From an uncultured virus (IMG/VR IMGVR_UViG_3300009161_000038) (Duplodnaviria; Heunggongvirae; Uroviricota; Caudoviricetes): a stretch of 64,000 nt of DNA. A program made the position numbers and the translations under genes. The notes under the pieces are model-generated. The model was not told the origin of the DNA. It saw only the letters and a program-made list of their open reading frames with translations, and did not search any database. Where the stretch lies: the IMG/VR virus record IMGVR_UViG_3300009161_000038, one strand, 5' to 3'. Position 1 is the stretch's first letter, and every line of letters begins with the position of its first letter. Of this stretch, positions 1-64,000 are shown piece by piece.

Positions 1-12
1 ACACGCCGTTAT

Positions 13-141
13 TTATTTTATTTTTTTACCAAATTTATTTAGTAAAATTTCTTCAACCATTTTTAATTGTATTTCGGTTAGGTGATCTAACTCAACCGAA
101 TTTTTAAATTGGTTAGCTAACTTATCTGCGCCGTTTTCCAT
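13..141 (-). CDS. Small hypothetical protein (42 aa, MENGADKLANQF...)
   Basis: Manually translated. ATG overlaps the stop of 141..335 (TAATG). Below the ORF-track size cutoff. Confidence 0.6.
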   Translation of the reverse strand: MENGADKLANQFKNSVELDHLTEIQLKMVEEILLNKFGKKIK

Positions 142-335
142 TATTCATTTTCCATTTCTGCTAAATAATCTTCATGCTCTACTAATCCCATTTGGTAAGC
201 GATAGGGTCGCAATTAAAAAGTATTTCGGAGGCGGTAAATGTTGAGTATCCGATTTTTACATCGGGATAACTATCATCTAACATCTGGTCGAAACTTTCT
301 TTTATTTCGATTTCTTTCTCTAATTGTGATTTCAT
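141..335 (-). CDS. Small acidic hypothetical protein
   Basis: ORF track. Start and stop overlap the neighbours on both sides. Confidence 0.75.
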   Translation of the reverse strand: MKSQLEKEIEIKESFDQMLDDSYPDVKIGYSTFTASEILFNCDPIAYQMGLVEHEDYLAEMENE

Positions 336-484
336 TTATCTCTTCTAAGTAATACGATAGAATAAACAAAAGCAATAGAGCCAACTAGTAGCCATGTCGG
401 GATATCTATACCGACACCATTAGGCCAAAGCCCGTTAATGTATAGCGAAAAGTATTCGCTATCTAATAACAATTCTAAGTTCAT
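332..484 (-). CDS. Small protein with C-terminal hydrophobic segment (50 aa)
   Basis: Manual translation MNLELLLDSEYFSLYINGLWPNGVGIDIPTWLLVGSIAFVYSIVLLRRDK. ATGA and TAATG overlaps with neighbours. Confidence 0.65.
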   Translation of the reverse strand: MNLELLLDSEYFSLYINGLWPNGVGIDIPTWLLVGSIAFVYSIVLLRRDK

Positions 485-657
485 TATTCGTATGCCTCCC
501 AATCTAATGTTAATGATTTAGATAATTCATCTTCGTCATATTCGGTAGAGCCTATTACTAAGCCTTCTTCTAGTGCCTTATTATAGGCTTCTTCTTCATC
601 AAGATAAGCATAAGCATCGCTTACATCTGCCTGAATAGTATCCCATTTAGTCATCAT
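484..657 (-). CDS. Small acidic hypothetical protein (57 aa)
   Basis: Manual translation MMTKWDTIQADVSDAYAYLDEEEAYNKALEEG... TAATG overlaps at both ends. Confidence 0.65.
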   Translation of the reverse strand: MMTKWDTIQADVSDAYAYLDEEEAYNKALEEGLVIGSTEYDEDELSKSLTLDWEAYE

Positions 658-806
658 TACATTTCCACCTTTCGCATATGTGCTACAACATTTTTAGAAA
701 CTTTTTGTAGGTCTGCTACGACCTTATTCATTTCATCGGCGCTAGTAGCCTTGAAATCAACGCCTAGTAGTTGAGCGCCGTCCCATATTGAGTATGTTAT
801 TGTCAT
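657..806 (-). CDS. Small hypothetical protein (49 aa)
   Basis: Manual translation MTITYSIWDGAQLLGVDFKATSADEMNKVVADLQKVSKNVVAHMRKVEM. Upstream AAAGGA. First gene of the coupled run. Confidence 0.65.
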   Translation of the reverse strand: MTITYSIWDGAQLLGVDFKATSADEMNKVVADLQKVSKNVVAHMRKVEM

Positions 807-846
807 TTTATTTTCTATCCTTTTCGTTAGTTGTTAGTTGGTTATT

Positions 847-898
847 GAGCGGTTATTTGCTAGGCTCACCTTTCGGATTATTTGCTAGGCTCACGCTC
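847..898 (-). repeat. 17-bp direct repeat (853-869, 878-894) inside a putative structured 5' leader RNA
   Basis: Minus strand reads GAGCG-TGAGCCTAGCAAATAA-TCCGAAAGG-TGAGCCTAGCAAATAA-CCGCTC. Confidence 0.7.
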
Positions 899-926
899 TA
901 ATTCTTTATTTAATTTGTATGTCGCA

Positions 927-948
927 AGACTATCAGATTAGACTGACA
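927..948 (-). promoter_or_regulatory. Putative promoter TGTCAG-N10-TAGTCT
   Basis: Same architecture as 1122-1143. TGn precedes the -10 hexamer. Lies upstream of the small-ORF run. Confidence 0.55.
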
Positions 949-966
949 TTATCAAGCGACACGCCG

Positions 967-1071
967 TTAGGCGTTAGTGTGATTATGCTCACACACGGAC
1001 TCAATTTCGTGTCCGAATTCCTCTACGAGTTCCTCGTAGATTTCGTCCATATAGTCTAGATAATCGTTCAT
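967..1071 (-). CDS. Small acidic hypothetical protein (34 aa)
   Basis: Manual translation MNDYLDYMDEIYEELVEEFGHEIESVCEHNHTNA. Upstream GAAAGGCGG. Confidence 0.6.
   Translation of the reverse strand: MNDYLDYMDEIYEELVEEFGHEIESVCEHNHTNA
978..993. promoter_or_regulatory. CRP/GlxR-type palindrome TGTGA-N6-TCACA
   Basis: Perfect consensus TGTGAttatgcTCACA. A second one-mismatch copy TATGAgttacaTCACA at 1202-1217. Confidence 0.55.
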
Positions 1072-1121
1072 TAGATTACCGCCTTTCTTTAGTAAGAGTT
1101 TCTTACTTTCTTTATACTATA

Positions 1122-1143
1122 ATCCTAACAGGGGGGACTGACA
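1122..1143 (-). promoter_or_regulatory. Putative promoter TGTCAG-N10-TAGGAT
   Basis: Matches the module at 927-948. Upstream of 967..1071. Confidence 0.55.
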
Positions 1144-1365
1144 ATTTGCCACTCACAAATCGGACATGTCGGACAAATTAAAAAAAACTTTGCTAAAACC
1201 ATATGAGTTACATCACATATGGTCGCACTAATGGGGCATATCGGACATCTCGCAGGGGTGTATCATACAAATTAAAAATATATTAACATTTTATGAAATC
1301 TAAAATACTAGTCGACTAAGATTATATATCTAAGATCTTAAAATTAATAATGCTATAATTTAATT

Positions 1366-1656
1366 ATGGATAATACAATAAGCTGTAAGTGTAATGGCTG
1401 CATGGCGTGCAAGGCAAGCGGTGGCTGTGATATGAAAATGTGCAAAGGCCATGACAATATGTATAAATCCGAAGATTATGAGTCAGATAACGAAGAAGAA
1501 GACAAATGGGACAATATGCAAAAGGCTTGTTGGAGCGGATACAAGCAGGTAGGCATGAAAGATAAAAATGGTCGACAGGTACCTAACTGTGTTCCTATTA
1601 AAAAATCTTTATTTGGTACAGAAGGACCTCAGACTTTAATTCCTAAAAATAAATAA
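1366..1656 (+). CDS. Cys-rich hypothetical protein with CWxGY...VPNCVP motif
   Basis: ORF track. TGCTATAAT ends 6 nt before the ATG (leaderless-type). Confidence 0.75.
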   Translation: MDNTISCKCNGCMACKASGGCDMKMCKGHDNMYKSEDYESDNEEEDKWDNMQKACWSGYKQVGMKDKNGRQVPNCVPIKKSLFGTEGPQTLIPKNK

Positions 1657-1665
1657 TAAATATCC

Positions 1666-1695
1666 TTGACCTAGAAATATTTTAAATGCTATCAT
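1666..1695 (+). promoter_or_regulatory. Sigma70/SigA-type promoter
   Basis: TTGACC-N18-TATCAT with TGn extension. Confidence 0.55.
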
Positions 1696-1698
1696 GAT

Positions 1699-1870
1699 AA
1701 CCTTGAACAGTTTTCGGAGATAATATCAAGGGGTTAAACTTCAGGTGCATACAATGACGGAAAAGTCATTAAGCAAAGCAGGAACCGATTAATTGCGGGT
1801 TTACAACCTAGTGCCAGTTTCGGGGATACTCTTTAATTTTTAAGGGGTGTAGGGGTTCCTATGCTCCAAT
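1699..1870 (+). ncRNA. Candidate structured RNA of unknown class
   Basis: No ORF in the track. Several stems, one rich in G-U pairs, directly after a promoter. Confidence 0.45.
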
Positions 1871-1912
1871 TCTGGAAAATACACAGAAAACATAAAGCAT
1901 AGAAGGAAATAT

Positions 1913-2446
1913 ATGGAAGAGTGCATAGTAACAAATGTTAATACCTTCCATGGCTTAAACTTAGAAGATAATCTAGAAGTTATGATGAAAATCCAACAAA
2001 CGGTAATAAGTAAATACATGTATCGTTATGAAAATAAAGATCCTTTTTATATAAAAGCTTTAGTAGCTAGAGAAGATAATTTTAGCGTGGTATTTCCAGA
2101 AGAAACTGGAGACAAAATTACATCCGTATGTGAAGGTGGATCTATACTTTTTAATGAAAAACTTAAATTTGAAGTATTAAAAGGAAAATTTTTTGAATAT
2201 ACGTTTTTAGTAGATCCAAGACAGAAATTTGGAGAAGGAAGCAAGTCCTATAAAGTTTTATGCAAAACGGAAGAATCTTATGAAATTGAAGTTATGGCTA
2301 ATAGTGAAGAGGAAGCTATAGAAACTGCTAATAAGCAAGATTTATGTTATTGGAATCATCATCAGCCTAGTAAAAACAAAAAAGTAAGACCTGTAACTGC
2401 ATTTGTTGTTTGGGACAATTTTAAGGTAACTGAAATTAATGAATAA
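1913..2446 (+). CDS. Hypothetical protein
   Basis: 177-aa ORF with AGAAGGA upstream. Confidence 0.75.
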   Translation: MEECIVTNVNTFHGLNLEDNLEVMMKIQQTVISKYMYRYENKDPFYIKALVAREDNFSVVFPEETGDKITSVCEGGSILFNEKLKFEVLKGKFFEYTFLVDPRQKFGEGSKSYKVLCKTEESYEIEVMANSEEEAIETANKQDLCYWNHHQPSKNKKVRPVTAFVVWDNFKVTEINE

Positions 2447-2513
2447 TGGCAAAGCAGATTATATAACCATAGGAGTAATCTTTTTTCTTGTAATGTTGGT
2501 ATATATATTCTAG
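2439..2513 (+). CDS. Tiny hydrophobic peptide (24 aa)
   Basis: MNNGKADYITIGVIFFLVMLVYIF. Overlaps the upstream stop by 8 nt. Confidence 0.4.
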   Translation: MNNGKADYITIGVIFFLVMLVYIF

Positions 2514-2563
2514 TCAACTAGGATTATATAGCTATATATAGTCTAATATTGTATAATGATGGG

Positions 2564-2647
2564 ATGGGTACTATTTATAAGAAGCTAGTTGCAAGTATGC
2601 TTATCTTTGGATTTGCTTACATATTTCTATCCTACGTATTGGTTTAA
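2564..2647 (+). CDS. Tiny hydrophobic peptide (27 aa)
   Basis: MGTIYKKLVASMLIFGFAYIFLSYVLV. TATAAT ends 6 nt before the ATG; stop abuts the next ATG. Confidence 0.5.
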   Translation: MGTIYKKLVASMLIFGFAYIFLSYVLV

Positions 2648-3379
2648 ATGTACGAGGTTGAAGTTTATAAATTAAAAGGCGGGGGATCTGGAATAATTTC
2701 TCCTCTTCCAGTACAGAGAGATTGGATGGATAATCTTCCATTTGATGCAGTATACAGATGTATGCCTATGACATTGGCTAACCAGATGGGGTATGGCATA
2801 TCATTTCCAGAAGATATCTCCTTTACCTGGGATGGGACATATGACTCAGAAGAAAATCATGGAATTACAGTACATTCTGGAGATACTTGGATACATAAAC
2901 ATAGAGGTTGGGCCACATTAGCTATATCTACAGGACTTAGATTTAAGACAGATAAGAATACTAGCATGTTGGCCTATCCTATTCCTAATAAGTTCTATGA
3001 AGGATTTCAGGTATATACAACACTTCTTTCCACCTCCTTTTTTAAAGGTGCATGGGAAATTACTTTGAGGTTAACCGAACCTAATAAGAAAATAACTATA
3101 CCTGCATATACACAAATAGCAGCATTTATGCCCTTTTCCGCCGCCGCACTTAATAATAGTAAAATTACTGTTAAATATAATGAAAGAATGTTAGAGGACT
3201 TTCCACCTGAAGATCAACATGCATATGTAGATAGTCAGACAGAACTTGGTAGGGGTACTGGACTTTATCGAAAAGGAATTGATCTAAGTGGCAAGAAATT
3301 AGGAGAACATGAAATATCCAAATTCACTCTCTTTTTCGACGATTCACTAGACCGAGAATATAAGAGATATAATGTATAA
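2648..3379 (+). CDS. DUF6065-like protein
   Basis: PLPVQRDWMD...YRCMPMTLANQMGY motif, recalled as typical of DUF6065. Confidence 0.7.
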   Translation: MYEVEVYKLKGGGSGIISPLPVQRDWMDNLPFDAVYRCMPMTLANQMGYGISFPEDISFTWDGTYDSEENHGITVHSGDTWIHKHRGWATLAISTGLRFKTDKNTSMLAYPIPNKFYEGFQVYTTLLSTSFFKGAWEITLRLTEPNKKITIPAYTQIAAFMPFSAAALNNSKITVKYNERMLEDFPPEDQHAYVDSQTELGRGTGLYRKGIDLSGKKLGEHEISKFTLFFDDSLDREYKRYNV

Positions 3380-4121
3380 ATACAATCAAATAATAATTAA
3401 CTCTATGCCTAGAAGTGGATCTACTTGGTCACAATACCTATTAGCAAAAAGTATTAACCGTAGAGGAGGAAATCCTCTAGATTCTAATATAAATACAATT
3501 AACACTAGCCCTATCCCGTCTTTTGACAATAACTTTGTATCAAGATCTAACAACATCATGTCATTGTATGGAATTTATGACACAATAAAACAGGTTACTG
3601 TTGTAAGAAACCCTAAAGATGTTATATCTTCAGTAATTACTAAAACGTATGGGGGAGCTGGAGATACTGTATCTAACGGGGTTGTTATTGCAGCAGAAAT
3701 CCCTGACTTTAATATGGACGAACACATATATGCCCAGATACAGATATATAAAGGGTATGCCAAAGCGACACTAGATAATTTTAAAAATCTTAATGTCTTT
3801 ACTTTCGACCAGGTTACGTCAGATATTAATTTTTTCACAAAAGCACTGTTAGGAAAAGATCTTTCTCTTTCTAATGAAGATTGTGATAAATTTTTAGAAA
3901 AAGCAAGAAAAGAAATACGAGTTCACCCATTATCTCATCCAGGGTACACTAATGCCGTACCAGAAGAAAAGCCTAAAATTTATAATAAGGCTAAATTGTT
4001 TTTTACAATTAAAGAAAACTTAGAAAAAGAAAATTTTTTAGAAATTACAGAAATGTATGATGAAATTACGAATATGTGTAAACAATTTGAAAATGAGTTT
4101 AAGGCGTCTAAATCCTCTTAA
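3372..4121 (+). CDS. Sulfotransferase-like (PAPS-binding fold) protein
   Basis: 5'-PSB-like SMPRSGSTW and 3'-PB-like VRNPKDVISS. Confidence 0.7.
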   Translation: MYKYNQIIINSMPRSGSTWSQYLLAKSINRRGGNPLDSNINTINTSPIPSFDNNFVSRSNNIMSLYGIYDTIKQVTVVRNPKDVISSVITKTYGGAGDTVSNGVVIAAEIPDFNMDEHIYAQIQIYKGYAKATLDNFKNLNVFTFDQVTSDINFFTKALLGKDLSLSNEDCDKFLEKARKEIRVHPLSHPGYTNAVPEEKPKIYNKAKLFFTIKENLEKENFLEITEMYDEITNMCKQFENEFKASKSS

Positions 4122-4207
4122 TGGCAAATAGGTGACAGATGTGTATAAAATTGTCTTAAAACGGCTCTCAAAGGCTTAAGAGGGCTAATCTGCAGGTTTA
4201 GGTAAAG

Positions 4208-4369
4208 CTATTTTCTAAATAATTTTTTAAATTTATACTTAAATAATTTAAATTTTATATACATGTTATACTCAGGGTCCCCTGGCTTGAAGTTTGCACC
4301 AGTAAAATGATACCAACCGCCTTCAGAAGAGGGGTTATTGGTAAATTTAGAAAAATATCTTGGGCTCAT
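4208..4369 (-). CDS. Small hypothetical protein (53 aa)
   Basis: Manual translation MSPRYFSKFTNNPSSEGGWYHF... TATAAT ends 6 nt before the ATG. Confidence 0.55.
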   Translation of the reverse strand: MSPRYFSKFTNNPSSEGGWYHFTGANFKPGDPEYNMYIKFKLFKYKFKKLFRK

Positions 4370-4389
4370 GAATTAATTATACACCCTAA

Positions 4390-4428
4390 TAAAATATAAA
4401 CCCAGACAGAGGCGGGTCCGTCTGGGCT
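4390..4428 (-). terminator. Putative intrinsic terminator after the P450 gene
   Basis: CCCAGAC (4401-4407) / GTCTGGG (4420-4426) stem followed by a T-rich tract on the minus strand. Confidence 0.55.
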
Positions 4429-4497
4429 TAATGCATTCTAAAAGAACGCAACTGCAAACCGTAAGCTTGCATCTATGCAATAGTAAAATATTTTAAT

Positions 4498-5940
4498 TTA
4501 TAAGTCAATAGGTTTAATTGTAGCTTTTATTTTTTTTAAAGGTCTGTATGAAACGTGTGATTGACCACCTGGATTTTTTTTCTTTGTATTTAAATCAAAG
4601 TTTCCAAATATATTTAATAAAATTACTTTCATTTCTAGCATAGCAAACATATCTCCTATGCATTTTCTAGATCCCATTCCAAATGGAAAGTACGAACCTC
4701 TTGGAAGATTTGTTTCAAAGTCTTTAGTCCATCTTTCTGGCATAAATTTTTCTGGACTTTCATATATTTTAGGGTTATTGTGAATAGGATAAGAGCTTAA
4801 AACAATATTGGATCCTTGTGGAAAAAAATAACCGTCAATTATAGAATCTTTTTTGCAAAATCTTGGCTGTATCCAAAGAGGAGGATAAATTCGCAAAGTT
4901 TCTTTAATTATAGATGAGCAAATTTTTGCGTTAGATACTAATTCTATAAAATTATCATCATTTCTTTTTGAAAGTATTTCTTTTGCTTCTTCTTTAAGAA
5001 GATCAAGGTATTTAGGATTATCATTTATGTTACATATTGCAAAAGATAAAGCATTTGCCGTAGTTTCAAACCCAGCCAGTAGCATTGTTAATATTTCATT
5101 ATTTATGTCAGATAAAGATAAATTGCTTTCTGGATCTTGGTATGATTTTATAAAAACACTTAATAAATCGTTTGACTCTATAGGATTTTTAATTCTTTCA
5201 TCAATAGTTTTTTGAACAAAGTTGTATAGCTCAATTGAAGATTCTCTAAATTGTTTAAAGATTGGTAAATTAGTATGATCAAATCTATGAAGTAGAGGAG
5301 ACACCGTTCTTTCTCCGTTTGTCACACAGATATCCATATGTTTTTTAACAAAAGAAGTTTTTTCTTTAAAATCAATGCCAAATAGAGATTGACAAACTAT
5401 TTCAAGAGTTAAATGCACCATTTCAGTATGTACTTCTATTTTTTTATTTCTTTGCCAATCAATCATTTTGTTTTCAGATTTGTCACACATAATGTCAAAA
5501 TAATCTTTTTGTATTTTTTTATAATTTAAGCTCGGCTGCGCAATATTTCTTCTTTCAGAATGGGTAGGCTCTTCTAGTGTTAACATGCCTTCGCCACCAA
5601 ATTTTCTAATTCTATTCCAGCCTCTACCTTTTGAAAAGTTATCTTTTTGAGCAACAGATACTTGGTATGCAGCTTCTGGGGAAAAAGCTGTAATGTAAAG
5701 TTCCTTATTTACAAAAAAAGAAACAATTTCTCCATGTTTTTTTAATATTTTTAATAAATTTTTTGCTCTATTTCCTTGGTTAATATGGTAGTTAGCTTTT
5801 AATTTAATTATCTTGGGTATTTTTTCTAATAAATTTCTTTTCTTTAAAGTTTTTAAAGTCATTGGTTTTAGATAAAACATATTTTTTGGAAAATAAAAAA
5901 AAGGAGGTATGTTTACTAGATTTTTTTTAGACATCTTCAT
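4498..5940 (-). CDS. Cytochrome P450
   Basis: I-helix AGFETT, K-helix ETLR, PERW meander, heme ligand FGMGSRKCIG. Confidence 0.95.
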   Translation of the reverse strand: MKMSKKNLVNIPPFFYFPKNMFYLKPMTLKTLKKRNLLEKIPKIIKLKANYHINQGNRAKNLLKILKKHGEIVSFFVNKELYITAFSPEAAYQVSVAQKDNFSKGRGWNRIRKFGGEGMLTLEEPTHSERRNIAQPSLNYKKIQKDYFDIMCDKSENKMIDWQRNKKIEVHTEMVHLTLEIVCQSLFGIDFKEKTSFVKKHMDICVTNGERTVSPLLHRFDHTNLPIFKQFRESSIELYNFVQKTIDERIKNPIESNDLLSVFIKSYQDPESNLSLSDINNEILTMLLAGFETTANALSFAICNINDNPKYLDLLKEEAKEILSKRNDDNFIELVSNAKICSSIIKETLRIYPPLWIQPRFCKKDSIIDGYFFPQGSNIVLSSYPIHNNPKIYESPEKFMPERWTKDFETNLPRGSYFPFGMGSRKCIGDMFAMLEMKVILLNIFGNFDLNTKKKNPGGQSHVSYRPLKKIKATIKPIDL

Positions 5941-6142
5941 TGCTATCTACAGAAGTAAAAGAAGGAACGGGTCCAAGCAAAAAACCTTTTTCGTGATAGT
6001 CAATCATTTTTTGAACTTCTTCTGGCTCAGCAACTGATTTCGATATTAGCACTAATAAATCATATATCCTGTGCAACATAATATAATTAACCATTGGAAG
6101 GTTATCTTCTAAGTTTTGAGAAGGCTCTTTTTCTTCATTCAT
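5927..6142 (-). CDS. Hypothetical protein
   Basis: 71-aa ORF whose end overlaps the P450 start. Confidence 0.7.
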   Translation of the reverse strand: MNEEKEPSQNLEDNLPMVNYIMLHRIYDLLVLISKSVAEPEEVQKMIDYHEKGFLLGPVPSFTSVDSNEDV

Positions 6143-6210
6143 TGGGTCTACCTATGTCTAGCCAAAATATTTCTCGACCCATAGAGTCTGTTTCTTTTAT
6201 TTGACCACCG

Positions 6211-6429
6211 TCAGTAGGAACTTCTTGATTTAACAAGTTTTTCAATAGATTCATAACGGTTACTCCCAATTGTTGTTTTGTAACTGCAAGAAAGGCAGTA
6301 TAAATATATTCTATCATTTAAATCTACATTAGGCATAAGAAAGCCTTGATCCATAGGACATTCAAGTCTAGGAACAAGGCCTTCTTCCGATAGGGCTATA
6401 TATTTAGATACGATTTGTATCTTTTTCAA
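6211..6429 (-). CDS. Small zinc-ribbon-like protein
   Basis: CPMD...CLSC. Immediately downstream of the transglycosylase. Confidence 0.65.
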   Translation of the reverse strand: MKKIQIVSKYIALSEEGLVPRLECPMDQGFLMPNVDLNDRIYLYCLSCSYKTTIGSNRYESIEKLVKSRSSY

Positions 6430-6438
6430 TATGGCTCC

Positions 6439-6996
6439 TTATTGTTTAGGGAAATCTTTTACAATATCCTGGGCTTTGCCTGTCGAAGCAGACCATGATG
6501 ACCAATCTTTACCGCCCTTAGTCATAAAATACGTTATCTCTGCGTTTGTTACTGGATCAAATAATTCCTTATTTGAAACTAAATTAAATTTTTCTAATCT
6601 GTCTACGCCAAGTTCCCCTAGCATATTAATTTGAAAAATTCCGTAAGATTTATCTCCAGTCGATTTGTTGTCGTTTAGAGCAAGCGGTCTCCCGTTTGAT
6701 TCTACCCTTGCAACAGACCAAGCTGTTTTTAAACTAGCTCCTTCAAATCCAACAGCCCACAGCAAATCTTTTAAATCTTCTGGGGAAAGAATTTGAGAGT
6801 GCTTATAAGTTTCATTGCTGAACTTATCTAGTATTTCTCTTTTTAGTTGTTTTTCAGTTTTTTGTATTTCTACAGTTAAAGCTTGAGAAGCCGTAGGCCC
6901 TGGTTGAACGGAAAATAAAAATAGTACTACTACTCCTATTGCCATCCAGTTATGGACTACATCACTCAAACGTTCTTTAATTTTCTCCATTGGCAT
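6439..6996 (-). CDS. Lytic transglycosylase (SLT/lysozyme-like) with N-terminal hydrophobic segment
   Basis: Catalytic VES, SYGIFQIN, DPVTNA and DWSSW motifs; AGGAGG RBS; TTGACT-N18-TATTAT promoter upstream. Confidence 0.85.
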   Translation of the reverse strand: MPMEKIKERLSDVVHNWMAIGVVVLFLFSVQPGPTASQALTVEIQKTEKQLKREILDKFSNETYKHSQILSPEDLKDLLWAVGFEGASLKTAWSVARVESNGRPLALNDNKSTGDKSYGIFQINMLGELGVDRLEKFNLVSNKELFDPVTNAEITYFMTKGGKDWSSWSASTGKAQDIVKDFPKQ

Positions 6997-7248
6997 TCCT
7001 CCTTTAGAGATAACGAACTATAATAATACCATTAGAAACAAGAATAAGTCAATCTAGTCAACTAATATTTTTTGTGTAAAGTAATGATTTAGCGTTTATA
7101 TATAACTATTTAAGTTATTAAACATTGTTTTAGTTGAGTAATAATAATTTTTTAAAAAACTTATAAACACTTCTTTTTATAAATAAAGTTTGATACACTT
7201 AGACCTCATCCAAAAATAATCAAACGCTAAGCGAAGAAAAAGGTATAT

Positions 7249-9183
7249 ATGTCAAAAATTATTGAAAACCCATATGAAAATTTTATTGCATTGTCTCGTT
7301 ATGCAAGATGGATTTCAGAAGAAAACCGTCGTGAGACATGGGCAGAAACAGTAGATAGATATTTTGACTACATGATAAAGTATCTTAAAGACAACAATGG
7401 CTACGTCCCAGAACCAAATTTATTAAAAGAATTAAAAGAATCTGTTTACAATCGTGATGTAATGCCATCAATGAGATCTGTAATGACAGCAGGACCTGCT
7501 TTAGATAGAGACCATGTTGCAGGATATAACTGTTCGTTTATACCAGTAGATTCTCCACGATCATTTGACGAGACAATGTATATACTTATGTGTGGAACGG
7601 GAGTAGGATTTTCCGTTGAGTATAAATACATTAATAAGCTTCCAGCGATTCCAGAATCTTTTGAAAAGTCTACAACAGTAATTATTGTTGAAGATTCTAA
7701 GTCTGGTTGGGCAAAAGCGTTTCGTGAATTGCTTGCACTTCTTTGGTCTGGTCAAGTTCCTTCAATTGATGTAAGCAAACTTCGTCCCGCTGGCGCAAGA
7801 CTTAAAACTATGGGTGGTAGGTCATCAGGACCACAGCCATTAGTTAACTTGTTTGATTTTACAATTGCAAAATTTAAATCTGCAGCAGGTAGATCATTTA
7901 AACCAATTGAGGCACATGACATTATGTGTAAGATTGGAGAAATTGTGGTAGTTGGTGGAGTTAGAAGGTCTGCATTAATTTCTCTTTCTAATATTAATGA
8001 TATTGAAATGGCACAAGCAAAAACTGGTAATTGGTGGGAGCATAATGGACAACGTGCTCTTTCAAATAACTCTGTTGCGTATTCTCGTAAACCAGAGATG
8101 GAACAATTTATTGCAGAATGGAAATCCTTATATGATTCAAAATCAGGAGAACGAGGTATATACAATGTGGCCGCAGCTCAAGCCCAGGCAGCCAAGTATG
8201 GAAGAAGAGATCCAGATATACACTACGGAACTAACCCTTGTTCAGAAATTATTTTACGTCCTTATCAGTTTTGTAATCTTTCAGAAGTCGTACTACGTGA
8301 AAAAGATACAAAAAAAGATATTGAGCGTAAAGTAGAACTAGCAACAATTCTTGGAACATGGCAGTCTACTCTTACTAATTTTAAGTACCTTCGTAAAATT
8401 TGGAAAGATAACACAGAAGAGGAAAGATTACTAGGGGTATCTCTGACTGGACAATTTGGTCATCAGTTTATGTCTGGAAAAGAAGACTTGGTGTCTTTAG
8501 AAGCATTTTTAATGACTCTTAGAGAAAAAGCTAGAAAGACAAATAAAAAAGAGGCAGGAAATCTTGGAATTCCAGAGTCTGCTGCTATTACATGTGTAAA
8601 GCCATCGGGAACAGTATCTCAATTAGTTGGAGTATCTTCAGGAATGCATGCTTGGCATTCTCCGTATTACATTAGAACAGTTCGTGGCTCAAAAGGAGAC
8701 CCAATATCTACATTTTTAAAAGAAGTTGGGATTCCAGTAGAGGATGACGTTATGAAGCCAAACGACACCTATGTATTTTCGTTTCCAATAAAAGCTCCAG
8801 ACGGGGCTGTGGTTAGAAAAGATTTGACGGCAATTGAACACTTAAATATTTGGTTAGTTTACCAACGTGCATGGTGTGAGCATAAGCCATCTATCACAGT
8901 TTCAGTAAAAGAAGATGAATGGATGGAAGTAGGAGCTTGGGTATATAAAAACTTTGATGAAGTCTCTGGTATATCTTTTTTGCCCATGTCTGATCACTCA
9001 TACAAGCAGGCTCCGTATCAAGAAGTTTCTAAATTAGAATATGAAGACCTGGTTGCAAAAATGCCTAAAGAAATTAGATGGGCAGACTTGTATTTTTACG
9101 AAACAGAAGATGGCACATCTACAAATGCCACTCTTGCCTGTAGCTCAGACGGAAACTGCGAGCTAGTAGATATTTCTTCATGA
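7249..9183 (+). CDS. nrdJ: Class II (adenosylcobalamin-dependent) ribonucleotide reductase
   Basis: GYNCSF, VVGGVRRSA, GTNPCSEI, TCVKPSGT, C-terminal Cys pair ACSSDGNCE. No adjacent small subunit. Confidence 0.92.
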   Translation: MSKIIENPYENFIALSRYARWISEENRRETWAETVDRYFDYMIKYLKDNNGYVPEPNLLKELKESVYNRDVMPSMRSVMTAGPALDRDHVAGYNCSFIPVDSPRSFDETMYILMCGTGVGFSVEYKYINKLPAIPESFEKSTTVIIVEDSKSGWAKAFRELLALLWSGQVPSIDVSKLRPAGARLKTMGGRSSGPQPLVNLFDFTIAKFKSAAGRSFKPIEAHDIMCKIGEIVVVGGVRRSALISLSNINDIEMAQAKTGNWWEHNGQRALSNNSVAYSRKPEMEQFIAEWKSLYDSKSGERGIYNVAAAQAQAAKYGRRDPDIHYGTNPCSEIILRPYQFCNLSEVVLREKDTKKDIERKVELATILGTWQSTLTNFKYLRKIWKDNTEEERLLGVSLTGQFGHQFMSGKEDLVSLEAFLMTLREKARKTNKKEAGNLGIPESAAITCVKPSGTVSQLVGVSSGMHAWHSPYYIRTVRGSKGDPISTFLKEVGIPVEDDVMKPNDTYVFSFPIKAPDGAVVRKDLTAIEHLNIWLVYQRAWCEHKPSITVSVKEDEWMEVGAWVYKNFDEVSGISFLPMSDHSYKQAPYQEVSKLEYEDLVAKMPKEIRWADLYFYETEDGTSTNATLACSSDGNCELVDISS

Positions 9184-9344
9184 GGCTAGATTCTAAGACA
9201 TCTTACAAGATTTTTTTAGAAAAACCTGTCGGTAAAAGTAATTTTTATATTGTTCCTGAAATTATTTTTAATCTTTTTTCTATATATATAGTAAATAGTT
9301 TAATTCTACAAGGCTGGAGATCCCTGACTGGACACTAGGCAGGC

Positions 9345-9373
9345 TTGTCAATATCTATTTATGGTAGTATAAT
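9345..9373 (+). promoter_or_regulatory. Sigma70/SigA-type promoter for the holin/fibre block
   Basis: TTGTCA-N17-TATAAT. Confidence 0.65.
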
Positions 9374-9431
9374 ATAATTGGGTTAAACCCCAAAATTGCT
9401 GAGCGCAATGCTCAGAAATAGGAGGATCTAA

Positions 9432-9656
9432 ATGAAAAAAGATCTTAAACAGAATGGACTATTAGAAATGCAAGAAAAAATTCTAGCAGCACTAGCAAGT
9501 TATGGCCGCCACTTCTTAGGTGCGGCAATTGCCTTGTACATGACAGGGAACACAAACCCTAGAGACCTTTTGATGGGCGGAATTGCAGCTTGTGCCCCCG
9601 TTATCTTGAAGGCGTTAAATCCAAATGAACTAGCTTTTGGATTCACCAAGAAGTAA
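9432..9656 (+). CDS. Putative holin
   Basis: Small protein with two hydrophobic segments and a LKALNP..AFG tail; AGGAGG RBS. Confidence 0.55.
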   Translation: MKKDLKQNGLLEMQEKILAALASYGRHFLGAAIALYMTGNTNPRDLLMGGIAACAPVILKALNPNELAFGFTKK

Positions 9657-9727
9657 ATCTTACTCGATTGGGATAGCTCCTGTGCTAAAATTGGCATAGG
9701 AGTTTTCCTATTTAGGAGTACTAGCAA

Positions 9728-10075
9728 ATGGCAGGACAAAAAAATTGGGAAGTGGATCAAAACACAACCCACACGTTTGAAGCAATTTATCAAGATCAAG
9801 ATGGAAATCCCATAGATCTAACTGGCGCTTCTGCAAAAATGCAAGTCCGTGATTTAAAAGGCGGAACTAAATTAGCTTTTACCCTAACATCGCCATCTGG
9901 CGGAATTGTAATAGACCCCACTAACGGTAAGCTAACAATTAAGATGACACCAACACAAACAAGCAAGTTATTTTATCCAAAATCATCATATGACATAATG
10001 GTTACAGATAGCAATTTGAATAAAATAAAACTACTTGAAGGCTTTATATCTCTTAGCAGATCGGTAACCATCTGA
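9728..10075 (+). CDS. Virion structural protein (BppU-N-like)
   Basis: PIDLTGASAKMQVR...YDI...LLEG pattern. Confidence 0.6.
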   Translation: MAGQKNWEVDQNTTHTFEAIYQDQDGNPIDLTGASAKMQVRDLKGGTKLAFTLTSPSGGIVIDPTNGKLTIKMTPTQTSKLFYPKSSYDIMVTDSNLNKIKLLEGFISLSRSVTI

Positions 10076-10524
10076 TGGCAGAGCAAGTATTTATATCAGG
10101 AGTAAAAAATCAAGTAGTTGTTAGTTCCCCAGGACCACAAGGACCTGCTGGAAGAACAATATTAAATGGCTCTGGAGCACCTTCAAACAATTTGGGTACA
10201 ACTGGAGATTTCTATTATGATATTGTTACAACAAAATTCTATGGACCAAAACTTAATGATTTGTCTTGGAGTAATGCTCAGCAAGTAACCTTAGTTCAAA
10301 CTCCAGGAGAGTTTTCTTTTTCTAGTTCTTGGTCTTTACAAAATCTTGTTTTATTGCAAGGATCATACTCCATAGAAATACAGCACAATCTTGGATTTAG
10401 CCCAAACGTAACAGTAAAAGCTAGTTCAGGCGATATTGTAGAAACTGAAGTGGATTACAATAGTTTAAATAAAATAACGCTGAGAATGGCTCAACCATTT
10501 TCAGGGACAGCATATCTGTCATAA
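10075..10524 (+). CDS. Virion protein with short collagen-like segment
   Basis: PGPQGPAG, GAPSNNLGTTGDFYYD, IQHNLG. Confidence 0.6.
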   Translation: MAEQVFISGVKNQVVVSSPGPQGPAGRTILNGSGAPSNNLGTTGDFYYDIVTTKFYGPKLNDLSWSNAQQVTLVQTPGEFSFSSSWSLQNLVLLQGSYSIEIQHNLGFSPNVTVKASSGDIVETEVDYNSLNKITLRMAQPFSGTAYLS

Positions 10525-10536
10525 AGGAGAAACAAA

Positions 10537-11604
10537 ATGGCAAGAAAATTTGTAGTAAATCTTGATCTAAATAAAAATGAACTTTTAAATGCTAGAGTTC
10601 AAAATTTAGCAAGCGCACCATCGTCACCAGTATCAGGACAGATTTATTTTAATACATCAAATAATATTTTATACTTTTTTGATGGAACAAACTGGATCTC
10701 AACTTCTGGTTCATTAGAAGTAATTCAAGACGCAATTGGTCAATATGTAGTTGGTGGGCAATCATTAACTGCCTCATATAACGACACCACTGGCGAAACA
10801 ACAATAGACCTAGACAACACAGCGGTTACCGCTGGAACATATGGGTCAGCATCCTCTATTCCATCATTTACAGTTGATGCACAAGGTAGGTTAACATCTG
10901 CTAGCGAAATAAGCATTCCAGATCCAGTAATAACTCTTTCTGGAGATGTATCTGGCTCAGCTACAATGACAAATCTTGGCAATGTTACAATTACAACCAC
11001 AATTCAGCCAAATTCTGTTGCATTGGGATCAGACACAACTGGAAACTATATAGCAACAATTGCTGGTACAGTTAATGAAATTGAAGTTACTGGCTCAGGA
11101 TCAGAAACATCTGCTGTAACAATTGGTCTTCCAAATGATGTTGAAATTACTGGAAACTTACAGGTAGGCGGAAATCTAAATGTAATAGGAACAGTAAACT
11201 CTGTAAATACAACACAGATTAATATTGAAGATAATAAGGTAAAGCTTAACAGCAATGCAACAGGCGCACCTACTGTAGATGCTGGAATAGTTGTAGAAAG
11301 AGGAAGTGCCCCAGACGCAGAAATTCTTTGGGACGAAACCGCAGATCAATGGAAACTTGGTAGCACTGGAGCACCTTACCATGCAATTGCAAGAAAGTAC
11401 TCAGAAACAATTGGAGATGGGTCTTCAACTGTTTTTCAAGTATCTCATTTCTTAAACACAAGAGACGTAGCAGTCACTGTTTATGACATATCAAGTAAAG
11501 AAGAAGTTATTGTAGATACAACACACTCAACTTTAGATATAGTATCAATAGGATTTGCTTCAGCCCCTACAGCCAGTCAATATAGAGTTGTTGTAGTAGG
11601 CTAA
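10537..11604 (+). CDS. Fibre-like virion protein
   Basis: VTAGTYGS..FTVDAQGRLT, ITLSGDVSGS and EILWDET motifs typical of fibre proteins. Confidence 0.7.
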   Translation: MARKFVVNLDLNKNELLNARVQNLASAPSSPVSGQIYFNTSNNILYFFDGTNWISTSGSLEVIQDAIGQYVVGGQSLTASYNDTTGETTIDLDNTAVTAGTYGSASSIPSFTVDAQGRLTSASEISIPDPVITLSGDVSGSATMTNLGNVTITTTIQPNSVALGSDTTGNYIATIAGTVNEIEVTGSGSETSAVTIGLPNDVEITGNLQVGGNLNVIGTVNSVNTTQINIEDNKVKLNSNATGAPTVDAGIVVERGSAPDAEILWDETADQWKLGSTGAPYHAIARKYSETIGDGSSTVFQVSHFLNTRDVAVTVYDISSKEEVIVDTTHSTLDIVSIGFASAPTASQYRVVVVG

Positions 11605-11605
11605 A

Positions 11606-11956
11606 ATGTCTAAAAAGGTTAAATCTTTATTAAACATAGTTTCTCTTGCTTCCGATCCACAGGGAAGCATGGGAGACTTGTTTTTTAATTTAACTGACAG
11701 AGCCTTAAAGATACATGATGGAAATGGGTGGGTTTCTTTAACAAGAGATCTGTCTTTTTTGCCACACACACACGACTATGATGGTAACGTACATACAGTA
11801 GACGTAAACGAATTAGATTTTGAAACAATAAATGAAAATTCAATAATTGAAGAACAAAACCCTGTTATAATTGGGTATGACGGCGGAGTCCCAGACTCTC
11901 AGCTAAACATAATAAATAATGCAGTAACAATGGATGGTGGCACAATTGGCAACTAG
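11606..11956 (+). CDS. Virion-associated hypothetical protein
   Basis: GDLFFN..LKIHDG..W module; operon context. Confidence 0.6.
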   Translation: MSKKVKSLLNIVSLASDPQGSMGDLFFNLTDRALKIHDGNGWVSLTRDLSFLPHTHDYDGNVHTVDVNELDFETINENSIIEEQNPVIIGYDGGVPDSQLNIINNAVTMDGGTIGN

Positions 11957-12503
11957 TTTCCCAACAAGCTTAGACACTTTAACAAACCCGACAAGCACAA
12001 GCAGTTTAGCAAGTCCTTCACACGCAGATCAACATATAAATGCCAATGATGCTATTGAAGCACTTGAAGCAAAAGTTGGTATAAATGGCTCAACAGACGT
12101 AAACTCAATTCAGTACAAAGTAGCAGCGGTACAGACAACACTTTCAAACTTGTCCAATACCACTAACGAAACAGTTACTCTTTTAGGCCTTGAAGGAAAC
12201 AACGATTTAACTGTAAGTGGTATAGAAAACAAAACAACATTAGATACATTTTCAAAAACAGCTTTCAGGACAGTAAACTATCAGTTACAGCTTTCCAGAG
12301 GAAGTCTTTATGAAACATCAGACATTTTAGTTCTTAATGATGGAACCGACATAAACATCTCGCAGTCAAACATTATTTCTAACACAAGTAGTTCTCTTGC
12401 AAATGTTACATTTGAAGAAAATTCAGGTATAATAGGGCTATGCGTAACTCCAACGAGTACAGCAGTTACTGCAAGATATATTAGAACAGCAATAAAAATA
12501 TAA
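11934..12503 (+). CDS. Virion-associated protein
   Basis: ATSFPTSLD...HADQHINANDAIEALEAKVG. C-terminus similar in pattern to that of 12524..13810. True start may be TTG a few codons in. Confidence 0.6.
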   Translation: MVAQLATSFPTSLDTLTNPTSTSSLASPSHADQHINANDAIEALEAKVGINGSTDVNSIQYKVAAVQTTLSNLSNTTNETVTLLGLEGNNDLTVSGIENKTTLDTFSKTAFRTVNYQLQLSRGSLYETSDILVLNDGTDINISQSNIISNTSSSLANVTFEENSGIIGLCVTPTSTAVTARYIRTAIKI

Positions 12504-12523
12504 GCAGTAAAAGGGGATAAAAA

Positions 12524-13810
12524 ATGGCAACAGTAGTAAAAAACTTTAGAATCAAATCAGGTCTTGTAGTTGAAGGCGCAACAGGTACAATCAATGGCCA
12601 AAATATACTTACAGAAACAGGCGGAAATGCCTACATCCTTAACCTTGTTGGAGGAGCCACTCTTGTAAAATCCGTAGACGCAGGAACATTTGCAGTTGAT
12701 GGTGCAGGAAATCTTACAGTAAAGGCTAGCGTATTTGATGCTTATGGATCAGCTTCATCTGCTCAATCAGCAGCAATTTCTGCAGCAGCATCAGACGCAA
12801 CCACTAAGGTAGCAGCAGAAGCAGCACTTAGAGTATCAGGTGACGCAGCATCAGTAACAACTGCAGCATCAGACGCAACCACTAAGGTAGCAGCAGAAGC
12901 AGCACTTAGAGTATCAGGTGACGCAGCATCAGTAGCAACTGCAGCAGCAGACGCTACTTCAAAGGCCAACGCAGCTCAAGCAGCAGCAGAAGCAACAGCA
13001 GCATCCGCTCTTTCATCTGCAATTAGCACAGAGGTTTCAAACCGTAATACAGCAATTTCATCAGCAGTAAGTACATTAGTAGACGGCGCACCAGACCTTC
13101 TTAATACATTAAATGAACTTGCAGCAGCAATTAATGATGACGCTAACTATACAACAACTATTACAACAGCTCTAGGAACAAAAGCTCCTCTAGCATCACC
13201 AGCATTGACTGGAACACCAACTGCACCAACCGCAGCAGCAGGAACAAATACAACTCAGGTTGCAACAACTGCATATGCAAAGGCAGCAGCAGATGCAGCA
13301 CAAACTGCAGCAACATCAGCAGCAGCCTCAGATGCTACAACTAAAGCTAACGCAGCACAGTCTGCAGCAGCCTCAGATGCTACAACTAAAGCTAACGCAG
13401 CTCAAGCAGCAGCAGAAGCAACTGCAGCAGCAGCTAATACAGCACAGCAAAACGGAACTACAGCATTTACATCAATTAATTACAACTCTGTTGCCAAGCA
13501 AGTTGCAGCAACAACTGGAAATATTGTAACCGCTGCAGCAACAACTGCTATCTCATGGGCAGCAGCAGATTACAGAAGCGCTAAGCTTGTAGTTAAAGCA
13601 AAAAATGGTAGCCACACTCAGGTATCAGACCTAGTAGTTACACTTGATACTTCTAACAACGTAGCAGTTTCTGAATATGGAATTACATATTCAAACGGAA
13701 CAGAGTTAGCTGCAGTAACTGCAGATTATTCTGGCTCAGATGTAAGAATTCGTGTAACCCCAGCAAACAATAACACTGAAGTTGTTGTAGTTGGAACATT
13801 GATTAAATAA
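12524..13810 (+). CDS. Ala-rich fibre protein
   Basis: ASDATTKANAAQ repeats, LNTLNELAAAINDD, APLASPALTGTPTAPT fibre motifs. Confidence 0.75.
   Translation: MATVVKNFRIKSGLVVEGATGTINGQNILTETGGNAYILNLVGGATLVKSVDAGTFAVDGAGNLTVKASVFDAYGSASSAQSAAISAAASDATTKVAAEAALRVSGDAASVTTAASDATTKVAAEAALRVSGDAASVATAAADATSKANAAQAAAEATAASALSSAISTEVSNRNTAISSAVSTLVDGAPDLLNTLNELAAAINDDANYTTTITTALGTKAPLASPALTGTPTAPTAAAGTNTTQVATTAYAKAAADAAQTAATSAAASDATTKANAAQSAAASDATTKANAAQAAAEATAAAANTAQQNGTTAFTSINYNSVAKQVAATTGNIVTAAATTAISWAAADYRSAKLVVKAKNGSHTQVSDLVVTLDTSNNVAVSEYGITYSNGTELAAVTADYSGSDVRIRVTPANNNTEVVVVGTLIK
12785..12934 (+). repeat. 72-bp exact direct repeat, 78-bp period, in frame
   Basis: 12785-12856 equals 12863-12934. 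Confidence 0.9.
13319..13401 (+). repeat. 38-bp direct repeat, 45-bp period, in frame
   Basis: GCAGCAGCCTCAGATGCTACAACTAAAGCTAACGCAGC at 13319 and 13364. Confidence 0.85.
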
Positions 13811-13878
13811 TTAAATAAAGGGCCAGGGGAGAGCCTGAAATCTCCCCAAAAAAACAATTAGGGGATATGTGAACTTAA

Positions 13879-14238
13879 ATGGCAACAACAGATAAAAACT
13901 TTAGAATAAAGAACGGACTCAATGTCGCAGGATCTGCCACATTCCAGTCTTCAGTCATACTAGGAACAACCCCTTTAAGATTCGATACAGCATCAAATAA
14001 ATTACAAATTCAATTAGATAATACTTGGGTTAACGTTGCACTTGCAACAGATATCCCAGACTTATCTGAAGAAATTTCATTTATGGACCTTGGTCTGGCA
14101 ATCGATTATGATGGAGAGCCTATATACACAGTTCAAGCCAACGGAGTAGACAATTCAGGCACAACTGGTGTAGCTAGTGGTGGAGATCCCTCTACCTCTT
14201 CATTTCAACTTGTTTTTGATTCAGGTTCAATAGCATAA
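13879..14238 (+). CDS. Virion-associated protein
   Basis: N-terminus MATTDKNFRIKNGL resembles MATVVKNFRIKSGL of 12524..13810. Confidence 0.6.
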   Translation: MATTDKNFRIKNGLNVAGSATFQSSVILGTTPLRFDTASNKLQIQLDNTWVNVALATDIPDLSEEISFMDLGLAIDYDGEPIYTVQANGVDNSGTTGVASGGDPSTSSFQLVFDSGSIA

Positions 14239-14290
14239 CAAAAAAAAATGATATAATATATCATAACTAAAGCAGTAAAAGGGGAATAAA

Positions 14291-15994
14291 ATGTCAACAG
14301 TAAGAATTCAAATTCGCAGAGGTACCGCAGCACAATGGACTTCAGCAAATCCAACTCTAGCCGCAGGAGAAATGGGCGTAGAGTCAGATACTAGAAAAAC
14401 TAAAATTGGAACAGGTTCTACTGCTTGGACATCCCTAGCTTATGCAAACGTTGTTCCTTCAGATTTAACAAATACACTTGGAGACTATCTTGAGGTAGCC
14501 GATAGAGGCGTTGCCAACGGAGTAGCATCACTAGATGCACAAGGACAGGTGCCGATTAATCAATTAGGAAATGTAATTGACGCAGCTCCTGGAGTACTAG
14601 ATACTCTTAACGAGTTAGCAGCAGCCATCAATGATGACGCAAATTTTGTAACTACAATGAATACTAGCATAAATACTAGATTACCAAAATCTGGCGGAAC
14701 AATGACTGGCGCTATTGCAATGGGTAATAGCAAAATCACAGGTCTTGCAACACCTACATTAGATTATGATGCATCAACTAAGAAATATGTAGACGATATT
14801 CAAACACAGACAGTCGCAGGAATTGCAACACACGGTCAGGTTAGCACAAACGTTCACGGAGTAGCAGACATGACAGCATTGGCAACAATGAACTATGTCA
14901 ATACTGAAATTACTGCTCACAACAATGATACTACATCTGTACACGGAATTGCAGACACATCAGTATTAGCAAATCAAACTTATGTTACTGGTGCAGTCGC
15001 AGCAGAAGCAACTGCTAGAGGCGCAGCAATTACAGCAGAAGCAACTGCTAGAGCAGCAGCAATTACAGCTGCCGCTACCACAGCAGCAACAAATTTAGAT
15101 ACCCACACCGCAGATACAACAAGCGTACACGGTATTTCAGACACATCAGCATTAGCATTAACTGCAACTGTTAACTCAGGATTGGCACTTAAGGCTGACC
15201 TTGCCTCACCAACTTTCACTGGAACAGTTTCTGGTATTACAAAGTCAATGGTTGGTCTTGGAAATGTTGATAATACTGCAGACACAGCAAAGCCAGTTTC
15301 AACTGCAGCGCAGACAGCACTTGATCTAAAGGCACCACTTGCTTCACCAGCACTTACTGGTGTACCAACTGCCCCAACTGCAACAGCAGGAACATCAACT
15401 ACACAGGTTGCAACTACAGCATTCGTAGGAACAGCAGTTTCAAACCTTGTAGCATCAGCACCTGCAGTACTTGATACTCTTAATGAGTTAGCAACTGCTC
15501 TTGGAAATGACGCATCATTCTCAACAACAATTACAAACTCAATTGCTACAAAGTCACCAATTGCTTCACCAACATTTACTGGTACAGTAACAGCACCAGC
15601 AATTACAGCAACAGGATTAATTACAGCCTCTGCTTCAGGTGTAGCATTTACAGACGGAACACAAACAATGGAAGGTGTACCATCACGGACACCAATCATT
15701 CAGAAGACAGCATCTTATACACTTTCAGCATTAACTGAAAGAGATGACTTAATTGAAATGGGATCATCTTCAGCACTAACACTTACAATTCCAACAGATG
15801 CAACACTAAACTTCCCAGTCGGAACCTCTATTGATATCCTTCAGACATCAACTGGTCAGGTTACAATTGCAGGTGCTGGTGGAGTAACTGTTAACGCAAC
15901 ACCTGGTTTGAAACTTCGTACAACCTGGTCATCTGCAACTCTCTTTAAGAGAGCAGCAAATACATGGGTTGTCTACGGCGACTTGATGGCGTAA
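14291..15994 (+). CDS. Tail fibre protein (Mtd/hyaluronidase-N-like N-terminus)
   Basis: RIQIRRGTAAQWTSANPTLAAGEMGVESDT N-terminus; TTSVHGI and LDTLNEL repeats; VGLGNVDNT. Confidence 0.8.
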   Translation: MSTVRIQIRRGTAAQWTSANPTLAAGEMGVESDTRKTKIGTGSTAWTSLAYANVVPSDLTNTLGDYLEVADRGVANGVASLDAQGQVPINQLGNVIDAAPGVLDTLNELAAAINDDANFVTTMNTSINTRLPKSGGTMTGAIAMGNSKITGLATPTLDYDASTKKYVDDIQTQTVAGIATHGQVSTNVHGVADMTALATMNYVNTEITAHNNDTTSVHGIADTSVLANQTYVTGAVAAEATARGAAITAEATARAAAITAAATTAATNLDTHTADTTSVHGISDTSALALTATVNSGLALKADLASPTFTGTVSGITKSMVGLGNVDNTADTAKPVSTAAQTALDLKAPLASPALTGVPTAPTATAGTSTTQVATTAFVGTAVSNLVASAPAVLDTLNELATALGNDASFSTTITNSIATKSPIASPTFTGTVTAPAITATGLITASASGVAFTDGTQTMEGVPSRTPIIQKTASYTLSALTERDDLIEMGSSSALTLTIPTDATLNFPVGTSIDILQTSTGQVTIAGAGGVTVNATPGLKLRTTWSSATLFKRAANTWVVYGDLMA

Positions 15995-16026
15995 TAGAAA
16001 TTTAAATAGGAAAAAGGAGATTCAAA

Positions 16027-17343
16027 ATGGCAGCAGGTAAGAAATTCGGTAAAAAGGCACAGGCATCAAATGACTTTTTGGAGCCAAAAGCACCAACGTC
16101 AGTAGCCGCAACAGATGTAGGTTCAGGTCGTGCATTCAATAATGGACGTGCTGATGTAACGTTTTCTTTACCAGAAGACTCACCTGCAGCCACATCATAC
16201 ACAGTAACATCCTCTCCAGGATCATACACTGCGTCAGGAGCATCATCTCCCCTGTCTGTAACTGGTCTACAATCAAATACAGCATACACATTTACAGTTA
16301 TAGCAACAAATGCAGTTGGAAACTCGCCAGCATCTGCTGCGTCTAATAGCATTACTGCAACAACAGTGCCTGATACAATTTCAACTCCGTCAGCAGCAAA
16401 CAATGGAGCACAAAACAATAGAGCTTCCTGGTCAACACCAGCAGACGGTGGATCAGCAATTATTGATTATTATTTAGAAGATAATGGTGGAGGCGGAGAC
16501 GACAATAAGACCGTAGCAGTTGGAACAAACAGCGTAGATTTTGCAAGCCAAAACAATGACTTTGTTTGGAACTTTAGAGTGCGGGCTAGAAATGCTAATG
16601 GAAATGGAGCATGGTCTAATTATTCAGGAAATATTACTACAACCCCATTCAGCTTTGCACCGTTCGGCTTTACCCCGTTCGGCTTCACCCCGTTCGGCTT
16701 CACCCCGTTCGGCTTCACCCCGTTCGGCTTTACACCAGGAAAATCAATTGGAGCAGATACATTAATTCATTCAAAGGTTCCTGAAGGTCTTGTGTTAGCT
16801 CACAACGTTTCTGCAGGAGATATTCTGTACTCAGCAGCAATTGATGATTTGCCAATGGACGGAGTAGGACTAGAAGAAATTATTGAATCTTGGTCATCTG
16901 CTGCCCCACAAATTAATACTGATATTGAAACAACAGTGGTGTCTATTTCAGCAAACATTGCAATGACCACTTATGTAATTAACGGAAATAAATATACAAA
17001 TACACACTGGGTTCTAACCAAAAGAGATGGAATAGCAAGATTTATTTCAGCTAATGAAATTGTAGAAACAGATTTAATCTACTCTCCAACATTCAATGAT
17101 TGGCAGCCAATTATTGAGCTAAGAGTTTCAGAGGGACCAGAGTTAGTTATTACTATTAACACAGAGCCTTATGACGTATTCTTTACAGACAACTCTTTAG
17201 TCCACGACTCAGTTAGACTAGACATAACATCACCTAACGTTATTACTGAGCCAAACCAAAGCGTTTCTGAATCTCTAGAGGTACTTTACCAGCAATGGAA
17301 AGACTCTACAGCAGGAGACACCGACCCTACAACCCCTGCCTAA
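16027..17343 (+). CDS. FN3 x2 - (PFGFT)5 repeat - Hint domain protein
   Basis: FN3 signatures (GLQSNTAYTFTVIATNAVG, NFRVRARNANGNG), pentapeptide repeat, then Hint blocks SIGADTLI / YTNTH / SLVHDS. Confidence 0.8.
   Translation: MAAGKKFGKKAQASNDFLEPKAPTSVAATDVGSGRAFNNGRADVTFSLPEDSPAATSYTVTSSPGSYTASGASSPLSVTGLQSNTAYTFTVIATNAVGNSPASAASNSITATTVPDTISTPSAANNGAQNNRASWSTPADGGSAIIDYYLEDNGGGGDDNKTVAVGTNSVDFASQNNDFVWNFRVRARNANGNGAWSNYSGNITTTPFSFAPFGFTPFGFTPFGFTPFGFTPFGFTPGKSIGADTLIHSKVPEGLVLAHNVSAGDILYSAAIDDLPMDGVGLEEIIESWSSAAPQINTDIETTVVSISANIAMTTYVINGNKYTNTHWVLTKRDGIARFISANEIVETDLIYSPTFNDWQPIIELRVSEGPELVITINTEPYDVFFTDNSLVHDSVRLDITSPNVITEPNQSVSESLEVLYQQWKDSTAGDTDPTTPA
16645..16734 (+). repeat. 15-bp tandem repeat encoding PFSFA(PFGFT)5
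   Basis: Five units CCGTTCGGCTTYACM at 16660-16734 plus a degenerate unit at 16645-16659. Confidence 0.95.
16744..17208 (+). other. Hint (intein/hedgehog-type) domain, 155 aa, no endonuclease
   Basis: Ser1 (SIGADTLI), AHNVSAGD, block B TxxH (TNTH), VITINTEPYDVFF, terminal LVHD then Ser. Confidence 0.75.
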
Positions 17344-17348
17344 TAAGC

Positions 17349-17990
17349 ATGCTTAATTTAGTTAAGCATATTTACAATATGGGATTTGTTGGTGCAAAAT
17401 CAACAAAAGGTTTTATTTTTCCAATATTTAGAAAATACCCTAAGTATATAAAAGGTTCTTGGATTCAATGGACTTTAATGCAAGACGTAAATGGAAACAA
17501 AGGCATAGAATGCCTTTACCTTAATGATAAAAATCCTTCTGGAACATTAATATTTTCTAATTTTATAAATAACGAATATCCTACTTCATGGATAGACATT
17601 TCAAACATACAAAATGATAATATAAAAAAATGTAAAGATGCTGTGATAAATAGAGTTTACTGCCAGCCTTATTATAGAAGAAAAAAAATAAATATTTCAT
17701 TGGCCATATTGGGATATACTGTTTGGTGGGCAAAGTATAATGTTAGAGTTAGACAAGGTGTTTCTGCAAGCAAAACTGGATCTGCTATGCATAAACAATC
17801 AGCTAAATTAATATTAGCTTTAAGGTTTAAAAGATCAAAAAATAAAAAAAATGAAAATATAATTTTGGGAGAATCAAAAGAAATTATTACAGAGCCAGAC
17901 TTAGAGCACTTTAAAGATCCTATTTTACCAGCAACTTGGCATTCTCTCAGACCTTACGAAAAAAACCCAAATGAAATTTTAGAGAAATAA
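17349..17990 (+). CDS. Hypothetical protein, possible GNAT-like fold
   Basis: INRVYCQPYYRRKKI resembles GNAT motif A. ATG 17349 preferred over 17295, which overlaps the upstream gene. Confidence 0.5.
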   Translation: MLNLVKHIYNMGFVGAKSTKGFIFPIFRKYPKYIKGSWIQWTLMQDVNGNKGIECLYLNDKNPSGTLIFSNFINNEYPTSWIDISNIQNDNIKKCKDAVINRVYCQPYYRRKKINISLAILGYTVWWAKYNVRVRQGVSASKTGSAMHKQSAKLILALRFKRSKNKKNENIILGESKEIITEPDLEHFKDPILPATWHSLRPYEKNPNEILEK

Positions 17991-17995
17991 AAATT

Positions 17996-18556
17996 ATGAT
18001 AACAAAACTAGAAAACATTAGAAACGAATTCTTATATAAACAATATAAAGATATGATTGACTCAATGTATGAAGAAGTAGGTTCTGCAAAATGGGGAGTC
18101 AGAACAAAAATTAAAACAAAAAAAATTTCTTTAATTGATTATAAAACTTTTAATTTTTTTGGAATGTACCATAAAGAAATATACAAATTATATTTAGAAA
18201 TATCTAAAATTATTAAAGAAGAGTGCAAAAAAAACAAAATAAACTTTGAAAATAATTATTACTATTTATTAGGAAATTTACTAGATCAATCTGTCAACAA
18301 TTTTTTGGTGACAACTCCAGATAGAACAAGGTTAAATTTTTCTGGGATATATGTAATTAAAAGCAATAACAATAAAATGATAATTAATGAAAAAGAAATA
18401 GATACGCCAGAAGGTACCTTAATTCTATTTGATAAAGGAGATATAATAGATTTTTGTGATACAATAAATAAAGATAGTATGTTTTTATATTTTTCTGTAT
18501 CTACATTACAAAATTTGCACAGACAATACTATCAGAAATGGATTCCATTAGTTTGA
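17996..18556 (+). CDS. Degenerate 2OG-Fe(II) oxygenase-like protein
   Basis: Shares FNFF..YH.EIYKLY.E.S..IKE.C and QxWIPL with 20698..21348. No visible HxD/H ligands. Confidence 0.55.
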   Translation: MITKLENIRNEFLYKQYKDMIDSMYEEVGSAKWGVRTKIKTKKISLIDYKTFNFFGMYHKEIYKLYLEISKIIKEECKKNKINFENNYYYLLGNLLDQSVNNFLVTTPDRTRLNFSGIYVIKSNNNKMIINEKEIDTPEGTLILFDKGDIIDFCDTINKDSMFLYFSVSTLQNLHRQYYQKWIPLV

Positions 18557-19269
18557 TAAAGATTGAATTTCTTCCAAAGTATAGAGGACTTGAAAAAATA
18601 TTCCCAAATCCTCAATCGGTATCTTCATTGCTTCCAGAGTGGTGGAAAAAACAAAAAAGCTATTTAAATGATGATACATCTGTTCATAGCGGAAATATGC
18701 TTTTAACAGTAAAAAAATGTCAAGCTGTTTTTGATTCTATGACTTTTGGATATTACTTACTTTGCCCTATGGATTTAAGCATAGATGCTACAGGAGATAT
18801 TTTAAAAATTGATATTCCAAATGATACAAGAGAGTTTCAAAAATTTTTATTAGCTCATCATTTATCTGAACAAATAAAAGAATACCCTATTCCTAATAAT
18901 TTTCATAAGCAAGTTATAAGAATACATCCAATGTGGGTTGCCAGAACAGAGCCAGGGTATAGTTGTTTGTTTATAAACCCAATGCACGGAGAAAAAAGCC
19001 CTCTACAAGCTATCCCAGGGTTGATAGACACAGATAAATACGCTTCTGATGGTTATTTGTCTTTTTTTGTAGAAAAAGGATTTAAAGGAGTAATTGAACA
19101 AGGCACTCCAATTATTCAAATTATTCCTTTTAAGAGAGATGATTGGGAAAGCTCGCTTAATAAAGAAAAAGATTCTGATACACAAATTAGAGCCCAGCAA
19201 CTTTCGGTTAGATCAGTTTTTAGAAATGGTTATAGGAAAAAAATGTGGTCAAAAAAGATATTTCGATAA
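18538..19269 (+). CDS. DUF6065-related protein
   Basis: LPEWWK, TVKKCQAVFDSMTFGY, GTPIIQIIPFKRDDW. Paralog of 19945..20697. True start may be TTG 18553. Confidence 0.6.
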   Translation: MDSISLIKIEFLPKYRGLEKIFPNPQSVSSLLPEWWKKQKSYLNDDTSVHSGNMLLTVKKCQAVFDSMTFGYYLLCPMDLSIDATGDILKIDIPNDTREFQKFLLAHHLSEQIKEYPIPNNFHKQVIRIHPMWVARTEPGYSCLFINPMHGEKSPLQAIPGLIDTDKYASDGYLSFFVEKGFKGVIEQGTPIIQIIPFKRDDWESSLNKEKDSDTQIRAQQLSVRSVFRNGYRKKMWSKKIFR

Positions 19270-19952
19270 ATAAAACGTTTCCCATATTAAGGGCACCATT
19301 TGAATCTAATTCTTGGCTAGAGATGTCTTCAATGAGTTTTAAAGATATTTTAAAAGAATGCAACGTTTTTTATGATTGGGCAACCTGGGATCAAGTTTTA
19401 AAAAAATATAAAAATAATGTTTTAAAACCAATAAATTTATATGTAGATAATTTTGGAATCAAACCAGAAATAGAGATAGTTTCTAAAAATGAGATAAATC
19501 TAATATACAAGAATTATTCAGATATTCTTTGGCAAGGACATCCAACAAGCAATAAACAGGTTTCTAGTATATTTTATGCATCTGAAAAATCTATGGTTAG
19601 GCAGTTTTATCCATCATTTTTGTCTATTGAAAGCTTTAAAGACTTGTTAAATAAAAATAATTTTAAACAAGTTTCGGACAGAATTTTTAAGATATATGTA
19701 CCATGGATTGTTGATTGCGATGCAGAGTATAGTATAAAAAATATTAAAAAAGACCCAGTAATATGCATTATTGAGACTAGTGGGACCTTTGAAAAAACTA
19801 ATAATAATGATATAATAAAGGAACCAACTTTTATAGATTTTTGTTTTTTATCTAATGAAAAACAAATAAGGTTAATAGAGAGAAATACTCCACTATTTTA
19901 TATTTCTATAAAAGCTACAGAAAAGGTTATTAAAAAAATTATTAATGAGTGA
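19245..19952 (+). CDS. Hypothetical protein (possibly diverged DUF6065-related)
   Basis: KIYVPW and IERNTPLF echo motifs of the flanking paralogs. Confidence 0.5.
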   Translation: MVKKDISINKTFPILRAPFESNSWLEMSSMSFKDILKECNVFYDWATWDQVLKKYKNNVLKPINLYVDNFGIKPEIEIVSKNEINLIYKNYSDILWQGHPTSNKQVSSIFYASEKSMVRQFYPSFLSIESFKDLLNKNNFKQVSDRIFKIYVPWIVDCDAEYSIKNIKKDPVICIIETSGTFEKTNNNDIIKEPTFIDFCFLSNEKQIRLIERNTPLFYISIKATEKVIKKIINE

Positions 19953-20697
19953 TAATAATTTAATAATTAAATTCACCCCAGCAGAGGTTAATCTTAATTT
20001 TGAACCAAAAGACTATGACGCACCCTCTCCTGCCATAAATAATTTGCCAGAGTGGTATAAAAAGCTTTCCAGATTTCAAACCTCAAATGATTTGCTAAGG
20101 TTGTTTCCAGTAAATGATAGAGGAACAGACGGTAGCGCTGGCTCTACTAAATTATGTATGCCATTTTTTGATTCCTTAACAGCAGGTTATATGTTTTGCC
20201 TAGAAGATGATATTGAGGTAAGTTTAGATAAAAATGGGTTTCCTTCTATTAAAAATACAAATAATTTTATGCTAGTAGATAAAAGAAACATGATAGAAGT
20301 TGCAGTTCCACATGAACACCATCCAATGCATTATGGCTGGAAAATTCCTTGGCATTGCGAAACTCCACCAGGGTATTCTATTTTAATTACACACCCACAC
20401 AATAGACATGATCTTCCATTTACCACTCTTTCTGGAGTTATAGACTCCGATGAATGGAACGCACCAGTATTTACAGCATTTTTTCTAAAAAGAAATTTTA
20501 TGGGAACTATTAAAAAAGGAACGCCTATATTTCAAGTTTTTCCATTTAAAAGAGAAAACTGGGAAATGTCATTGGATTACTCCAAAGAAGACATAGTGGT
20601 AAAAAAAATCAAAGAAGAAAAAAGAAGAATATCAATATATTCATATTATAAAGATTTTATATGGAAAAGAAAAAACTACACAAGAAAAGAGAAATAA
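19945..20697 (+). CDS. DUF6065-related protein
   Basis: LPEWYK, TKLCMPFFDSLTAGY, TPPGYS, GTPIFQVFPFKRENW. Confidence 0.6.
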   Translation: MSDNNLIIKFTPAEVNLNFEPKDYDAPSPAINNLPEWYKKLSRFQTSNDLLRLFPVNDRGTDGSAGSTKLCMPFFDSLTAGYMFCLEDDIEVSLDKNGFPSIKNTNNFMLVDKRNMIEVAVPHEHHPMHYGWKIPWHCETPPGYSILITHPHNRHDLPFTTLSGVIDSDEWNAPVFTAFFLKRNFMGTIKKGTPIFQVFPFKRENWEMSLDYSKEDIVVKKIKEEKRRISIYSYYKDFIWKRKNYTRKEK

Positions 20698-21348
20698 ATG
20701 GAATACTTCCTATCTGGAAAAAATAAACCTAGCGGAAAACCTCACAAGTTTTTTGAAAGGATTTTAGATAATGATTTACAAGATTTGTCTTTATTTTTAC
20801 AAGATCAATATTCTAAAATTGAAAATTTAAGCATTAAAGGTATTACAGAAGTGGGCAAGTCAGACTATTGGAAAGAGTCTGGTAGTGTTTCTACTATAAA
20901 ATGGAGAGACTACAATGTTTTTCAATTTTATCATCCAGGAATTTACAAACTGTATAAAGAGCTTTCTGATGTAATAAAAGAAGCTTGTTCTTATTATGAT
21001 ATTGATTTTGATAAACAGCAATACATGGTGCAAGGATGGTTTAACATAAATTATGCAGAAGTTGGAAAACTAGATTGGCACGATCATGGAGGTCCTTATG
21101 CTCCTTATTTTCACGGATTTTATTGCGTAAAAGCAGAACCATCAATTACTTATTACAAAGTTTTTGAAAAAGAAACTGAAAATCACAATATAGATAACAG
21201 AATGATTGTTTCAGAAATGGGTCACCCTCATGCTATGGGAAGTTGGGACTGGGAAGGACCAAGAATTACAATTGCTTATGATATTATGCCATTAAATTCT
21301 ATCATTGAGGCAAAAGCAAGTCCTCAGCATTGGATACCACTTCTATGA
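20698..21348 (+). CDS. Putative 2OG-Fe(II) oxygenase
   Basis: WFNIN, WHDH, FHGFYCV, HPH, RITIAYD. Confidence 0.75.
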   Translation: MEYFLSGKNKPSGKPHKFFERILDNDLQDLSLFLQDQYSKIENLSIKGITEVGKSDYWKESGSVSTIKWRDYNVFQFYHPGIYKLYKELSDVIKEACSYYDIDFDKQQYMVQGWFNINYAEVGKLDWHDHGGPYAPYFHGFYCVKAEPSITYYKVFEKETENHNIDNRMIVSEMGHPHAMGSWDWEGPRITIAYDIMPLNSIIEAKASPQHWIPLL

Positions 21349-22010
21349 AAGAAAAAAAAGATCATAAATTTTTTGAAAGAACTTTAGATAATAATTTAGA
21401 AAATCTTTATAGTTTTTTGTTAGAAAAAAATAATGAATTAGTTGAACAGGCAAGGAAAGAAATGGGAGAAGGCTTAAATAAAGCCCTAGCTCAAGACCCA
21501 GGAATTCTGGATGCTATTGCTACAAAAAATAGTGACAGGTATAATATTTGGGAATTTGACAACCCAGAAATAAAAAAGTTAAAAGAAGCTATTGCTGACA
21601 TGACAAGAGAAGCTTGCGAGTACTATGGCTATAACGACAATTCGTCAAAATTTATTACCCATGGTTGGTTTAATTTAGATAAAAAAATAATTAACAACGT
21701 CCATTCGGTAGACCCAAGAAAAGACAGTTCGTTTTTCCACGACCATATGGACGGTTCAGGATTTCCACAGCTACATGGATTCTACTGCGTAAAAGCAGAA
21801 CCTTCGATTACTTATTATAAAATCAACAATAAAGATATTTTTGAAAATATTAATAAAAACAATAGAGCTATTTTATCAGAAACTGGCAACCCACATGGCA
21901 GAGACGACTGGTACGGGGATGAGCCAAGAATGACAATTGCCTATGATATTATATTAGTTCCAAAGGGACCAATGAATGAAGATAGTATTTTTACGGATCT
22001 GTTTGAATGA
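21345..22010 (+). CDS. Putative 2OG-Fe(II) oxygenase (paralog of upstream gene)
   Basis: HKFFER.LDN.L, FHDH, HGFYCVKAEPSITYYK, RMTIAYD. ATGA-coupled start at 21345. Confidence 0.75.
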   Translation: MKEKKDHKFFERTLDNNLENLYSFLLEKNNELVEQARKEMGEGLNKALAQDPGILDAIATKNSDRYNIWEFDNPEIKKLKEAIADMTREACEYYGYNDNSSKFITHGWFNLDKKIINNVHSVDPRKDSSFFHDHMDGSGFPQLHGFYCVKAEPSITYYKINNKDIFENINKNNRAILSETGNPHGRDDWYGDEPRMTIAYDIILVPKGPMNEDSIFTDLFE

Positions 22011-22828
22011 AAGATATTGGCATAGTTTTGTATTCTTTTCAAAATAAAGATTTAATAGAATTAGTTGAAAAAAATATAGAAAATTCCAGTGGATTAAACA
22101 ATTTATTTTTTTATATAATTGATCAAAACAATATTGATAGAAAAAAAAGTTTAAAGTCTAACTATTCAAATGTAAAAATTTATTACAAATATGTAAAATG
22201 GGATAGCATTAAAAGCCCAATTTTGCATAAACAAGAAGGGTATAGACTTTTCAAAAAAGAATACTTTTTGCTAATTGGAGATGGGGTAAGCCTAAATAAA
22301 AATTGGGACGAAGATCTAGTTCAAAAAATAGAACTACTCAGCCTCAATGAAGATTGTATAATTTCTGGAAATCACAGACTTATACCATATTTAGAAAACC
22401 CATTTATTGTTTCATATAAAAAAGAGCCTATCTCTGAAGACACATTGACAAAATATATAGATAAAGATTTTATTTTTACAAAATCTAAGTCTTTTTTATA
22501 TAACAAATTGCCAGGTTATTTAAAATATCATGGAGAAAGAGAACATTTAGCTATATATTTTAATTTTACAAAAATCTTTGCCCTTCCTACAACTTTTTTT
22601 AAAAATAAAACAATTGAGTTAGATAAGGTCGAATATTTGCCTTTTTCTATATATCACGGGTATAATGAGTTTGTGAGTAAATGGAGTTCCAGCATTAAAC
22701 AGGTGTTTGGATTAGAAATATCAAGTCTACCATTTTCAACAAACGATGTTTTGTATGATCCTTCTGGTTCATTAACAGACAAAGTTGGCGGAGAAAGATA
22801 TTTAAACTTTAAAGGAGTAATAAATTGA
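22007..22828 (+). CDS. Glycosyltransferase-like protein (GT-A fold)
   Basis: FYIIDQ, EYFLLIGDGVSLNKNWDEDLV, YHGERE pattern. DxD-type motif degenerate. Confidence 0.55.
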   Translation: MKDIGIVLYSFQNKDLIELVEKNIENSSGLNNLFFYIIDQNNIDRKKSLKSNYSNVKIYYKYVKWDSIKSPILHKQEGYRLFKKEYFLLIGDGVSLNKNWDEDLVQKIELLSLNEDCIISGNHRLIPYLENPFIVSYKKEPISEDTLTKYIDKDFIFTKSKSFLYNKLPGYLKYHGEREHLAIYFNFTKIFALPTTFFKNKTIELDKVEYLPFSIYHGYNEFVSKWSSSIKQVFGLEISSLPFSTNDVLYDPSGSLTDKVGGERYLNFKGVIN

Positions 22829-23373
22829 ACAGCATGATAAAAATTGTAGAAGATTTTATATCAGAACAAGATGCATTTGCCCTGATAGAAGAGATGCAAT
22901 CTCCTTCAAAAAGAAACCCGTACCCAGAGTATTATAAAGATAGAAATGGTGGAACTGCTTTTCCATACAATAATAGAGTAATGGATATTCTTAAAAAATA
23001 TTCAGTAAGAGCAAACCATATACAAAAAGAATTTTTTAATTTAAAAGATAATGTAATTGTTACCAAGGCTTTTGGATCATGGTGGCAACCAGGGCAAAGT
23101 GGAAGTCCTCATATTGATGCAATTGAAAAAGAACCATTTATAGAATACAGCACTGTAATTTACTTAAACGATGATTATGAAGGTGGAGAAATCTATTTTC
23201 CTAAACAAAATTTTGAGCACAGACCAAAATCCCTATCAGCTATTTTTTTCCCAGGAAATAAATATGATTATCTGCACGGAGTAAAAGAAATAACTAAAGG
23301 AAATAGATTTACTGCGCTTTACATGCAATCCACAAAGATGGACTTTGCCGACCCAGATTTTGGAGTATTTTAA
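22825..23373 (+). CDS. Prolyl 4-hydroxylase-like 2OG-Fe(II) oxygenase
   Basis: HID, YLNDDYEGGEIYF, HGV, GNRFT. Confidence 0.88.
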   Translation: MNSMIKIVEDFISEQDAFALIEEMQSPSKRNPYPEYYKDRNGGTAFPYNNRVMDILKKYSVRANHIQKEFFNLKDNVIVTKAFGSWWQPGQSGSPHIDAIEKEPFIEYSTVIYLNDDYEGGEIYFPKQNFEHRPKSLSAIFFPGNKYDYLHGVKEITKGNRFTALYMQSTKMDFADPDFGVF

Positions 23374-24026
23374 TGAATAGAGAAATTCTTTCCCTAGGAA
23401 TGGCTTATTATAAAAATATAATACCAGACCCTAAGTCTCTAATTAAAAAAATTGAAGATTTAGAAATAAAAAGAAGTGAGTCTGTTGGATACAATTCTCT
23501 TTATGTAAGAGGCTGGCAACCCTGGGATTACGATCACGGCGGAAAAGAAAAAACTGTTTTTTGTTGGCAAAAGTTTATCCCAAAATCTGAAGATATTTCA
23601 AAAGATGATCTATTTTATCAAGAACAAAAAGAAATATCAGATGTTTTATTTGGGGCATTAGAAAAAGGATTGCAAGACTATTTTTCTATTTATCCATACT
23701 CTCAAAAAAATATTAAATCAAGAGAAAAAACAATGCATCTTTTAAAGTATAAGGAATCTGGCTTTTTGCCAGCACATTCTGACCACGGAATTAGCAGCAG
23801 AGTTTTATCAGCACTTCTTTATTTAAACGATGATTACGAAGGAGGAAATATTAAATTTGAACATGCAGGTGTAAGTTTAAAACCAGAAGCAGGAAGTTTA
23901 TTGTTCTTCCCTTCTAATTACATATACGTCCACGAAGTATCGGCAATAACTTCTGGAATTAGATACGCTCTTCCAAATTGGTATCACAATAGATCTAAGC
24001 CATACTATTCGGATGGCACAGAATGA
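23373..24026 (+). CDS. Prolyl 4-hydroxylase-like 2OG-Fe(II) oxygenase
   Basis: HSD, YLNDDYEGG, FPSNY.YVHEV, GIRY. Confidence 0.88.
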   Translation: MNREILSLGMAYYKNIIPDPKSLIKKIEDLEIKRSESVGYNSLYVRGWQPWDYDHGGKEKTVFCWQKFIPKSEDISKDDLFYQEQKEISDVLFGALEKGLQDYFSIYPYSQKNIKSREKTMHLLKYKESGFLPAHSDHGISSRVLSALLYLNDDYEGGNIKFEHAGVSLKPEAGSLLFFPSNYIYVHEVSAITSGIRYALPNWYHNRSKPYYSDGTE

Positions 24027-24712
24027 CGGTTTTAGTAGTAGGAGCAGTCAGAGGAATTGGAAATGAAGTTGCCAAAAGGCTAGTCTCTTTAGGGCACGAA
24101 GTTATTGGAGTTGGAAGGCACGTCAGAAACTCTGATAATAGCGATACCTTTGAGTACATACAAACAGATATTGTTGATCAGGAAAAACTAGAAAGTTTAT
24201 TTAAATCAATTAAAGAAAGAAATATTGTTATTTCTGGAATTGTAAACTGTGCTGGTGCTTACTGGCCATCACCCGCTTATGGAGAAATTTTTCCACAAGT
24301 TGAGCAAATGATGAATGTCAACGTTTTAGGTCCCTATAATGTTATATCTAAATTTCTTGCTCTTGTAGACCCAGAGAAACATACTCCAATAGTTAACATA
24401 TCAAGCTTAGCGGCGCATCAAATAAATTCAGAGTCTATGTATTCAGCATCAAAAGCAGCTTTAGAAACATACACAAGGTCTTTAGCTAAACAAGTATGCG
24501 GTACTAAAATTAGGCCAAACTGTATAGCCCCAGGACCAATAAGAACTAGATTTACAAAATTTATGCCAGAAATTTATTTTCAAACTTTATTACTAGGTCA
24601 AGTTGTTCCGAAAGAGTATACTGTAACCGATATAGCAAATCTAGTAGAGTTACTTTTTGACGAAAAGTCTTCCAGCTTGTCGGGCCAGGTCTTTCACGTG
24701 GGCGGATATTAA
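24023..24712 (+). CDS. Short-chain dehydrogenase/reductase (FabG-like)
   Basis: GAVRGIG, VNCAG, NISS, YSASK, PGPIRT. Confidence 0.9.
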   Translation: MTVLVVGAVRGIGNEVAKRLVSLGHEVIGVGRHVRNSDNSDTFEYIQTDIVDQEKLESLFKSIKERNIVISGIVNCAGAYWPSPAYGEIFPQVEQMMNVNVLGPYNVISKFLALVDPEKHTPIVNISSLAAHQINSESMYSASKAALETYTRSLAKQVCGTKIRPNCIAPGPIRTRFTKFMPEIYFQTLLLGQVVPKEYTVTDIANLVELLFDEKSSSLSGQVFHVGGY

Positions 24713-24737
24713 AATTCCTTGATGGTACAATTTAATC

Positions 24738-26438
24738 ATGTCGTATAATCTTAGAGTTTTATCAGACAACCCGCTGGCTTTTTGGCCAAGCGGAACAGAT
24801 GATATTTCTGGATTTGACAATCAGGTATCAATATTCGGATCGGTAGATAACACAAATTTACCACTAGTTATTGGTGCAGAAAACTCTTCAAAACTTTCTG
24901 GAACTGCCGCCATTACCTACATAGATATAGATGGAATTGCGACTAAAAATTTTTCCGATGATCAATTTTCTATAGAATGCTGGGTTAGGGTAAATACTAC
25001 CTCTTCTTTAGAAATACCAATTGTAGGAGACTCTTCTAATGATATAGGACTATTTTATAAAAAAGGTAATATAGTATTTTCAATAGGTACAAAGCATATA
25101 GAGTACACTGTTCCTTTCTTAAAAAAATCTATATATATAGTTGCAGTATACAATAAGAATAAAATTATACTGTATATAGATGGAAAGATAGAAGCAGAAA
25201 AAGATCTGTCTGGGTTTTCTTTTTCAAATCAATCTATTACAATGAAGTCAGGACCAGTTAATAATAGTTTAGACTATATGCTCTTAAATTGTGTATCTTT
25301 TTATAGAAATTCTTTGACTAAAGATCAGGTTTTATCTCATTATTTAGAAAATAAATCTTTAAGCCCTACTCAAATAGTTTACCCAGACCAAGGTAATTTT
25401 TTTGAACTTACAGATAAATCAATTTCAACAAAGTATTCTTATTCCTATCCAGCCAATAAATCATGGCAGTATTTTATTAACGATAATAATTTATACTATA
25501 ACTCTCAAAAAGAATTTATCGGTGTTGTAAAGGGAAACGGAGATTCACAGTCTATTGTTATTGAGGATTTTATTACAATCCCAAGCGGACCAGAAATGAA
25601 CTCTTCAAGAATTGAATGGGACGGGGATAATGGAATATCTGTTTCGGTAAGTATAGATGGACAAAACTATCAATCTTGCGTTAATGGCCAACCCGTACCC
25701 CAGTATTCATTAAGCTCTTTTAGTCAAACAAGAAATTTATATATTAGGGTTTATTTTACAACATCAGACGATAGCGTATACCTTCCATCCTTAAAATTTT
25801 TATCCATAAGCTTTTACAATAATCAAAAAATTTATTCAAAAAATTCCTCTAATTATATAGCCAGCCAGCAAGACATCCCTGTAAGCAATAACAAATATGA
25901 AATACTTTCTACAGATAACAGAAACGGCATCAGCTTAAAAAATCTTTCATCGTTTTATATAAATACGACAACCCCAACAAAATCGATAGAGTTTTTTTAT
26001 ACACCGTATTCTATTCAAAATGGAGGGTTGGTTACATCTGTTGCTACAAGCGGGTACAGCGCAAGTAGCCTTACTTGGTCAAGCAATACAATATCTAAAA
26101 GCAATATATCCAAGATATACGTTAATGGGGTAGATAAGACAAGCCAGACTAATATAAATAATTTGTTTTTAAAAGATTCTCTTTACCACGTTGTTATTGT
26201 TTTTGAAAATAGCATATATGGAGAAATTTCTATTAATAAATCTAGCGTTTTGGGAGGGCAAAGCCTATATCAGAATTTGGCTACTTATGAATCAGCCCTG
26301 AGTGCCGAAAAAGTTCAGGATCATTTTAATAAATATGTATCTTCCCAAGGTACAATTATTGAAGATCAGCTAGGTAAAATGTCAGAGCTGTCGGTTGATT
26401 ATTTCAATTCTGACTGGATAGTGGTACAAAATATTTAA
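24738..26438 (+). CDS. Virion structural protein with LamG/ConA-like domain
   Basis: VLSDNPLAFW, FSIECW, LYIDG. Precedes the portal block. Confidence 0.7.
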   Translation: MSYNLRVLSDNPLAFWPSGTDDISGFDNQVSIFGSVDNTNLPLVIGAENSSKLSGTAAITYIDIDGIATKNFSDDQFSIECWVRVNTTSSLEIPIVGDSSNDIGLFYKKGNIVFSIGTKHIEYTVPFLKKSIYIVAVYNKNKIILYIDGKIEAEKDLSGFSFSNQSITMKSGPVNNSLDYMLLNCVSFYRNSLTKDQVLSHYLENKSLSPTQIVYPDQGNFFELTDKSISTKYSYSYPANKSWQYFINDNNLYYNSQKEFIGVVKGNGDSQSIVIEDFITIPSGPEMNSSRIEWDGDNGISVSVSIDGQNYQSCVNGQPVPQYSLSSFSQTRNLYIRVYFTTSDDSVYLPSLKFLSISFYNNQKIYSKNSSNYIASQQDIPVSNNKYEILSTDNRNGISLKNLSSFYINTTTPTKSIEFFYTPYSIQNGGLVTSVATSGYSASSLTWSSNTISKSNISKIYVNGVDKTSQTNINNLFLKDSLYHVVIVFENSIYGEISINKSSVLGGQSLYQNLATYESALSAEKVQDHFNKYVSSQGTIIEDQLGKMSELSVDYFNSDWIVVQNI

Positions 26439-26501
26439 ATATATTTAGAATATGGCAAAGATCTGGACTTTATTTTGAAATAATGGTAAACTTAGGGAAC
26501 A

Positions 26502-26846
26502 ATGGATATAAAAAACTTTAAACAAACGTCTGTAGAAGAAACAACTCTAGGGATATACGTCTGGGAGATGCCTGACGGAAGATGGGTTGGAGACGATGAT
26601 GGCAACTATCTTTCAATTACCTCATTAAAAGGAAATAGATCAAGAATTGATGCTCTTGCAAGAGAAGCCAGATCTTATGGAATTTATGAAGGCAGCCCTT
26701 TATTTTTATCAAATAGAAGGAAGATAGATGACGAAGAATTTGAGCATCAAAAACAAAGATTAGAGTGGGGATTAGTCCCAGATGCTTTAGACGTTGGAAG
26801 CTATAAAGATGAAATGAAAGCGTTAAGACAAGGAAAATCCAAATGA
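26502..26846 (+). CDS. Hypothetical protein upstream of portal
   Basis: 114-aa ORF, ATGA-coupled to the portal; TGGACT-N17-TAAACT promoter upstream. Confidence 0.75.
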   Translation: MDIKNFKQTSVEETTLGIYVWEMPDGRWVGDDDGNYLSITSLKGNRSRIDALAREARSYGIYEGSPLFLSNRRKIDDEEFEHQKQRLEWGLVPDALDVGSYKDEMKALRQGKSK

Positions 26847-28432
26847 TAGAATTTCTAAACGAAGACAATAGTTTTGTTCAAAACATAGATATTTCAGACT
26901 CGTCAGACTTTTCTAGATTTCATAACAAAGCCCCTGTTCTAGACAGCGACCCATTCAATATAACAGAATCAGAATTAAAGAAAGTTCAGGGTTTGGGCAA
27001 TAACTTTCGTAGAAAAATGTCTAGAGAGTTATCAAAAAGATTTGTTGGTCAAGACGGAACAGCCACACAACAGAACCTCATGCAGCAAGCAGTTACTGGT
27101 TACGCAATGTTTGACCTGGTTGAGCCAACATATAACATGGAATATCTTTCTAAAATTTATGAAATTTCACCATACAACTATGCAGCAATTAACGCAAAGG
27201 TTGCCAACATTGTTGGACTTGGGTATACTTTTGTTGAAACAAAAAAAGCAAATGATGCTCTAGATAATATTGAAGATCAAAAGCAATTAGATCGAGCTCG
27301 AAAGAAGTTAAATAAGCTTAGACAAGATTTAGACGCTTGGCTAGAAAAAACCAACGAAGAAGAAACTTTCACAGAAACATTAATAAAAGCCTATATTGAC
27401 CTAGAGGCAACTGGAAATGGATTTATTGAAATAGGAAGAACAGTTGCAGGTAATATTGGATACATAGGACACATACCAGCAAAAACCATGCGTGTTCGTA
27501 GACTAAGGGACGGATTCATTCAGCTTCTTTATGGAAAGGCAGTGTTCTTTAGAAACTTTGCAGATTTAGAAACACCAAATCCTATTGCAGATGGATCAGA
27601 TAGACCAAATGAAATTATTCATTTAAAGAAATACACACCAATGAACAATTATTATGGATTGCCAGATATTGTTTCTGCACAAAACGCAACTGCAGGAAAT
27701 GAATTTGCTGGTAAGTATAATTTAGACTATTTTGAAAACAAAGCCGTACCTAGATATATTATTACCGTTAAGGGAGCCAAGCTCTCTCCAGAGTCAGAGC
27801 GTAAACTTTTAGAATTTTTCCAAGTTGGATTAAAAGGAAAAAATCATAGGTCCTTGTATGTCCCACTTCCAGCAGATAGCCCAGATTCAAAAGTTGAATT
27901 TAAAATGGAGCCAATTGAAGCTGGAACCCAGGAATCATCATTTAACGTGTATCGTAAGTCCAACAGAGACGAAATTCTTTTAGCCCACAGAGTTCCAATA
28001 AATAAAATAGGAGTTCCAGAAGGAATTAGTTTAGCCTCTGCAAGAGACGCAGATAAAATGTTTAAGGAGCAGGTGTGTAGACCAGCACAAGACATTTTAG
28101 AGAAAAAATTAAATAGAATTATATTAGAAAAAACAGATGCGGTAATGCTAAAGTTTAATGAATTAACTTTAACAGACGAAGACACCCAGTCTAAAATTGA
28201 TGAAAGATATTTAAGAATGCAGGTAATTACCCCTAACGAAGTTAGAATTAGGAAGGGAATGATTCCTCGAGATGGCGGGGATCAGGTTGTAGATTTAAAA
28301 GCTCAGGAGAAATCTGAGCAAACCGCACAAGCCCTAAATTCTAGAAAAAGAACTCAGGAAAGATCTGCCAACTCACCAGATAATTCTGGGGAGGGCAGAA
28401 ATGAAAAAGGTGGGGGAAGAGTCACCGAATAA
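26843..28432 (+). CDS. Portal protein
   Basis: DLEATGNGFIE, YYGLPD, FFQ/YFEN.AVP, ILLAHRVP, ITPNEVR. Confidence 0.92.
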   Translation: MIEFLNEDNSFVQNIDISDSSDFSRFHNKAPVLDSDPFNITESELKKVQGLGNNFRRKMSRELSKRFVGQDGTATQQNLMQQAVTGYAMFDLVEPTYNMEYLSKIYEISPYNYAAINAKVANIVGLGYTFVETKKANDALDNIEDQKQLDRARKKLNKLRQDLDAWLEKTNEEETFTETLIKAYIDLEATGNGFIEIGRTVAGNIGYIGHIPAKTMRVRRLRDGFIQLLYGKAVFFRNFADLETPNPIADGSDRPNEIIHLKKYTPMNNYYGLPDIVSAQNATAGNEFAGKYNLDYFENKAVPRYIITVKGAKLSPESERKLLEFFQVGLKGKNHRSLYVPLPADSPDSKVEFKMEPIEAGTQESSFNVYRKSNRDEILLAHRVPINKIGVPEGISLASARDADKMFKEQVCRPAQDILEKKLNRIILEKTDAVMLKFNELTLTDEDTQSKIDERYLRMQVITPNEVRIRKGMIPRDGGDQVVDLKAQEKSEQTAQALNSRKRTQERSANSPDNSGEGRNEKGGGRVTE

Positions 28433-28486
28433 TTATTAGGCAACCAGTATTTGCCTTATATACAATACCGTTATAAAATTAGGCAT

Positions 28487-29797
28487 ATGAATATTGAAAA
28501 ATCTTATTGGTCCAGCAATGGAGATAATATTAGCCTATCGGTCCCTTTTACAAAGGTTGATCGAGAGAAAAGAACCGTCTCTGGTTTTGCTACTTTAGAC
28601 AACGTAGATCAAACAGGAGATGTAGTTACAGCAGAAGCAAGCATGAGAGCTTTTGAAAGATTCCGTGGCAACATTAGAGAGATGCATGGTCCTAACGCTG
28701 TAGGCAAAATGGTTTCTTTTAAACCAGAAACATTTTATGATCCAAAGTCAAATGATTTTTATAGTGGAGTATATGTAGATGCATACATTTCAAAAGGCGC
28801 ACAAGATACATGGGAAAAAATTCTAGACGGAACACTTGCAGGATTTTCAATTGGTGGAAAGATTAAAGAGTCTGACAATCAAGTAAACAAAGCAACTGGG
28901 CAAACAGTTAGATTTATTAAAGAGTATGCTTTAATGGAGCTGTCAGTAGTAGATTCTCCAGCAAATGAATTGTGCAATATTCTATCTATTGAAAAAATGA
29001 ATGGACAATTAATTTTTAAAGGAATTTCTACAAACTTAAAAACAGAAAATATTTTTTATTGTGAAGACAGCGACTCTGTATTTATGTCAACAGACGCTGA
29101 ATTCAATTCCCCAGTAACTGGCAAGCAAGCAAGTCTAATTGGCTGGGTAGAAACTGATGATATAAACAAAGCAAAAGAAATAGAAAAGATTCTTGCTTCA
29201 TTTAAGAAGTCAAGATTAACGTTGCCTGAAACACAAACAATCGCAAAACAGGCAAACGCACAAGGAGGTAATGAAGTGTCAGAAAACACAGAAACCGCAG
29301 TGGTTGAAGAAACCGCAGCAGTAGAAGTAGAAGTTGTTGCAGAAGCAACAATTGAAAAAGCTATTACAGAAGACGTATTAGTAGATGCTTCTGCCGAAAT
29401 CGTTGAAAAAGCAACAGACATCTCTGATGAGATTGTTGTTGAAAAACCTGATTTTGCAAAAATGTTAGGTGATTTAAAAGGCTTTTTCTCAGAAACTCTA
29501 AACAAAGCTTCAGAAGAAAACGCAGCACAAGTTACAACTATTAAAAATGCAGTTGAAATTTTAAGCAAAAGCGTAGAAAGCAAAATTACAGAGTTGGCAG
29601 AACAACACTCAGAGCTCAGCAAAACTGTTGAGAACATCAGAAACACGATTGATGGAGTAGAAAAGCGTGTCGATGCAGTAGAATCAGAGACTGCAATTAA
29701 GAAGTCCTCAGACCTTGGCGGGTCTAGGGAAGTAAAAGTCCAAAAATCAAAATGGAACGGTTCTTTCCTCGGTTCCGTAAACGAACTAATAAAGTAA
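28487..29797 (+). CDS. Prohead protease fused to acidic scaffold-like region
   Basis: VSGFA..DNVDQTGD, REMH, GFSIGG, ELSVVDSPAN; coiled-coil C-terminus. ATG 28487 chosen. Confidence 0.88.
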   Translation: MNIEKSYWSSNGDNISLSVPFTKVDREKRTVSGFATLDNVDQTGDVVTAEASMRAFERFRGNIREMHGPNAVGKMVSFKPETFYDPKSNDFYSGVYVDAYISKGAQDTWEKILDGTLAGFSIGGKIKESDNQVNKATGQTVRFIKEYALMELSVVDSPANELCNILSIEKMNGQLIFKGISTNLKTENIFYCEDSDSVFMSTDAEFNSPVTGKQASLIGWVETDDINKAKEIEKILASFKKSRLTLPETQTIAKQANAQGGNEVSENTETAVVEETAAVEVEVVAEATIEKAITEDVLVDASAEIVEKATDISDEIVVEKPDFAKMLGDLKGFFSETLNKASEENAAQVTTIKNAVEILSKSVESKITELAEQHSELSKTVENIRNTIDGVEKRVDAVESETAIKKSSDLGGSREVKVQKSKWNGSFLGSVNELIK

Positions 29798-29818
29798 GAA
29801 ATAAGGAGAAATAAAATA

Positions 29819-30865
29819 ATGAGCAATGAAACATTAGAAAAGACAATCGCAGCTGGTACAACAGCAACAAGTACTTTTGCGTCCACTACTGGTGGTACAG
29901 GTACACACGCTGGTTCCGAAAACGGAAACGGTGGTTTACTTAACCCAGAACAGTCAGCTCGCTTCTTAGACTATATGTTCGATGCAACCGTAATTGGAAA
30001 AGTCGCACGTACCGTTCGAATGAGAGCAGACACTGCAGAAATTGACCGCATGTCAGTAGGCGAAAAGCTTATGAAACTTGCAACAGAAGGAGATGACACT
30101 GCTTCAAACGCAGCAGTTACTTTCTCAAAGATTTCTTTGACAACAAAGAAATTGCGCCTAGACTGGGAGCTTTCAACTGAGTCTCTAGAAGACAACATTG
30201 AGGGTGCAGATCTAGAAGATCACATTGCACGATTGATGGCAACACAAGCAGGAAACGACATTGAGGATGTAATCCTTAATGGTGTTGGCAGCGGATCAGA
30301 TGCACTGTACAAGGCATTCCAAGGAGTTGTAGCTAAATCTAAGGCCAATGGCCGAGTTGTAGCTGGAGCTGGAGCTGGAGTTTCTCGTGAGCTATTTAAC
30401 AAGGCATTAAAAGCAATGCCACGTAAATACATGCAACGTCGTGGAGACCTTCGCTTCTTAGCAGGATCAAACCTAATTCAGGATTTCCTATATGCTAACA
30501 GCATTGGCACAAACCAGACAATCCCACAAGATATCGCATCAAGCGTTATCCGTGGAGCAACACCAGGACTTGGTGGAGCAGCAGGATATGTAGCACCTTT
30601 CGCATTTGGTATTCCAATTGTTGAAGTACCACTTCTTCCTGAGACACAAACAGGTACATATGCAAGCCCATCAGGTTCACACGGAGATATCCACTTGACA
30701 TTCCCAAATAACGTAGTTATTGGTATCAAGCGTGATGTAACTGTTTACCGATTCTTCTGGCCTCGTAAGGACTCCATTGAGTACACAATGTATACTCGAG
30801 TTGGCGTTCAAATCGAACAACCAGATGCTTGGGTAGTTGTAAAAGATGTTAAGGTTGCTTCTTAA
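29819..30865 (+). CDS. Major capsid protein (HK97 fold)
   Basis: GGLLNPEQ, ESLEDNIEG, GNDIED; position after the protease. Confidence 0.92.
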   Translation: MSNETLEKTIAAGTTATSTFASTTGGTGTHAGSENGNGGLLNPEQSARFLDYMFDATVIGKVARTVRMRADTAEIDRMSVGEKLMKLATEGDDTASNAAVTFSKISLTTKKLRLDWELSTESLEDNIEGADLEDHIARLMATQAGNDIEDVILNGVGSGSDALYKAFQGVVAKSKANGRVVAGAGAGVSRELFNKALKAMPRKYMQRRGDLRFLAGSNLIQDFLYANSIGTNQTIPQDIASSVIRGATPGLGGAAGYVAPFAFGIPIVEVPLLPETQTGTYASPSGSHGDIHLTFPNNVVIGIKRDVTVYRFFWPRKDSIEYTMYTRVGVQIEQPDAWVVVKDVKVAS

Positions 30866-30891
30866 TTAAGAAATAATCTATTTATCTAAAG

Positions 30892-30926
30892 AAAAGCCTC
30901 CAATTTAATTTGGGGGCTTTTCATTT
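30892..30926 (+). terminator. Intrinsic terminator after capsid gene
   Basis: AAAAGCCTCCA / TGGGGGCTTTT stem followed by T-rich tract. Confidence 0.8.
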
Positions 30927-30973
30927 GAATTTACTAGTGATATAATTAAACGACCTAACCAAAAGGAGAACAT

Positions 30974-31369
30974 ATGTCATTCGAGACATTGAAATTATCT
31001 GAATTAAAGAAGGCAGCCGAAGACTTCGGCGTAGACGCAAGTGATTTAAAAGGAAAAGCCGACATTATTGCGGCGCTAACAGAAGACGGGGTAACCTGGG
31101 AAGTGTATAGTAAAGCAATTAAAGATGTTGAAGAAGCTAAAGAAGAAATTGAAGTATTACCAAGATTTGATTTAAATCAGGAAGTAGATCCAAATTCTTT
31201 GTTAGTTAAGATGGAAAGAGACAATTACAGATACGATGCTTTAGGATTTACTTTTACAAAAGAACATCCATTTGTTGCAATGTCTGCAGAAGCTGCTCAA
31301 GAAATTTTTGATAAGGAGGAAGGTTTTAGATTAGCTACCCCAAGGGAAGTTCAAGACTTCTACAGTTAA
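30974..31369 (+). CDS. Protein with Rho-N/HeH-like N-terminus
   Basis: LKLSELKKAAEDFGV...KADIIAAL. Confidence 0.6.
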   Translation: MSFETLKLSELKKAAEDFGVDASDLKGKADIIAALTEDGVTWEVYSKAIKDVEEAKEEIEVLPRFDLNQEVDPNSLLVKMERDNYRYDALGFTFTKEHPFVAMSAEAAQEIFDKEEGFRLATPREVQDFYS

Positions 31370-31383
31370 TTTAACCTTTTAAA

Positions 31384-32370
31384 ATGGCAGAGATTTATGT
31401 AAATAGCAGGACTCCAATAAAAAGCAAAATATATTGGGAGTCTGAACTTGTCAGCCCAGACACAGTTACAGTAAAAGTTTACGATGTTACAAAAGATCCT
31501 TCTATAGTCCCTGCCATTTCCCCAACTACAATCTTAACAACACTTACGGCCACTAGCGTAGAAACAGATTCTGGATCGTATCAAGTTATATTGCCTTTTA
31601 ACTATACGGAAAGAAATAGAAGTTTCAAGCTAGTTTGGTCGTATTCAATTTCTGGAACAGAGGGATACCATGCATCATATGTTGATGTAGTCACTCCTTA
31701 CATAAACATTAATGAGCATTTGCAAGATCTAAATTTTGGATCAGACCCTAGCGATCCAAATTATAAAAATTATCAAGAGATTCAATCTGCAGAGAGATAT
31801 GCTAGAAAAATTATAGAAGGACATACACGTCAAGAGTTTTACTTATACCAAGACGTAGAAGTAGTATACGGATCAGACTCAGACGTATTAGTATTACCTT
31901 ATAAAATAAATAAACTAAATAAACTGTATTCTAACGATATCCTTTTAATTGACAATCAATCTGTCCCTGCTGTCAACAACTGGATATTTAATCCAATTAT
32001 TTCAGAAACTGGTTTTGGAATTAGAATCAATAAAACTAATTCAATAGACAATGCAGTTTATACTGCAAATGGATTTGTGCCACCTAGCGTTAATGATAGC
32101 GACGGTTTTTTGTTTGGAAAAAATATTAGATACACAATTCATGGTCAATTTGGATGGGACAGGATTCCAACAGAAGTTAGCCAAGCTTGTATTGAGTTAA
32201 TGAAAGATTACTTTTCTAAAGATTCTATCTGGAGAAACAAATACGCAAAAAATGTTCAAGCATTTGATTGGAAATTTGAATATAGCTCTAGCGCATATGC
32301 TGGAACTGGAAATGCCTACGCAGACCAGTTACTAAGCTCATATGTTTTAAGTAATATGGTAGTAATTTAA
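31384..32370 (+). CDS. Head-to-tail adaptor
   Basis: ARKIIEGHT, FGWDRIPTEVSQAC, TGNAYADQLL; position. Confidence 0.7.
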   Translation: MAEIYVNSRTPIKSKIYWESELVSPDTVTVKVYDVTKDPSIVPAISPTTILTTLTATSVETDSGSYQVILPFNYTERNRSFKLVWSYSISGTEGYHASYVDVVTPYININEHLQDLNFGSDPSDPNYKNYQEIQSAERYARKIIEGHTRQEFYLYQDVEVVYGSDSDVLVLPYKINKLNKLYSNDILLIDNQSVPAVNNWIFNPIISETGFGIRINKTNSIDNAVYTANGFVPPSVNDSDGFLFGKNIRYTIHGQFGWDRIPTEVSQACIELMKDYFSKDSIWRNKYAKNVQAFDWKFEYSSSAYAGTGNAYADQLLSSYVLSNMVVI

Positions 32371-32798
32371 TGATAGATTTAATACAGTCCATGTTGCCTA
32401 TGAACTTGGATATCTATAGACAAACAGATATTCAAGATGATAATACTGGTGCTATAAAAAAAGAATGGTCTTATTACTCAACAATTCCATGCTATGCAAA
32501 AAGCATTATAAGTAATTCTTCAACTTCTAGATCTGGAGACGCCCAATCTTTTTCTAACAAATACAAAAACGAGCAAATTATTCAAGTTCGTACCGAAAGT
32601 AAAATATCTTTAAGGCACAAGGTTTCAAACATTAAAGACAGGGACGGAAAATCAATTTGGACAGAGCAAGACTATCCATCAGAGACACCCACAGTATTTG
32701 AAGTTATTGGAAGTAGTCCTATAACAGATCCATTTGGTAGAGTAATTGGTTATAATTCTTCTCTAAAGAGATCGGAGAATCAACAAATTGGAATCTAA
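32370..32798 (+). CDS. Head-to-tail stopper (putative)
   Basis: Position and size in the neck module. Confidence 0.55.
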   Translation: MIDLIQSMLPMNLDIYRQTDIQDDNTGAIKKEWSYYSTIPCYAKSIISNSSTSRSGDAQSFSNKYKNEQIIQVRTESKISLRHKVSNIKDRDGKSIWTEQDYPSETPTVFEVIGSSPITDPFGRVIGYNSSLKRSENQQIGI

Positions 32799-33576
32799 CG
32801 TAATGCTGCTTCAAGCAGCTTCTGGTCTTGAAAGATTAATGTATAACAAAAGCCCAAAGGGAATTATTCAAGACAGCAATATTGCACAAATTTCTGCTGC
32901 CTTATATTATCAAGCAAATGTAGTTGCCAAATTAAGCAATAGCAAAAAGTTTAAAAGTACTTTTAAAAAAGTAGTGTTTAATCAAATAGAAAAAGATTTT
33001 GGGCAATACATAGATTCACAAGCAAGATCAAAGCCAAAAGCATTTCACCATGTATATGAATGGGGTAAGACTGGAAGTGCAAATGATAGATTGTTTAGTC
33101 TAACATCTTTAGATTCTGCAGGAATATCTTTTAAAGTTAATTTTAAATTTGAACCATCAAAAACATTTGTCCCTGGACCAGAAAAACAAAGGAAACACGT
33201 ATTTCAAAACAAAGCGTCTGTGATGGAGTCAGGAATGGCTCTTAAAATTGCTCCACGCCATTCTGAGAGGTTAGTATTTGAATCCAATGGTGAGACAGTC
33301 TTTATGCCCAAAGGGGCTTCAGTGACCGTTAAAAGGCCAGGAGGACCTAGTGTTAAAAATCAATTTACTTTACAATATTCAAGATTTTTTAGCGGGAACC
33401 TTGTAAGTTCATCTATTAAAAAATCTGGATTTAAAGATATATTTAATTCAGCTTCAATGAAAGCATTAAAAATACCAGCAACAATTAAAACAGTTCAATA
33501 TTCATTTTCTCCAAATTCAATTAGAAGCATGGCGGACTCAGCAGTAGAGATGTCATTTGGAGGCTCATTAATATGA
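32788..33576 (+). CDS. Neck/tail completion protein (putative)
   Basis: Position; HHVYEW motif. Confidence 0.5.
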   Translation: MESNVMLLQAASGLERLMYNKSPKGIIQDSNIAQISAALYYQANVVAKLSNSKKFKSTFKKVVFNQIEKDFGQYIDSQARSKPKAFHHVYEWGKTGSANDRLFSLTSLDSAGISFKVNFKFEPSKTFVPGPEKQRKHVFQNKASVMESGMALKIAPRHSERLVFESNGETVFMPKGASVTVKRPGGPSVKNQFTLQYSRFFSGNLVSSSIKKSGFKDIFNSASMKALKIPATIKTVQYSFSPNSIRSMADSAVEMSFGGSLI

Positions 33577-34085
33577 CAGCAAATTATAAACTAGATGCAA
33601 TTCTAGAAATAAGAAAATTTTTATGGTCTAAATTGGTGGCAGCTGAAATATTTGATGAGAACGAATATTTTAGCGATAGTATAAACGACAAAATAGTTCC
33701 CATTATTCCTGTCCAACAGGTATCTGAAATGGATCAATTTTTGAGTGGAAAAAAACATATAGTTTATGACAAAATTGGAACCTCATATGAGGAAAATTGG
33801 ATGGTCTGCTGTGAGCAGGTACTCTTTACTATATACTCCCCAGATGTTTCAGAAATCAATGAGATTAGGAATTTTATGATTGATGAGTTTAGAAGGGTAG
33901 ACGAGTCCGCAAGAGACGTAAATAGGTTTGCAAGCCTATCTAATAAATTCAAATTTTTTAGCATTTTTGTAGCCGATATATCCCCAACAGAGCCATCAGA
34001 GGAAATGCAGGGTCTAATGTCTTCAGATGTCATTTTGGAAGTAAAGTATGCCAGAATGGTAGATAGGGTAGGAAGATTTCTATAA
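33573..34085 (+). CDS. Tail terminator (putative)
   Basis: Position immediately before the tail tube gene. Confidence 0.55.
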   Translation: MTANYKLDAILEIRKFLWSKLVAAEIFDENEYFSDSINDKIVPIIPVQQVSEMDQFLSGKKHIVYDKIGTSYEENWMVCCEQVLFTIYSPDVSEINEIRNFMIDEFRRVDESARDVNRFASLSNKFKFFSIFVADISPTEPSEEMQGLMSSDVILEVKYARMVDRVGRFL

Positions 34086-34191
34086 GTTGCTTTTGGTTGA
34101 CTTGTTCCGTATAATTGCCTTAGAGGAAAGAAGCCTAGCCAGCTTGATTAAAAGATTTTAATATGTATATATATATAGGAGGAATAAATTA

Positions 34192-34965
34192 ATGGCACAA
34201 AATACAGGTAACGCTAGAAATATTCTTGTTGGTGCATCTCCACTGTTTTTATCAGTAGAAGATTCAACAACAACAGGATATAATTCTAGCATGGTCCCAG
34301 CAGCAGTTGCGACCTCAAACACAGCAACACCAACAGCAGCAGTAGCAGGAACTGCTTCACGTAATACATTAGTACCAGCATTTAAAAACGGTGCTGCAGG
34401 TTCTGGATCCCCAGTAACTGGTTACGTTGCAGGTTCATCATACATTGATTCACTTAACGCAATCGATACTACACCAGGAACAACTGGTGCAGCATACCGT
34501 AACGTAGGTTACACAAACAACGGTTTGCAAATTACTTACAACCCAACATACGACTCAGTGACTGTAGATCAGTTACTTGATACAGCTAAGCTGTTTAAGT
34601 CTGCTATGGAGGTTATGATTGCAACAGAATTCGCAGAAGGTACTCTTGAAAACGTTCTTGCGGTATTTGGACAAAAGGCTTCAACACTAAGTGGTGGAGT
34701 TCTTGGACTTGAGGCAGGTGCCCTTGGCGCAGCCCCAGTTGAGCGTCAGCTAATTGCAGTTGGACAAGCTCCAACAAGCGATGCAACATCAAAAACAGAG
34801 CGTGTATATTATGCTCGTCGTGTTCTTTCTGTACAACAGTCACAGTTCTCTTTGGCTCGTAACGCAGCATCAACATTCCCAGTAACATTCCGTTTGCTTC
34901 CATCAGGAGCATCAGGTGATGCAGGTTCAGAGTATGGCGTAATTATAGACCGTACTTGGAACTAA
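34192..34965 (+). CDS. Major tail tube protein
   Basis: NILVGA, VGYTNNGLQITYNP..VTVDQ, FPVTFRLLP; AGGAGG RBS; terminator follows. Confidence 0.85.
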   Translation: MAQNTGNARNILVGASPLFLSVEDSTTTGYNSSMVPAAVATSNTATPTAAVAGTASRNTLVPAFKNGAAGSGSPVTGYVAGSSYIDSLNAIDTTPGTTGAAYRNVGYTNNGLQITYNPTYDSVTVDQLLDTAKLFKSAMEVMIATEFAEGTLENVLAVFGQKASTLSGGVLGLEAGALGAAPVERQLIAVGQAPTSDATSKTERVYYARRVLSVQQSQFSLARNAASTFPVTFRLLPSGASGDAGSEYGVIIDRTWN

Positions 34966-34986
34966 TTAATATAAATTAATTAATAG

Positions 34987-35015
34987 AAGCCCCCCATTAT
35001 TTGGGGGGCTTTTTA
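34987..35015 (+). terminator. Intrinsic terminator after tail tube gene
   Basis: AAGCCCCCCA / TGGGGGGCTT stem followed by T-tract. Confidence 0.85.
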
Positions 35016-35070
35016 TTGCCCTTATGTTTGCTATATGTTATAATAATTTTAACTATCCAAGGAGGATAAA

Positions 35071-35409
35071 TTGGCAACAACAGTATATGATGTAGAAGAA
35101 ATTGAACTTCAAAATGGAGCAAAGGTCAAGTTAAAACCATTGACAATTAAAGCATTGCGAAAATTCATGGCAGAAATTAAAAAGACAGAAACTGCAGCAA
35201 ATGAAGATGAAACACTTTCAATTTTAATTGCAGCAAGTGGAATTGCAATTGAGTCACAAGTACCAGAATTAGTAGCAGACAGAGATAAATTAGAAGACGC
35301 ACTAGACATGCCGACAATTAATCGAATTCTTGAAGTTTGCGGAGGAATTAAACTTGACGACCCAAACCTGGAAGCGGCACGAGCTCTAGTTGGTCAGAAC
35401 TCGATTTAG
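35071..35409 (+). CDS. Tail assembly chaperone (gpG-like)
   Basis: Between tail tube and tape measure; TTG start with AGGAGG. Confidence 0.8.
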   Translation: MATTVYDVEEIELQNGAKVKLKPLTIKALRKFMAEIKKTETAANEDETLSILIAASGIAIESQVPELVADRDKLEDALDMPTINRILEVCGGIKLDDPNLEAARALVGQNSI

Positions 35410-35729
35410 CCGCTCTCTTAGGGGAAGTTTTTCTTTTAGGTAATTGGAAAAATTACGAAGAGCTCGAAGAAAATCTTTCAATGCCAGAAATAATTCAAAC
35501 CTTTAAATCTATGCACAAAACGGAAGATGAAAAAAGAAAGTTTTTAGCATCTTTGCAAGGAGTTAACTTAAACGAAAGCTCCGTAGAAGAAAGCAATAGT
35601 TTTGAAGATATAAAAAGAAAGGCTCTGGGTATACAGGCAAGTGCAGACGACGTAGTCTCACTACAAGGAAGTTATGCTGATGAAGCAGGCTTTGGAATTG
35701 GCGCAGGCTTAGGATACTCAAGGGTGTAA
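35361..35729 (+). CDS. Tail assembly chaperone -1 frameshift extension (gpGT-like)
   Basis: Slippery heptamer C CCA AAC at 35361-35367; the -1 frame is open from there through ORF 35481..35729. Confidence 0.8.
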   Translation, partial: PKPGSGTSSSWSELDLAALLGEVFLLGNWKNYEELEENLSMPEIIQTFKSMHKTEDEKRKFLASLQGVNLNESSVEESNSFEDIKRKALGIQASADDVVSLQGSYADEAGFGIGAGLGYSRV

Positions 35730-35739
35730 AATAATATAG

Positions 35740-38700
35740 ATGGCTGAAGATCAGATAGTAACCAGAATAGTCGCTACGGCAGACTTTTCAAACCTTATCG
35801 TAGACTTAAATAAGGTTTCTTCAGCCTTAACTAATTTACAGACAAAGCTAAACGCAACAAACAAAAACCTCTCAGCGCAAGCAGCGGTAATGAACCGTTC
35901 CTTTGCAGAAACAATGAGAAGCACTGGGCAATTTTCTACCCACTTCGTAAACCTTCAATCTGATGTAGAGAAATTTGGATCTCAATTAGATAAAGGTCAA
36001 ATAAAATTAAGACAATTCTTTCAAGTATATCAAGGTCATGTAAAAACAAATAGCGGAATTGTAAGACAATTAGCTGCTCAACAAGTGCAGTTACAGAATG
36101 CTATATTGCAACCACTAGGTAAAAACTCTGAAGGATTAATGCAATACAATGTTCATATTCCAACTGGATTAGACAAAGTAAAAAACAGAACAGCTTTAGC
36201 AAGACAAGAGTTGCAAATCATGAACAGAGTAATTCAAGAAGGAGCCAACTCTTTAATTAACTGGGGTAAGAACACTCAGTGGGCAGGACGTCAGTTAACA
36301 GTAGGTTTAACTATACCCCTTGCAGCATTTGGCAAGGCTTCAGCAGATGCATTTAGAAATGCAGATCAAGAGTTAACCAGATTAACTAAAGTTTATGGAG
36401 GACTAACTGCTAAATCTTCTTTAGAGTTAGCAAAAATAAGAGCAGATGTTTCAGCAACAGCAGCAGAGTTAGCAAAAGGATATGGAGCATCATTTAAAGA
36501 AACTTTAGGTCTTGCAGCGGATATTGCTGCAACTGGAAAAGAAGGAGACGAACTTCTAGGATCTATTAAAGAAACAACTCGTCTTGCAGTACTTGGTGAA
36601 GTTGACAGACAAGATGCAATGAAAGCCACACTTGCTATTCAATCAGCTTTTAAACAAAATACAGGTGAGTTAGCAGAATCAATTAACTTTTTAAACGCAG
36701 TTGAAAACCAGACATCAACAACTCTTGCAGATTTAGTAGAAGCAATCCCTAAAGCGGGACCAGTAATAAAAGGTCTAGGAGGAAGTGTTCAAGATCTTGC
36801 TTTGTATTTAACAGCAATGAGAGAAGGCGGAATTAATGCAACAGAAGGAGCAAATGCTCTTAAGTCTGCACTAGCTTCTTTAATTAACCCAACAGATGTA
36901 GCTATTGCTAAATTTGCAGATTTTGGAATTAACTTAAAAGCAATTGTAAATGATAACGCTGGAAATGTTACTGCTACGCTTTTGGATTTACAGGCAGGAT
37001 TAGATAATCTAAACCCTTTACAAAAATCTCAAGCAATTGAGCAGCTGTTTGGAAAATTCCAGTTTGCAAGAATTAGTGCTTTGTTTGAAAATTTAGGAAA
37101 ACAAGGAAGTCAAACTTTAGAGGTAATGGATTTAATGAAAGCAAGCTCTCAAGATCTAGCTAACATTGCTGGACGAGAATTAGCAATGGTTACAGAATCT
37201 GCTTCTGGAAAATACAAGAGAGCTTTAGAATCACTTAAAGCAGAGCTTGCTGGCGTAGGAGAACAGTTCTTAACAATTAATACTCATTTGATAAATATTG
37301 TCAGTGGAATTTTAAAGTTTATAGATAAACTACCTGCTCCATTAAAATCATTATTGGCCTTCTTTGGAGGACTGACAGCAGTTGCAGGACCTCTGATTAT
37401 GTTAACTGGTGTACTTGCAAACTTCTTTGGATACATAATAAAAGGAGCTTCTCAGTTTAGAGCGTTATTTAAAGGTGGTGCTGGATGGAAACTTCTCACA
37501 CCAGACATCCTTGCTGCAAATAAAGCAGGAGCCTTAGTAGAAGCCACCTTCTACAGTGATGCAAAAGCAGCAGACATTCTTCAACAATCTATAACTAGAC
37601 TTTCCGCTTCTTACAATAAACTTGCAACAGATGCCAATAGTGCAATTATAGCTACAAATCCAGGCGTATCAACAATGGCAGGAAATTCTGTTATTGCCGC
37701 AGGAGGAAGATCAGTAAATCCTAATAGCCCTTACATCGGAGCAATTGGAACAAGAGCCGCAGCACATCATAACCCAGTTTCTGCGATGAACAAAGATCAA
37801 AAAAATAGTCAAACAATTCACTCATTTACCCCACAACCAATTCCTGTAAATCAAAAAATAGGAGCTGTTCCTCAAATATTTTCAACAGGTAATTTACCAG
37901 AGTACGAAGGATTAACTACATCAAGAGGAGTATCAACTGGAATAGTTGCTGGAGAAGCGGCTAAGTGGCACGCATTAATGGGAACCTTATCTATGATGTC
38001 AAAAAGAGAGGTTGCTGATTTAAAGAAAGAAATTGCTACAACTGGTACATTTAGTGCAGATATAAATAAAACATTTGGACAGTTACTTCCAGCAATGACT
38101 CAGTTAACAACAAATGCTGCAAGCCAATCAGCAGCAGTAGTAGCTCAATTAAAAGCAGGAAAAATTAATCTTGACGCTGCTCGTGCAAAAATAATTGCTA
38201 TTAATGCTGAGCTAGAAATGTTAATGTCTCAAACAACTTCTCAGATGGCTGCTAGTATGGGTAAAACTGCAAACTTAACACAAGTTCCTTTGATAAATCA
38301 ACCAGTTGTCAGCCCTAAAGGTAAAGCCAATATTAAAGAAATTTTTAGAGCAAAGAGACCTTCTGCTCAAATAATTGATAAAATTGCCAGAGCTCTTGGA
38401 GTTAGGACTTACGGAGCAGGCTATTCTAATGAAACAACTATTCCTAAAATGAATACTGGTGGAATTGTTCCTGGAACTGGAAACACTGACACTTATCAAA
38501 CTACTCTTCCAGAAGGAGCGTTTGTTGTAAACAAGCAGGCAACAGCGGAAAATATGGATATTCTTGGGCCAATGATGGGAATGAATAAGGGCGGAGAAGT
38601 TCCAGTAGTTCTTACTCCTGGAGAAGCAGTAATTGATCCTTACACAGCACAAAATAATATAAAAACATTGTACGCTATAAACGGTCCAGGAGTTGGTGGT

Positions 38701-41700
38701 AACAAATTAAATGCAGGAGGACAATTCCTGCCAGCAACAATGCTTTGGCAAGGAAGCAAGATGAATGCTATTCTTGCACACCCAGATCAAGATGGAAGAA
38801 GAGCTAGCCTAGGACTTCCGCCAGGAGATACAATACCTGGAAAAATGTTTGCAGATGACTTTATGCAAATGCGTAAAAAAGGTATGCACCCAGGTGGTCT
38901 TTTGTATGAAATTGGAACACAGCTAGGTTATGATAAAAAGAGTTTACAATTTGCCATAAACCCTATGGAAAAAGAAATAAGAACCGCACTGACGTCAGCG
39001 GGAAATATAACACCAAAACAATACGATCAAATAGTTTCAGGAATTATTCACAAGCATATTAACAAAGTAAAAAGATTTAGCCCAGCAAAAGGAAGACCAG
39101 TTTCTTTCTTAGAAGAAATAATGTCATTAGGATTCCAAAGAAATGAAAAAAATAAAGGTGTCAAAAAAGGCAGTGTTAAAAATGTTGGCTTTGATGGACA
39201 AAAAGTACCACAACCATTTATTTCAACTGGTGGCGGAATACCTCAATCAATGGCAAAGCCACATTATGAAAAAATGCAGGATCTTTACCCAGAGTCACAA
39301 AGACAACAATCTCCATCTTTTGGAGTTGGCAAAACAATAAAATCAGTGTTTGGTGCAGAAAGAGGACACGTTGCAGCAGGACTTCCATTTGGTGGTATGA
39401 AATTTAATCCTGCCGTAAGGGGAATAAATCCAAATAATTATTCAGTAAATTCACATGGAAGAAAAGCATTTTTAGGAATGCCATTAAAAAAATTAGCACA
39501 AGGATGGGCAAATCCAAGGTACATAGCACCAGACGCAAACTCAATAGCACTGACTAGAAAATGGAAAATGGGATACAACAGGGGTGGCATGGTCGGTGGC
39601 TTGCAGGCTTCTCCTAGAGGATATAACGCTGGTGGAATGATTGCACAAATGGCACTTGGAATGGTTGGATCTCAAATGCTTGGAGGCATGGGCCAGAACA
39701 TAGGTGGTGATGCTGGTGGAATGATGGGAAGCATGGCTGGATTTATGCTTCCAGGAATGCTTATGGGCGGAGCGGGAGCAGCCAGATCAAAGATGGCGCC
39801 AGGATCCGATGAAGCATACGAAAAATATGCAGGTAAATTAGATAAAGCGTATAGAGCAAATAATAAATATGCATTGTCTCTAGCAAATTCAGCAGCACAA
39901 GGGTCTAAAGTTTCTAGAGTACTTATGGGTCTTGTTGGAGGGTTGACTAAAACAAACCTAGCTCTAGCAGTAGGAACAACAGTAGTAATGGCATCTTACA
40001 AGGCTTATAAAGTTCACCAAGAAAATCTAAGATTAAATGCTTTATCTTATGGCTTGACTGGAGATGCAGCTAAAAAAGCTGGACTAAATATAACAGAATA
40101 TAAAACCTCATTAAAAGATTCTATGTCTATTCTAAAAGATACTATTGAAAGAAATCAAATGCTTTATGACAGTATGAACTCTGCTGGTATTCCAATAAAA
40201 ATGACTATTGAAGAATACAGAAAATTAAAAGAAGAAGTTAAAAGCAGCATGTCTGATTCCATTGCAGCAATTAATAAAATGAAAGAATCAGACCTCAAAG
40301 ATTATGCAGAAAGATTAAAAACCCAAATGATTGCAGGCGGTATGGCAGCAGAAGAAGCTACTAAAAAAATATATGCTGCTTTTGCAATGTCTGAAAAATT
40401 TGCTTTGGCAGGATCTAGCACTGTTGGAAATTCTTATTTTAATGAAATTAAAGATGCAGCAACCGCAGCAACAGAAGCCTTTAAAGTTTTAAATGAAGTT
40501 TTTGGTTCAGAAGATCTTGCAAGCCAAAGAAATGCATTAACAACTGCATTTGCTGCTGCAAACGCAGCAGTAGAAGAATCAATATCAAACAGCAAGAACA
40601 AACTATCCTTGATTCAGGCTGAAAAAATAGTATCTGACAGCATATCTCAAAATGTTAAATTTAGAAAAGGCATTACTTCGGATATATTAAAAGATGCAAT
40701 AAGCCAAAATAAAGAAGCAGAAAAATTTCTTTCATTGCAGGACACAGGTCTTAGCATGTGGCAAAAAATAAGATTACAAGCTCAAGGTTATACAGGAGAT
40801 TTAAATAAAGGTGCAGCGGCAACAAATGCACTATTTACTTTAAGAGCAATGATTTCCGAAGATGTTGCTAAAGATTCAATTGCTCAAGGTGGAGCTTTAT
40901 TTGAACTTAATAATAGTCTTATAGAATTAGAAAAAAGAAAAGCGCAAGCAGCGGCTTCGTCTAAAGGACAAAGCGCAAAAGCTCAAATTGATTCAAGAAA
41001 AGCAATTGAAGCTATTGATGAAAAAATTAGAAAAATTAAAGAAGAAGCAGATGCTAGAAGAAAAGCTTTATCTAATCAACAAAAGGATGAAAACTTCCTA
41101 ACGGCAATAAAGAAAAAGCAATTAGAATATCAAGATGCATTAGCCGCTGGAGACATGTCTAAAGCAGCAATGGCTCAGCTTGACATAAAGTCTCTTAATA
41201 AAGAAAAACAAACAGACGTTGCAGTGTCTGCTATTGACAGCAAAGAGTCTGCCGATATTAAGGTTCTGGAGGAACAAAAGAAAAGAATAAGTGACTCTAA
41301 CCAAAAAATTGCTGATAGCGCTTCTCTTGCTGGAAATAATTTAGGAAGATTTGATAAAGAAATTGATGCAACAAAATTAAAAATGTCTGAATGGCAAACA
41401 GCGCTTTCAAATTTCTTTTTATACGATATGGATCCAAAAAATAAATCTAAAGGAACTTCGCTTCCTGGTGCTCAACTAGTAGATGCTGCTAAAAAAATAC
41501 CTGGATTCGATATGCCAAGTCCTACCGATAGAGGAAGACCAAAAACTACAACTGAAATAGCCAGAGAGATATCAGATAAATACGCAGAGTCTCTTAAAGA
41601 TATTAAAGCTGAAAGTGTTTATATTACTGCTGCAAAAATTGTAGAGGATTCAACTAATAAAAAAACAGATACTTCTATTTTAGGAAAAATTAAAACAGGG

Positions 41701-42012
41701 TTAGGTAAAGCTTTTATGGGCTTTGCCTCGCCATATGCAAACATGGCATCTGGATCAAAGCCAAAAATGGCAACTGGCGGTTTAGTTAAAATGATGAATT
41801 CAGGAGGACCAGTTATAAATTCAGTTCCTAGATATAATAACGGAGGAAATGTGTACTCATCTAAATCTTCCTCATCCTCTTCAGTTATTATTCAATCAAT
41901 GCCAATTCATTTTGCACAATCACCAAATAATCCTAAAGAATTTTTTGCACAAATTGAAGAAATGGCAAGACAAAAAGGAATTAAAGTATTAGCAGGGGGG
42001 AGGTCAATATAA
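35740..42012 (+). CDS. Tape measure protein
   Basis: 2090 aa, helical and Ala-rich; WGKNTQWAGRQL and LNAVENQT in the N-terminal region; follows the chaperones. Confidence 0.95.
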   Translation: MAEDQIVTRIVATADFSNLIVDLNKVSSALTNLQTKLNATNKNLSAQAAVMNRSFAETMRSTGQFSTHFVNLQSDVEKFGSQLDKGQIKLRQFFQVYQGHVKTNSGIVRQLAAQQVQLQNAILQPLGKNSEGLMQYNVHIPTGLDKVKNRTALARQELQIMNRVIQEGANSLINWGKNTQWAGRQLTVGLTIPLAAFGKASADAFRNADQELTRLTKVYGGLTAKSSLELAKIRADVSATAAELAKGYGASFKETLGLAADIAATGKEGDELLGSIKETTRLAVLGEVDRQDAMKATLAIQSAFKQNTGELAESINFLNAVENQTSTTLADLVEAIPKAGPVIKGLGGSVQDLALYLTAMREGGINATEGANALKSALASLINPTDVAIAKFADFGINLKAIVNDNAGNVTATLLDLQAGLDNLNPLQKSQAIEQLFGKFQFARISALFENLGKQGSQTLEVMDLMKASSQDLANIAGRELAMVTESASGKYKRALESLKAELAGVGEQFLTINTHLINIVSGILKFIDKLPAPLKSLLAFFGGLTAVAGPLIMLTGVLANFFGYIIKGASQFRALFKGGAGWKLLTPDILAANKAGALVEATFYSDAKAADILQQSITRLSASYNKLATDANSAIIATNPGVSTMAGNSVIAAGGRSVNPNSPYIGAIGTRAAAHHNPVSAMNKDQKNSQTIHSFTPQPIPVNQKIGAVPQIFSTGNLPEYEGLTTSRGVSTGIVAGEAAKWHALMGTLSMMSKREVADLKKEIATTGTFSADINKTFGQLLPAMTQLTTNAASQSAAVVAQLKAGKINLDAARAKIIAINAELEMLMSQTTSQMAASMGKTANLTQVPLINQPVVSPKGKANIKEIFRAKRPSAQIIDKIARALGVRTYGAGYSNETTIPKMNTGGIVPGTGNTDTYQTTLPEGAFVVNKQATAENMDILGPMMGMNKGGEVPVVLTPGEAVIDPYTAQNNIKTLYAINGPGVGGNKLNAGGQFLPATMLWQGSKMNAILAHPDQDGRRASLGLPPGDTIPGKMFADDFMQMRKKGMHPGGLLYEIGTQLGYDKKSLQFAINPMEKEIRTALTSAGNITPKQYDQIVSGIIHKHINKVKRFSPAKGRPVSFLEEIMSLGFQRNEKNKGVKKGSVKNVGFDGQKVPQPFISTGGGIPQSMAKPHYEKMQDLYPESQRQQSPSFGVGKTIKSVFGAERGHVAAGLPFGGMKFNPAVRGINPNNYSVNSHGRKAFLGMPLKKLAQGWANPRYIAPDANSIALTRKWKMGYNRGGMVGGLQASPRGYNAGGMIAQMALGMVGSQMLGGMGQNIGGDAGGMMGSMAGFMLPGMLMGGAGAARSKMAPGSDEAYEKYAGKLDKAYRANNKYALSLANSAAQGSKVSRVLMGLVGGLTKTNLALAVGTTVVMASYKAYKVHQENLRLNALSYGLTGDAAKKAGLNITEYKTSLKDSMSILKDTIERNQMLYDSMNSAGIPIKMTIEEYRKLKEEVKSSMSDSIAAINKMKESDLKDYAERLKTQMIAGGMAAEEATKKIYAAFAMSEKFALAGSSTVGNSYFNEIKDAATAATEAFKVLNEVFGSEDLASQRNALTTAFAAANAAVEESISNSKNKLSLIQAEKIVSDSISQNVKFRKGITSDILKDAISQNKEAEKFLSLQDTGLSMWQKIRLQAQGYTGDLNKGAAATNALFTLRAMISEDVAKDSIAQGGALFELNNSLIELEKRKAQAAASSKGQSAKAQIDSRKAIEAIDEKIRKIKEEADARRKALSNQQKDENFLTAIKKKQLEYQDALAAGDMSKAAMAQLDIKSLNKEKQTDVAVSAIDSKESADIKVLEEQKKRISDSNQKIADSASLAGNNLGRFDKEIDATKLKMSEWQTALSNFFLYDMDPKNKSKGTSLPGAQLVDAAKKIPGFDMPSPTDRGRPKTTTEIAREISDKYAESLKDIKAESVYITAAKIVEDSTNKKTDTSILGKIKTGLGKAFMGFASPYANMASGSKPKMATGGLVKMMNSGGPVINSVPRYNNGGNVYSSKSSSSSSVIIQSMPIHFAQSPNNPKEFFAQIEEMARQKGIKVLAGGRSI

Positions 42013-42470
42013 TGACAGCAATGGTATTGCCAGTTGGATCTTTACTAAAACTTAACTCAACAATAAATTTATCTGAGCATAATAGACAACCTGTATCTTT
42101 GAACAAAATAAGAATTGAAAAAACTCAAAGAATGGCAAATGGAACAATGCGTAAATTCTTTGTTTCAGAAAAAGAAAGCATAAATGTTTCCTGGTCCATG
42201 CTTCCTTCTCATTCAACAATGACTGTAGACGGAGGATACGGAGCGGTAGACATAAAGTCTTTTTATGACGGAACTGCTTCAAAGGCTTCTGGATCTTTAT
42301 CTGGTAGAGCTACCTTTGATTTATCTATTGTGTATGGTGGAACTACAAAAACAATGGAAATGATGTTTACTTCATGTTCTTTTGAAATAGTAAAAAGAAA
42401 CGTAAAAGAAAATTCAACAGATTCTCCTCAAGAATTTTGGAACGTATCTCTTACAATGGAACAGGTATAA
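42012..42470 (+). CDS. Distal tail / minor tail protein
   Basis: Directly after tape measure; RMANGTMRK, WNVSLTMEQV. Confidence 0.65.
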   Translation: MTAMVLPVGSLLKLNSTINLSEHNRQPVSLNKIRIEKTQRMANGTMRKFFVSEKESINVSWSMLPSHSTMTVDGGYGAVDIKSFYDGTASKASGSLSGRATFDLSIVYGGTTKTMEMMFTSCSFEIVKRNVKENSTDSPQEFWNVSLTMEQV

Positions 42471-45400
42471 TGATAGATTCAAGTAAAACTAATTTGCTTA
42501 ATTTATTTAAGCAACAAAAATCAGTAACTTCAGATGCTGGTTTAGTAATAGAGTACAACATGAATTCTATGATTGATGGAATAACTGTTTCTTCAGCAAC
42601 GGCAGATTCTTCATATACTTCTCAAATTTCTGATTGGCCTTCAGGAAAACCAAACCCTTATAAAAAATTGTTTCCCGTAGATTCTATAATAAAGCCATTT
42701 AGACCATTAGAGTCAGGTATAAAGTATTATGTTTTCTCATCTGTAGATACTCCAGCGAATAGTTTTTCAAAGTATAGAACAGTTCAGTATCCCTCAACTC
42801 AGCCAAGAATATATATTCCTGGAGAAAAAACTGAGTATAAATATTGGCTAGGAGCAAAAAATACTAACATTGATCTAACTGTAAAGTATAAGCAAGACAC
42901 GGTTATTGAAGGAAACAAAAATGCTTTATCAAATAAAATTGTAATTAGATTTGAAAAAAATCATTTTCTTCCCACTAACTACTCCTTATTAATTACTAAG
43001 TCCGACAACACAACTCAGTCAGTTGGGCCATTTACTACACCGACAGACGGAAATATTGTATTAAACTATAATGGAACTTCTTGGGTAAACACGGCTTTGA
43101 CAGAACCAATAACTTACTCAAATCCAATTTCAATTAAATCAATTAAGCTTACTGCAACAAATTCAAATCTTGGAGGAATGATTGGTGTAATTGAATTGTC
43201 AGCAAGATGGGTAAAGGATATATCTTCAGATTTAGTAGACTTTGATATTAGCAAAGAATCTTCATCTTCTTCCACGGACGTACTCCCAGTAGGATTTGTT
43301 ACCGCAAACAGCATGTCAGCAAATATTGCTAAGTATAATCAGGTAACATCTCAGATAGTTTCTTATGTTAGAGATTCTGTTGAGTTTGATAGCTCATTGT
43401 TGTACTTAGTAAAAAATGCTGAGCTGCGCCCATTCTTTAATGTCTACCATAGCAACGCAACAACCGTTTCTGGTTCTTACGACAAAGTCTCCCAAGGATT
43501 TTATTACATTAATGATTTTAACATAGATGAGTATGGAAGCGCAGCAATATTTTCTTTAGATGGCTCTAAGTATTTAATGGAAACCGTATGCCCAGATATT
43601 GTGTGTGAATTCTATCCTGTAACTGCAATTATTAGAAGACTTCTAGACTCAATAGGTTTTGCTAGCTACAGATTTAATTTGAATGAAACAAGTGAAAAAT
43701 CAATTCCTCAAGTAAATTATTGGTGGACAGATGATTCAAAAACAGTTTGGGAAGCAATTCAAGAGCTATGCAGAGATATTCAGATGAATGCATTTTTTGA
43801 TGAAAACAATATCCTGCAATTTTACAGCAGAGATTATATCTATGACACAGCAAGACCAATATCCTGGACATTTTACAACGAAACAGATGGAACCACTCTT
43901 CCAAACATTATTAAATTTAATAAAAAAGATATAGTTGGAGCAAACTACGTAAAAGTTTTGTGGGAAACACAGATGACTTCAGATTATATAGGTACTTCTG
44001 GATCTCTTTGGAACGCTCCTACTACATTATTAAGTGCAGGAGGATTATCTCAAGATATTAGCGCTTTGGAAAATACCTACTTGACTATTGATTCTCAAAC
44101 AACAGACGTATATGCAGAGCAACAATCTTTTTATAATTTTTCTGGGTATGTTCTTATAGATTCAGAAATTATTGAGTATGATGCAATGGAATATGATTGC
44201 GTATTTCTAGATGGAAGCACTGGAAAAGTAAACGTAGAGTCCGCAGCAGATATAAATAAATACAGATCTTTGTGTAAAGCTGGTTACTCAGATGTAAATA
44301 ATCCTTCTTCTAGCGCATACTTTAAACCAAGCGGAAGATACAGAATTAAAAAAAGAGGTGCCCTGGGAACCGTGGCAGTTAAACATGATGCCGCAAACAA
44401 TAATCTAGGAAATTGGGAATTAAGAAACGTTACATTTGATCCGTCCCAAAAGTCTACATCAACTGGAACTACTACAAACTGGGATCTATTTTATGACTTA
44501 AGGGTTACACAACTTACATCTAGTAGTGTGTCTATTGATTTTGTAGTTCCCACAACAGTGCCAACTTCGTACGTTATAAAAGCTTTGAAATCAGATGGAG
44601 GAAGTGTTTTTAGCGAAATTTTTGAAGAGGTAGTAAATATGCCTGCGGCAACTGGTAATCCTCCATTTACAATATCTAATTTAAGTTTGGGAAAATACCT
44701 TTTTGAAGTAACCCCAAAGTCTGGATCTTCTTCAGGTAAAGTAATGAGAAGTGGAAAGTTTACATTATCTAGCATTACGAATGCAGCAACTATTTCTTCA
44801 AATCCAGTTTCTGCAACAAAAATATATCCAGGTAAATCTTATTTCAAGATGTCGAATCCAAATACATCAAAAAATCAATATAACATTGCTTATAGAAATT
44901 TTGAAGGAATGTCTTTGTCTACATCAACAACAAACTCATCTCTTCCAACATACGGCTTGCCCTCACCTTTATTATCAGAAAAATATTATGCTTTTGGTAC
45001 AAGTATATTCTTAGACACAGATATTAACACAAAAGGTGTTTCCGCAGGTTTGGGATTTTTTGTAAACTATACAGGAAAAACTGGGTATTATGTTATTTTA
45101 GAAACCACGAAGTCTGCTGTTTCAAAAGAGACTAAATCAGTTAGAATTATAAAGGCAGACGGGTCTTCAATAAAAACCTTAGCTGATTCACAAAAAACAT
45201 CTACTACAACTTTTGAGGGAGTATTTGGTGGAACTCAATACAATGTCGACGTTAGAGTAAAAGTTTCTGGTAGCAAGGTTTATATTAATGCATACATTAA
45301 CGGATTTATTATTACGGCAGTAGACGTAAGCTCTTCCTCTGGAACCACAGTTAATTCAATCCTTCCAACAACTAAAACCGTATCATTGGCATGCGGGTCT

Positions 45401-46129
45401 GGCGAGATAGCAGTAGACTACGTATACGGCACAGACATAGATGTAAGCCAGTACGAAACTTCTTATAACAATAGAAACTTATATGCTGGCCAATATTCAG
45501 ATGATTTGCTTGACATGAGTTTTGGAGATTTAATTTATAATACTGGAAACTCCGATCCAGTTCTTAAAAACCAGACGGTAGATGATTTTGGAACAGTTGT
45601 GAGAGAGATCTATTATGTAAAGACTAAATTAAACTCTAGACCAGCATTCCCAATTAAATGGTCTACTGGTAGCAACCAAGCAGTTAGCCTGATTGGTAAA
45701 AAGATTTCTAATTTTGAAGCAGAAGCTTATGTACTAAACAATACTTCTTCAACTGTTCCTTTAAGCGATGGCGCATTGGCCTCCTTATACGTAATAGGAA
45801 ATGATTTATACCCTTCTGGAACTATGGAGTACTCCACAGATACCAGCAGTGAGTATGCAAACAAGGAGCCCGTAATATTTGAATCTAGGTGGCTTCAGTC
45901 AGAGTATGATGTAAAAAATCTTGCTGAATTTATTAAAACAAAGGCAGTAAACAAAGGAAAGATTATAGAAATAGAGACCTTTGGAAACCCAATGCTTTCT
46001 GTAGGAGACATAGTTTCAGTTAAATATGCATATCAAAATCTTCAGGAAACTCAAAAAATGATTATTACTAACGTAAGCCAATCTTTTCTAGAAGGGATTT
46101 CTACCTCGATTACTTGCAGAACTCTGTAA
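42470..46129 (+). CDS. Large minor tail (tip/hub) protein
   Basis: About 1220 aa; C-terminal GNPMLSVGDIVSV hub-like motif. ATG 42470 coupled to the upstream stop. Confidence 0.75.
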   Translation: MIDSSKTNLLNLFKQQKSVTSDAGLVIEYNMNSMIDGITVSSATADSSYTSQISDWPSGKPNPYKKLFPVDSIIKPFRPLESGIKYYVFSSVDTPANSFSKYRTVQYPSTQPRIYIPGEKTEYKYWLGAKNTNIDLTVKYKQDTVIEGNKNALSNKIVIRFEKNHFLPTNYSLLITKSDNTTQSVGPFTTPTDGNIVLNYNGTSWVNTALTEPITYSNPISIKSIKLTATNSNLGGMIGVIELSARWVKDISSDLVDFDISKESSSSSTDVLPVGFVTANSMSANIAKYNQVTSQIVSYVRDSVEFDSSLLYLVKNAELRPFFNVYHSNATTVSGSYDKVSQGFYYINDFNIDEYGSAAIFSLDGSKYLMETVCPDIVCEFYPVTAIIRRLLDSIGFASYRFNLNETSEKSIPQVNYWWTDDSKTVWEAIQELCRDIQMNAFFDENNILQFYSRDYIYDTARPISWTFYNETDGTTLPNIIKFNKKDIVGANYVKVLWETQMTSDYIGTSGSLWNAPTTLLSAGGLSQDISALENTYLTIDSQTTDVYAEQQSFYNFSGYVLIDSEIIEYDAMEYDCVFLDGSTGKVNVESAADINKYRSLCKAGYSDVNNPSSSAYFKPSGRYRIKKRGALGTVAVKHDAANNNLGNWELRNVTFDPSQKSTSTGTTTNWDLFYDLRVTQLTSSSVSIDFVVPTTVPTSYVIKALKSDGGSVFSEIFEEVVNMPAATGNPPFTISNLSLGKYLFEVTPKSGSSSGKVMRSGKFTLSSITNAATISSNPVSATKIYPGKSYFKMSNPNTSKNQYNIAYRNFEGMSLSTSTTNSSLPTYGLPSPLLSEKYYAFGTSIFLDTDINTKGVSAGLGFFVNYTGKTGYYVILETTKSAVSKETKSVRIIKADGSSIKTLADSQKTSTTTFEGVFGGTQYNVDVRVKVSGSKVYINAYINGFIITAVDVSSSSGTTVNSILPTTKTVSLACGSGEIAVDYVYGTDIDVSQYETSYNNRNLYAGQYSDDLLDMSFGDLIYNTGNSDPVLKNQTVDDFGTVVREIYYVKTKLNSRPAFPIKWSTGSNQAVSLIGKKISNFEAEAYVLNNTSSTVPLSDGALASLYVIGNDLYPSGTMEYSTDTSSEYANKEPVIFESRWLQSEYDVKNLAEFIKTKAVNKGKIIEIETFGNPMLSVGDIVSVKYAYQNLQETQKMIITNVSQSFLEGISTSITCRTL

Positions 46130-46153
46130 TTATCTAAATGGTATAATATTAAA

Positions 46154-46984
46154 ATGACAATAGGATCACAAGATATAGTAAATAAAAAAACTATAAAAAG
46201 AATACCGTCTAAGAATATAGCCAAGACGTCAAAGGTTGTGCTTAAAACTACAGACCCAGACCTGTTGTGGCTAAGGCCAGACGAAGCTATTCTTAAAAAT
46301 GATTCTGGATATATTTATTCTAAGCAAGTATCTCGTCCTTATCTTGGAGACGGATCTGGTGGGGACAATCCACCTGGAGATAACGAAGAAAAAGACCCAG
46401 AAGGATCGACAGACACTGTAGATTTATCAGATATAGAGTCAATAACCTTTGAAGAATATTATGATGCTGCAGCTAAGACTACTAAGTATAATGCATTAAT
46501 TAAAATTAAAAATACAAGTCAATATGCATCAACTACAGTTGGTGTTGACGCAAGAATATATAACGCAGCAACCGCATCGTATGCAGCAGCAGTTTCGTCT
46601 TCTGAAGCAAACCCTTCAAACTCAAGTAATTTTATTACACCAACACCATCTGTTCCGTCTGTAATATTTGATAGAACTGGCTCTACAGGATTATCTTGGG
46701 GATGGAATGATTCAAGTGGTCTTGGTTCATATGATTCAATATCTTACGAATGGATTATAACAACTTTAAAAAATGGCGGGACAACTGTGAGTTCGGGATC
46801 AAAAGGGTATCCTTCCTCTTCATCTTACGGCATAGGAGATAGCGGAAAGAATAGACAATATAAAGTTAGCTCATCTGGAGGAGATACCCCAGCTTCTTCT
46901 TCAGCAAGATGGCTATCGGTAAGGGCTGTAGTAACTGGAACTAATAATAAAAAATATTATTCAAGTTATTCTACACCAATCTAA
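46154..46984 (+). CDS. Minor tail protein with C-terminal FN3-like domain
   Basis: Context; Ser/Thr-rich beta pattern (WLSVRAV...SSYSTPI). Confidence 0.6.
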   Translation: MTIGSQDIVNKKTIKRIPSKNIAKTSKVVLKTTDPDLLWLRPDEAILKNDSGYIYSKQVSRPYLGDGSGGDNPPGDNEEKDPEGSTDTVDLSDIESITFEEYYDAAAKTTKYNALIKIKNTSQYASTTVGVDARIYNAATASYAAAVSSSEANPSNSSNFITPTPSVPSVIFDRTGSTGLSWGWNDSSGLGSYDSISYEWIITTLKNGGTTVSSGSKGYPSSSSYGIGDSGKNRQYKVSSSGGDTPASSSARWLSVRAVVTGTNNKKYYSSYSTPI

Positions 46985-46993
46985 AGGAGAGTA

Positions 46994-48136
46994 ATGATAA
47001 AAGGAACTTATGTATTTTATGAAAACAATAAAGAGATTGCAAGATCTTCTAATATAATTACTAAATTTGGAAAAAGGTATTTTTCTAAACTTATGGCTGG
47101 CAATGTGCCGTCTGCAACAAAGGACTTAGCTGTAGGCATTCATGATTCAAAAACAATATCAGGAATCTCTTCTACAGGATCTGTTGTCACCTTTACAACT
47201 ACTTATGAGCATGGGTTATTTGAAGGAAACAAAGTTAGCATATCTAATGTGTCTCCAACAGCGTATAACTTTTTAAATGCAACAATAAGCTCTGTTCCTT
47301 CAACTACTACCTTTACAATTTTAAATTCAACAAATTCAGCCTATGTTTCTGGAGGAAACGTTTCTTCCGAGGTGGACACAAGATTAGGGTTTGAGATATA
47401 CAGAACGCCAGTAAACCTAGGCAGCACAGATATTCAAATGGAAAACGGATTGCCTATATATAATATAGTTTACAAAGCAACACTTCCCCAAGATTTAGCT
47501 GGAGTAATTTCAGAAATAGGAATTTATCCATCAACAAGATCTTCTGCAAATAGTTTTGATAGCAAGTTTATTGCGGATTTCGACAATTACCTAGACTGGA
47601 CGGACTCAAATGGCTACAACCCAGAGACATCAGAAACTGGTGCGAGAGTTGGAACTAATGTTTTGGTCATGTCTTCCAACGGCACTAGCGCAAAAGAATA
47701 CACAACAAACACTTCTTTTGATTTAGAGGGATATAGCAACAACGATTCTATTACTTGCGCTTACTATAAGGGAGATAATAACCTAAGTAAAATTACAGTT
47801 AAATTTTACACATCTACTGGCAATTATTATTTTGTTGATTTGCCGTCAATTTCTGGAACTGGAAAAAAGATATCACAAGAAGTTTTGCTTTCTAGCTTAT
47901 TTGGTAACGTAGTGGGTTCTCCAAATAAATCAGAAATTACAAAAATCGGAATCGTAATCACCCCAGTTTCTGGACAATCAACTTTAGTGGGCCTAGATGC
48001 AGTTAGAATTAATGATGAAGATACATTTGATCCGATATATGGTTTGGTAAGTAGGTCCATATTAAACTCGCCATATTTAACAAAAACAGCTGGAAGGCAA
48101 ATTGACGTAGAGTATAGACTGGAAGTAACATTCTAA
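46994..48136 (+). CDS. Minor tail protein
   Basis: NIITKFG, LGFEIYR, ISEIGIY, DVEYRL; internal TTTYEHGLFEGNKV.I insert. Confidence 0.65.
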   Translation: MIKGTYVFYENNKEIARSSNIITKFGKRYFSKLMAGNVPSATKDLAVGIHDSKTISGISSTGSVVTFTTTYEHGLFEGNKVSISNVSPTAYNFLNATISSVPSTTTFTILNSTNSAYVSGGNVSSEVDTRLGFEIYRTPVNLGSTDIQMENGLPIYNIVYKATLPQDLAGVISEIGIYPSTRSSANSFDSKFIADFDNYLDWTDSNGYNPETSETGARVGTNVLVMSSNGTSAKEYTTNTSFDLEGYSNNDSITCAYYKGDNNLSKITVKFYTSTGNYYFVDLPSISGTGKKISQEVLLSSLFGNVVGSPNKSEITKIGIVITPVSGQSTLVGLDAVRINDEDTFDPIYGLVSRSILNSPYLTKTAGRQIDVEYRLEVTF

Positions 48137-50074
48137 ATGTCGGCCTATCAAGATTTGTTAAAGGATAGCTCTAAGGTAGATCCTGGAGATAAAAATTATT
48201 TTATTGTAACAATTACTGACCTTGACGTAAACAATACATATCCTTTACAATTTAGATGGAAAAGAGAAGGCGGAGCATTCTCCGTATGGTCTTCTACAAA
48301 AGTAATAACAACTCCAGGAGAATCAGTTCCAGGTGAACCATCTCTTCCAACTGGTAGTGTTACAGGAGAACCTGGATTAATTAAAGTAACTTGGAACGGC
48401 ACAGACGCTGCTGGCAAAACTATTTCTAATATAGATAGGGTAGATGTTTACGTAGACGGTGGAACTTTTGATGGAACTAAAGCAACTTCAAGTTTTAAGT
48501 CAGCTGGAACGCAAACAATTGCGGCAGCTTCGGGAGAATATTTTGTAACACTTTATTCAGTTACATCTTACGGAAAAAAGTCCGCAGTAAGTAGTGCAAG
48601 ATCAGTAGTTGTCCCAGGAATTGGAACAACAGTGTTAGCCCCTCAAGATCCATCTGCTCCAACAATAGAAGCAGGTCTTGCTTCAATAATTGTTACTTGG
48701 GATGGAAAAAGAGCAACTACGGCAGATTTTGCTGCTGGATCTTTTGCGGGAGCTAAAGTTTACATAGGAAAAACTGAATCATTTGTGCCACATGCAGATA
48801 ACTGGGTACACACTTTAAACTTTTCAAATGGATTAAATCAAGTTTCTATAGGTGTTGGAACTGTAATTAATAAAAATACTCAAGAAAAATTAGATTACGA
48901 TACTCCTTATTTTATAAAAATTAGAACGGTAAATTCAGATAAAACAGAAACTACTAACTCTATTGCATCTTCTCCCACAAGTATTACAGTAGAAAAATTG
49001 CCAGCAAGTGAAATTAAAACAGGATTCCTGGATGCAGATGCTTACATTAAAGCTGGAGCAAGTGGTGGAGCAAGAGTTGAAATTAGTGGATCCACTACGC
49101 CATTAGTTATTTACGGAACAGATGGAAGTACAAAACTTCTTGAATTTATTGGTGGTAACACAGGAACATTGGCAATTAAAGGATCGGGAACATTTACTGG
49201 CAGCCTATCAATAGGATCAGGCAACGCCGTATTTAAAGCAGATCCAGACAGTCTAGCAACTCCTGGAATTTGGCTGGGACATGAAAATTATTTAAGTGCA
49301 CCATTTCGTGTTTCAAAAAGCGGTTTAGTAACAGCATCATCTGGATACATTGGAGGATGGCAATTAGGGGATTCATTTTTACAAAATGATTTAGGAACTC
49401 TTAAAATAAATAGCGGCTCGAGTCCAGCTATTTATTTGGGACCTGCTTCTGGAGCACACATAAGATTAACACCAGATTCTATAACTCACTATGAGAATGG
49501 AATTGCAAGTGGTAAATTTACACTAACAACATCAAGTGGAAATGTATCATTAAAAGGACAACTTAATGCGGGATCATCAATTACTGGAGCTGAAATTATT
49601 GGAGGAGTAATTACTAGCACTGGCTCATCTACTATTGGAACTGGAACATTAACTATAGATTCAGGATCTATATCTCACACATCAGGTTTTTATTTAAATA
49701 CTGGCGCTGGGGGTTTATATCTTGATACGTACAGCGCTACAGATAATGCTTATCTTATAATTCACCCTAATACAGGAACTATTATAGGACAAGGAAATGC
49801 AACTGGAGATCTTCAAATAAGATTAAATAATGCAGAACTTGAAGGATATACTAGGGGATATTTGTTTCACAGTCTTTACGATCAATTCCCAGATACAGCT
49901 GTATTATATACAACCACTAGTTATGGAACACCAGGGTCTACGGTTACAATTAATGCAAACAATAGATTGAGCAGAGGAAGAACTTTGTATTCTGGAAATA
50001 TTTCTAGCGCCGCTACGCTAGACAATTATTTAGGCGGAGCTTTTACTGGCGACTTATATTTTAGTACGGCGTGA
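48137..50074 (+). CDS. Tail fibre/tip protein with FN3-like domains
   Basis: FN3-like N-terminal half; GIWLG..APFRV and GYIGGW motifs. Confidence 0.7.
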   Translation: MSAYQDLLKDSSKVDPGDKNYFIVTITDLDVNNTYPLQFRWKREGGAFSVWSSTKVITTPGESVPGEPSLPTGSVTGEPGLIKVTWNGTDAAGKTISNIDRVDVYVDGGTFDGTKATSSFKSAGTQTIAAASGEYFVTLYSVTSYGKKSAVSSARSVVVPGIGTTVLAPQDPSAPTIEAGLASIIVTWDGKRATTADFAAGSFAGAKVYIGKTESFVPHADNWVHTLNFSNGLNQVSIGVGTVINKNTQEKLDYDTPYFIKIRTVNSDKTETTNSIASSPTSITVEKLPASEIKTGFLDADAYIKAGASGGARVEISGSTTPLVIYGTDGSTKLLEFIGGNTGTLAIKGSGTFTGSLSIGSGNAVFKADPDSLATPGIWLGHENYLSAPFRVSKSGLVTASSGYIGGWQLGDSFLQNDLGTLKINSGSSPAIYLGPASGAHIRLTPDSITHYENGIASGKFTLTTSSGNVSLKGQLNAGSSITGAEIIGGVITSTGSSTIGTGTLTIDSGSISHTSGFYLNTGAGGLYLDTYSATDNAYLIIHPNTGTIIGQGNATGDLQIRLNNAELEGYTRGYLFHSLYDQFPDTAVLYTTTSYGTPGSTVTINANNRLSRGRTLYSGNISSAATLDNYLGGAFTGDLYFSTA

Positions 50075-50080
50075 TAAAAT

Positions 50081-52633
50081 ATGCCTTCAATATTTAGAAA
50101 AAACACAAATGGCTGGGTAGAAATATTATCTGTTTTTAGAAAAAACACAAATGGCTGGGTAGAAATATTAAATGCATATAGAAAAAATACTACAGCCTGG
50201 GTGAAAGTTTTTGCAAGAAGCCAGATACCAGGAATCATATCTTTTCCAAAAGTAAGAAATTCTAGCGGAAATGATATTAATAACACCACAGTCATTGCAC
50301 GAGTTGGTGACACTTTAACTGGATATCGTGGTAGTTGGAGCAATAGCCCAACAGTTTATGAAGATAGATGGTACTTTAGTCAATATGCAGGTGGTGGAAA
50401 CTATGGACCATTTAGTCCTGCTCAAACTAATACAACATTATCTACCAATTTATCTCATGATGGATATTATATTGTTTATCAAGTTAGGGCAACTAACTCA
50501 TCTGGGTCATCCGACTATGTAACTAGCAGCAATGAGGCTCGTGTAGTTAAATATTCTCCAGTGTCTTTGTTGCCATACACTCTTTCGGGATCCCCCGTAG
50601 TTGGTGTAACCCTAACGGCTCAACCTCAGATTGGTTCCTGGAAAAGTACAACATCTATTTCTGGAGACACCTCTCCAAACAGTTATGAATACGAATGGAG
50701 TTATTCAGATGGTACAATTCTTCAGTTTAATAGTAGCAATAGTTATTTAATAGACTCCGATGATCTAGGAAAAATAATTAGAGTAAGAGTTACTGGAACA
50801 AATACAGGTGGTTCAGCAACAAGTGGTTACACATCTTCTGGAACTGTTACGACTCCGTATTCATTTAATTTTGGAAACATTTTATATGTTGGTTCTAATG
50901 GATATATAGGATTAGACAACGGAGGAACAGTAGCTGGAACAGCAGGTAGCGGAAGAAATATTAATATATGGAATGAAGATTTGGTTAATTATAGAATTCA
51001 AGAATATTCTGATAGCAGTAATTATCATTTATATTTTAGATCATATGCTTATCAATCTCCCTTGCTTCGATCATCAATAACTGCTTTAGATTATCAAATT
51101 AAATTTTATACAGGACAGCCATATTGCGATGTTTATCTAGTAAGAAAAGGAAGTAGCGTTCCTACATATATAGATAGTCCAGGTTACTATTCAAACGGAT
51201 TAAATGGATTTGCTGGAATTATTGGGCCGTTTGGTTGGGCAGCTGGATCTGTTTTAAGAGTATATTTTGATGGAACACTAGCAAGCACTTCTGCAGCAAG
51301 CTGGACTGCTATTTCAGATTCAGTTTGGAAAAATGTTTCATCATCTGATATTGACGATAGTTATGTTTCAGTTACTACAGCTCCAAATCAACAGGCTTCA
51401 GTGCTGACAGCTCCAAGTATTACCTCCGTATCCTCAACAAATGAGAGCGCTCCAGTAACAGCATACTTTAGTGGAGGATCAGGACCTTACTACCAAATAT
51501 ATTGGACAACTGGCGCAGCGCCTGGTGCTGGAGCTACTCCAGATCAAGAAGGATCTTCCAGTCCGCTTACAGATAGTACTGGTCCCGCCACGACTGGTTA
51601 CACATACTACATGTATGTAAGATCTGTATCTTCTTTGGGAGAAACAAGCGCAGGCCCTTCATCTCTTGCAAGTGCATGGAGTGCTGGATATGCATTTACT
51701 GTTTCATCTTCAAATCTTACGGCCCCTACTATTTCTAGTGTAAATTCTGGAAACTCTAATGCAGAACCAGTAGTAGTATATTTTTCTGGTGGATCTGGTC
51801 CTTATTATCAAATATGGTGGTGGTCAAATAGCTATGCCCCTCCAACAGGAAATTCGCCAGACGCCTACGGATCATCCAGCCCATTAACAGATAGCTCTGG
51901 TCCTGGCTCCGCTGGAACTTATTATGCATTTGTCAGATCTGTTGCAGTAAATAATGGAAGCGCAACTGGTGGGTCAACCGTTCCAAGTCCTACATTTAGT
52001 AATTGGAGTTCTGGATTTGCGTTTACCGTAACACAAGCCCCAATAGTACCAACAGTTTCAATGAATGCTAATAGCGGAATTAGTACAAGTGGTGCAACAA
52101 TTAACTGGTCATCTACAAATCAATCTTACGCATATGTAAATAGTACCTATGTCGGAAATGTTAATAGTTATACATTTACTGGACTTTCTGCTGGCACAGC
52201 ATATTCTGGAACTGTAACTGTTTATTCTTCTACAAATACCGCGGCTTCTGCTAGTTATAGTTTTACAACTAGCGCAGCAACACCTACACCAGTTCTATCT
52301 AGCTTTGCAATGAGAAACGGTGGAGGAACCACTGCTTCTCCAAATAGTCCTAGAATTTCTGTTACAATTACAACTACAAATGCAGCATCAGTTGTATACA
52401 CTATATACACTTCTGCATCTCTTCCAATCGGAGCCACAGTTGCGGCTAGCGGAACTGTTAATACAGCAGGATCTGTTACGGTTACCAGCAATACTGGTGC
52501 ATTTAATAACTATTATGAAATTTACGCAACACCTTATTCTGGCTCTAGCGGAACGGGAATTGCTGGAACAATGAAATATGGTGGCACAAAGAGGAATACC
52601 ACAACCGCTACCACAACCACATATAATGTATAA
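50081..52633 (+). CDS. Ig/FN3-repeat receptor-binding-like virion protein
   Basis: DLGKIIRVRVTGTN Ig-like module, internal duplicated ~100-aa domain, FN3-like TGLSAGTAYSGTV. Confidence 0.7.
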   Translation: MPSIFRKNTNGWVEILSVFRKNTNGWVEILNAYRKNTTAWVKVFARSQIPGIISFPKVRNSSGNDINNTTVIARVGDTLTGYRGSWSNSPTVYEDRWYFSQYAGGGNYGPFSPAQTNTTLSTNLSHDGYYIVYQVRATNSSGSSDYVTSSNEARVVKYSPVSLLPYTLSGSPVVGVTLTAQPQIGSWKSTTSISGDTSPNSYEYEWSYSDGTILQFNSSNSYLIDSDDLGKIIRVRVTGTNTGGSATSGYTSSGTVTTPYSFNFGNILYVGSNGYIGLDNGGTVAGTAGSGRNINIWNEDLVNYRIQEYSDSSNYHLYFRSYAYQSPLLRSSITALDYQIKFYTGQPYCDVYLVRKGSSVPTYIDSPGYYSNGLNGFAGIIGPFGWAAGSVLRVYFDGTLASTSAASWTAISDSVWKNVSSSDIDDSYVSVTTAPNQQASVLTAPSITSVSSTNESAPVTAYFSGGSGPYYQIYWTTGAAPGAGATPDQEGSSSPLTDSTGPATTGYTYYMYVRSVSSLGETSAGPSSLASAWSAGYAFTVSSSNLTAPTISSVNSGNSNAEPVVVYFSGGSGPYYQIWWWSNSYAPPTGNSPDAYGSSSPLTDSSGPGSAGTYYAFVRSVAVNNGSATGGSTVPSPTFSNWSSGFAFTVTQAPIVPTVSMNANSGISTSGATINWSSTNQSYAYVNSTYVGNVNSYTFTGLSAGTAYSGTVTVYSSTNTAASASYSFTTSAATPTPVLSSFAMRNGGGTTASPNSPRISVTITTTNAASVVYTIYTSASLPIGATVAASGTVNTAGSVTVTSNTGAFNNYYEIYATPYSGSSGTGIAGTMKYGGTKRNTTTATTTTYNV
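50093..50170 (+). repeat. 36-bp direct repeat, 42-bp period (FRKNTNGWVEIL x2)
   Basis: 50093-50128 equals 50135-50170. Confidence 0.9.
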
Positions 52634-52653
52634 TAAATTAAATAAGGAGATAA

Positions 52654-52872
52654 ATGCTATCAGTATATGATAAGATAAACATTGTTAATGATAGGGTATC
52701 AAATTTAATGTCTTGTATTTCTACGCTAAATGAAGAAATTGAGATTTTTAAAAAAATAGATCCCGTAGATCAAGAAACAATAGATGGATATACATTTGAT
52801 ATAAGCTTAAAAGAGCTTGAGATATTGATTATGCAAGACTTATTAAGCGATTTGAATAAAGAGCTTGACTAG
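52654..52872 (+). CDS. Small helical hypothetical protein
   Basis: AAGGAG RBS; N-terminus resembles the next gene. Confidence 0.65.
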   Translation: MLSVYDKINIVNDRVSNLMSCISTLNEEIEIFKKIDPVDQETIDGYTFDISLKELEILIMQDLLSDLNKELD

Positions 52873-52907
52873 TATACTCAAAATGATATAATGTGAAAGG
52901 AGGAAAA

Positions 52908-53132
52908 ATGACAATATTATCAAATTCAGAAAAACGTGCAATTGTTGAGAGTCGTATTAAAAGCTTACATCATGTTAAATTTAATTTAGACATAGACGTA
53001 ATTGTTGAAAATGCTAAAACTCAATCAAGTGCAGAAAGCATTGCTTCTTTAAACGCAGCACAGACTTCCGTAAATGCTCAAATTGCTGCCTTGACAACAG
53101 AGGCCGCAAAATACCCAGAAGCGCAGGAATAG
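52908..53132 (+). CDS. Small coiled-coil hypothetical protein
   Basis: AGGAGG directly before ATG 52908. Confidence 0.7.
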   Translation: MTILSNSEKRAIVESRIKSLHHVKFNLDIDVIVENAKTQSSAESIASLNAAQTSVNAQIAALTTEAAKYPEAQE

Positions 53133-53134
53133 AG

Positions 53135-53323
53135 ATGGCGGATAAAACAGAATTAATTATTACAGCCTTGCAGCAACGCATAGGAGAAATTGTATCTAAT
53201 TATGAAACTCAGATAGCGGTATTGCGTTCAGAAATTACTTTACTTATTGATCAAAATCAAGAACGTGAAAAGTCTATTGAAGAATACTCAGACAGCCTAG
53301 ACAAGATTGTGAAAGAGGTTTAA
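53135..53323 (+). CDS. Small coiled-coil hypothetical protein
   Basis: ORF track; closely spaced with neighbours. Confidence 0.7.
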   Translation: MADKTELIITALQQRIGEIVSNYETQIAVLRSEITLLIDQNQEREKSIEEYSDSLDKIVKEV

Positions 53324-53325
53324 TT

Positions 53326-53733
53326 GTGGCAACTTTAAAGCAACCAATATTTAATGACGGAGAGCCTTTAGACGCTAGCAAATTAAATGATTTAAAAGAT
53401 GGTTTAACAAAAACTTACCAAATTGCTCAAGGTTTGCAAAATACCCTAGAAGACGGAACTACAACTGTTCCAGTAATTTCTGGTGGTTCCATTACAATTC
53501 CAGCAGTAACTTCTGCTTCTGGAGGTCCGTCTGCAATAGTAGATTTGCCAGTAGATGCAAAGTTTAATGGAGAAACTCCTATTTATACAATTAGTATTGG
53601 TGGTGGCTCTATTAGTTCTGGAAGACAAATCACTCTCAGGATAATTAATGGCAAACAAGTTCAATACTTTTCTAACGGACCAGTTGGAGAGCTAAAAATA
53701 AACTACATTGCTTTTAAAGAAAAGGCTAACTAA
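53326..53733 (+). CDS. Hypothetical (possible virion) protein
   Basis: FNDGEPLDASKLN N-terminus, INYIA C-terminus. Confidence 0.65.
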   Translation: MATLKQPIFNDGEPLDASKLNDLKDGLTKTYQIAQGLQNTLEDGTTTVPVISGGSITIPAVTSASGGPSAIVDLPVDAKFNGETPIYTISIGGGSISSGRQITLRIINGKQVQYFSNGPVGELKINYIAFKEKAN

Positions 53734-53736
53734 ATA

Positions 53737-53803
53737 TTGACAGACTGTCATTATATGTTAAGATATACGTAGTACTCAAAGTCACAAAAAATGTGACTTT
53801 TTT
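53737..53803 (+). promoter_or_regulatory. Promoter with overlapping palindrome and downstream hairpin
   Basis: TTGACA-N16-TAAGAT; palindrome TGACAGACTGTCA (53738-53750); hairpin AAAGTCACA/TGTGACTTT plus T-tract (53778-53803). Confidence 0.55.
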
Positions 53804-53819
53804 AATTTAAGGATATTGA

Positions 53820-54635
53820 ATGGCAAATGATTTAAAATGGATGCTGTCCTCGGATCAGCAATTTCCATATCAAGATGATAAAATGATTGAGCTTTGGTTT
53901 AAGGTTATGAAGTGGTTTAAGCCAGATGTTGTAGACTATCTTGGCGACACAGATGATCAGGCTTGCTACAGTAGATTTACAGAAGGAAAGCCAACAGAGT
54001 TTTTAAAGGCATACAAGAATGACGACGTAACAAATGATTTAGAGTTAATGCTAAAAGACATGAAGTTTGAGGCAAGTGGTGCCCGTGAATTTTATGAAAG
54101 AACAAGAAAGATGCTTCCAAACGCACAACTATTCTCAGCGTTAGGAAATCATGATATTAGAATTTTTGATTATTTGGATAAGAAAATTCCTGAATATGCA
54201 AAGCATGTTACCCCAGAAGCTTTATGGAGTTTAGATTCATTAGGATATGATTATATTTATTATAATGAATTGCCAAAGAAACGTTTTGGAGATATCCACG
54301 TCCATCATGGAATTTCAATTTCAGCAACAGGGTCGGTTAGAAAAGACATGGAAGATCTACAAGTATCTTTAATTAGAGGACATTCTCATAGGATTGCATC
54401 TCATTTAGTTACTTATGAATTAAGAAATAAAGGCAAGGGGGAAACTTTGCGTGGATATGAGATTGGTCATATGTGCGATGAAAAGGGTCCAGGAATGAAA
54501 TACACCCAGCATCATGACTGGCAAAAGGGATTTGCAATAGCGCATATTGAAAATGGAAAGTATCCACACGTTAACATGATACACGTATCACCAGAATATA
54601 CTTGTGTAGTAGACGGGAAATTGTTTACTTTATAA
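53820..54635 (+). CDS. Calcineurin-like metallophosphoesterase
   Basis: SDQQ, LGD, GNHD, HHG, GHSH motifs. Confidence 0.85.
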   Translation: MANDLKWMLSSDQQFPYQDDKMIELWFKVMKWFKPDVVDYLGDTDDQACYSRFTEGKPTEFLKAYKNDDVTNDLELMLKDMKFEASGAREFYERTRKMLPNAQLFSALGNHDIRIFDYLDKKIPEYAKHVTPEALWSLDSLGYDYIYYNELPKKRFGDIHVHHGISISATGSVRKDMEDLQVSLIRGHSHRIASHLVTYELRNKGKGETLRGYEIGHMCDEKGPGMKYTQHHDWQKGFAIAHIENGKYPHVNMIHVSPEYTCVVDGKLFTL

Positions 54636-54820
54636 TGAAATGTCAAAAGTGTAGAGGTAGAGTTTTTGTAGATAGAGTTTTTTCTCAAAAACTACATGTT
54701 GAATTGTTCTGCATGCAGTGCGGGAAAAGGTGGATGATTAGTAAAGAAACGAGTGCGTTCGGAAAATGGCTAGAAAAAATGGATCAAAAGCACGCAAAAA
54801 ATTTCTCTATTTCTTCTTAA
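54635..54820 (+). CDS. Zinc-ribbon protein
   Basis: CQKC...CMQC; TAATG-coupled ATG at 54635. Confidence 0.7.
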   Translation: MKCQKCRGRVFVDRVFSQKLHVELFCMQCGKRWMISKETSAFGKWLEKMDQKHAKNFSISS

Positions 54821-55245
54821 ATAACAAATTACATAAAGTAATTAGGTTATCTAGGCCTAGAGACGAAGTAGTCGCTTGGTGTTATGCTGAGAAAAAAAGA
54901 ATGATGTATAGCTATTCCGAAGTTTTAAAAAAAATGGAAAACGCATATACGATAAAAGATGTAGGCTTAATTCTTGGAAGACATAAAGTTACAATTGAAG
55001 AGTATATCTTGCAAGGAAAAATAAAGAAACCTCAAAAGGTATATCCGATAAGTAATCCAGATAGCTTGTGGTATAAGTTTATGTTTAGTGAGTCTGACAT
55101 ACTTGACTTACATGCGTATATCCTAGAAGCTGGATATGTAAAAAACATACCTAGTAGGTCGGAACTAAGGGCACTTCTCAAAAATAATATTATATTGTAT
55201 ACTAAAACTGAATCTGGATTTGTTCCAGTGTGGAAGGCGGACTAG
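54766..55245 (+). CDS. Putative HTH DNA-binding protein
   Basis: AYTIKDVGLILGRHKVTIEEYILQGKI, excisionase/MerR-like HTH pattern. Confidence 0.65.
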   Translation: MARKNGSKARKKFLYFFLNNKLHKVIRLSRPRDEVVAWCYAEKKRMMYSYSEVLKKMENAYTIKDVGLILGRHKVTIEEYILQGKIKKPQKVYPISNPDSLWYKFMFSESDILDLHAYILEAGYVKNIPSRSELRALLKNNIILYTKTESGFVPVWKAD

Positions 55246-55358
55246 TGGAAAAAAGCAAAGTTGTCACTTGTGATATTTGCAATAAAGATGTAGAGGTTCG
55301 CTGGGGAATATTTGCTAATGAAACTTTAAATAGACACAAGAAGGCGGAGCATAAATGA
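55245..55358 (+). CDS. Tiny C2H2-type zinc-finger-like protein (37 aa)
   Basis: GTG start; MEKSKVVTCDICNKDVEVRWGIFANETLNRHKKAEHK; overlaps both neighbours. Confidence 0.6.
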   Translation: MEKSKVVTCDICNKDVEVRWGIFANETLNRHKKAEHK

Positions 55359-55558
55359 CAACAGTGGTTAAGGTTGACCTATCCTTTACTAGAAACCTAG
55401 GAAATTTTGAAAGCATTAAAATTGGAATAGGCGTAGAAGACAATGTGCGTGATGGAGAAAATGTAGATACTGCCACTGAGCGTGTTTATAAATTTGTCGA
55501 AGAAAAGCTTATTGAAAAAACTCAAGAAATAGAGAAAGAATTAAAAAATGGAAAATGA
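55355..55558 (+). CDS. Hypothetical protein
   Basis: ORF track; TRNLGNFES motif; overlaps neighbours. Confidence 0.75.
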   Translation: MTTVVKVDLSFTRNLGNFESIKIGIGVEDNVRDGENVDTATERVYKFVEEKLIEKTQEIEKELKNGK

Positions 55559-55895
55559 TCTAGCCATTTCCAAGGCTGAAAAAAATAAACAGCCCTACAT
55601 AATGCTATGGAAATACGAAAAGCTTTACGAGGAAAAGTACGGCAAAAAACCAGTGTTGAATAAATTTAGAGATAAGATGGCTATGAATGACGTTATTGAA
55701 AGCGTTGGCTTTGATAGAGGAATGACCCTTTTGGAATATTATTTTAAACTAATAAAGCACGGACATCCTTTAATATTTTTCTTATACAATTTTGACAAAA
55801 TTGATTCTGCACAAAAAGAATTAGAAAAAGATAAGGCAAAAAGAAAAATTTTAAGAGAGCAAACTAAAAAACTAGTAGAGGAAGTAGACGAATGA
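55548..55895 (+). CDS. Hypothetical protein upstream of helicase
   Basis: ATGA-coupled to dnaB. Confidence 0.7.
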   Translation: MENDLAISKAEKNKQPYIMLWKYEKLYEEKYGKKPVLNKFRDKMAMNDVIESVGFDRGMTLLEYYFKLIKHGHPLIFFLYNFDKIDSAQKELEKDKAKRKILREQTKKLVEEVDE

Positions 55896-57130
55896 ATACC
55901 GAAGCAACACTAATATCCGCAGTGTGTCAAAATAAAGACATTAGCACCCTGCTTGCAGATAACGTAGATGATCTTTTTACGTCACATAGGGATATTTGGG
56001 AAGGCTTAAAGTCTTACTATTATAAGTTTAAGGCTGTGCCAGAGGCTAGTGTTCTTCAGGAAAAGTTTCATGACTTTGACCCAGACATTAATGTAAAGGC
56101 TGAAACTGGATACTACCTAGATAAATTAAAAAATGAATACTTGTCTTCAAAATTAAAAAACATACTTCTTCAATCTGGATCTGCTTTAAAGCAAGATGCT
56201 GCCTCAAGAGTACTTGCAGATATGCAAAGCAAATTGGCAAACCTTTCAAGGTTTACAAATAATGTAAGAGACTTAGACGTTATAGATTTAGACTCTGCAA
56301 CAAGGCACTTCTCTTCAGTAAAAGACAGAGCTTCTGTAATGGGAGGAAGCCCAGGAATATTAACTGGATTCAAAGCAATAGATGCTGCATACCCAACTGG
56401 TATGGCACCAGGACATTTAATTGTTGCTATTGGTTGGCCAGGAAAAGGAAAGACATGGTTTACTTCTTATCTTGCATGTAAAGCCTGGGAGCAAGGATTT
56501 AAGCCAATGATTGTTTCTTTGGAAATGTCTCCAGAAAATATGCGTGATCGTATTTATACAATGCTTGGGTCTGGACTATTTAAAGCTAGCGATCTTTCTC
56601 GAGGAGATATTAATATTGATGATTTTAAATCTTGGGGTACTAAAAGATTTGAAGGAAAGAATAGTTTTGTTTTAGTTTCTAATGAAGGAAATACAGAAGT
56701 AACTCCAGCGACTGTTCAAGGAAAGATAGATCAACACAAGCCAGATTTAGTTATTTTAGACTATCATCAATTGTTTAATGATAATAAGAGAAGTCATTCT
56801 GAGGTAGAAAGAAACAGAAATATTTCTAGAGAGTTTAAATTACTTGCAGTTTCAAACAACATCCCAGTTATAGATATTACAGCGGCAACAGCCGATGACG
56901 TATCTGATCAAGATGATCCGCCAATGATGAGCCAAGTAGCTTGGTCTAAAGCGATAGAGTATGATGCTGATATGGCAATGGCTATCCACAAACATCCTGG
57001 AACAAATTTAATTGAAATTGTTTCTAGAAAGAATAGACACGGACACGAGTTTGCTTTCCACTTAGACTGGGATATCAATAGAGGAATAATTAAAGAATTA
57101 TATGATTATGCACCAGCACAAAACAATTAA
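55892..57130 (+). CDS. dnaB: Replicative DNA helicase, DnaB family
   Basis: Walker A GWPGKGKT, SLEM, ILDY, AIEYDAD, KNRHG. Confidence 0.92.
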   Translation: MNTEATLISAVCQNKDISTLLADNVDDLFTSHRDIWEGLKSYYYKFKAVPEASVLQEKFHDFDPDINVKAETGYYLDKLKNEYLSSKLKNILLQSGSALKQDAASRVLADMQSKLANLSRFTNNVRDLDVIDLDSATRHFSSVKDRASVMGGSPGILTGFKAIDAAYPTGMAPGHLIVAIGWPGKGKTWFTSYLACKAWEQGFKPMIVSLEMSPENMRDRIYTMLGSGLFKASDLSRGDINIDDFKSWGTKRFEGKNSFVLVSNEGNTEVTPATVQGKIDQHKPDLVILDYHQLFNDNKRSHSEVERNRNISREFKLLAVSNNIPVIDITAATADDVSDQDDPPMMSQVAWSKAIEYDADMAMAIHKHPGTNLIEIVSRKNRHGHEFAFHLDWDINRGIIKELYDYAPAQNN

Positions 57131-57401
57131 AAAATTTCAAATTGAAGTTTTTTTCAAAGAAGATTCTGATATGATTCGTATAAAAAATCAATACGAAAAT
57201 ATTTTGACTCATGATATGAGATCAAAAGGATATGCCAGGGTACTTGACATAGACACAGCATTTTCGGTAGAATTTACAGGTGAAACATGGAAGTTCTTAA
57301 TGACCTTACATGGTATATACGTAGGAAGGAGGAAGGCATGGGAATCGTCAGGGATAACGCAAGGAAAAGTAATTCCACGCAGTATGCACCAAACCATATA
57401 A
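57102..57401 (+). CDS. Hypothetical protein
   Basis: Fills the gap between helicase and primase. Confidence 0.65.
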   Translation: MIMHQHKTIKKFQIEVFFKEDSDMIRIKNQYENILTHDMRSKGYARVLDIDTAFSVEFTGETWKFLMTLHGIYVGRRKAWESSGITQGKVIPRSMHQTI

Positions 57402-58336
57402 AGTCTGTTGTTAAAGAAATTGGACTAAGGATAATTAGTGAGTCTAATCATAATTTAGTTTTGTATTGTCCATTTCATAACAATACTCATACGCCTTGCT
57501 TTTATATTAGTGAAGAAAATGGAGCATGGATATGCTTCAACCCAGCATGTGCGGAATCTGGAAACATTATTCAGCTAGTTAAAAGAATTTGTAATAAAAA
57601 TGATTTTGAAGCTATACGATTGGTTTCAAACAAAGAGAGTGAGTCCTTAGATAATTTTGATATTCTTTTAAGCCAAGCCTTAGAAGATAAGCCAGAGTTT
57701 GTTGAGTTTAATTCCAAGAAATTAGATGAGCTTTATTTGGGACTAACTCTTAGTAAAGAAGCAAGAGATTATTTTGAGACAAGAGGGATAAATTCAGAGT
57801 CTATGAATTATTTTAGACTGGGTTACTCTGAATCTCAAAACATGGTAGTTGTTCCAGTGCACAGCCCAGACGGACTCCCAGTAGGAATAGTTGGAAGATC
57901 TATAGTTGAGAAAAAATTTAAAAATAGCACCAACCTTCCTAAGAATCAAACATTGTTTAATATACACAGGGCAAAGAAAATTGGTAGCCACGTAATCATT
58001 GTTGAATCTAGTTTTGATGCTATCAGGGTACATCAGGCTGGATTCCCCAATGTTGTTGCCACTCTGGGAGGGCACTTATCAAGCAACAATCTTAATTTGT
58101 TAAATAGATACTTTACAAAAATTACTATAATGACAGACGCAGATTCAGCTGGTAGGGAACTTGGATTATCTATTTCCTCTAGCCTAAGAAATAAAGATAT
58201 TCTTTGGGCTTCTTGTGAATATGGTAAAGTTTATCAAAATAATGCAAAAGACGCAGGAGATTTATCAGAAAAAGAAATTAAGGAATGCATAATAAATTCA
58301 GTGTCCGATGTGGAATACAAATCCTGGACATTATGA
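57338..58336 (+). CDS. dnaG: DNA primase (zinc-binding domain + TOPRIM)
   Basis: CPFH...CFNPAC, IVESSFDA, MTDAD.AG, KDAGD; AGGAGG before ATG 57338. Confidence 0.9.
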   Translation: MGIVRDNARKSNSTQYAPNHIKSVVKEIGLRIISESNHNLVLYCPFHNNTHTPCFYISEENGAWICFNPACAESGNIIQLVKRICNKNDFEAIRLVSNKESESLDNFDILLSQALEDKPEFVEFNSKKLDELYLGLTLSKEARDYFETRGINSESMNYFRLGYSESQNMVVVPVHSPDGLPVGIVGRSIVEKKFKNSTNLPKNQTLFNIHRAKKIGSHVIIVESSFDAIRVHQAGFPNVVATLGGHLSSNNLNLLNRYFTKITIMTDADSAGRELGLSISSSLRNKDILWASCEYGKVYQNNAKDAGDLSEKEIKECIINSVSDVEYKSWTL

Positions 58337-58387
58337 TACAATGGTAAAACAGATGGATCTATACCATCAACTACAAAAGGAGAAGAA

Positions 58388-59056
58388 ATGAGCATAGTAA
58401 AAGGTCTAAAAGACCTAAATAAAGCACTAGACAAGCCTGCATATTCAGGCGGAGAAGAAAATAAAGGTCGTTGGTTAAAAATTGAAGATGGAGAAAGCGT
58501 TAAGATTAGATTTCTTCAAGAGTTGGATGCAGATTCACCCAACTACAATGACAAACTCGGATGTGGATTTATTGCCTTAGAGCATACCAATCCAAAAGAT
58601 TATCGAAGAAAAGCTCTAGACACCATGGAGTCAGAAGGACGCGACTGGGCGCAAGAACAGCATCGCAAAGATCCAAAGGCTGGATGGAAAGCTAGAACCC
58701 GTATTTATATCAATGTATTAGTTGATGACGGAAAGAATGATCCATATGTTGCAATATTGTCTCAGGGAACAAGTGGAAAAACAATTACTCCTACATTAAT
58801 CGAATACGCTGGTGAAATGGGAAGTATTACAAATTTAAATTGGCGAATTAAAAGAAACGGTAGCAAGACAGACACAAGCTACACAATTATTCCTTTGGCC
58901 AAAGATGAAACACCTTTTGATTTTTCAAAATTAGAACTATTTGATCTTGAAAAAACTGCTGTAAGGAATGTTCCATACGCAGAACAAGAGTCTTTCTACA
59001 TGGGAGAGTCCTCACAAGAACTAGCAGTTGCCTCAACTGGTAGCGTAGAGTGGTAA
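58388..59056 (+). CDS. Single-stranded DNA-binding protein (gp32-like, putative)
   Basis: WLKIEDGESVKIRFL, WRIKRNG..TDTSY, acidic C-terminus; position in the replication module. Confidence 0.65.
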   Translation: MSIVKGLKDLNKALDKPAYSGGEENKGRWLKIEDGESVKIRFLQELDADSPNYNDKLGCGFIALEHTNPKDYRRKALDTMESEGRDWAQEQHRKDPKAGWKARTRIYINVLVDDGKNDPYVAILSQGTSGKTITPTLIEYAGEMGSITNLNWRIKRNGSKTDTSYTIIPLAKDETPFDFSKLELFDLEKTAVRNVPYAEQESFYMGESSQELAVASTGSVEW

Positions 59057-59065
59057 ATTAAATAT

Positions 59066-59100
59066 GCTGGGGGTGGCTCTTGCCACCCTCAGTTTTATTT
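59066..59100 (+). terminator. Intrinsic terminator after SSB
   Basis: GCTGGGGGTGGC-TCTT-GCCACCCTCAGT followed by TTTATTT. Confidence 0.85.
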
Positions 59101-59114
59101 AGTAAAATATAATT

Positions 59115-59321
59115 ATGACTACATACGATATACCAGATCCATTTCAAGAATTTGTGTATAATAAATATAAAAATTATGTAGGAGCACTGTACAACTTTTT
59201 TGCCAGAGAGTGGCATGTAAAGTGTGGCTGCTGCAAGAAAGATATATACGCACCAACTAAAAAAACATTAACTAGTACCAGGCTGTATCACACCAGAAAC
59301 GAATGTCAAGGCGGTTATTAA
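59115..59321 (+). CDS. Small Cys/His-containing protein
   Basis: CGCC...H...C; TAAAAT ends 6 nt before the ATG. Confidence 0.65.
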   Translation: MTTYDIPDPFQEFVYNKYKNYVGALYNFFAREWHVKCGCCKKDIYAPTKKTLTSTRLYHTRNECQGGY

Positions 59322-62300
59322 TGAGTTTTACACATCTACACGTTCATTCATATTATTCTTTAATGGACGGGCTTAATTCTCCAAAAGAGTTATGCCAAGC
59401 AGCAATAGACGCTGGCCAAACATCTATAGCAATTACAGATCATGGAACATTGTCATCTCACAGAGAAATGCAAATTGCTGCAAAAGAATTAGGCATTAAG
59501 CCAATTCTTGGAGTAGAGGCTTACATATCCCCAACAGATAGATTTGATAGATCGTCTGCAACAGACAAAAGCATACAGGCGTACAACCACATTATCCTGC
59601 TGGCTAAAAATAAAAACGGATTAAAGAATATTAACTCATTACAAGAGATAGCTTGGAATGAAGGGTTTTACCATAAGCCTAGAATTGATATGGAGATACT
59701 AAAAGAATATGCAAAAGATATTATTGTTCTTTCTGGATGCCTTAATGGACTTATTAGTAAGTGCATTGAAAAAGAAGAGTTTGAGGAAGCGGAAGATATA
59801 CTTAAAGATTTTAAGAAAAATTTTGGCGAAGATTTTTACATTGAGGTACAATCTCACAATCCAAAAGAAATAAATAGCAAGTTGCTAGAATTAGCAGACA
59901 AGCTAGGAATTAAGCCAGTAGCGACTGGAGATGCCCATTACGCAAAAGGCGAAGATAAGACTTTAGAAGAAGCAATGCTTATTCTATCTACATCTCCTAA
60001 ATCAGATAAAGAATCAGACTTTGAGGTTTCTAGGGGGATGGGAGATGTCTTAGACAGACTTAATTATCTATACCCAGACAGAAGAATATCATTCCAAGAC
60101 TATAATTTATTTATTCAGACTAGAGAAGAAATTGAATCCGACTTTAACAAATGTGATATTAAACGAGTAGACATTTATGAAAATACTATGGAGATAGCGG
60201 AAAAAATTGGAGAATACGATTTTAACAGGGGTTTAGACCTACTCCCTATCCCAAAGACCAATGCCGACCAAAAGCTGTCTGATATGGCCTTTGAGGGCCT
60301 AGAAAGGCTACGCCTAAGAGAGAGCTGGCTAGGAAATGACGTATATGACCAAAGGCTTATAGAAGAGCTTGAGATTATTAAGGATAAAAATTTTGCCTCT
60401 TATTTCTTAGTTGTCGCAGATATGATTAATTGGGCTAAAGAAAATGAAATAATGGTTGGTCCAGGACGTGGTTCAGCAGCAGGATCATTAGTTTGCTATG
60501 CCTTGGGAATTACAGATGTAGACCCAATTGAGTACGACCTTTTGTTCTTTAGATTTATTAACCCAGACCGTAACGATTTTCCAGATATTGATACTGATTT
60601 TGAAGATCGTCGACGTAAAGAAGTAAAAGATTATCTTAAAAAGAAATTTAAACACGTTGCGTCAATATCAACTTTTACTTATTTTAAAGACAAGGGAGTT
60701 GTAAGAGATGCTGCTCGTGTATTTATGGTTCCCCTGTCTGATGTAAATAGGGCGATGAAGCAAGTTGATACATTTGAAGACTTTATGGATTCGCCTAACA
60801 CAAAAGAATTTAGAATGAAGTACCCAGAAGTTTTATGGCTTGCAGAAAAGTTACGTGGAAAAATTAGAAGTGTTGGTGTTCACGCTGCTGGAGTAGTCGT
60901 GGCAAAAGAAGATTTAAGAAATTTTGCGCCCATAGAATCTAGAGAAGATCCTCAAGATAAAGTTTCAGGAAGAATTCCAGTCGTTGCATACGACATGGAC
61001 ACGGTTGCTGATATTGGATTAATTAAAGTAGATGCTCTTGGTTTAAAAACTCTTTCTGTTATTTCTGATACTATCAAAGCAATTAAAGAAAGATCTGGCA
61101 AAGAAATCAATTTGTCTCAATTAGATTTTAAAGACCCAAAGGTTTATAAAAATTTAAGCGAAGGTTATACTAAGGGAGTGTTTCAAGCAGAAGCAGTACC
61201 TTACACAAACTTGTTAATAAAAATGGGAGTAGATAAATTTGAAGACTTGGCTGCCTCTAACGCTTTAGTAAGACCAGGAGCCATGAATACCGTAGGAGTT
61301 TCTTACGTAGCAAGAAAACGTGGGCAAGAGCCTACGCAATATGTTCATGAGATAATGCGTCCTTTTACAGAAAACACATACGGAGTTATTATATATCAAG
61401 AACAGGTTATGCAAGCATGCGTCTATCTAGGCGGAATGTCTTGGTCAGAAGCTGACAAAATTAGAAAGGTTATTGGTAAAAAAAGAGATGCAACAGAACT
61501 TGACGAATTCAAAGATAAATTTATTAATGGGGCTTCAAAACACATTTCTCAGAAAAAGGCCCAGTCCCTTTGGAGTGATTTCGAGGCTCATGCTGGCTAC
61601 TCTTTTAATCGTTCTCATGCTGTCTCTTATTCCATGCTTACTTATTATACGGCTTGGCTTAAAACTTATTACCCTCTTGAGTTTATGTTTTCGGTTCTTA
61701 AAAACGAAAATGATAAAGATGCTAAAACTGGCTATCTTATTGAAGCGAAAAGATTAAACCTTAAGATACTTCTTCCAGACATAAATAATTCAAATGTTTA
61801 TTTTTCATTAAAAGAAGATGCAATGCAATTTGGATTAGCAGATATAAAATTTATATCTGACAGTATTGCTAACAAAATTATAGAGAGAAGGCCTTATGCC
61901 GATTATTCCGATTTCATTCAAAAAGCCTCTGCGAAAGGTAGCGGGATTAATAGTAGGGCTGTATCTGCTCTTAATGCTATTGGCGGTGCTTCTTTTGAGG
62001 ACAATCCCAGAACTGGTAAGGAAAAAGAAAACTACTACGAATACCTAAGCATTCCTACCTTTACAGTAGACTTGCCACCAAGAATTAAATCACAGGCAAG
62101 ACCAATTTCAGAATTTGAAGACCTAGGATCTTTCCCTTTGTTTGGAATGGTTAAGAGCATTAAGAGGGGAACGGGTTGGTCAAGAATTGAAATTGTAGAC
62201 GAGACTGGCACCGTAGGTTTATTCCATACAGAGCAAACTCAAATTGAAACTGGACAGATGTATTTTATACTAGTTGGAGATAATAGAATTGCAAGGTATA

Positions 62301-62599
62301 TTAAGGTTTCTGAAATAGACCCAAATGGAACAGATCTGTTTGTCGATTATTTATATAGAAAAGAATATGACATGCAAGAAGATGAGCAAATGGTAGTTAA
62401 TTTTAGTCCATACAAAACTAAAGCTGGAAAAACTATGGCGCATATTGTCATGACAGACAAGAATAAGAATTTAACTAGAGCAATTGCATTTCCAACAATG
62501 TATTCAAAAGTTTTAGGTAAAATGCGTGAAGGAATGAAAAGTAAGCCAGTTCTATCAAAACTAGATGATGGAACTTTAATGATAAAGGAGATAAAATGA
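59321..62599 (+). CDS. dnaE: DNA polymerase III alpha subunit
   Basis: PHP motifs HLHVHSYYSLMDG and TDHG; GRGSAAGS, PDIDTD, HAAG, YSFNRSH. Start at ATG 59321. Confidence 0.96.
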   Translation: MSFTHLHVHSYYSLMDGLNSPKELCQAAIDAGQTSIAITDHGTLSSHREMQIAAKELGIKPILGVEAYISPTDRFDRSSATDKSIQAYNHIILLAKNKNGLKNINSLQEIAWNEGFYHKPRIDMEILKEYAKDIIVLSGCLNGLISKCIEKEEFEEAEDILKDFKKNFGEDFYIEVQSHNPKEINSKLLELADKLGIKPVATGDAHYAKGEDKTLEEAMLILSTSPKSDKESDFEVSRGMGDVLDRLNYLYPDRRISFQDYNLFIQTREEIESDFNKCDIKRVDIYENTMEIAEKIGEYDFNRGLDLLPIPKTNADQKLSDMAFEGLERLRLRESWLGNDVYDQRLIEELEIIKDKNFASYFLVVADMINWAKENEIMVGPGRGSAAGSLVCYALGITDVDPIEYDLLFFRFINPDRNDFPDIDTDFEDRRRKEVKDYLKKKFKHVASISTFTYFKDKGVVRDAARVFMVPLSDVNRAMKQVDTFEDFMDSPNTKEFRMKYPEVLWLAEKLRGKIRSVGVHAAGVVVAKEDLRNFAPIESREDPQDKVSGRIPVVAYDMDTVADIGLIKVDALGLKTLSVISDTIKAIKERSGKEINLSQLDFKDPKVYKNLSEGYTKGVFQAEAVPYTNLLIKMGVDKFEDLAASNALVRPGAMNTVGVSYVARKRGQEPTQYVHEIMRPFTENTYGVIIYQEQVMQACVYLGGMSWSEADKIRKVIGKKRDATELDEFKDKFINGASKHISQKKAQSLWSDFEAHAGYSFNRSHAVSYSMLTYYTAWLKTYYPLEFMFSVLKNENDKDAKTGYLIEAKRLNLKILLPDINNSNVYFSLKEDAMQFGLADIKFISDSIANKIIERRPYADYSDFIQKASAKGSGINSRAVSALNAIGGASFEDNPRTGKEKENYYEYLSIPTFTVDLPPRIKSQARPISEFEDLGSFPLFGMVKSIKRGTGWSRIEIVDETGTVGLFHTEQTQIETGQMYFILVGDNRIARYIKVSEIDPNGTDLFVDYLYRKEYDMQEDEQMVVNFSPYKTKAGKTMAHIVMTDKNKNLTRAIAFPTMYSKVLGKMREGMKSKPVLSKLDDGTLMIKEIK

Positions 62600-62826
62600 C
62601 AGACAGCGCCTCAGAGATATTTAAAGCAATGAGTTCTTCAAAGATACTTGTAGCAATATTAAAAACTCAAAAAGAGGTTTTAGTCCCTATTGATATATTT
62701 TTTGGATTAGGGGATGAAGAGAATTTAAAGGTAGAGTTTGATGATGTTTCAAGAAATTTTGTATTTAAGTTGTCGGAAAATTCTGGCGAAAAAAATGCTA
62801 TAATGGACGAAACAAAGAAAGAATAA
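62596..62826 (+). CDS. Hypothetical protein
   Basis: ATGA-coupled to dnaE; AAGGAG RBS. Confidence 0.7.
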   Translation: MTDSASEIFKAMSSSKILVAILKTQKEVLVPIDIFFGLGDEENLKVEFDDVSRNFVFKLSENSGEKNAIMDETKKE

Positions 62827-62828
62827 AA

Positions 62829-63833
62829 ATGACAATTTTAATGGAAGAGATTTTAGCAAAGCTGGATTCAAAAACAAGAGATAGAGTTCAGTCTGCAGTA
62901 GATGTTAAAATCATAAAACAAAAAACTCCAAGCATTGGTTTAAACTTAGCACTCAACGGTGGACTTGGACATGGAAGACAGGCCTTGGTATGGGGAAATA
63001 AGTCTTCTGGTAAATCTTCCTTTTGTTTGCAAATGATTGCTCTTGCTCAAAAAGAAGGAAAAACTTGCGCTTGGATTGACGCAGAGCATTCTTACTCTCC
63101 AGAGTGGGCAGAAAAATTAGGTGTTGACTCATCAAAACTAATATACTCACCAGCTAAAACTATTAATGACATGGTAGACGTTGCAACAAAACTTATGTCT
63201 GCAGATATAGATATTATTGTAGTTGATTCAATATCAGCTTTGTTGCCTGCAATATATTTTGAAAAAGATGGCGACGAGTTAAAAGATTTACAAGATACAA
63301 AACAGATAGGCGCAGAAGCAAAGGATATGACCCACGCAGTCAAAATGTTAAACTATGCAAACAAAAACACATTATTGGTTCTCATTTCACAGCAAAGAAA
63401 CCAGTTTGGATCTATGCACGCCTCCCATATTCCAACAGGGGGAATGGCGGTCAAGTTCTTTTCTTCTACGGTCATTAAACTTTGGTCCTCAGAAGCTGAG
63501 GCTAATGCTATCAAGGCAGGTGTTAAAGTTGGCGATAAAATTATTGAACAGAGAGTTGGAAGGCCAGTCAATTGGATTGTCGATTACAACAAACTCGGCC
63601 CCCCTAATTTATCAGGACAGTACGACTTCTATTACCAAGGAGATCATTTAGGGGTTGACGATATTGGAGAAACTTTAGACGTAGCAGAAATGTGCGGATT
63701 AGTTGAAAAAGGTGGCGCTTGGTACACAGTTAACTCAGAAAGATTGCAGGGTAGAGCTAAAGCCGTACAGTATCTAAAGGATAATCCAAAGGTTGTTGAA
63801 AAACTTAAGAAAGATATAGATGCTAAGATTTAA
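62829..63833 (+). CDS. recA: RecA/UvsX-like recombinase
   Basis: Walker A GNKSSGKS, WIDAEH, VVDS, TGGMAVKF, KGGAWY, QGR. Confidence 0.93.
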   Translation: MTILMEEILAKLDSKTRDRVQSAVDVKIIKQKTPSIGLNLALNGGLGHGRQALVWGNKSSGKSSFCLQMIALAQKEGKTCAWIDAEHSYSPEWAEKLGVDSSKLIYSPAKTINDMVDVATKLMSADIDIIVVDSISALLPAIYFEKDGDELKDLQDTKQIGAEAKDMTHAVKMLNYANKNTLLVLISQQRNQFGSMHASHIPTGGMAVKFFSSTVIKLWSSEAEANAIKAGVKVGDKIIEQRVGRPVNWIVDYNKLGPPNLSGQYDFYYQGDHLGVDDIGETLDVAEMCGLVEKGGAWYTVNSERLQGRAKAVQYLKDNPKVVEKLKKDIDAKI

Positions 63834-64000
63834 TGACATTGAAAATGTAAAGGCATATAAGTTAATAGATGGAGCAATCCTGTACCAAAATGTTTTAAAA
63901 AATACTGAAGAAATATTGTCATTTTTTAAAGAAGCAGAATTATACAAAGAAGATAAATACCTTATGAAAAAATTTGAGATCTGGGGAAATCATGGAACAA
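63820..64000 (+). CDS. Partial CDS running off the window end (possible oxygenase N-terminus)
   Basis: Open frame MLRFNDIENVKAYKLIDGAILYQNVLKNTEEIL...; weak resemblance to the N-terminus of 23373..24026. Confidence 0.5.
   Translation, partial: MLRFNDIENVKAYKLIDGAILYQNVLKNTEEILSFFKEAELYKEDKYLMKKFEIWGNHGT

Follow-up and report, generated by a model that had tools for sequence, protein, structure and literature searches.

The locus analysed here, part of a 64,000-nt window from an uncultured, siphovirus-like phage of 111 kb whose backbone resembles that of Streptomyces phages of the Stanwilliamsviridae, raises the question of whether a repeat-bearing protein with a Hint domain and the oxygenase-rich genes behind it form one protein-modification system. 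Our analysis leans towards a different account, in which the repeat-bearing gene (gene A) encodes a self-cleaving fibre-type precursor and the 11 genes that follow are mixed, co-transcribed cargo, not a dedicated pathway. An ORF check found the coordinates given in the initial annotation for gene A (16027-17343) and for all genes of the block to be correct; all features given below with coordinates lie on the plus strand. Gene A is preceded by three fibre-type genes (12524-13810, 13879-14238 and 14291-15994; tail-fibre PHROGs, Mtd_N at 3.5e-15), and the block is followed by a backbone segment (24738..28432; phrog_9394 also matched) consisting of a LamG protein (24738-26438; Pfam Laminin_G_3, 8.3e-9), a small conserved gene and the portal (26843-28432; Pfam Phage_portal, 8.3e-32), the same flanks by Pfam and PHROG as originally described.

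The 438-aa product of gene A comprises a conserved N-terminal peptide, two FN3 domains (two fn3 stretches in Pfam, E 4e-12), an FG-type repeat, the Hint domain and a C-terminal helix tail. Pfam, TRF and translation together bore out the two FN3 domains and the PFSFA(PFGFT)5-PGK segment: the repeat occupies residues 206-237 (16642..16737) ahead of PGK, has one Pro per five residues, and is encoded by a 15-bp tandem array at 16642-16730 (period 15, 5.9 copies, 90% matches). A homologue search with gene A gave 3450 matches at E<=0.001, many of them from contigs about 110-115 kb long, and the repeat was kept in 22/22 aligned homologues (46-94% identity) in 3 to about 13 copies. Because relatives encode the same repeat residues with different synonymous codons, and copy number varies even between proteins that are 89-92% identical, the repeat is no chance feature and appears to be selected as a peptide. 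Repeat and Hint are also found together behind a PASTA domain (locus L053, E 7.6e-10) and at the end of a 937-aa protein (L034), and judged from these sequences the pair is a portable module. Three relatives (L119, L122 and L154) have the FN3 domains and the repeat and stop there, with no Hint, and many others end directly after the Hint with no C-extein.

For the Hint domain itself, the Pfam Hint model gave no match in the C-terminal 204 aa of gene A, and the evidence comes from structure prediction. An AlphaFold2 model of residues 224-438 (pLDDT 82.7, pTM 0.78) returned 43 Foldseek matches in the PDB at E<=0.001; all matches listed were intein, BIL or Hedgehog Hint domains, with 6y75 BIL2 (5.7e-7), the 1mi8 DnaB intein and 2lwy BIL at the top. 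The BIL-like domain, its borders placed by alignment, extends from Ser240 to Asp394 (16744..17208), with a predicted scissile bond at Lys239|Ser240, a block B of TNTH (His327), and an LVHD end followed by Ser395. Position 1 is a nucleophile in 26/26 aligned sequences (Ser in 23, Cys in 3), and the block-B His of the (T/S)xxH pattern is kept in 24 of the 26. The fold search and these conserved residues upheld the original call and, at the level of a predicted structure, confirm a real, intein-like Hint fold.

Comparison with known systems placed the domain close to the BIL Hint domains (2lwy of C. thermocellum; 6y75/6tmm, Tetrahymena BIL2), with which it has in common the Hint fold, the position-1 nucleophile, the (T/S)xxH block, and a fixed, non-mobile placement behind variable passengers of non-essential surface-type proteins. 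It differs from them in its prevalent Ser at position 1, in the His-Asp rather than His-Asn ending of the window's copy, in always being preceded by an aromatic-Gly repeat within a phage fibre gene block, and in escaping the Pfam Hint model; our literature search found no paper on a phage protein of this repeat/Hint type. In Hedgehog/Hog autoprocessing domains, two of which (1at0 and 6tyy) were among the fold matches, the Hint is likewise C-terminal to a passenger released via an ester intermediate and is followed by a short extra segment, which in Hedgehog serves sterol recognition. Gene A departs from these in having no support for an adduct such as cholesterol and in a C-terminal junction that looks intein-like (His-Asp|Ser). 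Phage tailspikes and fibres are also known to carry self-cleaving C-terminal chaperone domains of the Peptidase_S74 type, which similarly remove themselves from a fibre-type protein once their task is complete, but the fold and chemistry differ, and no Peptidase_S74 match was seen in the Pfam scan.

Under the account we favour, gene A would be the last gene of the fibre-type block and would be made as a precursor in the order FN3-FN3, aromatic-Gly-Pro repeat tail, BIL-type Hint and short helix. By an N-to-O acyl shift at Lys239|Ser240, the Hint would most likely release itself, and the remaining FN3-FN3-(PFGFT)5PGK would carry the greasy repeat as its free C-terminus. Natural Hint-less relatives terminate in the repeat, so that the processed protein probably consists of FN3-FN3 and the FG tail. 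A competing proposal is that the Hint does more, splicing the repeat onto the 44-residue segment behind it (17209..17340) or, as in Hedgehog and BIL-ubiquitin-like systems, passing an ester-activated C-terminus to another nucleophile; were ligation true, a fibre-accessory protein would end up covalently joined to some component of the virion or the host. That segment contains a conserved LYQQWK helix (model residues 191-206), which we take to recall the sterol-recognition region of Hedgehog, and the Hint ends in VHD|S, an intein-type His-Asp|Ser junction, in 11/26 aligned sequences, 10 of which continue into the helix tail (the other, L039, stops a few residues later). In forms that stop shortly behind the domain, conservation of the +1 Ser is incomplete, and the top structural match is the BIL2 domain of a Tetrahymena BIL-ubiquitin-like locus, both of which also speak for splicing or ligation. 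We nevertheless judge either outcome improbable: the tail is conserved among tail-bearing homologues but missing from many others, and the many relatives with no C-extein, together with the three with no Hint, indicate that the common product is a free repeat tail. An intein end with Asp instead of Asn is also expected to react slowly, and the acceptor has no support.

Downstream of gene A, we counted eleven ORFs (17295/17349-24712), one more than the ten originally reported, and their tight packing and shared orientation were as described, with stops and starts that overlap or abut. As no terminator-like sites were found on the plus strand inside the block, this overlap predicts joint expression with a late structural gene, which would be unusual for nucleotide-metabolism genes. 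GC content is 0.27-0.33 in the cluster versus 0.41 in the fibre genes.

Among the enzymes, genes J (22825..23373; phrog_61, 1.1e-16, with PDB matches to the B. anthracis P4H) and K (23373..24026; PF13640, 2e-14) keep HxD...H...R, invariant in the alignment. All 42 PDB matches of a J/K profile at E<=0.01 were prolyl-hydroxylase/PKHD-type chains, including P3H1 (1.3e-9), the B. anthracis P4H (2e-8) and the PBCV-1 P4H (5c5t, 1.3e-5), which substantiates their original assignment as two P4H-type oxygenases and marks both, by motif and profile, as intact prolyl-hydroxylase-type enzymes. Gene G (20698..21348), an HxH...H protein, resembles PF13759 (2OG-FeII_Oxy_5) through this motif, its language-model neighbours (17/30 in PF13759 clusters, score 0.96) and its distant relatives (13/100 with sub-threshold PF13759 matches); H (21330..22010) is a paralogue of G with 38% identity and the same motif, and both are probably PF13759-like oxygenases. 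The degenerate oxygenase of the initial annotation is gene C (17996..18556), which aligns with G and H as a paralogue and lacks the His motif, and its SDR is gene L (24023..24712; Pfam adh_short, 6.7e-36), a classical short-chain dehydrogenase/reductase that is FabG-like and below every NCBIfam cut-off. Two further labels held in part. Gene I (22007..22828) is glycosyltransferase-like through its family, of which 4/11 members match PF11397 'Glycosyltransferase (GlcNAc)' (best E 2.8e-5, one above the Pfam cut-off), but the window's own protein has no PF11397 match, and its resemblance to the family of the Skp1 hydroxyproline GlcNAc-transferase is weak. Gene B (17349..17990; the ORF is open from 17295, with 17349 the presumed start) had been called GNAT-like, and its family alignment does contain a short motif, R-x-Y-T-S-P-x-x-R-[KR]-x-G, that we assume to resemble GNAT motif A, but Pfam, PHROG and NCBIfam gave no match.

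The proteins described as two or three DUF6065 relatives required a correction. Family membership stood for D (18538..19269; phrog_7084, 1e-43) and its paralogue F (19945..20697; phrog_7084, 1.7e-32; aligned with D in one alignment), while E (19245..19952) is possibly a degenerate relative (hhalign against the D/F profile, probability 24%, E 8e-4); a further DUF6065 gene lies outside the cluster (2648..3379; PF19541, 3.3e-20). The correction concerns the fold. With an AlphaFold2 model of D (pLDDT 87.3), all Foldseek matches listed were dUTPases or dCTP deaminases, and in a VIA-wide search the best 22 hits belonged to the dUTPase superfamily (Z 9.9-6.1), the next scoring 4.8 and 3.1. D is accordingly predicted to have a dUTPase/dCTP-deaminase fold, and F likewise by homology to D. 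The motifs GLIDTDxY and GTPIxQ may resemble dUTPase motifs; no sequence-level match of D or F to dUTPase was found, the likeness being one of fold. D also resembles the trimeric dUTPase/dCTP deaminase superfamily in its reductase neighbourhood in relatives, and the family differs from it in having two to four paralogues per genome. The order gene A, D-like gene, ribonucleotide reductase occurs in distant relatives (L057, L063, L064, L071, L041 and G001), and a D homologue adjoins the reductase in the haloarchaeal virus HRTV-5; in the present genome the reductase is located at 7249..9183 (phrog_367, 1.5e-185).

These observations bear on a proposed role in nucleotide metabolism or DNA modification for the whole block or, at the least, for D, E and F, with dUTPase-like proteins shaping the dNTP pool and the oxygenases and glycosyltransferase hydroxylating and glycosylating bases. 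The fold of D and its reductase neighbours favour it, as does the lack of any canonical dUTPase family match among the ORFs of this genome scanned. Gene K alone gave weak Tet-like matches (PDB 5cg8, 1.1e-4; Tet_JBP, 0.0043), and in another lineage, where the cassette is beside a carbamoyltransferase, a CHAP lysin and proteases, an APS-kinase-like P-loop kinase and a nuclease adjoin it as well. Taken as a whole, we consider this proposal rather unlikely, since the Tet matches in the PDB vanish when the J/K profile replaces K, no hydroxymethylase or DNA methyltransferase family match was found among the ORFs scanned, the block is embedded in the same orientation among late structural genes, and D and F are dUTPase-like by fold only.

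In a dedicated system of the kind suggested initially, J, K, G and H would hydroxylate the repeat at Pro and perhaps at Phe or Thr, I would glycosylate the resulting hydroxyl groups, L and B would tailor the sugar, and the Hint would expose the decorated tail on the virion. The intact P4H-type enzymes facing a Pro-containing repeat under peptide-level selection, the overlapping co-oriented genes and the PF11397 matches all argue for it. In the Skp1 pathway, a P4H plus a GlcNAc-transferase glycosylate hydroxyproline, and the pairing of a P4H-type oxygenase with a PF11397-like glycosyltransferase is common to both; the present case differs in the window's own gene I lacking the match and in having no Skp1-like target. 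Tight linkage within this phage group also supports it: for loci with at least 3 kb of sequence downstream of gene A, a G- and/or D/F-family gene lies within 3 kb in 58/59, and gene A is upstream in 51/58 G-anchored loci, in 13 of them within 300 nt, Hint-less variants with G directly behind them included. J/K-like genes were seen downstream of gene A only where the repeat is at least 9% Pro. The suggested co-occurrence of repeat/Hint and enzyme genes is partly contradicted, however, by oxygenase/glycosyltransferase cassettes with no repeat/Hint gene nearby (7/58 testable loci, plus 11 with shorter flanks) and, in a 90%-complete genome (G001), 31-51 kb away from it. J/K genes are missing from the neighbourhood in several lineages whose repeats contain 13-23% Pro, and what follows the PASTA-FG-Hint gene is a fibre gene, not enzymes. 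The phage analysed here also encodes, elsewhere in its genome, additional PF13640 members and another protein with a Pro-rich repeat. The same junction in relatives holds unrelated cargo (ribonucleotide reductase, cobalamin adenosyltransferase or an APS-kinase-like gene), and the dUTPase fold of D fits poorly. Chlorovirus PBCV-1 also encodes a P4H-type enzyme (5c5t) and Pro-containing repeats (Eriksson 1999, as cited in PMC7019647), but this giant virus of eukaryotes has neither a Hint nor a substrate gene next to the enzyme, and, according to the review, the role of its P4H, the one viral P4H studied, is unknown, and virion proteins showed no detected hydroxyproline. Only position links the enzymes to the repeat, and we regard a dedicated system as possible but doubtful; the families of J, K, L and G/H stand, but their reading as a tailoring cluster is weakened by the D/F fold, the unrelated junction cargo and the cassettes lacking gene A.

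The related suggestion of a RiPP-like product, in which the repeats would serve as cores, to be modified and then released as small peptides, draws on the identical repeated units beside enzymes and is very improbable. Pfam, PHROG and NCBIfam scans of the block revealed no leader peptide, recognition element, protease or exporter family, there are no cleavage sites between units, copy number drifts freely, and the repeat forms part of proteins with folded FN3, PASTA or larger passengers, encoded among virion genes.

In the mixed-cargo account that we prefer, the 11 genes would sit at a junction of variable content, where the fibre block meets the LamG/portal backbone, and, by family, would not make up one pathway: D, F and perhaps E would be dUTPase-fold proteins that elsewhere travel with ribonucleotide reductase, accompanied by the PF13759-like G and H, the degenerate C, the glycosyltransferase-like I, J and K, the SDR L, and B. 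This account is favoured by the dUTPase fold of D and its reductase neighbours, the other cargo at this junction in relatives, the lower GC of the cluster, the genes beside the cassette in another lineage, and the enzyme genes scattered elsewhere across the same genome, namely a P450, a catalase, further PF13640 members, an Asp/Asn hydroxylase and a carbamoyltransferase. Of the block's products, only J, K and I, with G and H as less certain additions, are plausible as enzymes that could act on the repeat.

The gene that opens the locus (gene A, 16027-17343, plus strand, 438 residues) was described in the initial annotation as carrying two FN3 domains, a PFSFA(PFGFT)5PGK repeat and a Hint domain ahead of a block of enzyme genes, and all of the described features are present in the sequence, with eleven rather than the reported ten open reading frames (genes B to L, 17349-24712) behind it. 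The Hint domain (Ser240-Asp394) is borne out by a fold search and not by any Pfam model: no Hint family in Pfam matched residues 235-438 of gene A at E<=10, and an AF2 model of the C-terminal region (pLDDT 82.7, pTM 0.78), computed from an alignment of 26 C-terminal regions of gene A homologues, gave 43 Foldseek matches in the PDB at E<=0.001, all of those listed being Hint domains. The list was led by BIL2 of Tetrahymena, the mini-intein of DnaB and the BIL domain of C. thermocellum, and it included Hedgehog domains. Inteins, Hedgehog and BIL proteins of bacteria are established carriers of Hint domains. Of the 26 aligned sequences, 23 have Ser and 3 have Cys at position 1 of the domain, and the histidine of the block B (T/S)xxH motif (TNTH in the window) is kept in 24/26, with Gln in the other 2.

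At its C-terminal end the domain of the window reads LVHD; next come Ser and a tail of 44 residues that includes a conserved helix. The three Cys-type sequences (3/26) close with a terminal His-Asn plus one residue, and most of the remaining sequences stop a few residues past an Asp. A splicing-competent type (class 1 intein or A-type BIL domain) was rejected for gene A, as the window has His-Asp|Ser and not His-Asn with Cys, Ser or Thr at +1. A mobile intein was rejected as well: the Hint-less homologues stop at the repeat with no C-terminal tail, where contiguous exteins would be expected of a mobile intein, the Hint domain of gene A spans about 155 residues without an endonuclease, and its position is constant across homologues of 46-94% identity. 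Three relatives without a Hint domain (loci L119, L122 and L154) end after their FN3 domains and an FG-type repeat, and many other relatives have nothing beyond the Hint domain; from these two groups we infer that passenger domains with a free repeat tail are the product common to all forms, which argues for a predicted N-terminal self-cleavage at Lys239|Ser240. Where the domain closes with His-Asp|Ser, the repeat may instead be spliced onto the tail, or transferred to another nucleophile, which is the less likely outcome. With self-cleavage at Lys239|Ser240 as the preferred reading, the assignment of gene A as a predicted variant of a BIL-type self-processing protein is well supported by the modeled fold. 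The gene A family would then be a compact natural self-cleaving module, and a large conserved family of phage fibre modules in which a Ser/Asp Hint domain uncovers a greasy FG repeat conserved at the peptide level. We found no publication on such a family: the search of the Hint/BIL literature returned reviews and phage genome papers with nothing on a phage FG-repeat/Hint family, and the repeat motif was absent from the literature searched.

The repeat is present in all 22 of 22 gene A homologues, down to 46% identity, and the same repeat residues are encoded in relatives by different, AT-rich synonymous codons; judged from these sequences, it is selected at the peptide level. Copy number varies even where proteins share 89-92% identity, their lengths being 423, 428, 433 and 438 residues. 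Within the window, the repeat DNA (16642-16730) consists of nearly identical units with a GC3 of 0.83 versus 0.28 for the gene, and these features, taken with the AT-rich codons of the relatives, suggest a recent slippage expansion of the array in the window's lineage. Gene A is the only site of the repeat in the window's genome. Elsewhere among the relatives, the module of FG repeat, Hint domain and helix is fused to a PASTA domain (E 7.6e-10; locus L053, 9731-10765) or terminates a 937-residue protein (locus L034, 7868-10678), and the repeat-plus-Hint unit is, on the reading of these fusions, portable between passengers. Some genomes hold two genes of the repeat/Hint type. In one of the Hint-less homologues (L119, 5482-6705), a Cys-rich peptide follows straight after the FG repeat, with seven Cys among the final 23 residues.

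The virus record containing the window is 110,973 bp long with about 35% GC, has direct terminal repeats and is rated complete. By family searches of its open reading frames, its layout is siphovirus-like. The portal gene is at 26843, and the protease and capsid protein genes are at 28451 and 29819; the tape measure gene (35740-42012) encodes 2090 residues, minor tail proteins extend as far as 52633, and replication genes come next. The portal is 57-59% identical to those of Streptomyces phages, and Streptomyces phage BillNye (Stanwilliamsviridae) has the same backbone order (lysozyme, reductase, large protein, small protein, portal). Between the ribonucleotide reductase (7249-9183) and the LamG/portal backbone, the content consists of fibre-type genes, gene A and the enzyme block, the last with a GC of 27-33% versus 41% for the fibre genes. 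In distant relatives, the stretch from gene A to LamG/portal holds a D-like gene and/or G and H followed by a class II ribonucleotide reductase, and some add a cobalamin adenosyltransferase or an APS-kinase-like gene at the same place; this junction is a cargo site. Megablast with the whole enzyme block returned no match, and scans for promoters (60 versus 55.5±7.8) and terminators (9 versus 6.7±2.1) stayed at chance level.

The proposed linkage between the oxygenase cluster and repeat/Hint genes held in most loci but not in all. Among 72 viral loci anchored on gene A, 59 had at least 3 kb downstream, and a gene of the G and/or D/F families lay within 3 kb in 58 of these 59 (both in 35, D/F alone in 12, G alone in 11, neither in 1); the full B-to-L block was present at every locus where gene A reached about 44% identity or more and the flank was long enough. 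When the best 80 of 401 loci were anchored on G instead, gene A lay upstream in 51 of the 58 whose upstream sequence reached 5 kb or more, 13 times within 300 nt. It was absent upstream in the other 7, and the same A-less architecture recurred in 11 loci with shorter flanks; as all loci come from related phages, none of these counts represents independent events. The A-less loci carry a cassette of E-like, F-like, G, I-like, J-like and K-like genes, with a carbamoyltransferase, an APS-kinase-like gene, a CHAP lysin, a nuclease, proteases and PA14 proteins as neighbors. In one genome of this type (G001, 98.6 kb, 90% complete), a gene A homologue that combines an (FGA)n repeat with a Hint domain is found 31-51 kb away, with a D-like gene and then a class II reductase behind it. 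Wherever J/K-like genes were seen downstream, the repeat has 9% Pro or more. Where Pro makes up 13-23% of the repeat, several lineages have G/H or D nearby without J/K, and the (FGA)n lineages have D only. A strict rule that P4H-type genes occur only with Pro-rich repeats was rejected, given the many 13-23% Pro repeats with no J/K nearby and the confounding by phylogeny.

The enzyme block is real and predicted to be co-transcribed, but it is mixed. The annotation of J and K as prolyl-hydroxylase-type oxygenases was upheld: the HxD...H...R motif is kept, K matches PF13640 at 2e-14 and profile matches agree, with the iron triad (H135, D137, H187) and the 2OG-binding R197 invariant across 20 J/K-family sequences. 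All 42 of the 42 PDB matches to the J/K profile at E<=0.01 are prolyl 3-/4-hydroxylases, PHD2 or PKHD-type proteins, including P3H1 (1.3e-9), the B. anthracis P4H (2e-8) and the PBCV-1 P4H (1.3e-5). J and K thus have the predicted features of PF13640 prolyl-hydroxylase-type 2OG-Fe(II) oxygenases, a family that also holds enzymes with other substrates. The short-chain dehydrogenase/reductase (SDR) assignment of L was likewise confirmed, L being of the classical type (adh_short 6.7e-36, 124 bits versus a cut-off of 26.6). For B, C, E, G, H and I of the window, comparison of the sequences with Pfam, NCBIfam and the PDB yielded nothing usable, and B shows a short GNAT-like motif and nothing else. 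The paralogues G and H share WHDH...HG.Y...HPH, whose histidines are missing from a further copy, C. Neither G and H nor 24 relatives matched PF13759, and no other curated model fits; 17 of 30 language-model neighbors of G are PF13759 clusters, and among 100 distant relatives from an exhaustive profile search (353 matches), 13 match PF13759 below the cut-off, two match PoNi_C, one matches PF13640 (a two-domain protein) and nothing else appears. These results point to G and H as putative PF13759-like oxygenases. A comparison of G with J/K by hhalign showed no relationship (probability 1%), so G/H cannot be placed in the P4H clade that way. G had no match in 50,697 phage records, and a word-indexed protein search with the G/H/C profile found close unannotated relatives only. 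In the family of the glycosyltransferase-like gene I, PF11397 is matched by 4 of 11 members (best 24.2 bits versus a cut-off of 21) and not by the window's own I, whose sequence has no match in the PDB. PF11397 is the GlcNAc-transferase family named for glycosylation of Skp1 hydroxyproline.

The RiPP-like layout of the initial annotation did not survive these searches: no leader-core with a recognition element, protease or exporter was found among the twelve genes by Pfam, PHROG and NCBIfam, and a RiPP reading is very unlikely. That J, K, I and perhaps G/H form a candidate modification pathway for the repeat is a tentative proposal of fairly low probability. In its fuller form, J/K (and perhaps G/H) would hydroxylate (PFGFT)n, I would add a sugar and the Hint domain would free or hand over the decorated tail of a virion protein; such hydroxyproline glycosylation is unlikely. 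It would be akin to the modification of extensin or Skp1, of which we know no case described for any bacterial virus. Orphan 2OG oxygenases are numerous in aquatic phages, and the repeat would, if the proposal is true, be a first substrate for them; a defined candidate substrate beside such enzymes would be valuable, the present support being positional. Collagen-like GXY runs, an alternative P4H target, were absent from the fibre genes and from the rest of the genome.

A different direction is indicated for D and F, for which DUF6065/phrog_7084 is the only sequence family matched. An AF2 model of D built from 30 sequences (pLDDT 87.3) retrieved exclusively trimeric dUTPases and dCTP deaminases among the Foldseek matches listed. 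In a scan of 48,161 chains independent of Foldseek, the top 22 all belonged to the dUTPase/dCTP deaminase superfamily (Z 9.9-6.1), the best being 3h6x (rmsd 3.2 over 120 residues), with Z falling to 4.8 and 3.1 below them. The fold was examined on the D model alone, F being a homologue of D in the family alignment, and the D/F sequence profile found no dUTPase in the PDB; the D/F motifs may resemble catalytic motifs of dUTPases, which number five. The modeled fold and the reductase neighborhood point to nucleotides as a possible concern of D and F and warn against a single-pathway reading of the whole block. They would be a first functional lead for DUF6065/phrog_7084, the name DUF6065 being absent from the literature searched. 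E may be a degenerate relative of D/F (hhalign probability 24%). Homologues of DUF6065/phrog_7084 with 27-29% identity were seen in 52 phage records, mostly of haloarchaeal tailed viruses; in Halorubrum tailed phage 5 (HRTV-5, KC292022.1, gene 36), the D homologue lies between baseplate/fibre genes and a ribonucleotide reductase.

Scattered over the genome beyond the block is an oxidative and tailoring-type gene set that is unusually large for a phage. The window itself adds a cytochrome P450 (4498-5940, minus strand; PF00067, E 3.9e-72) and, a little over 1 kb from it on the opposite strand, two more genes: another true DUF6065 member (2648-3379, E 3.3e-20) and a sulfotransferase-like one (3372-4121). 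Outside the window, in the full genome (contig C1), are a carbamoyltransferase and two more PF13640 oxygenases, together with a catalase (E 1e-86), an Asp/Asn beta-hydroxylase, a Zn-dehydrogenase and CmcI-like methyltransferases at 93508-96353. A 675-residue protein with a proline-rich (EEPPVVV)n tandem repeat (108928-110955, minus strand; 12029-14056 of locus L167) is a possible second target for prolyl-hydroxylase-type enzymes. One of the PF13640 oxygenases (105777-106511) lies about 2.4 kb from this protein; the other is at the opposite end of the genome (2858-5421), with the carbamoyltransferase, a TipAS-domain protein and an SNase.
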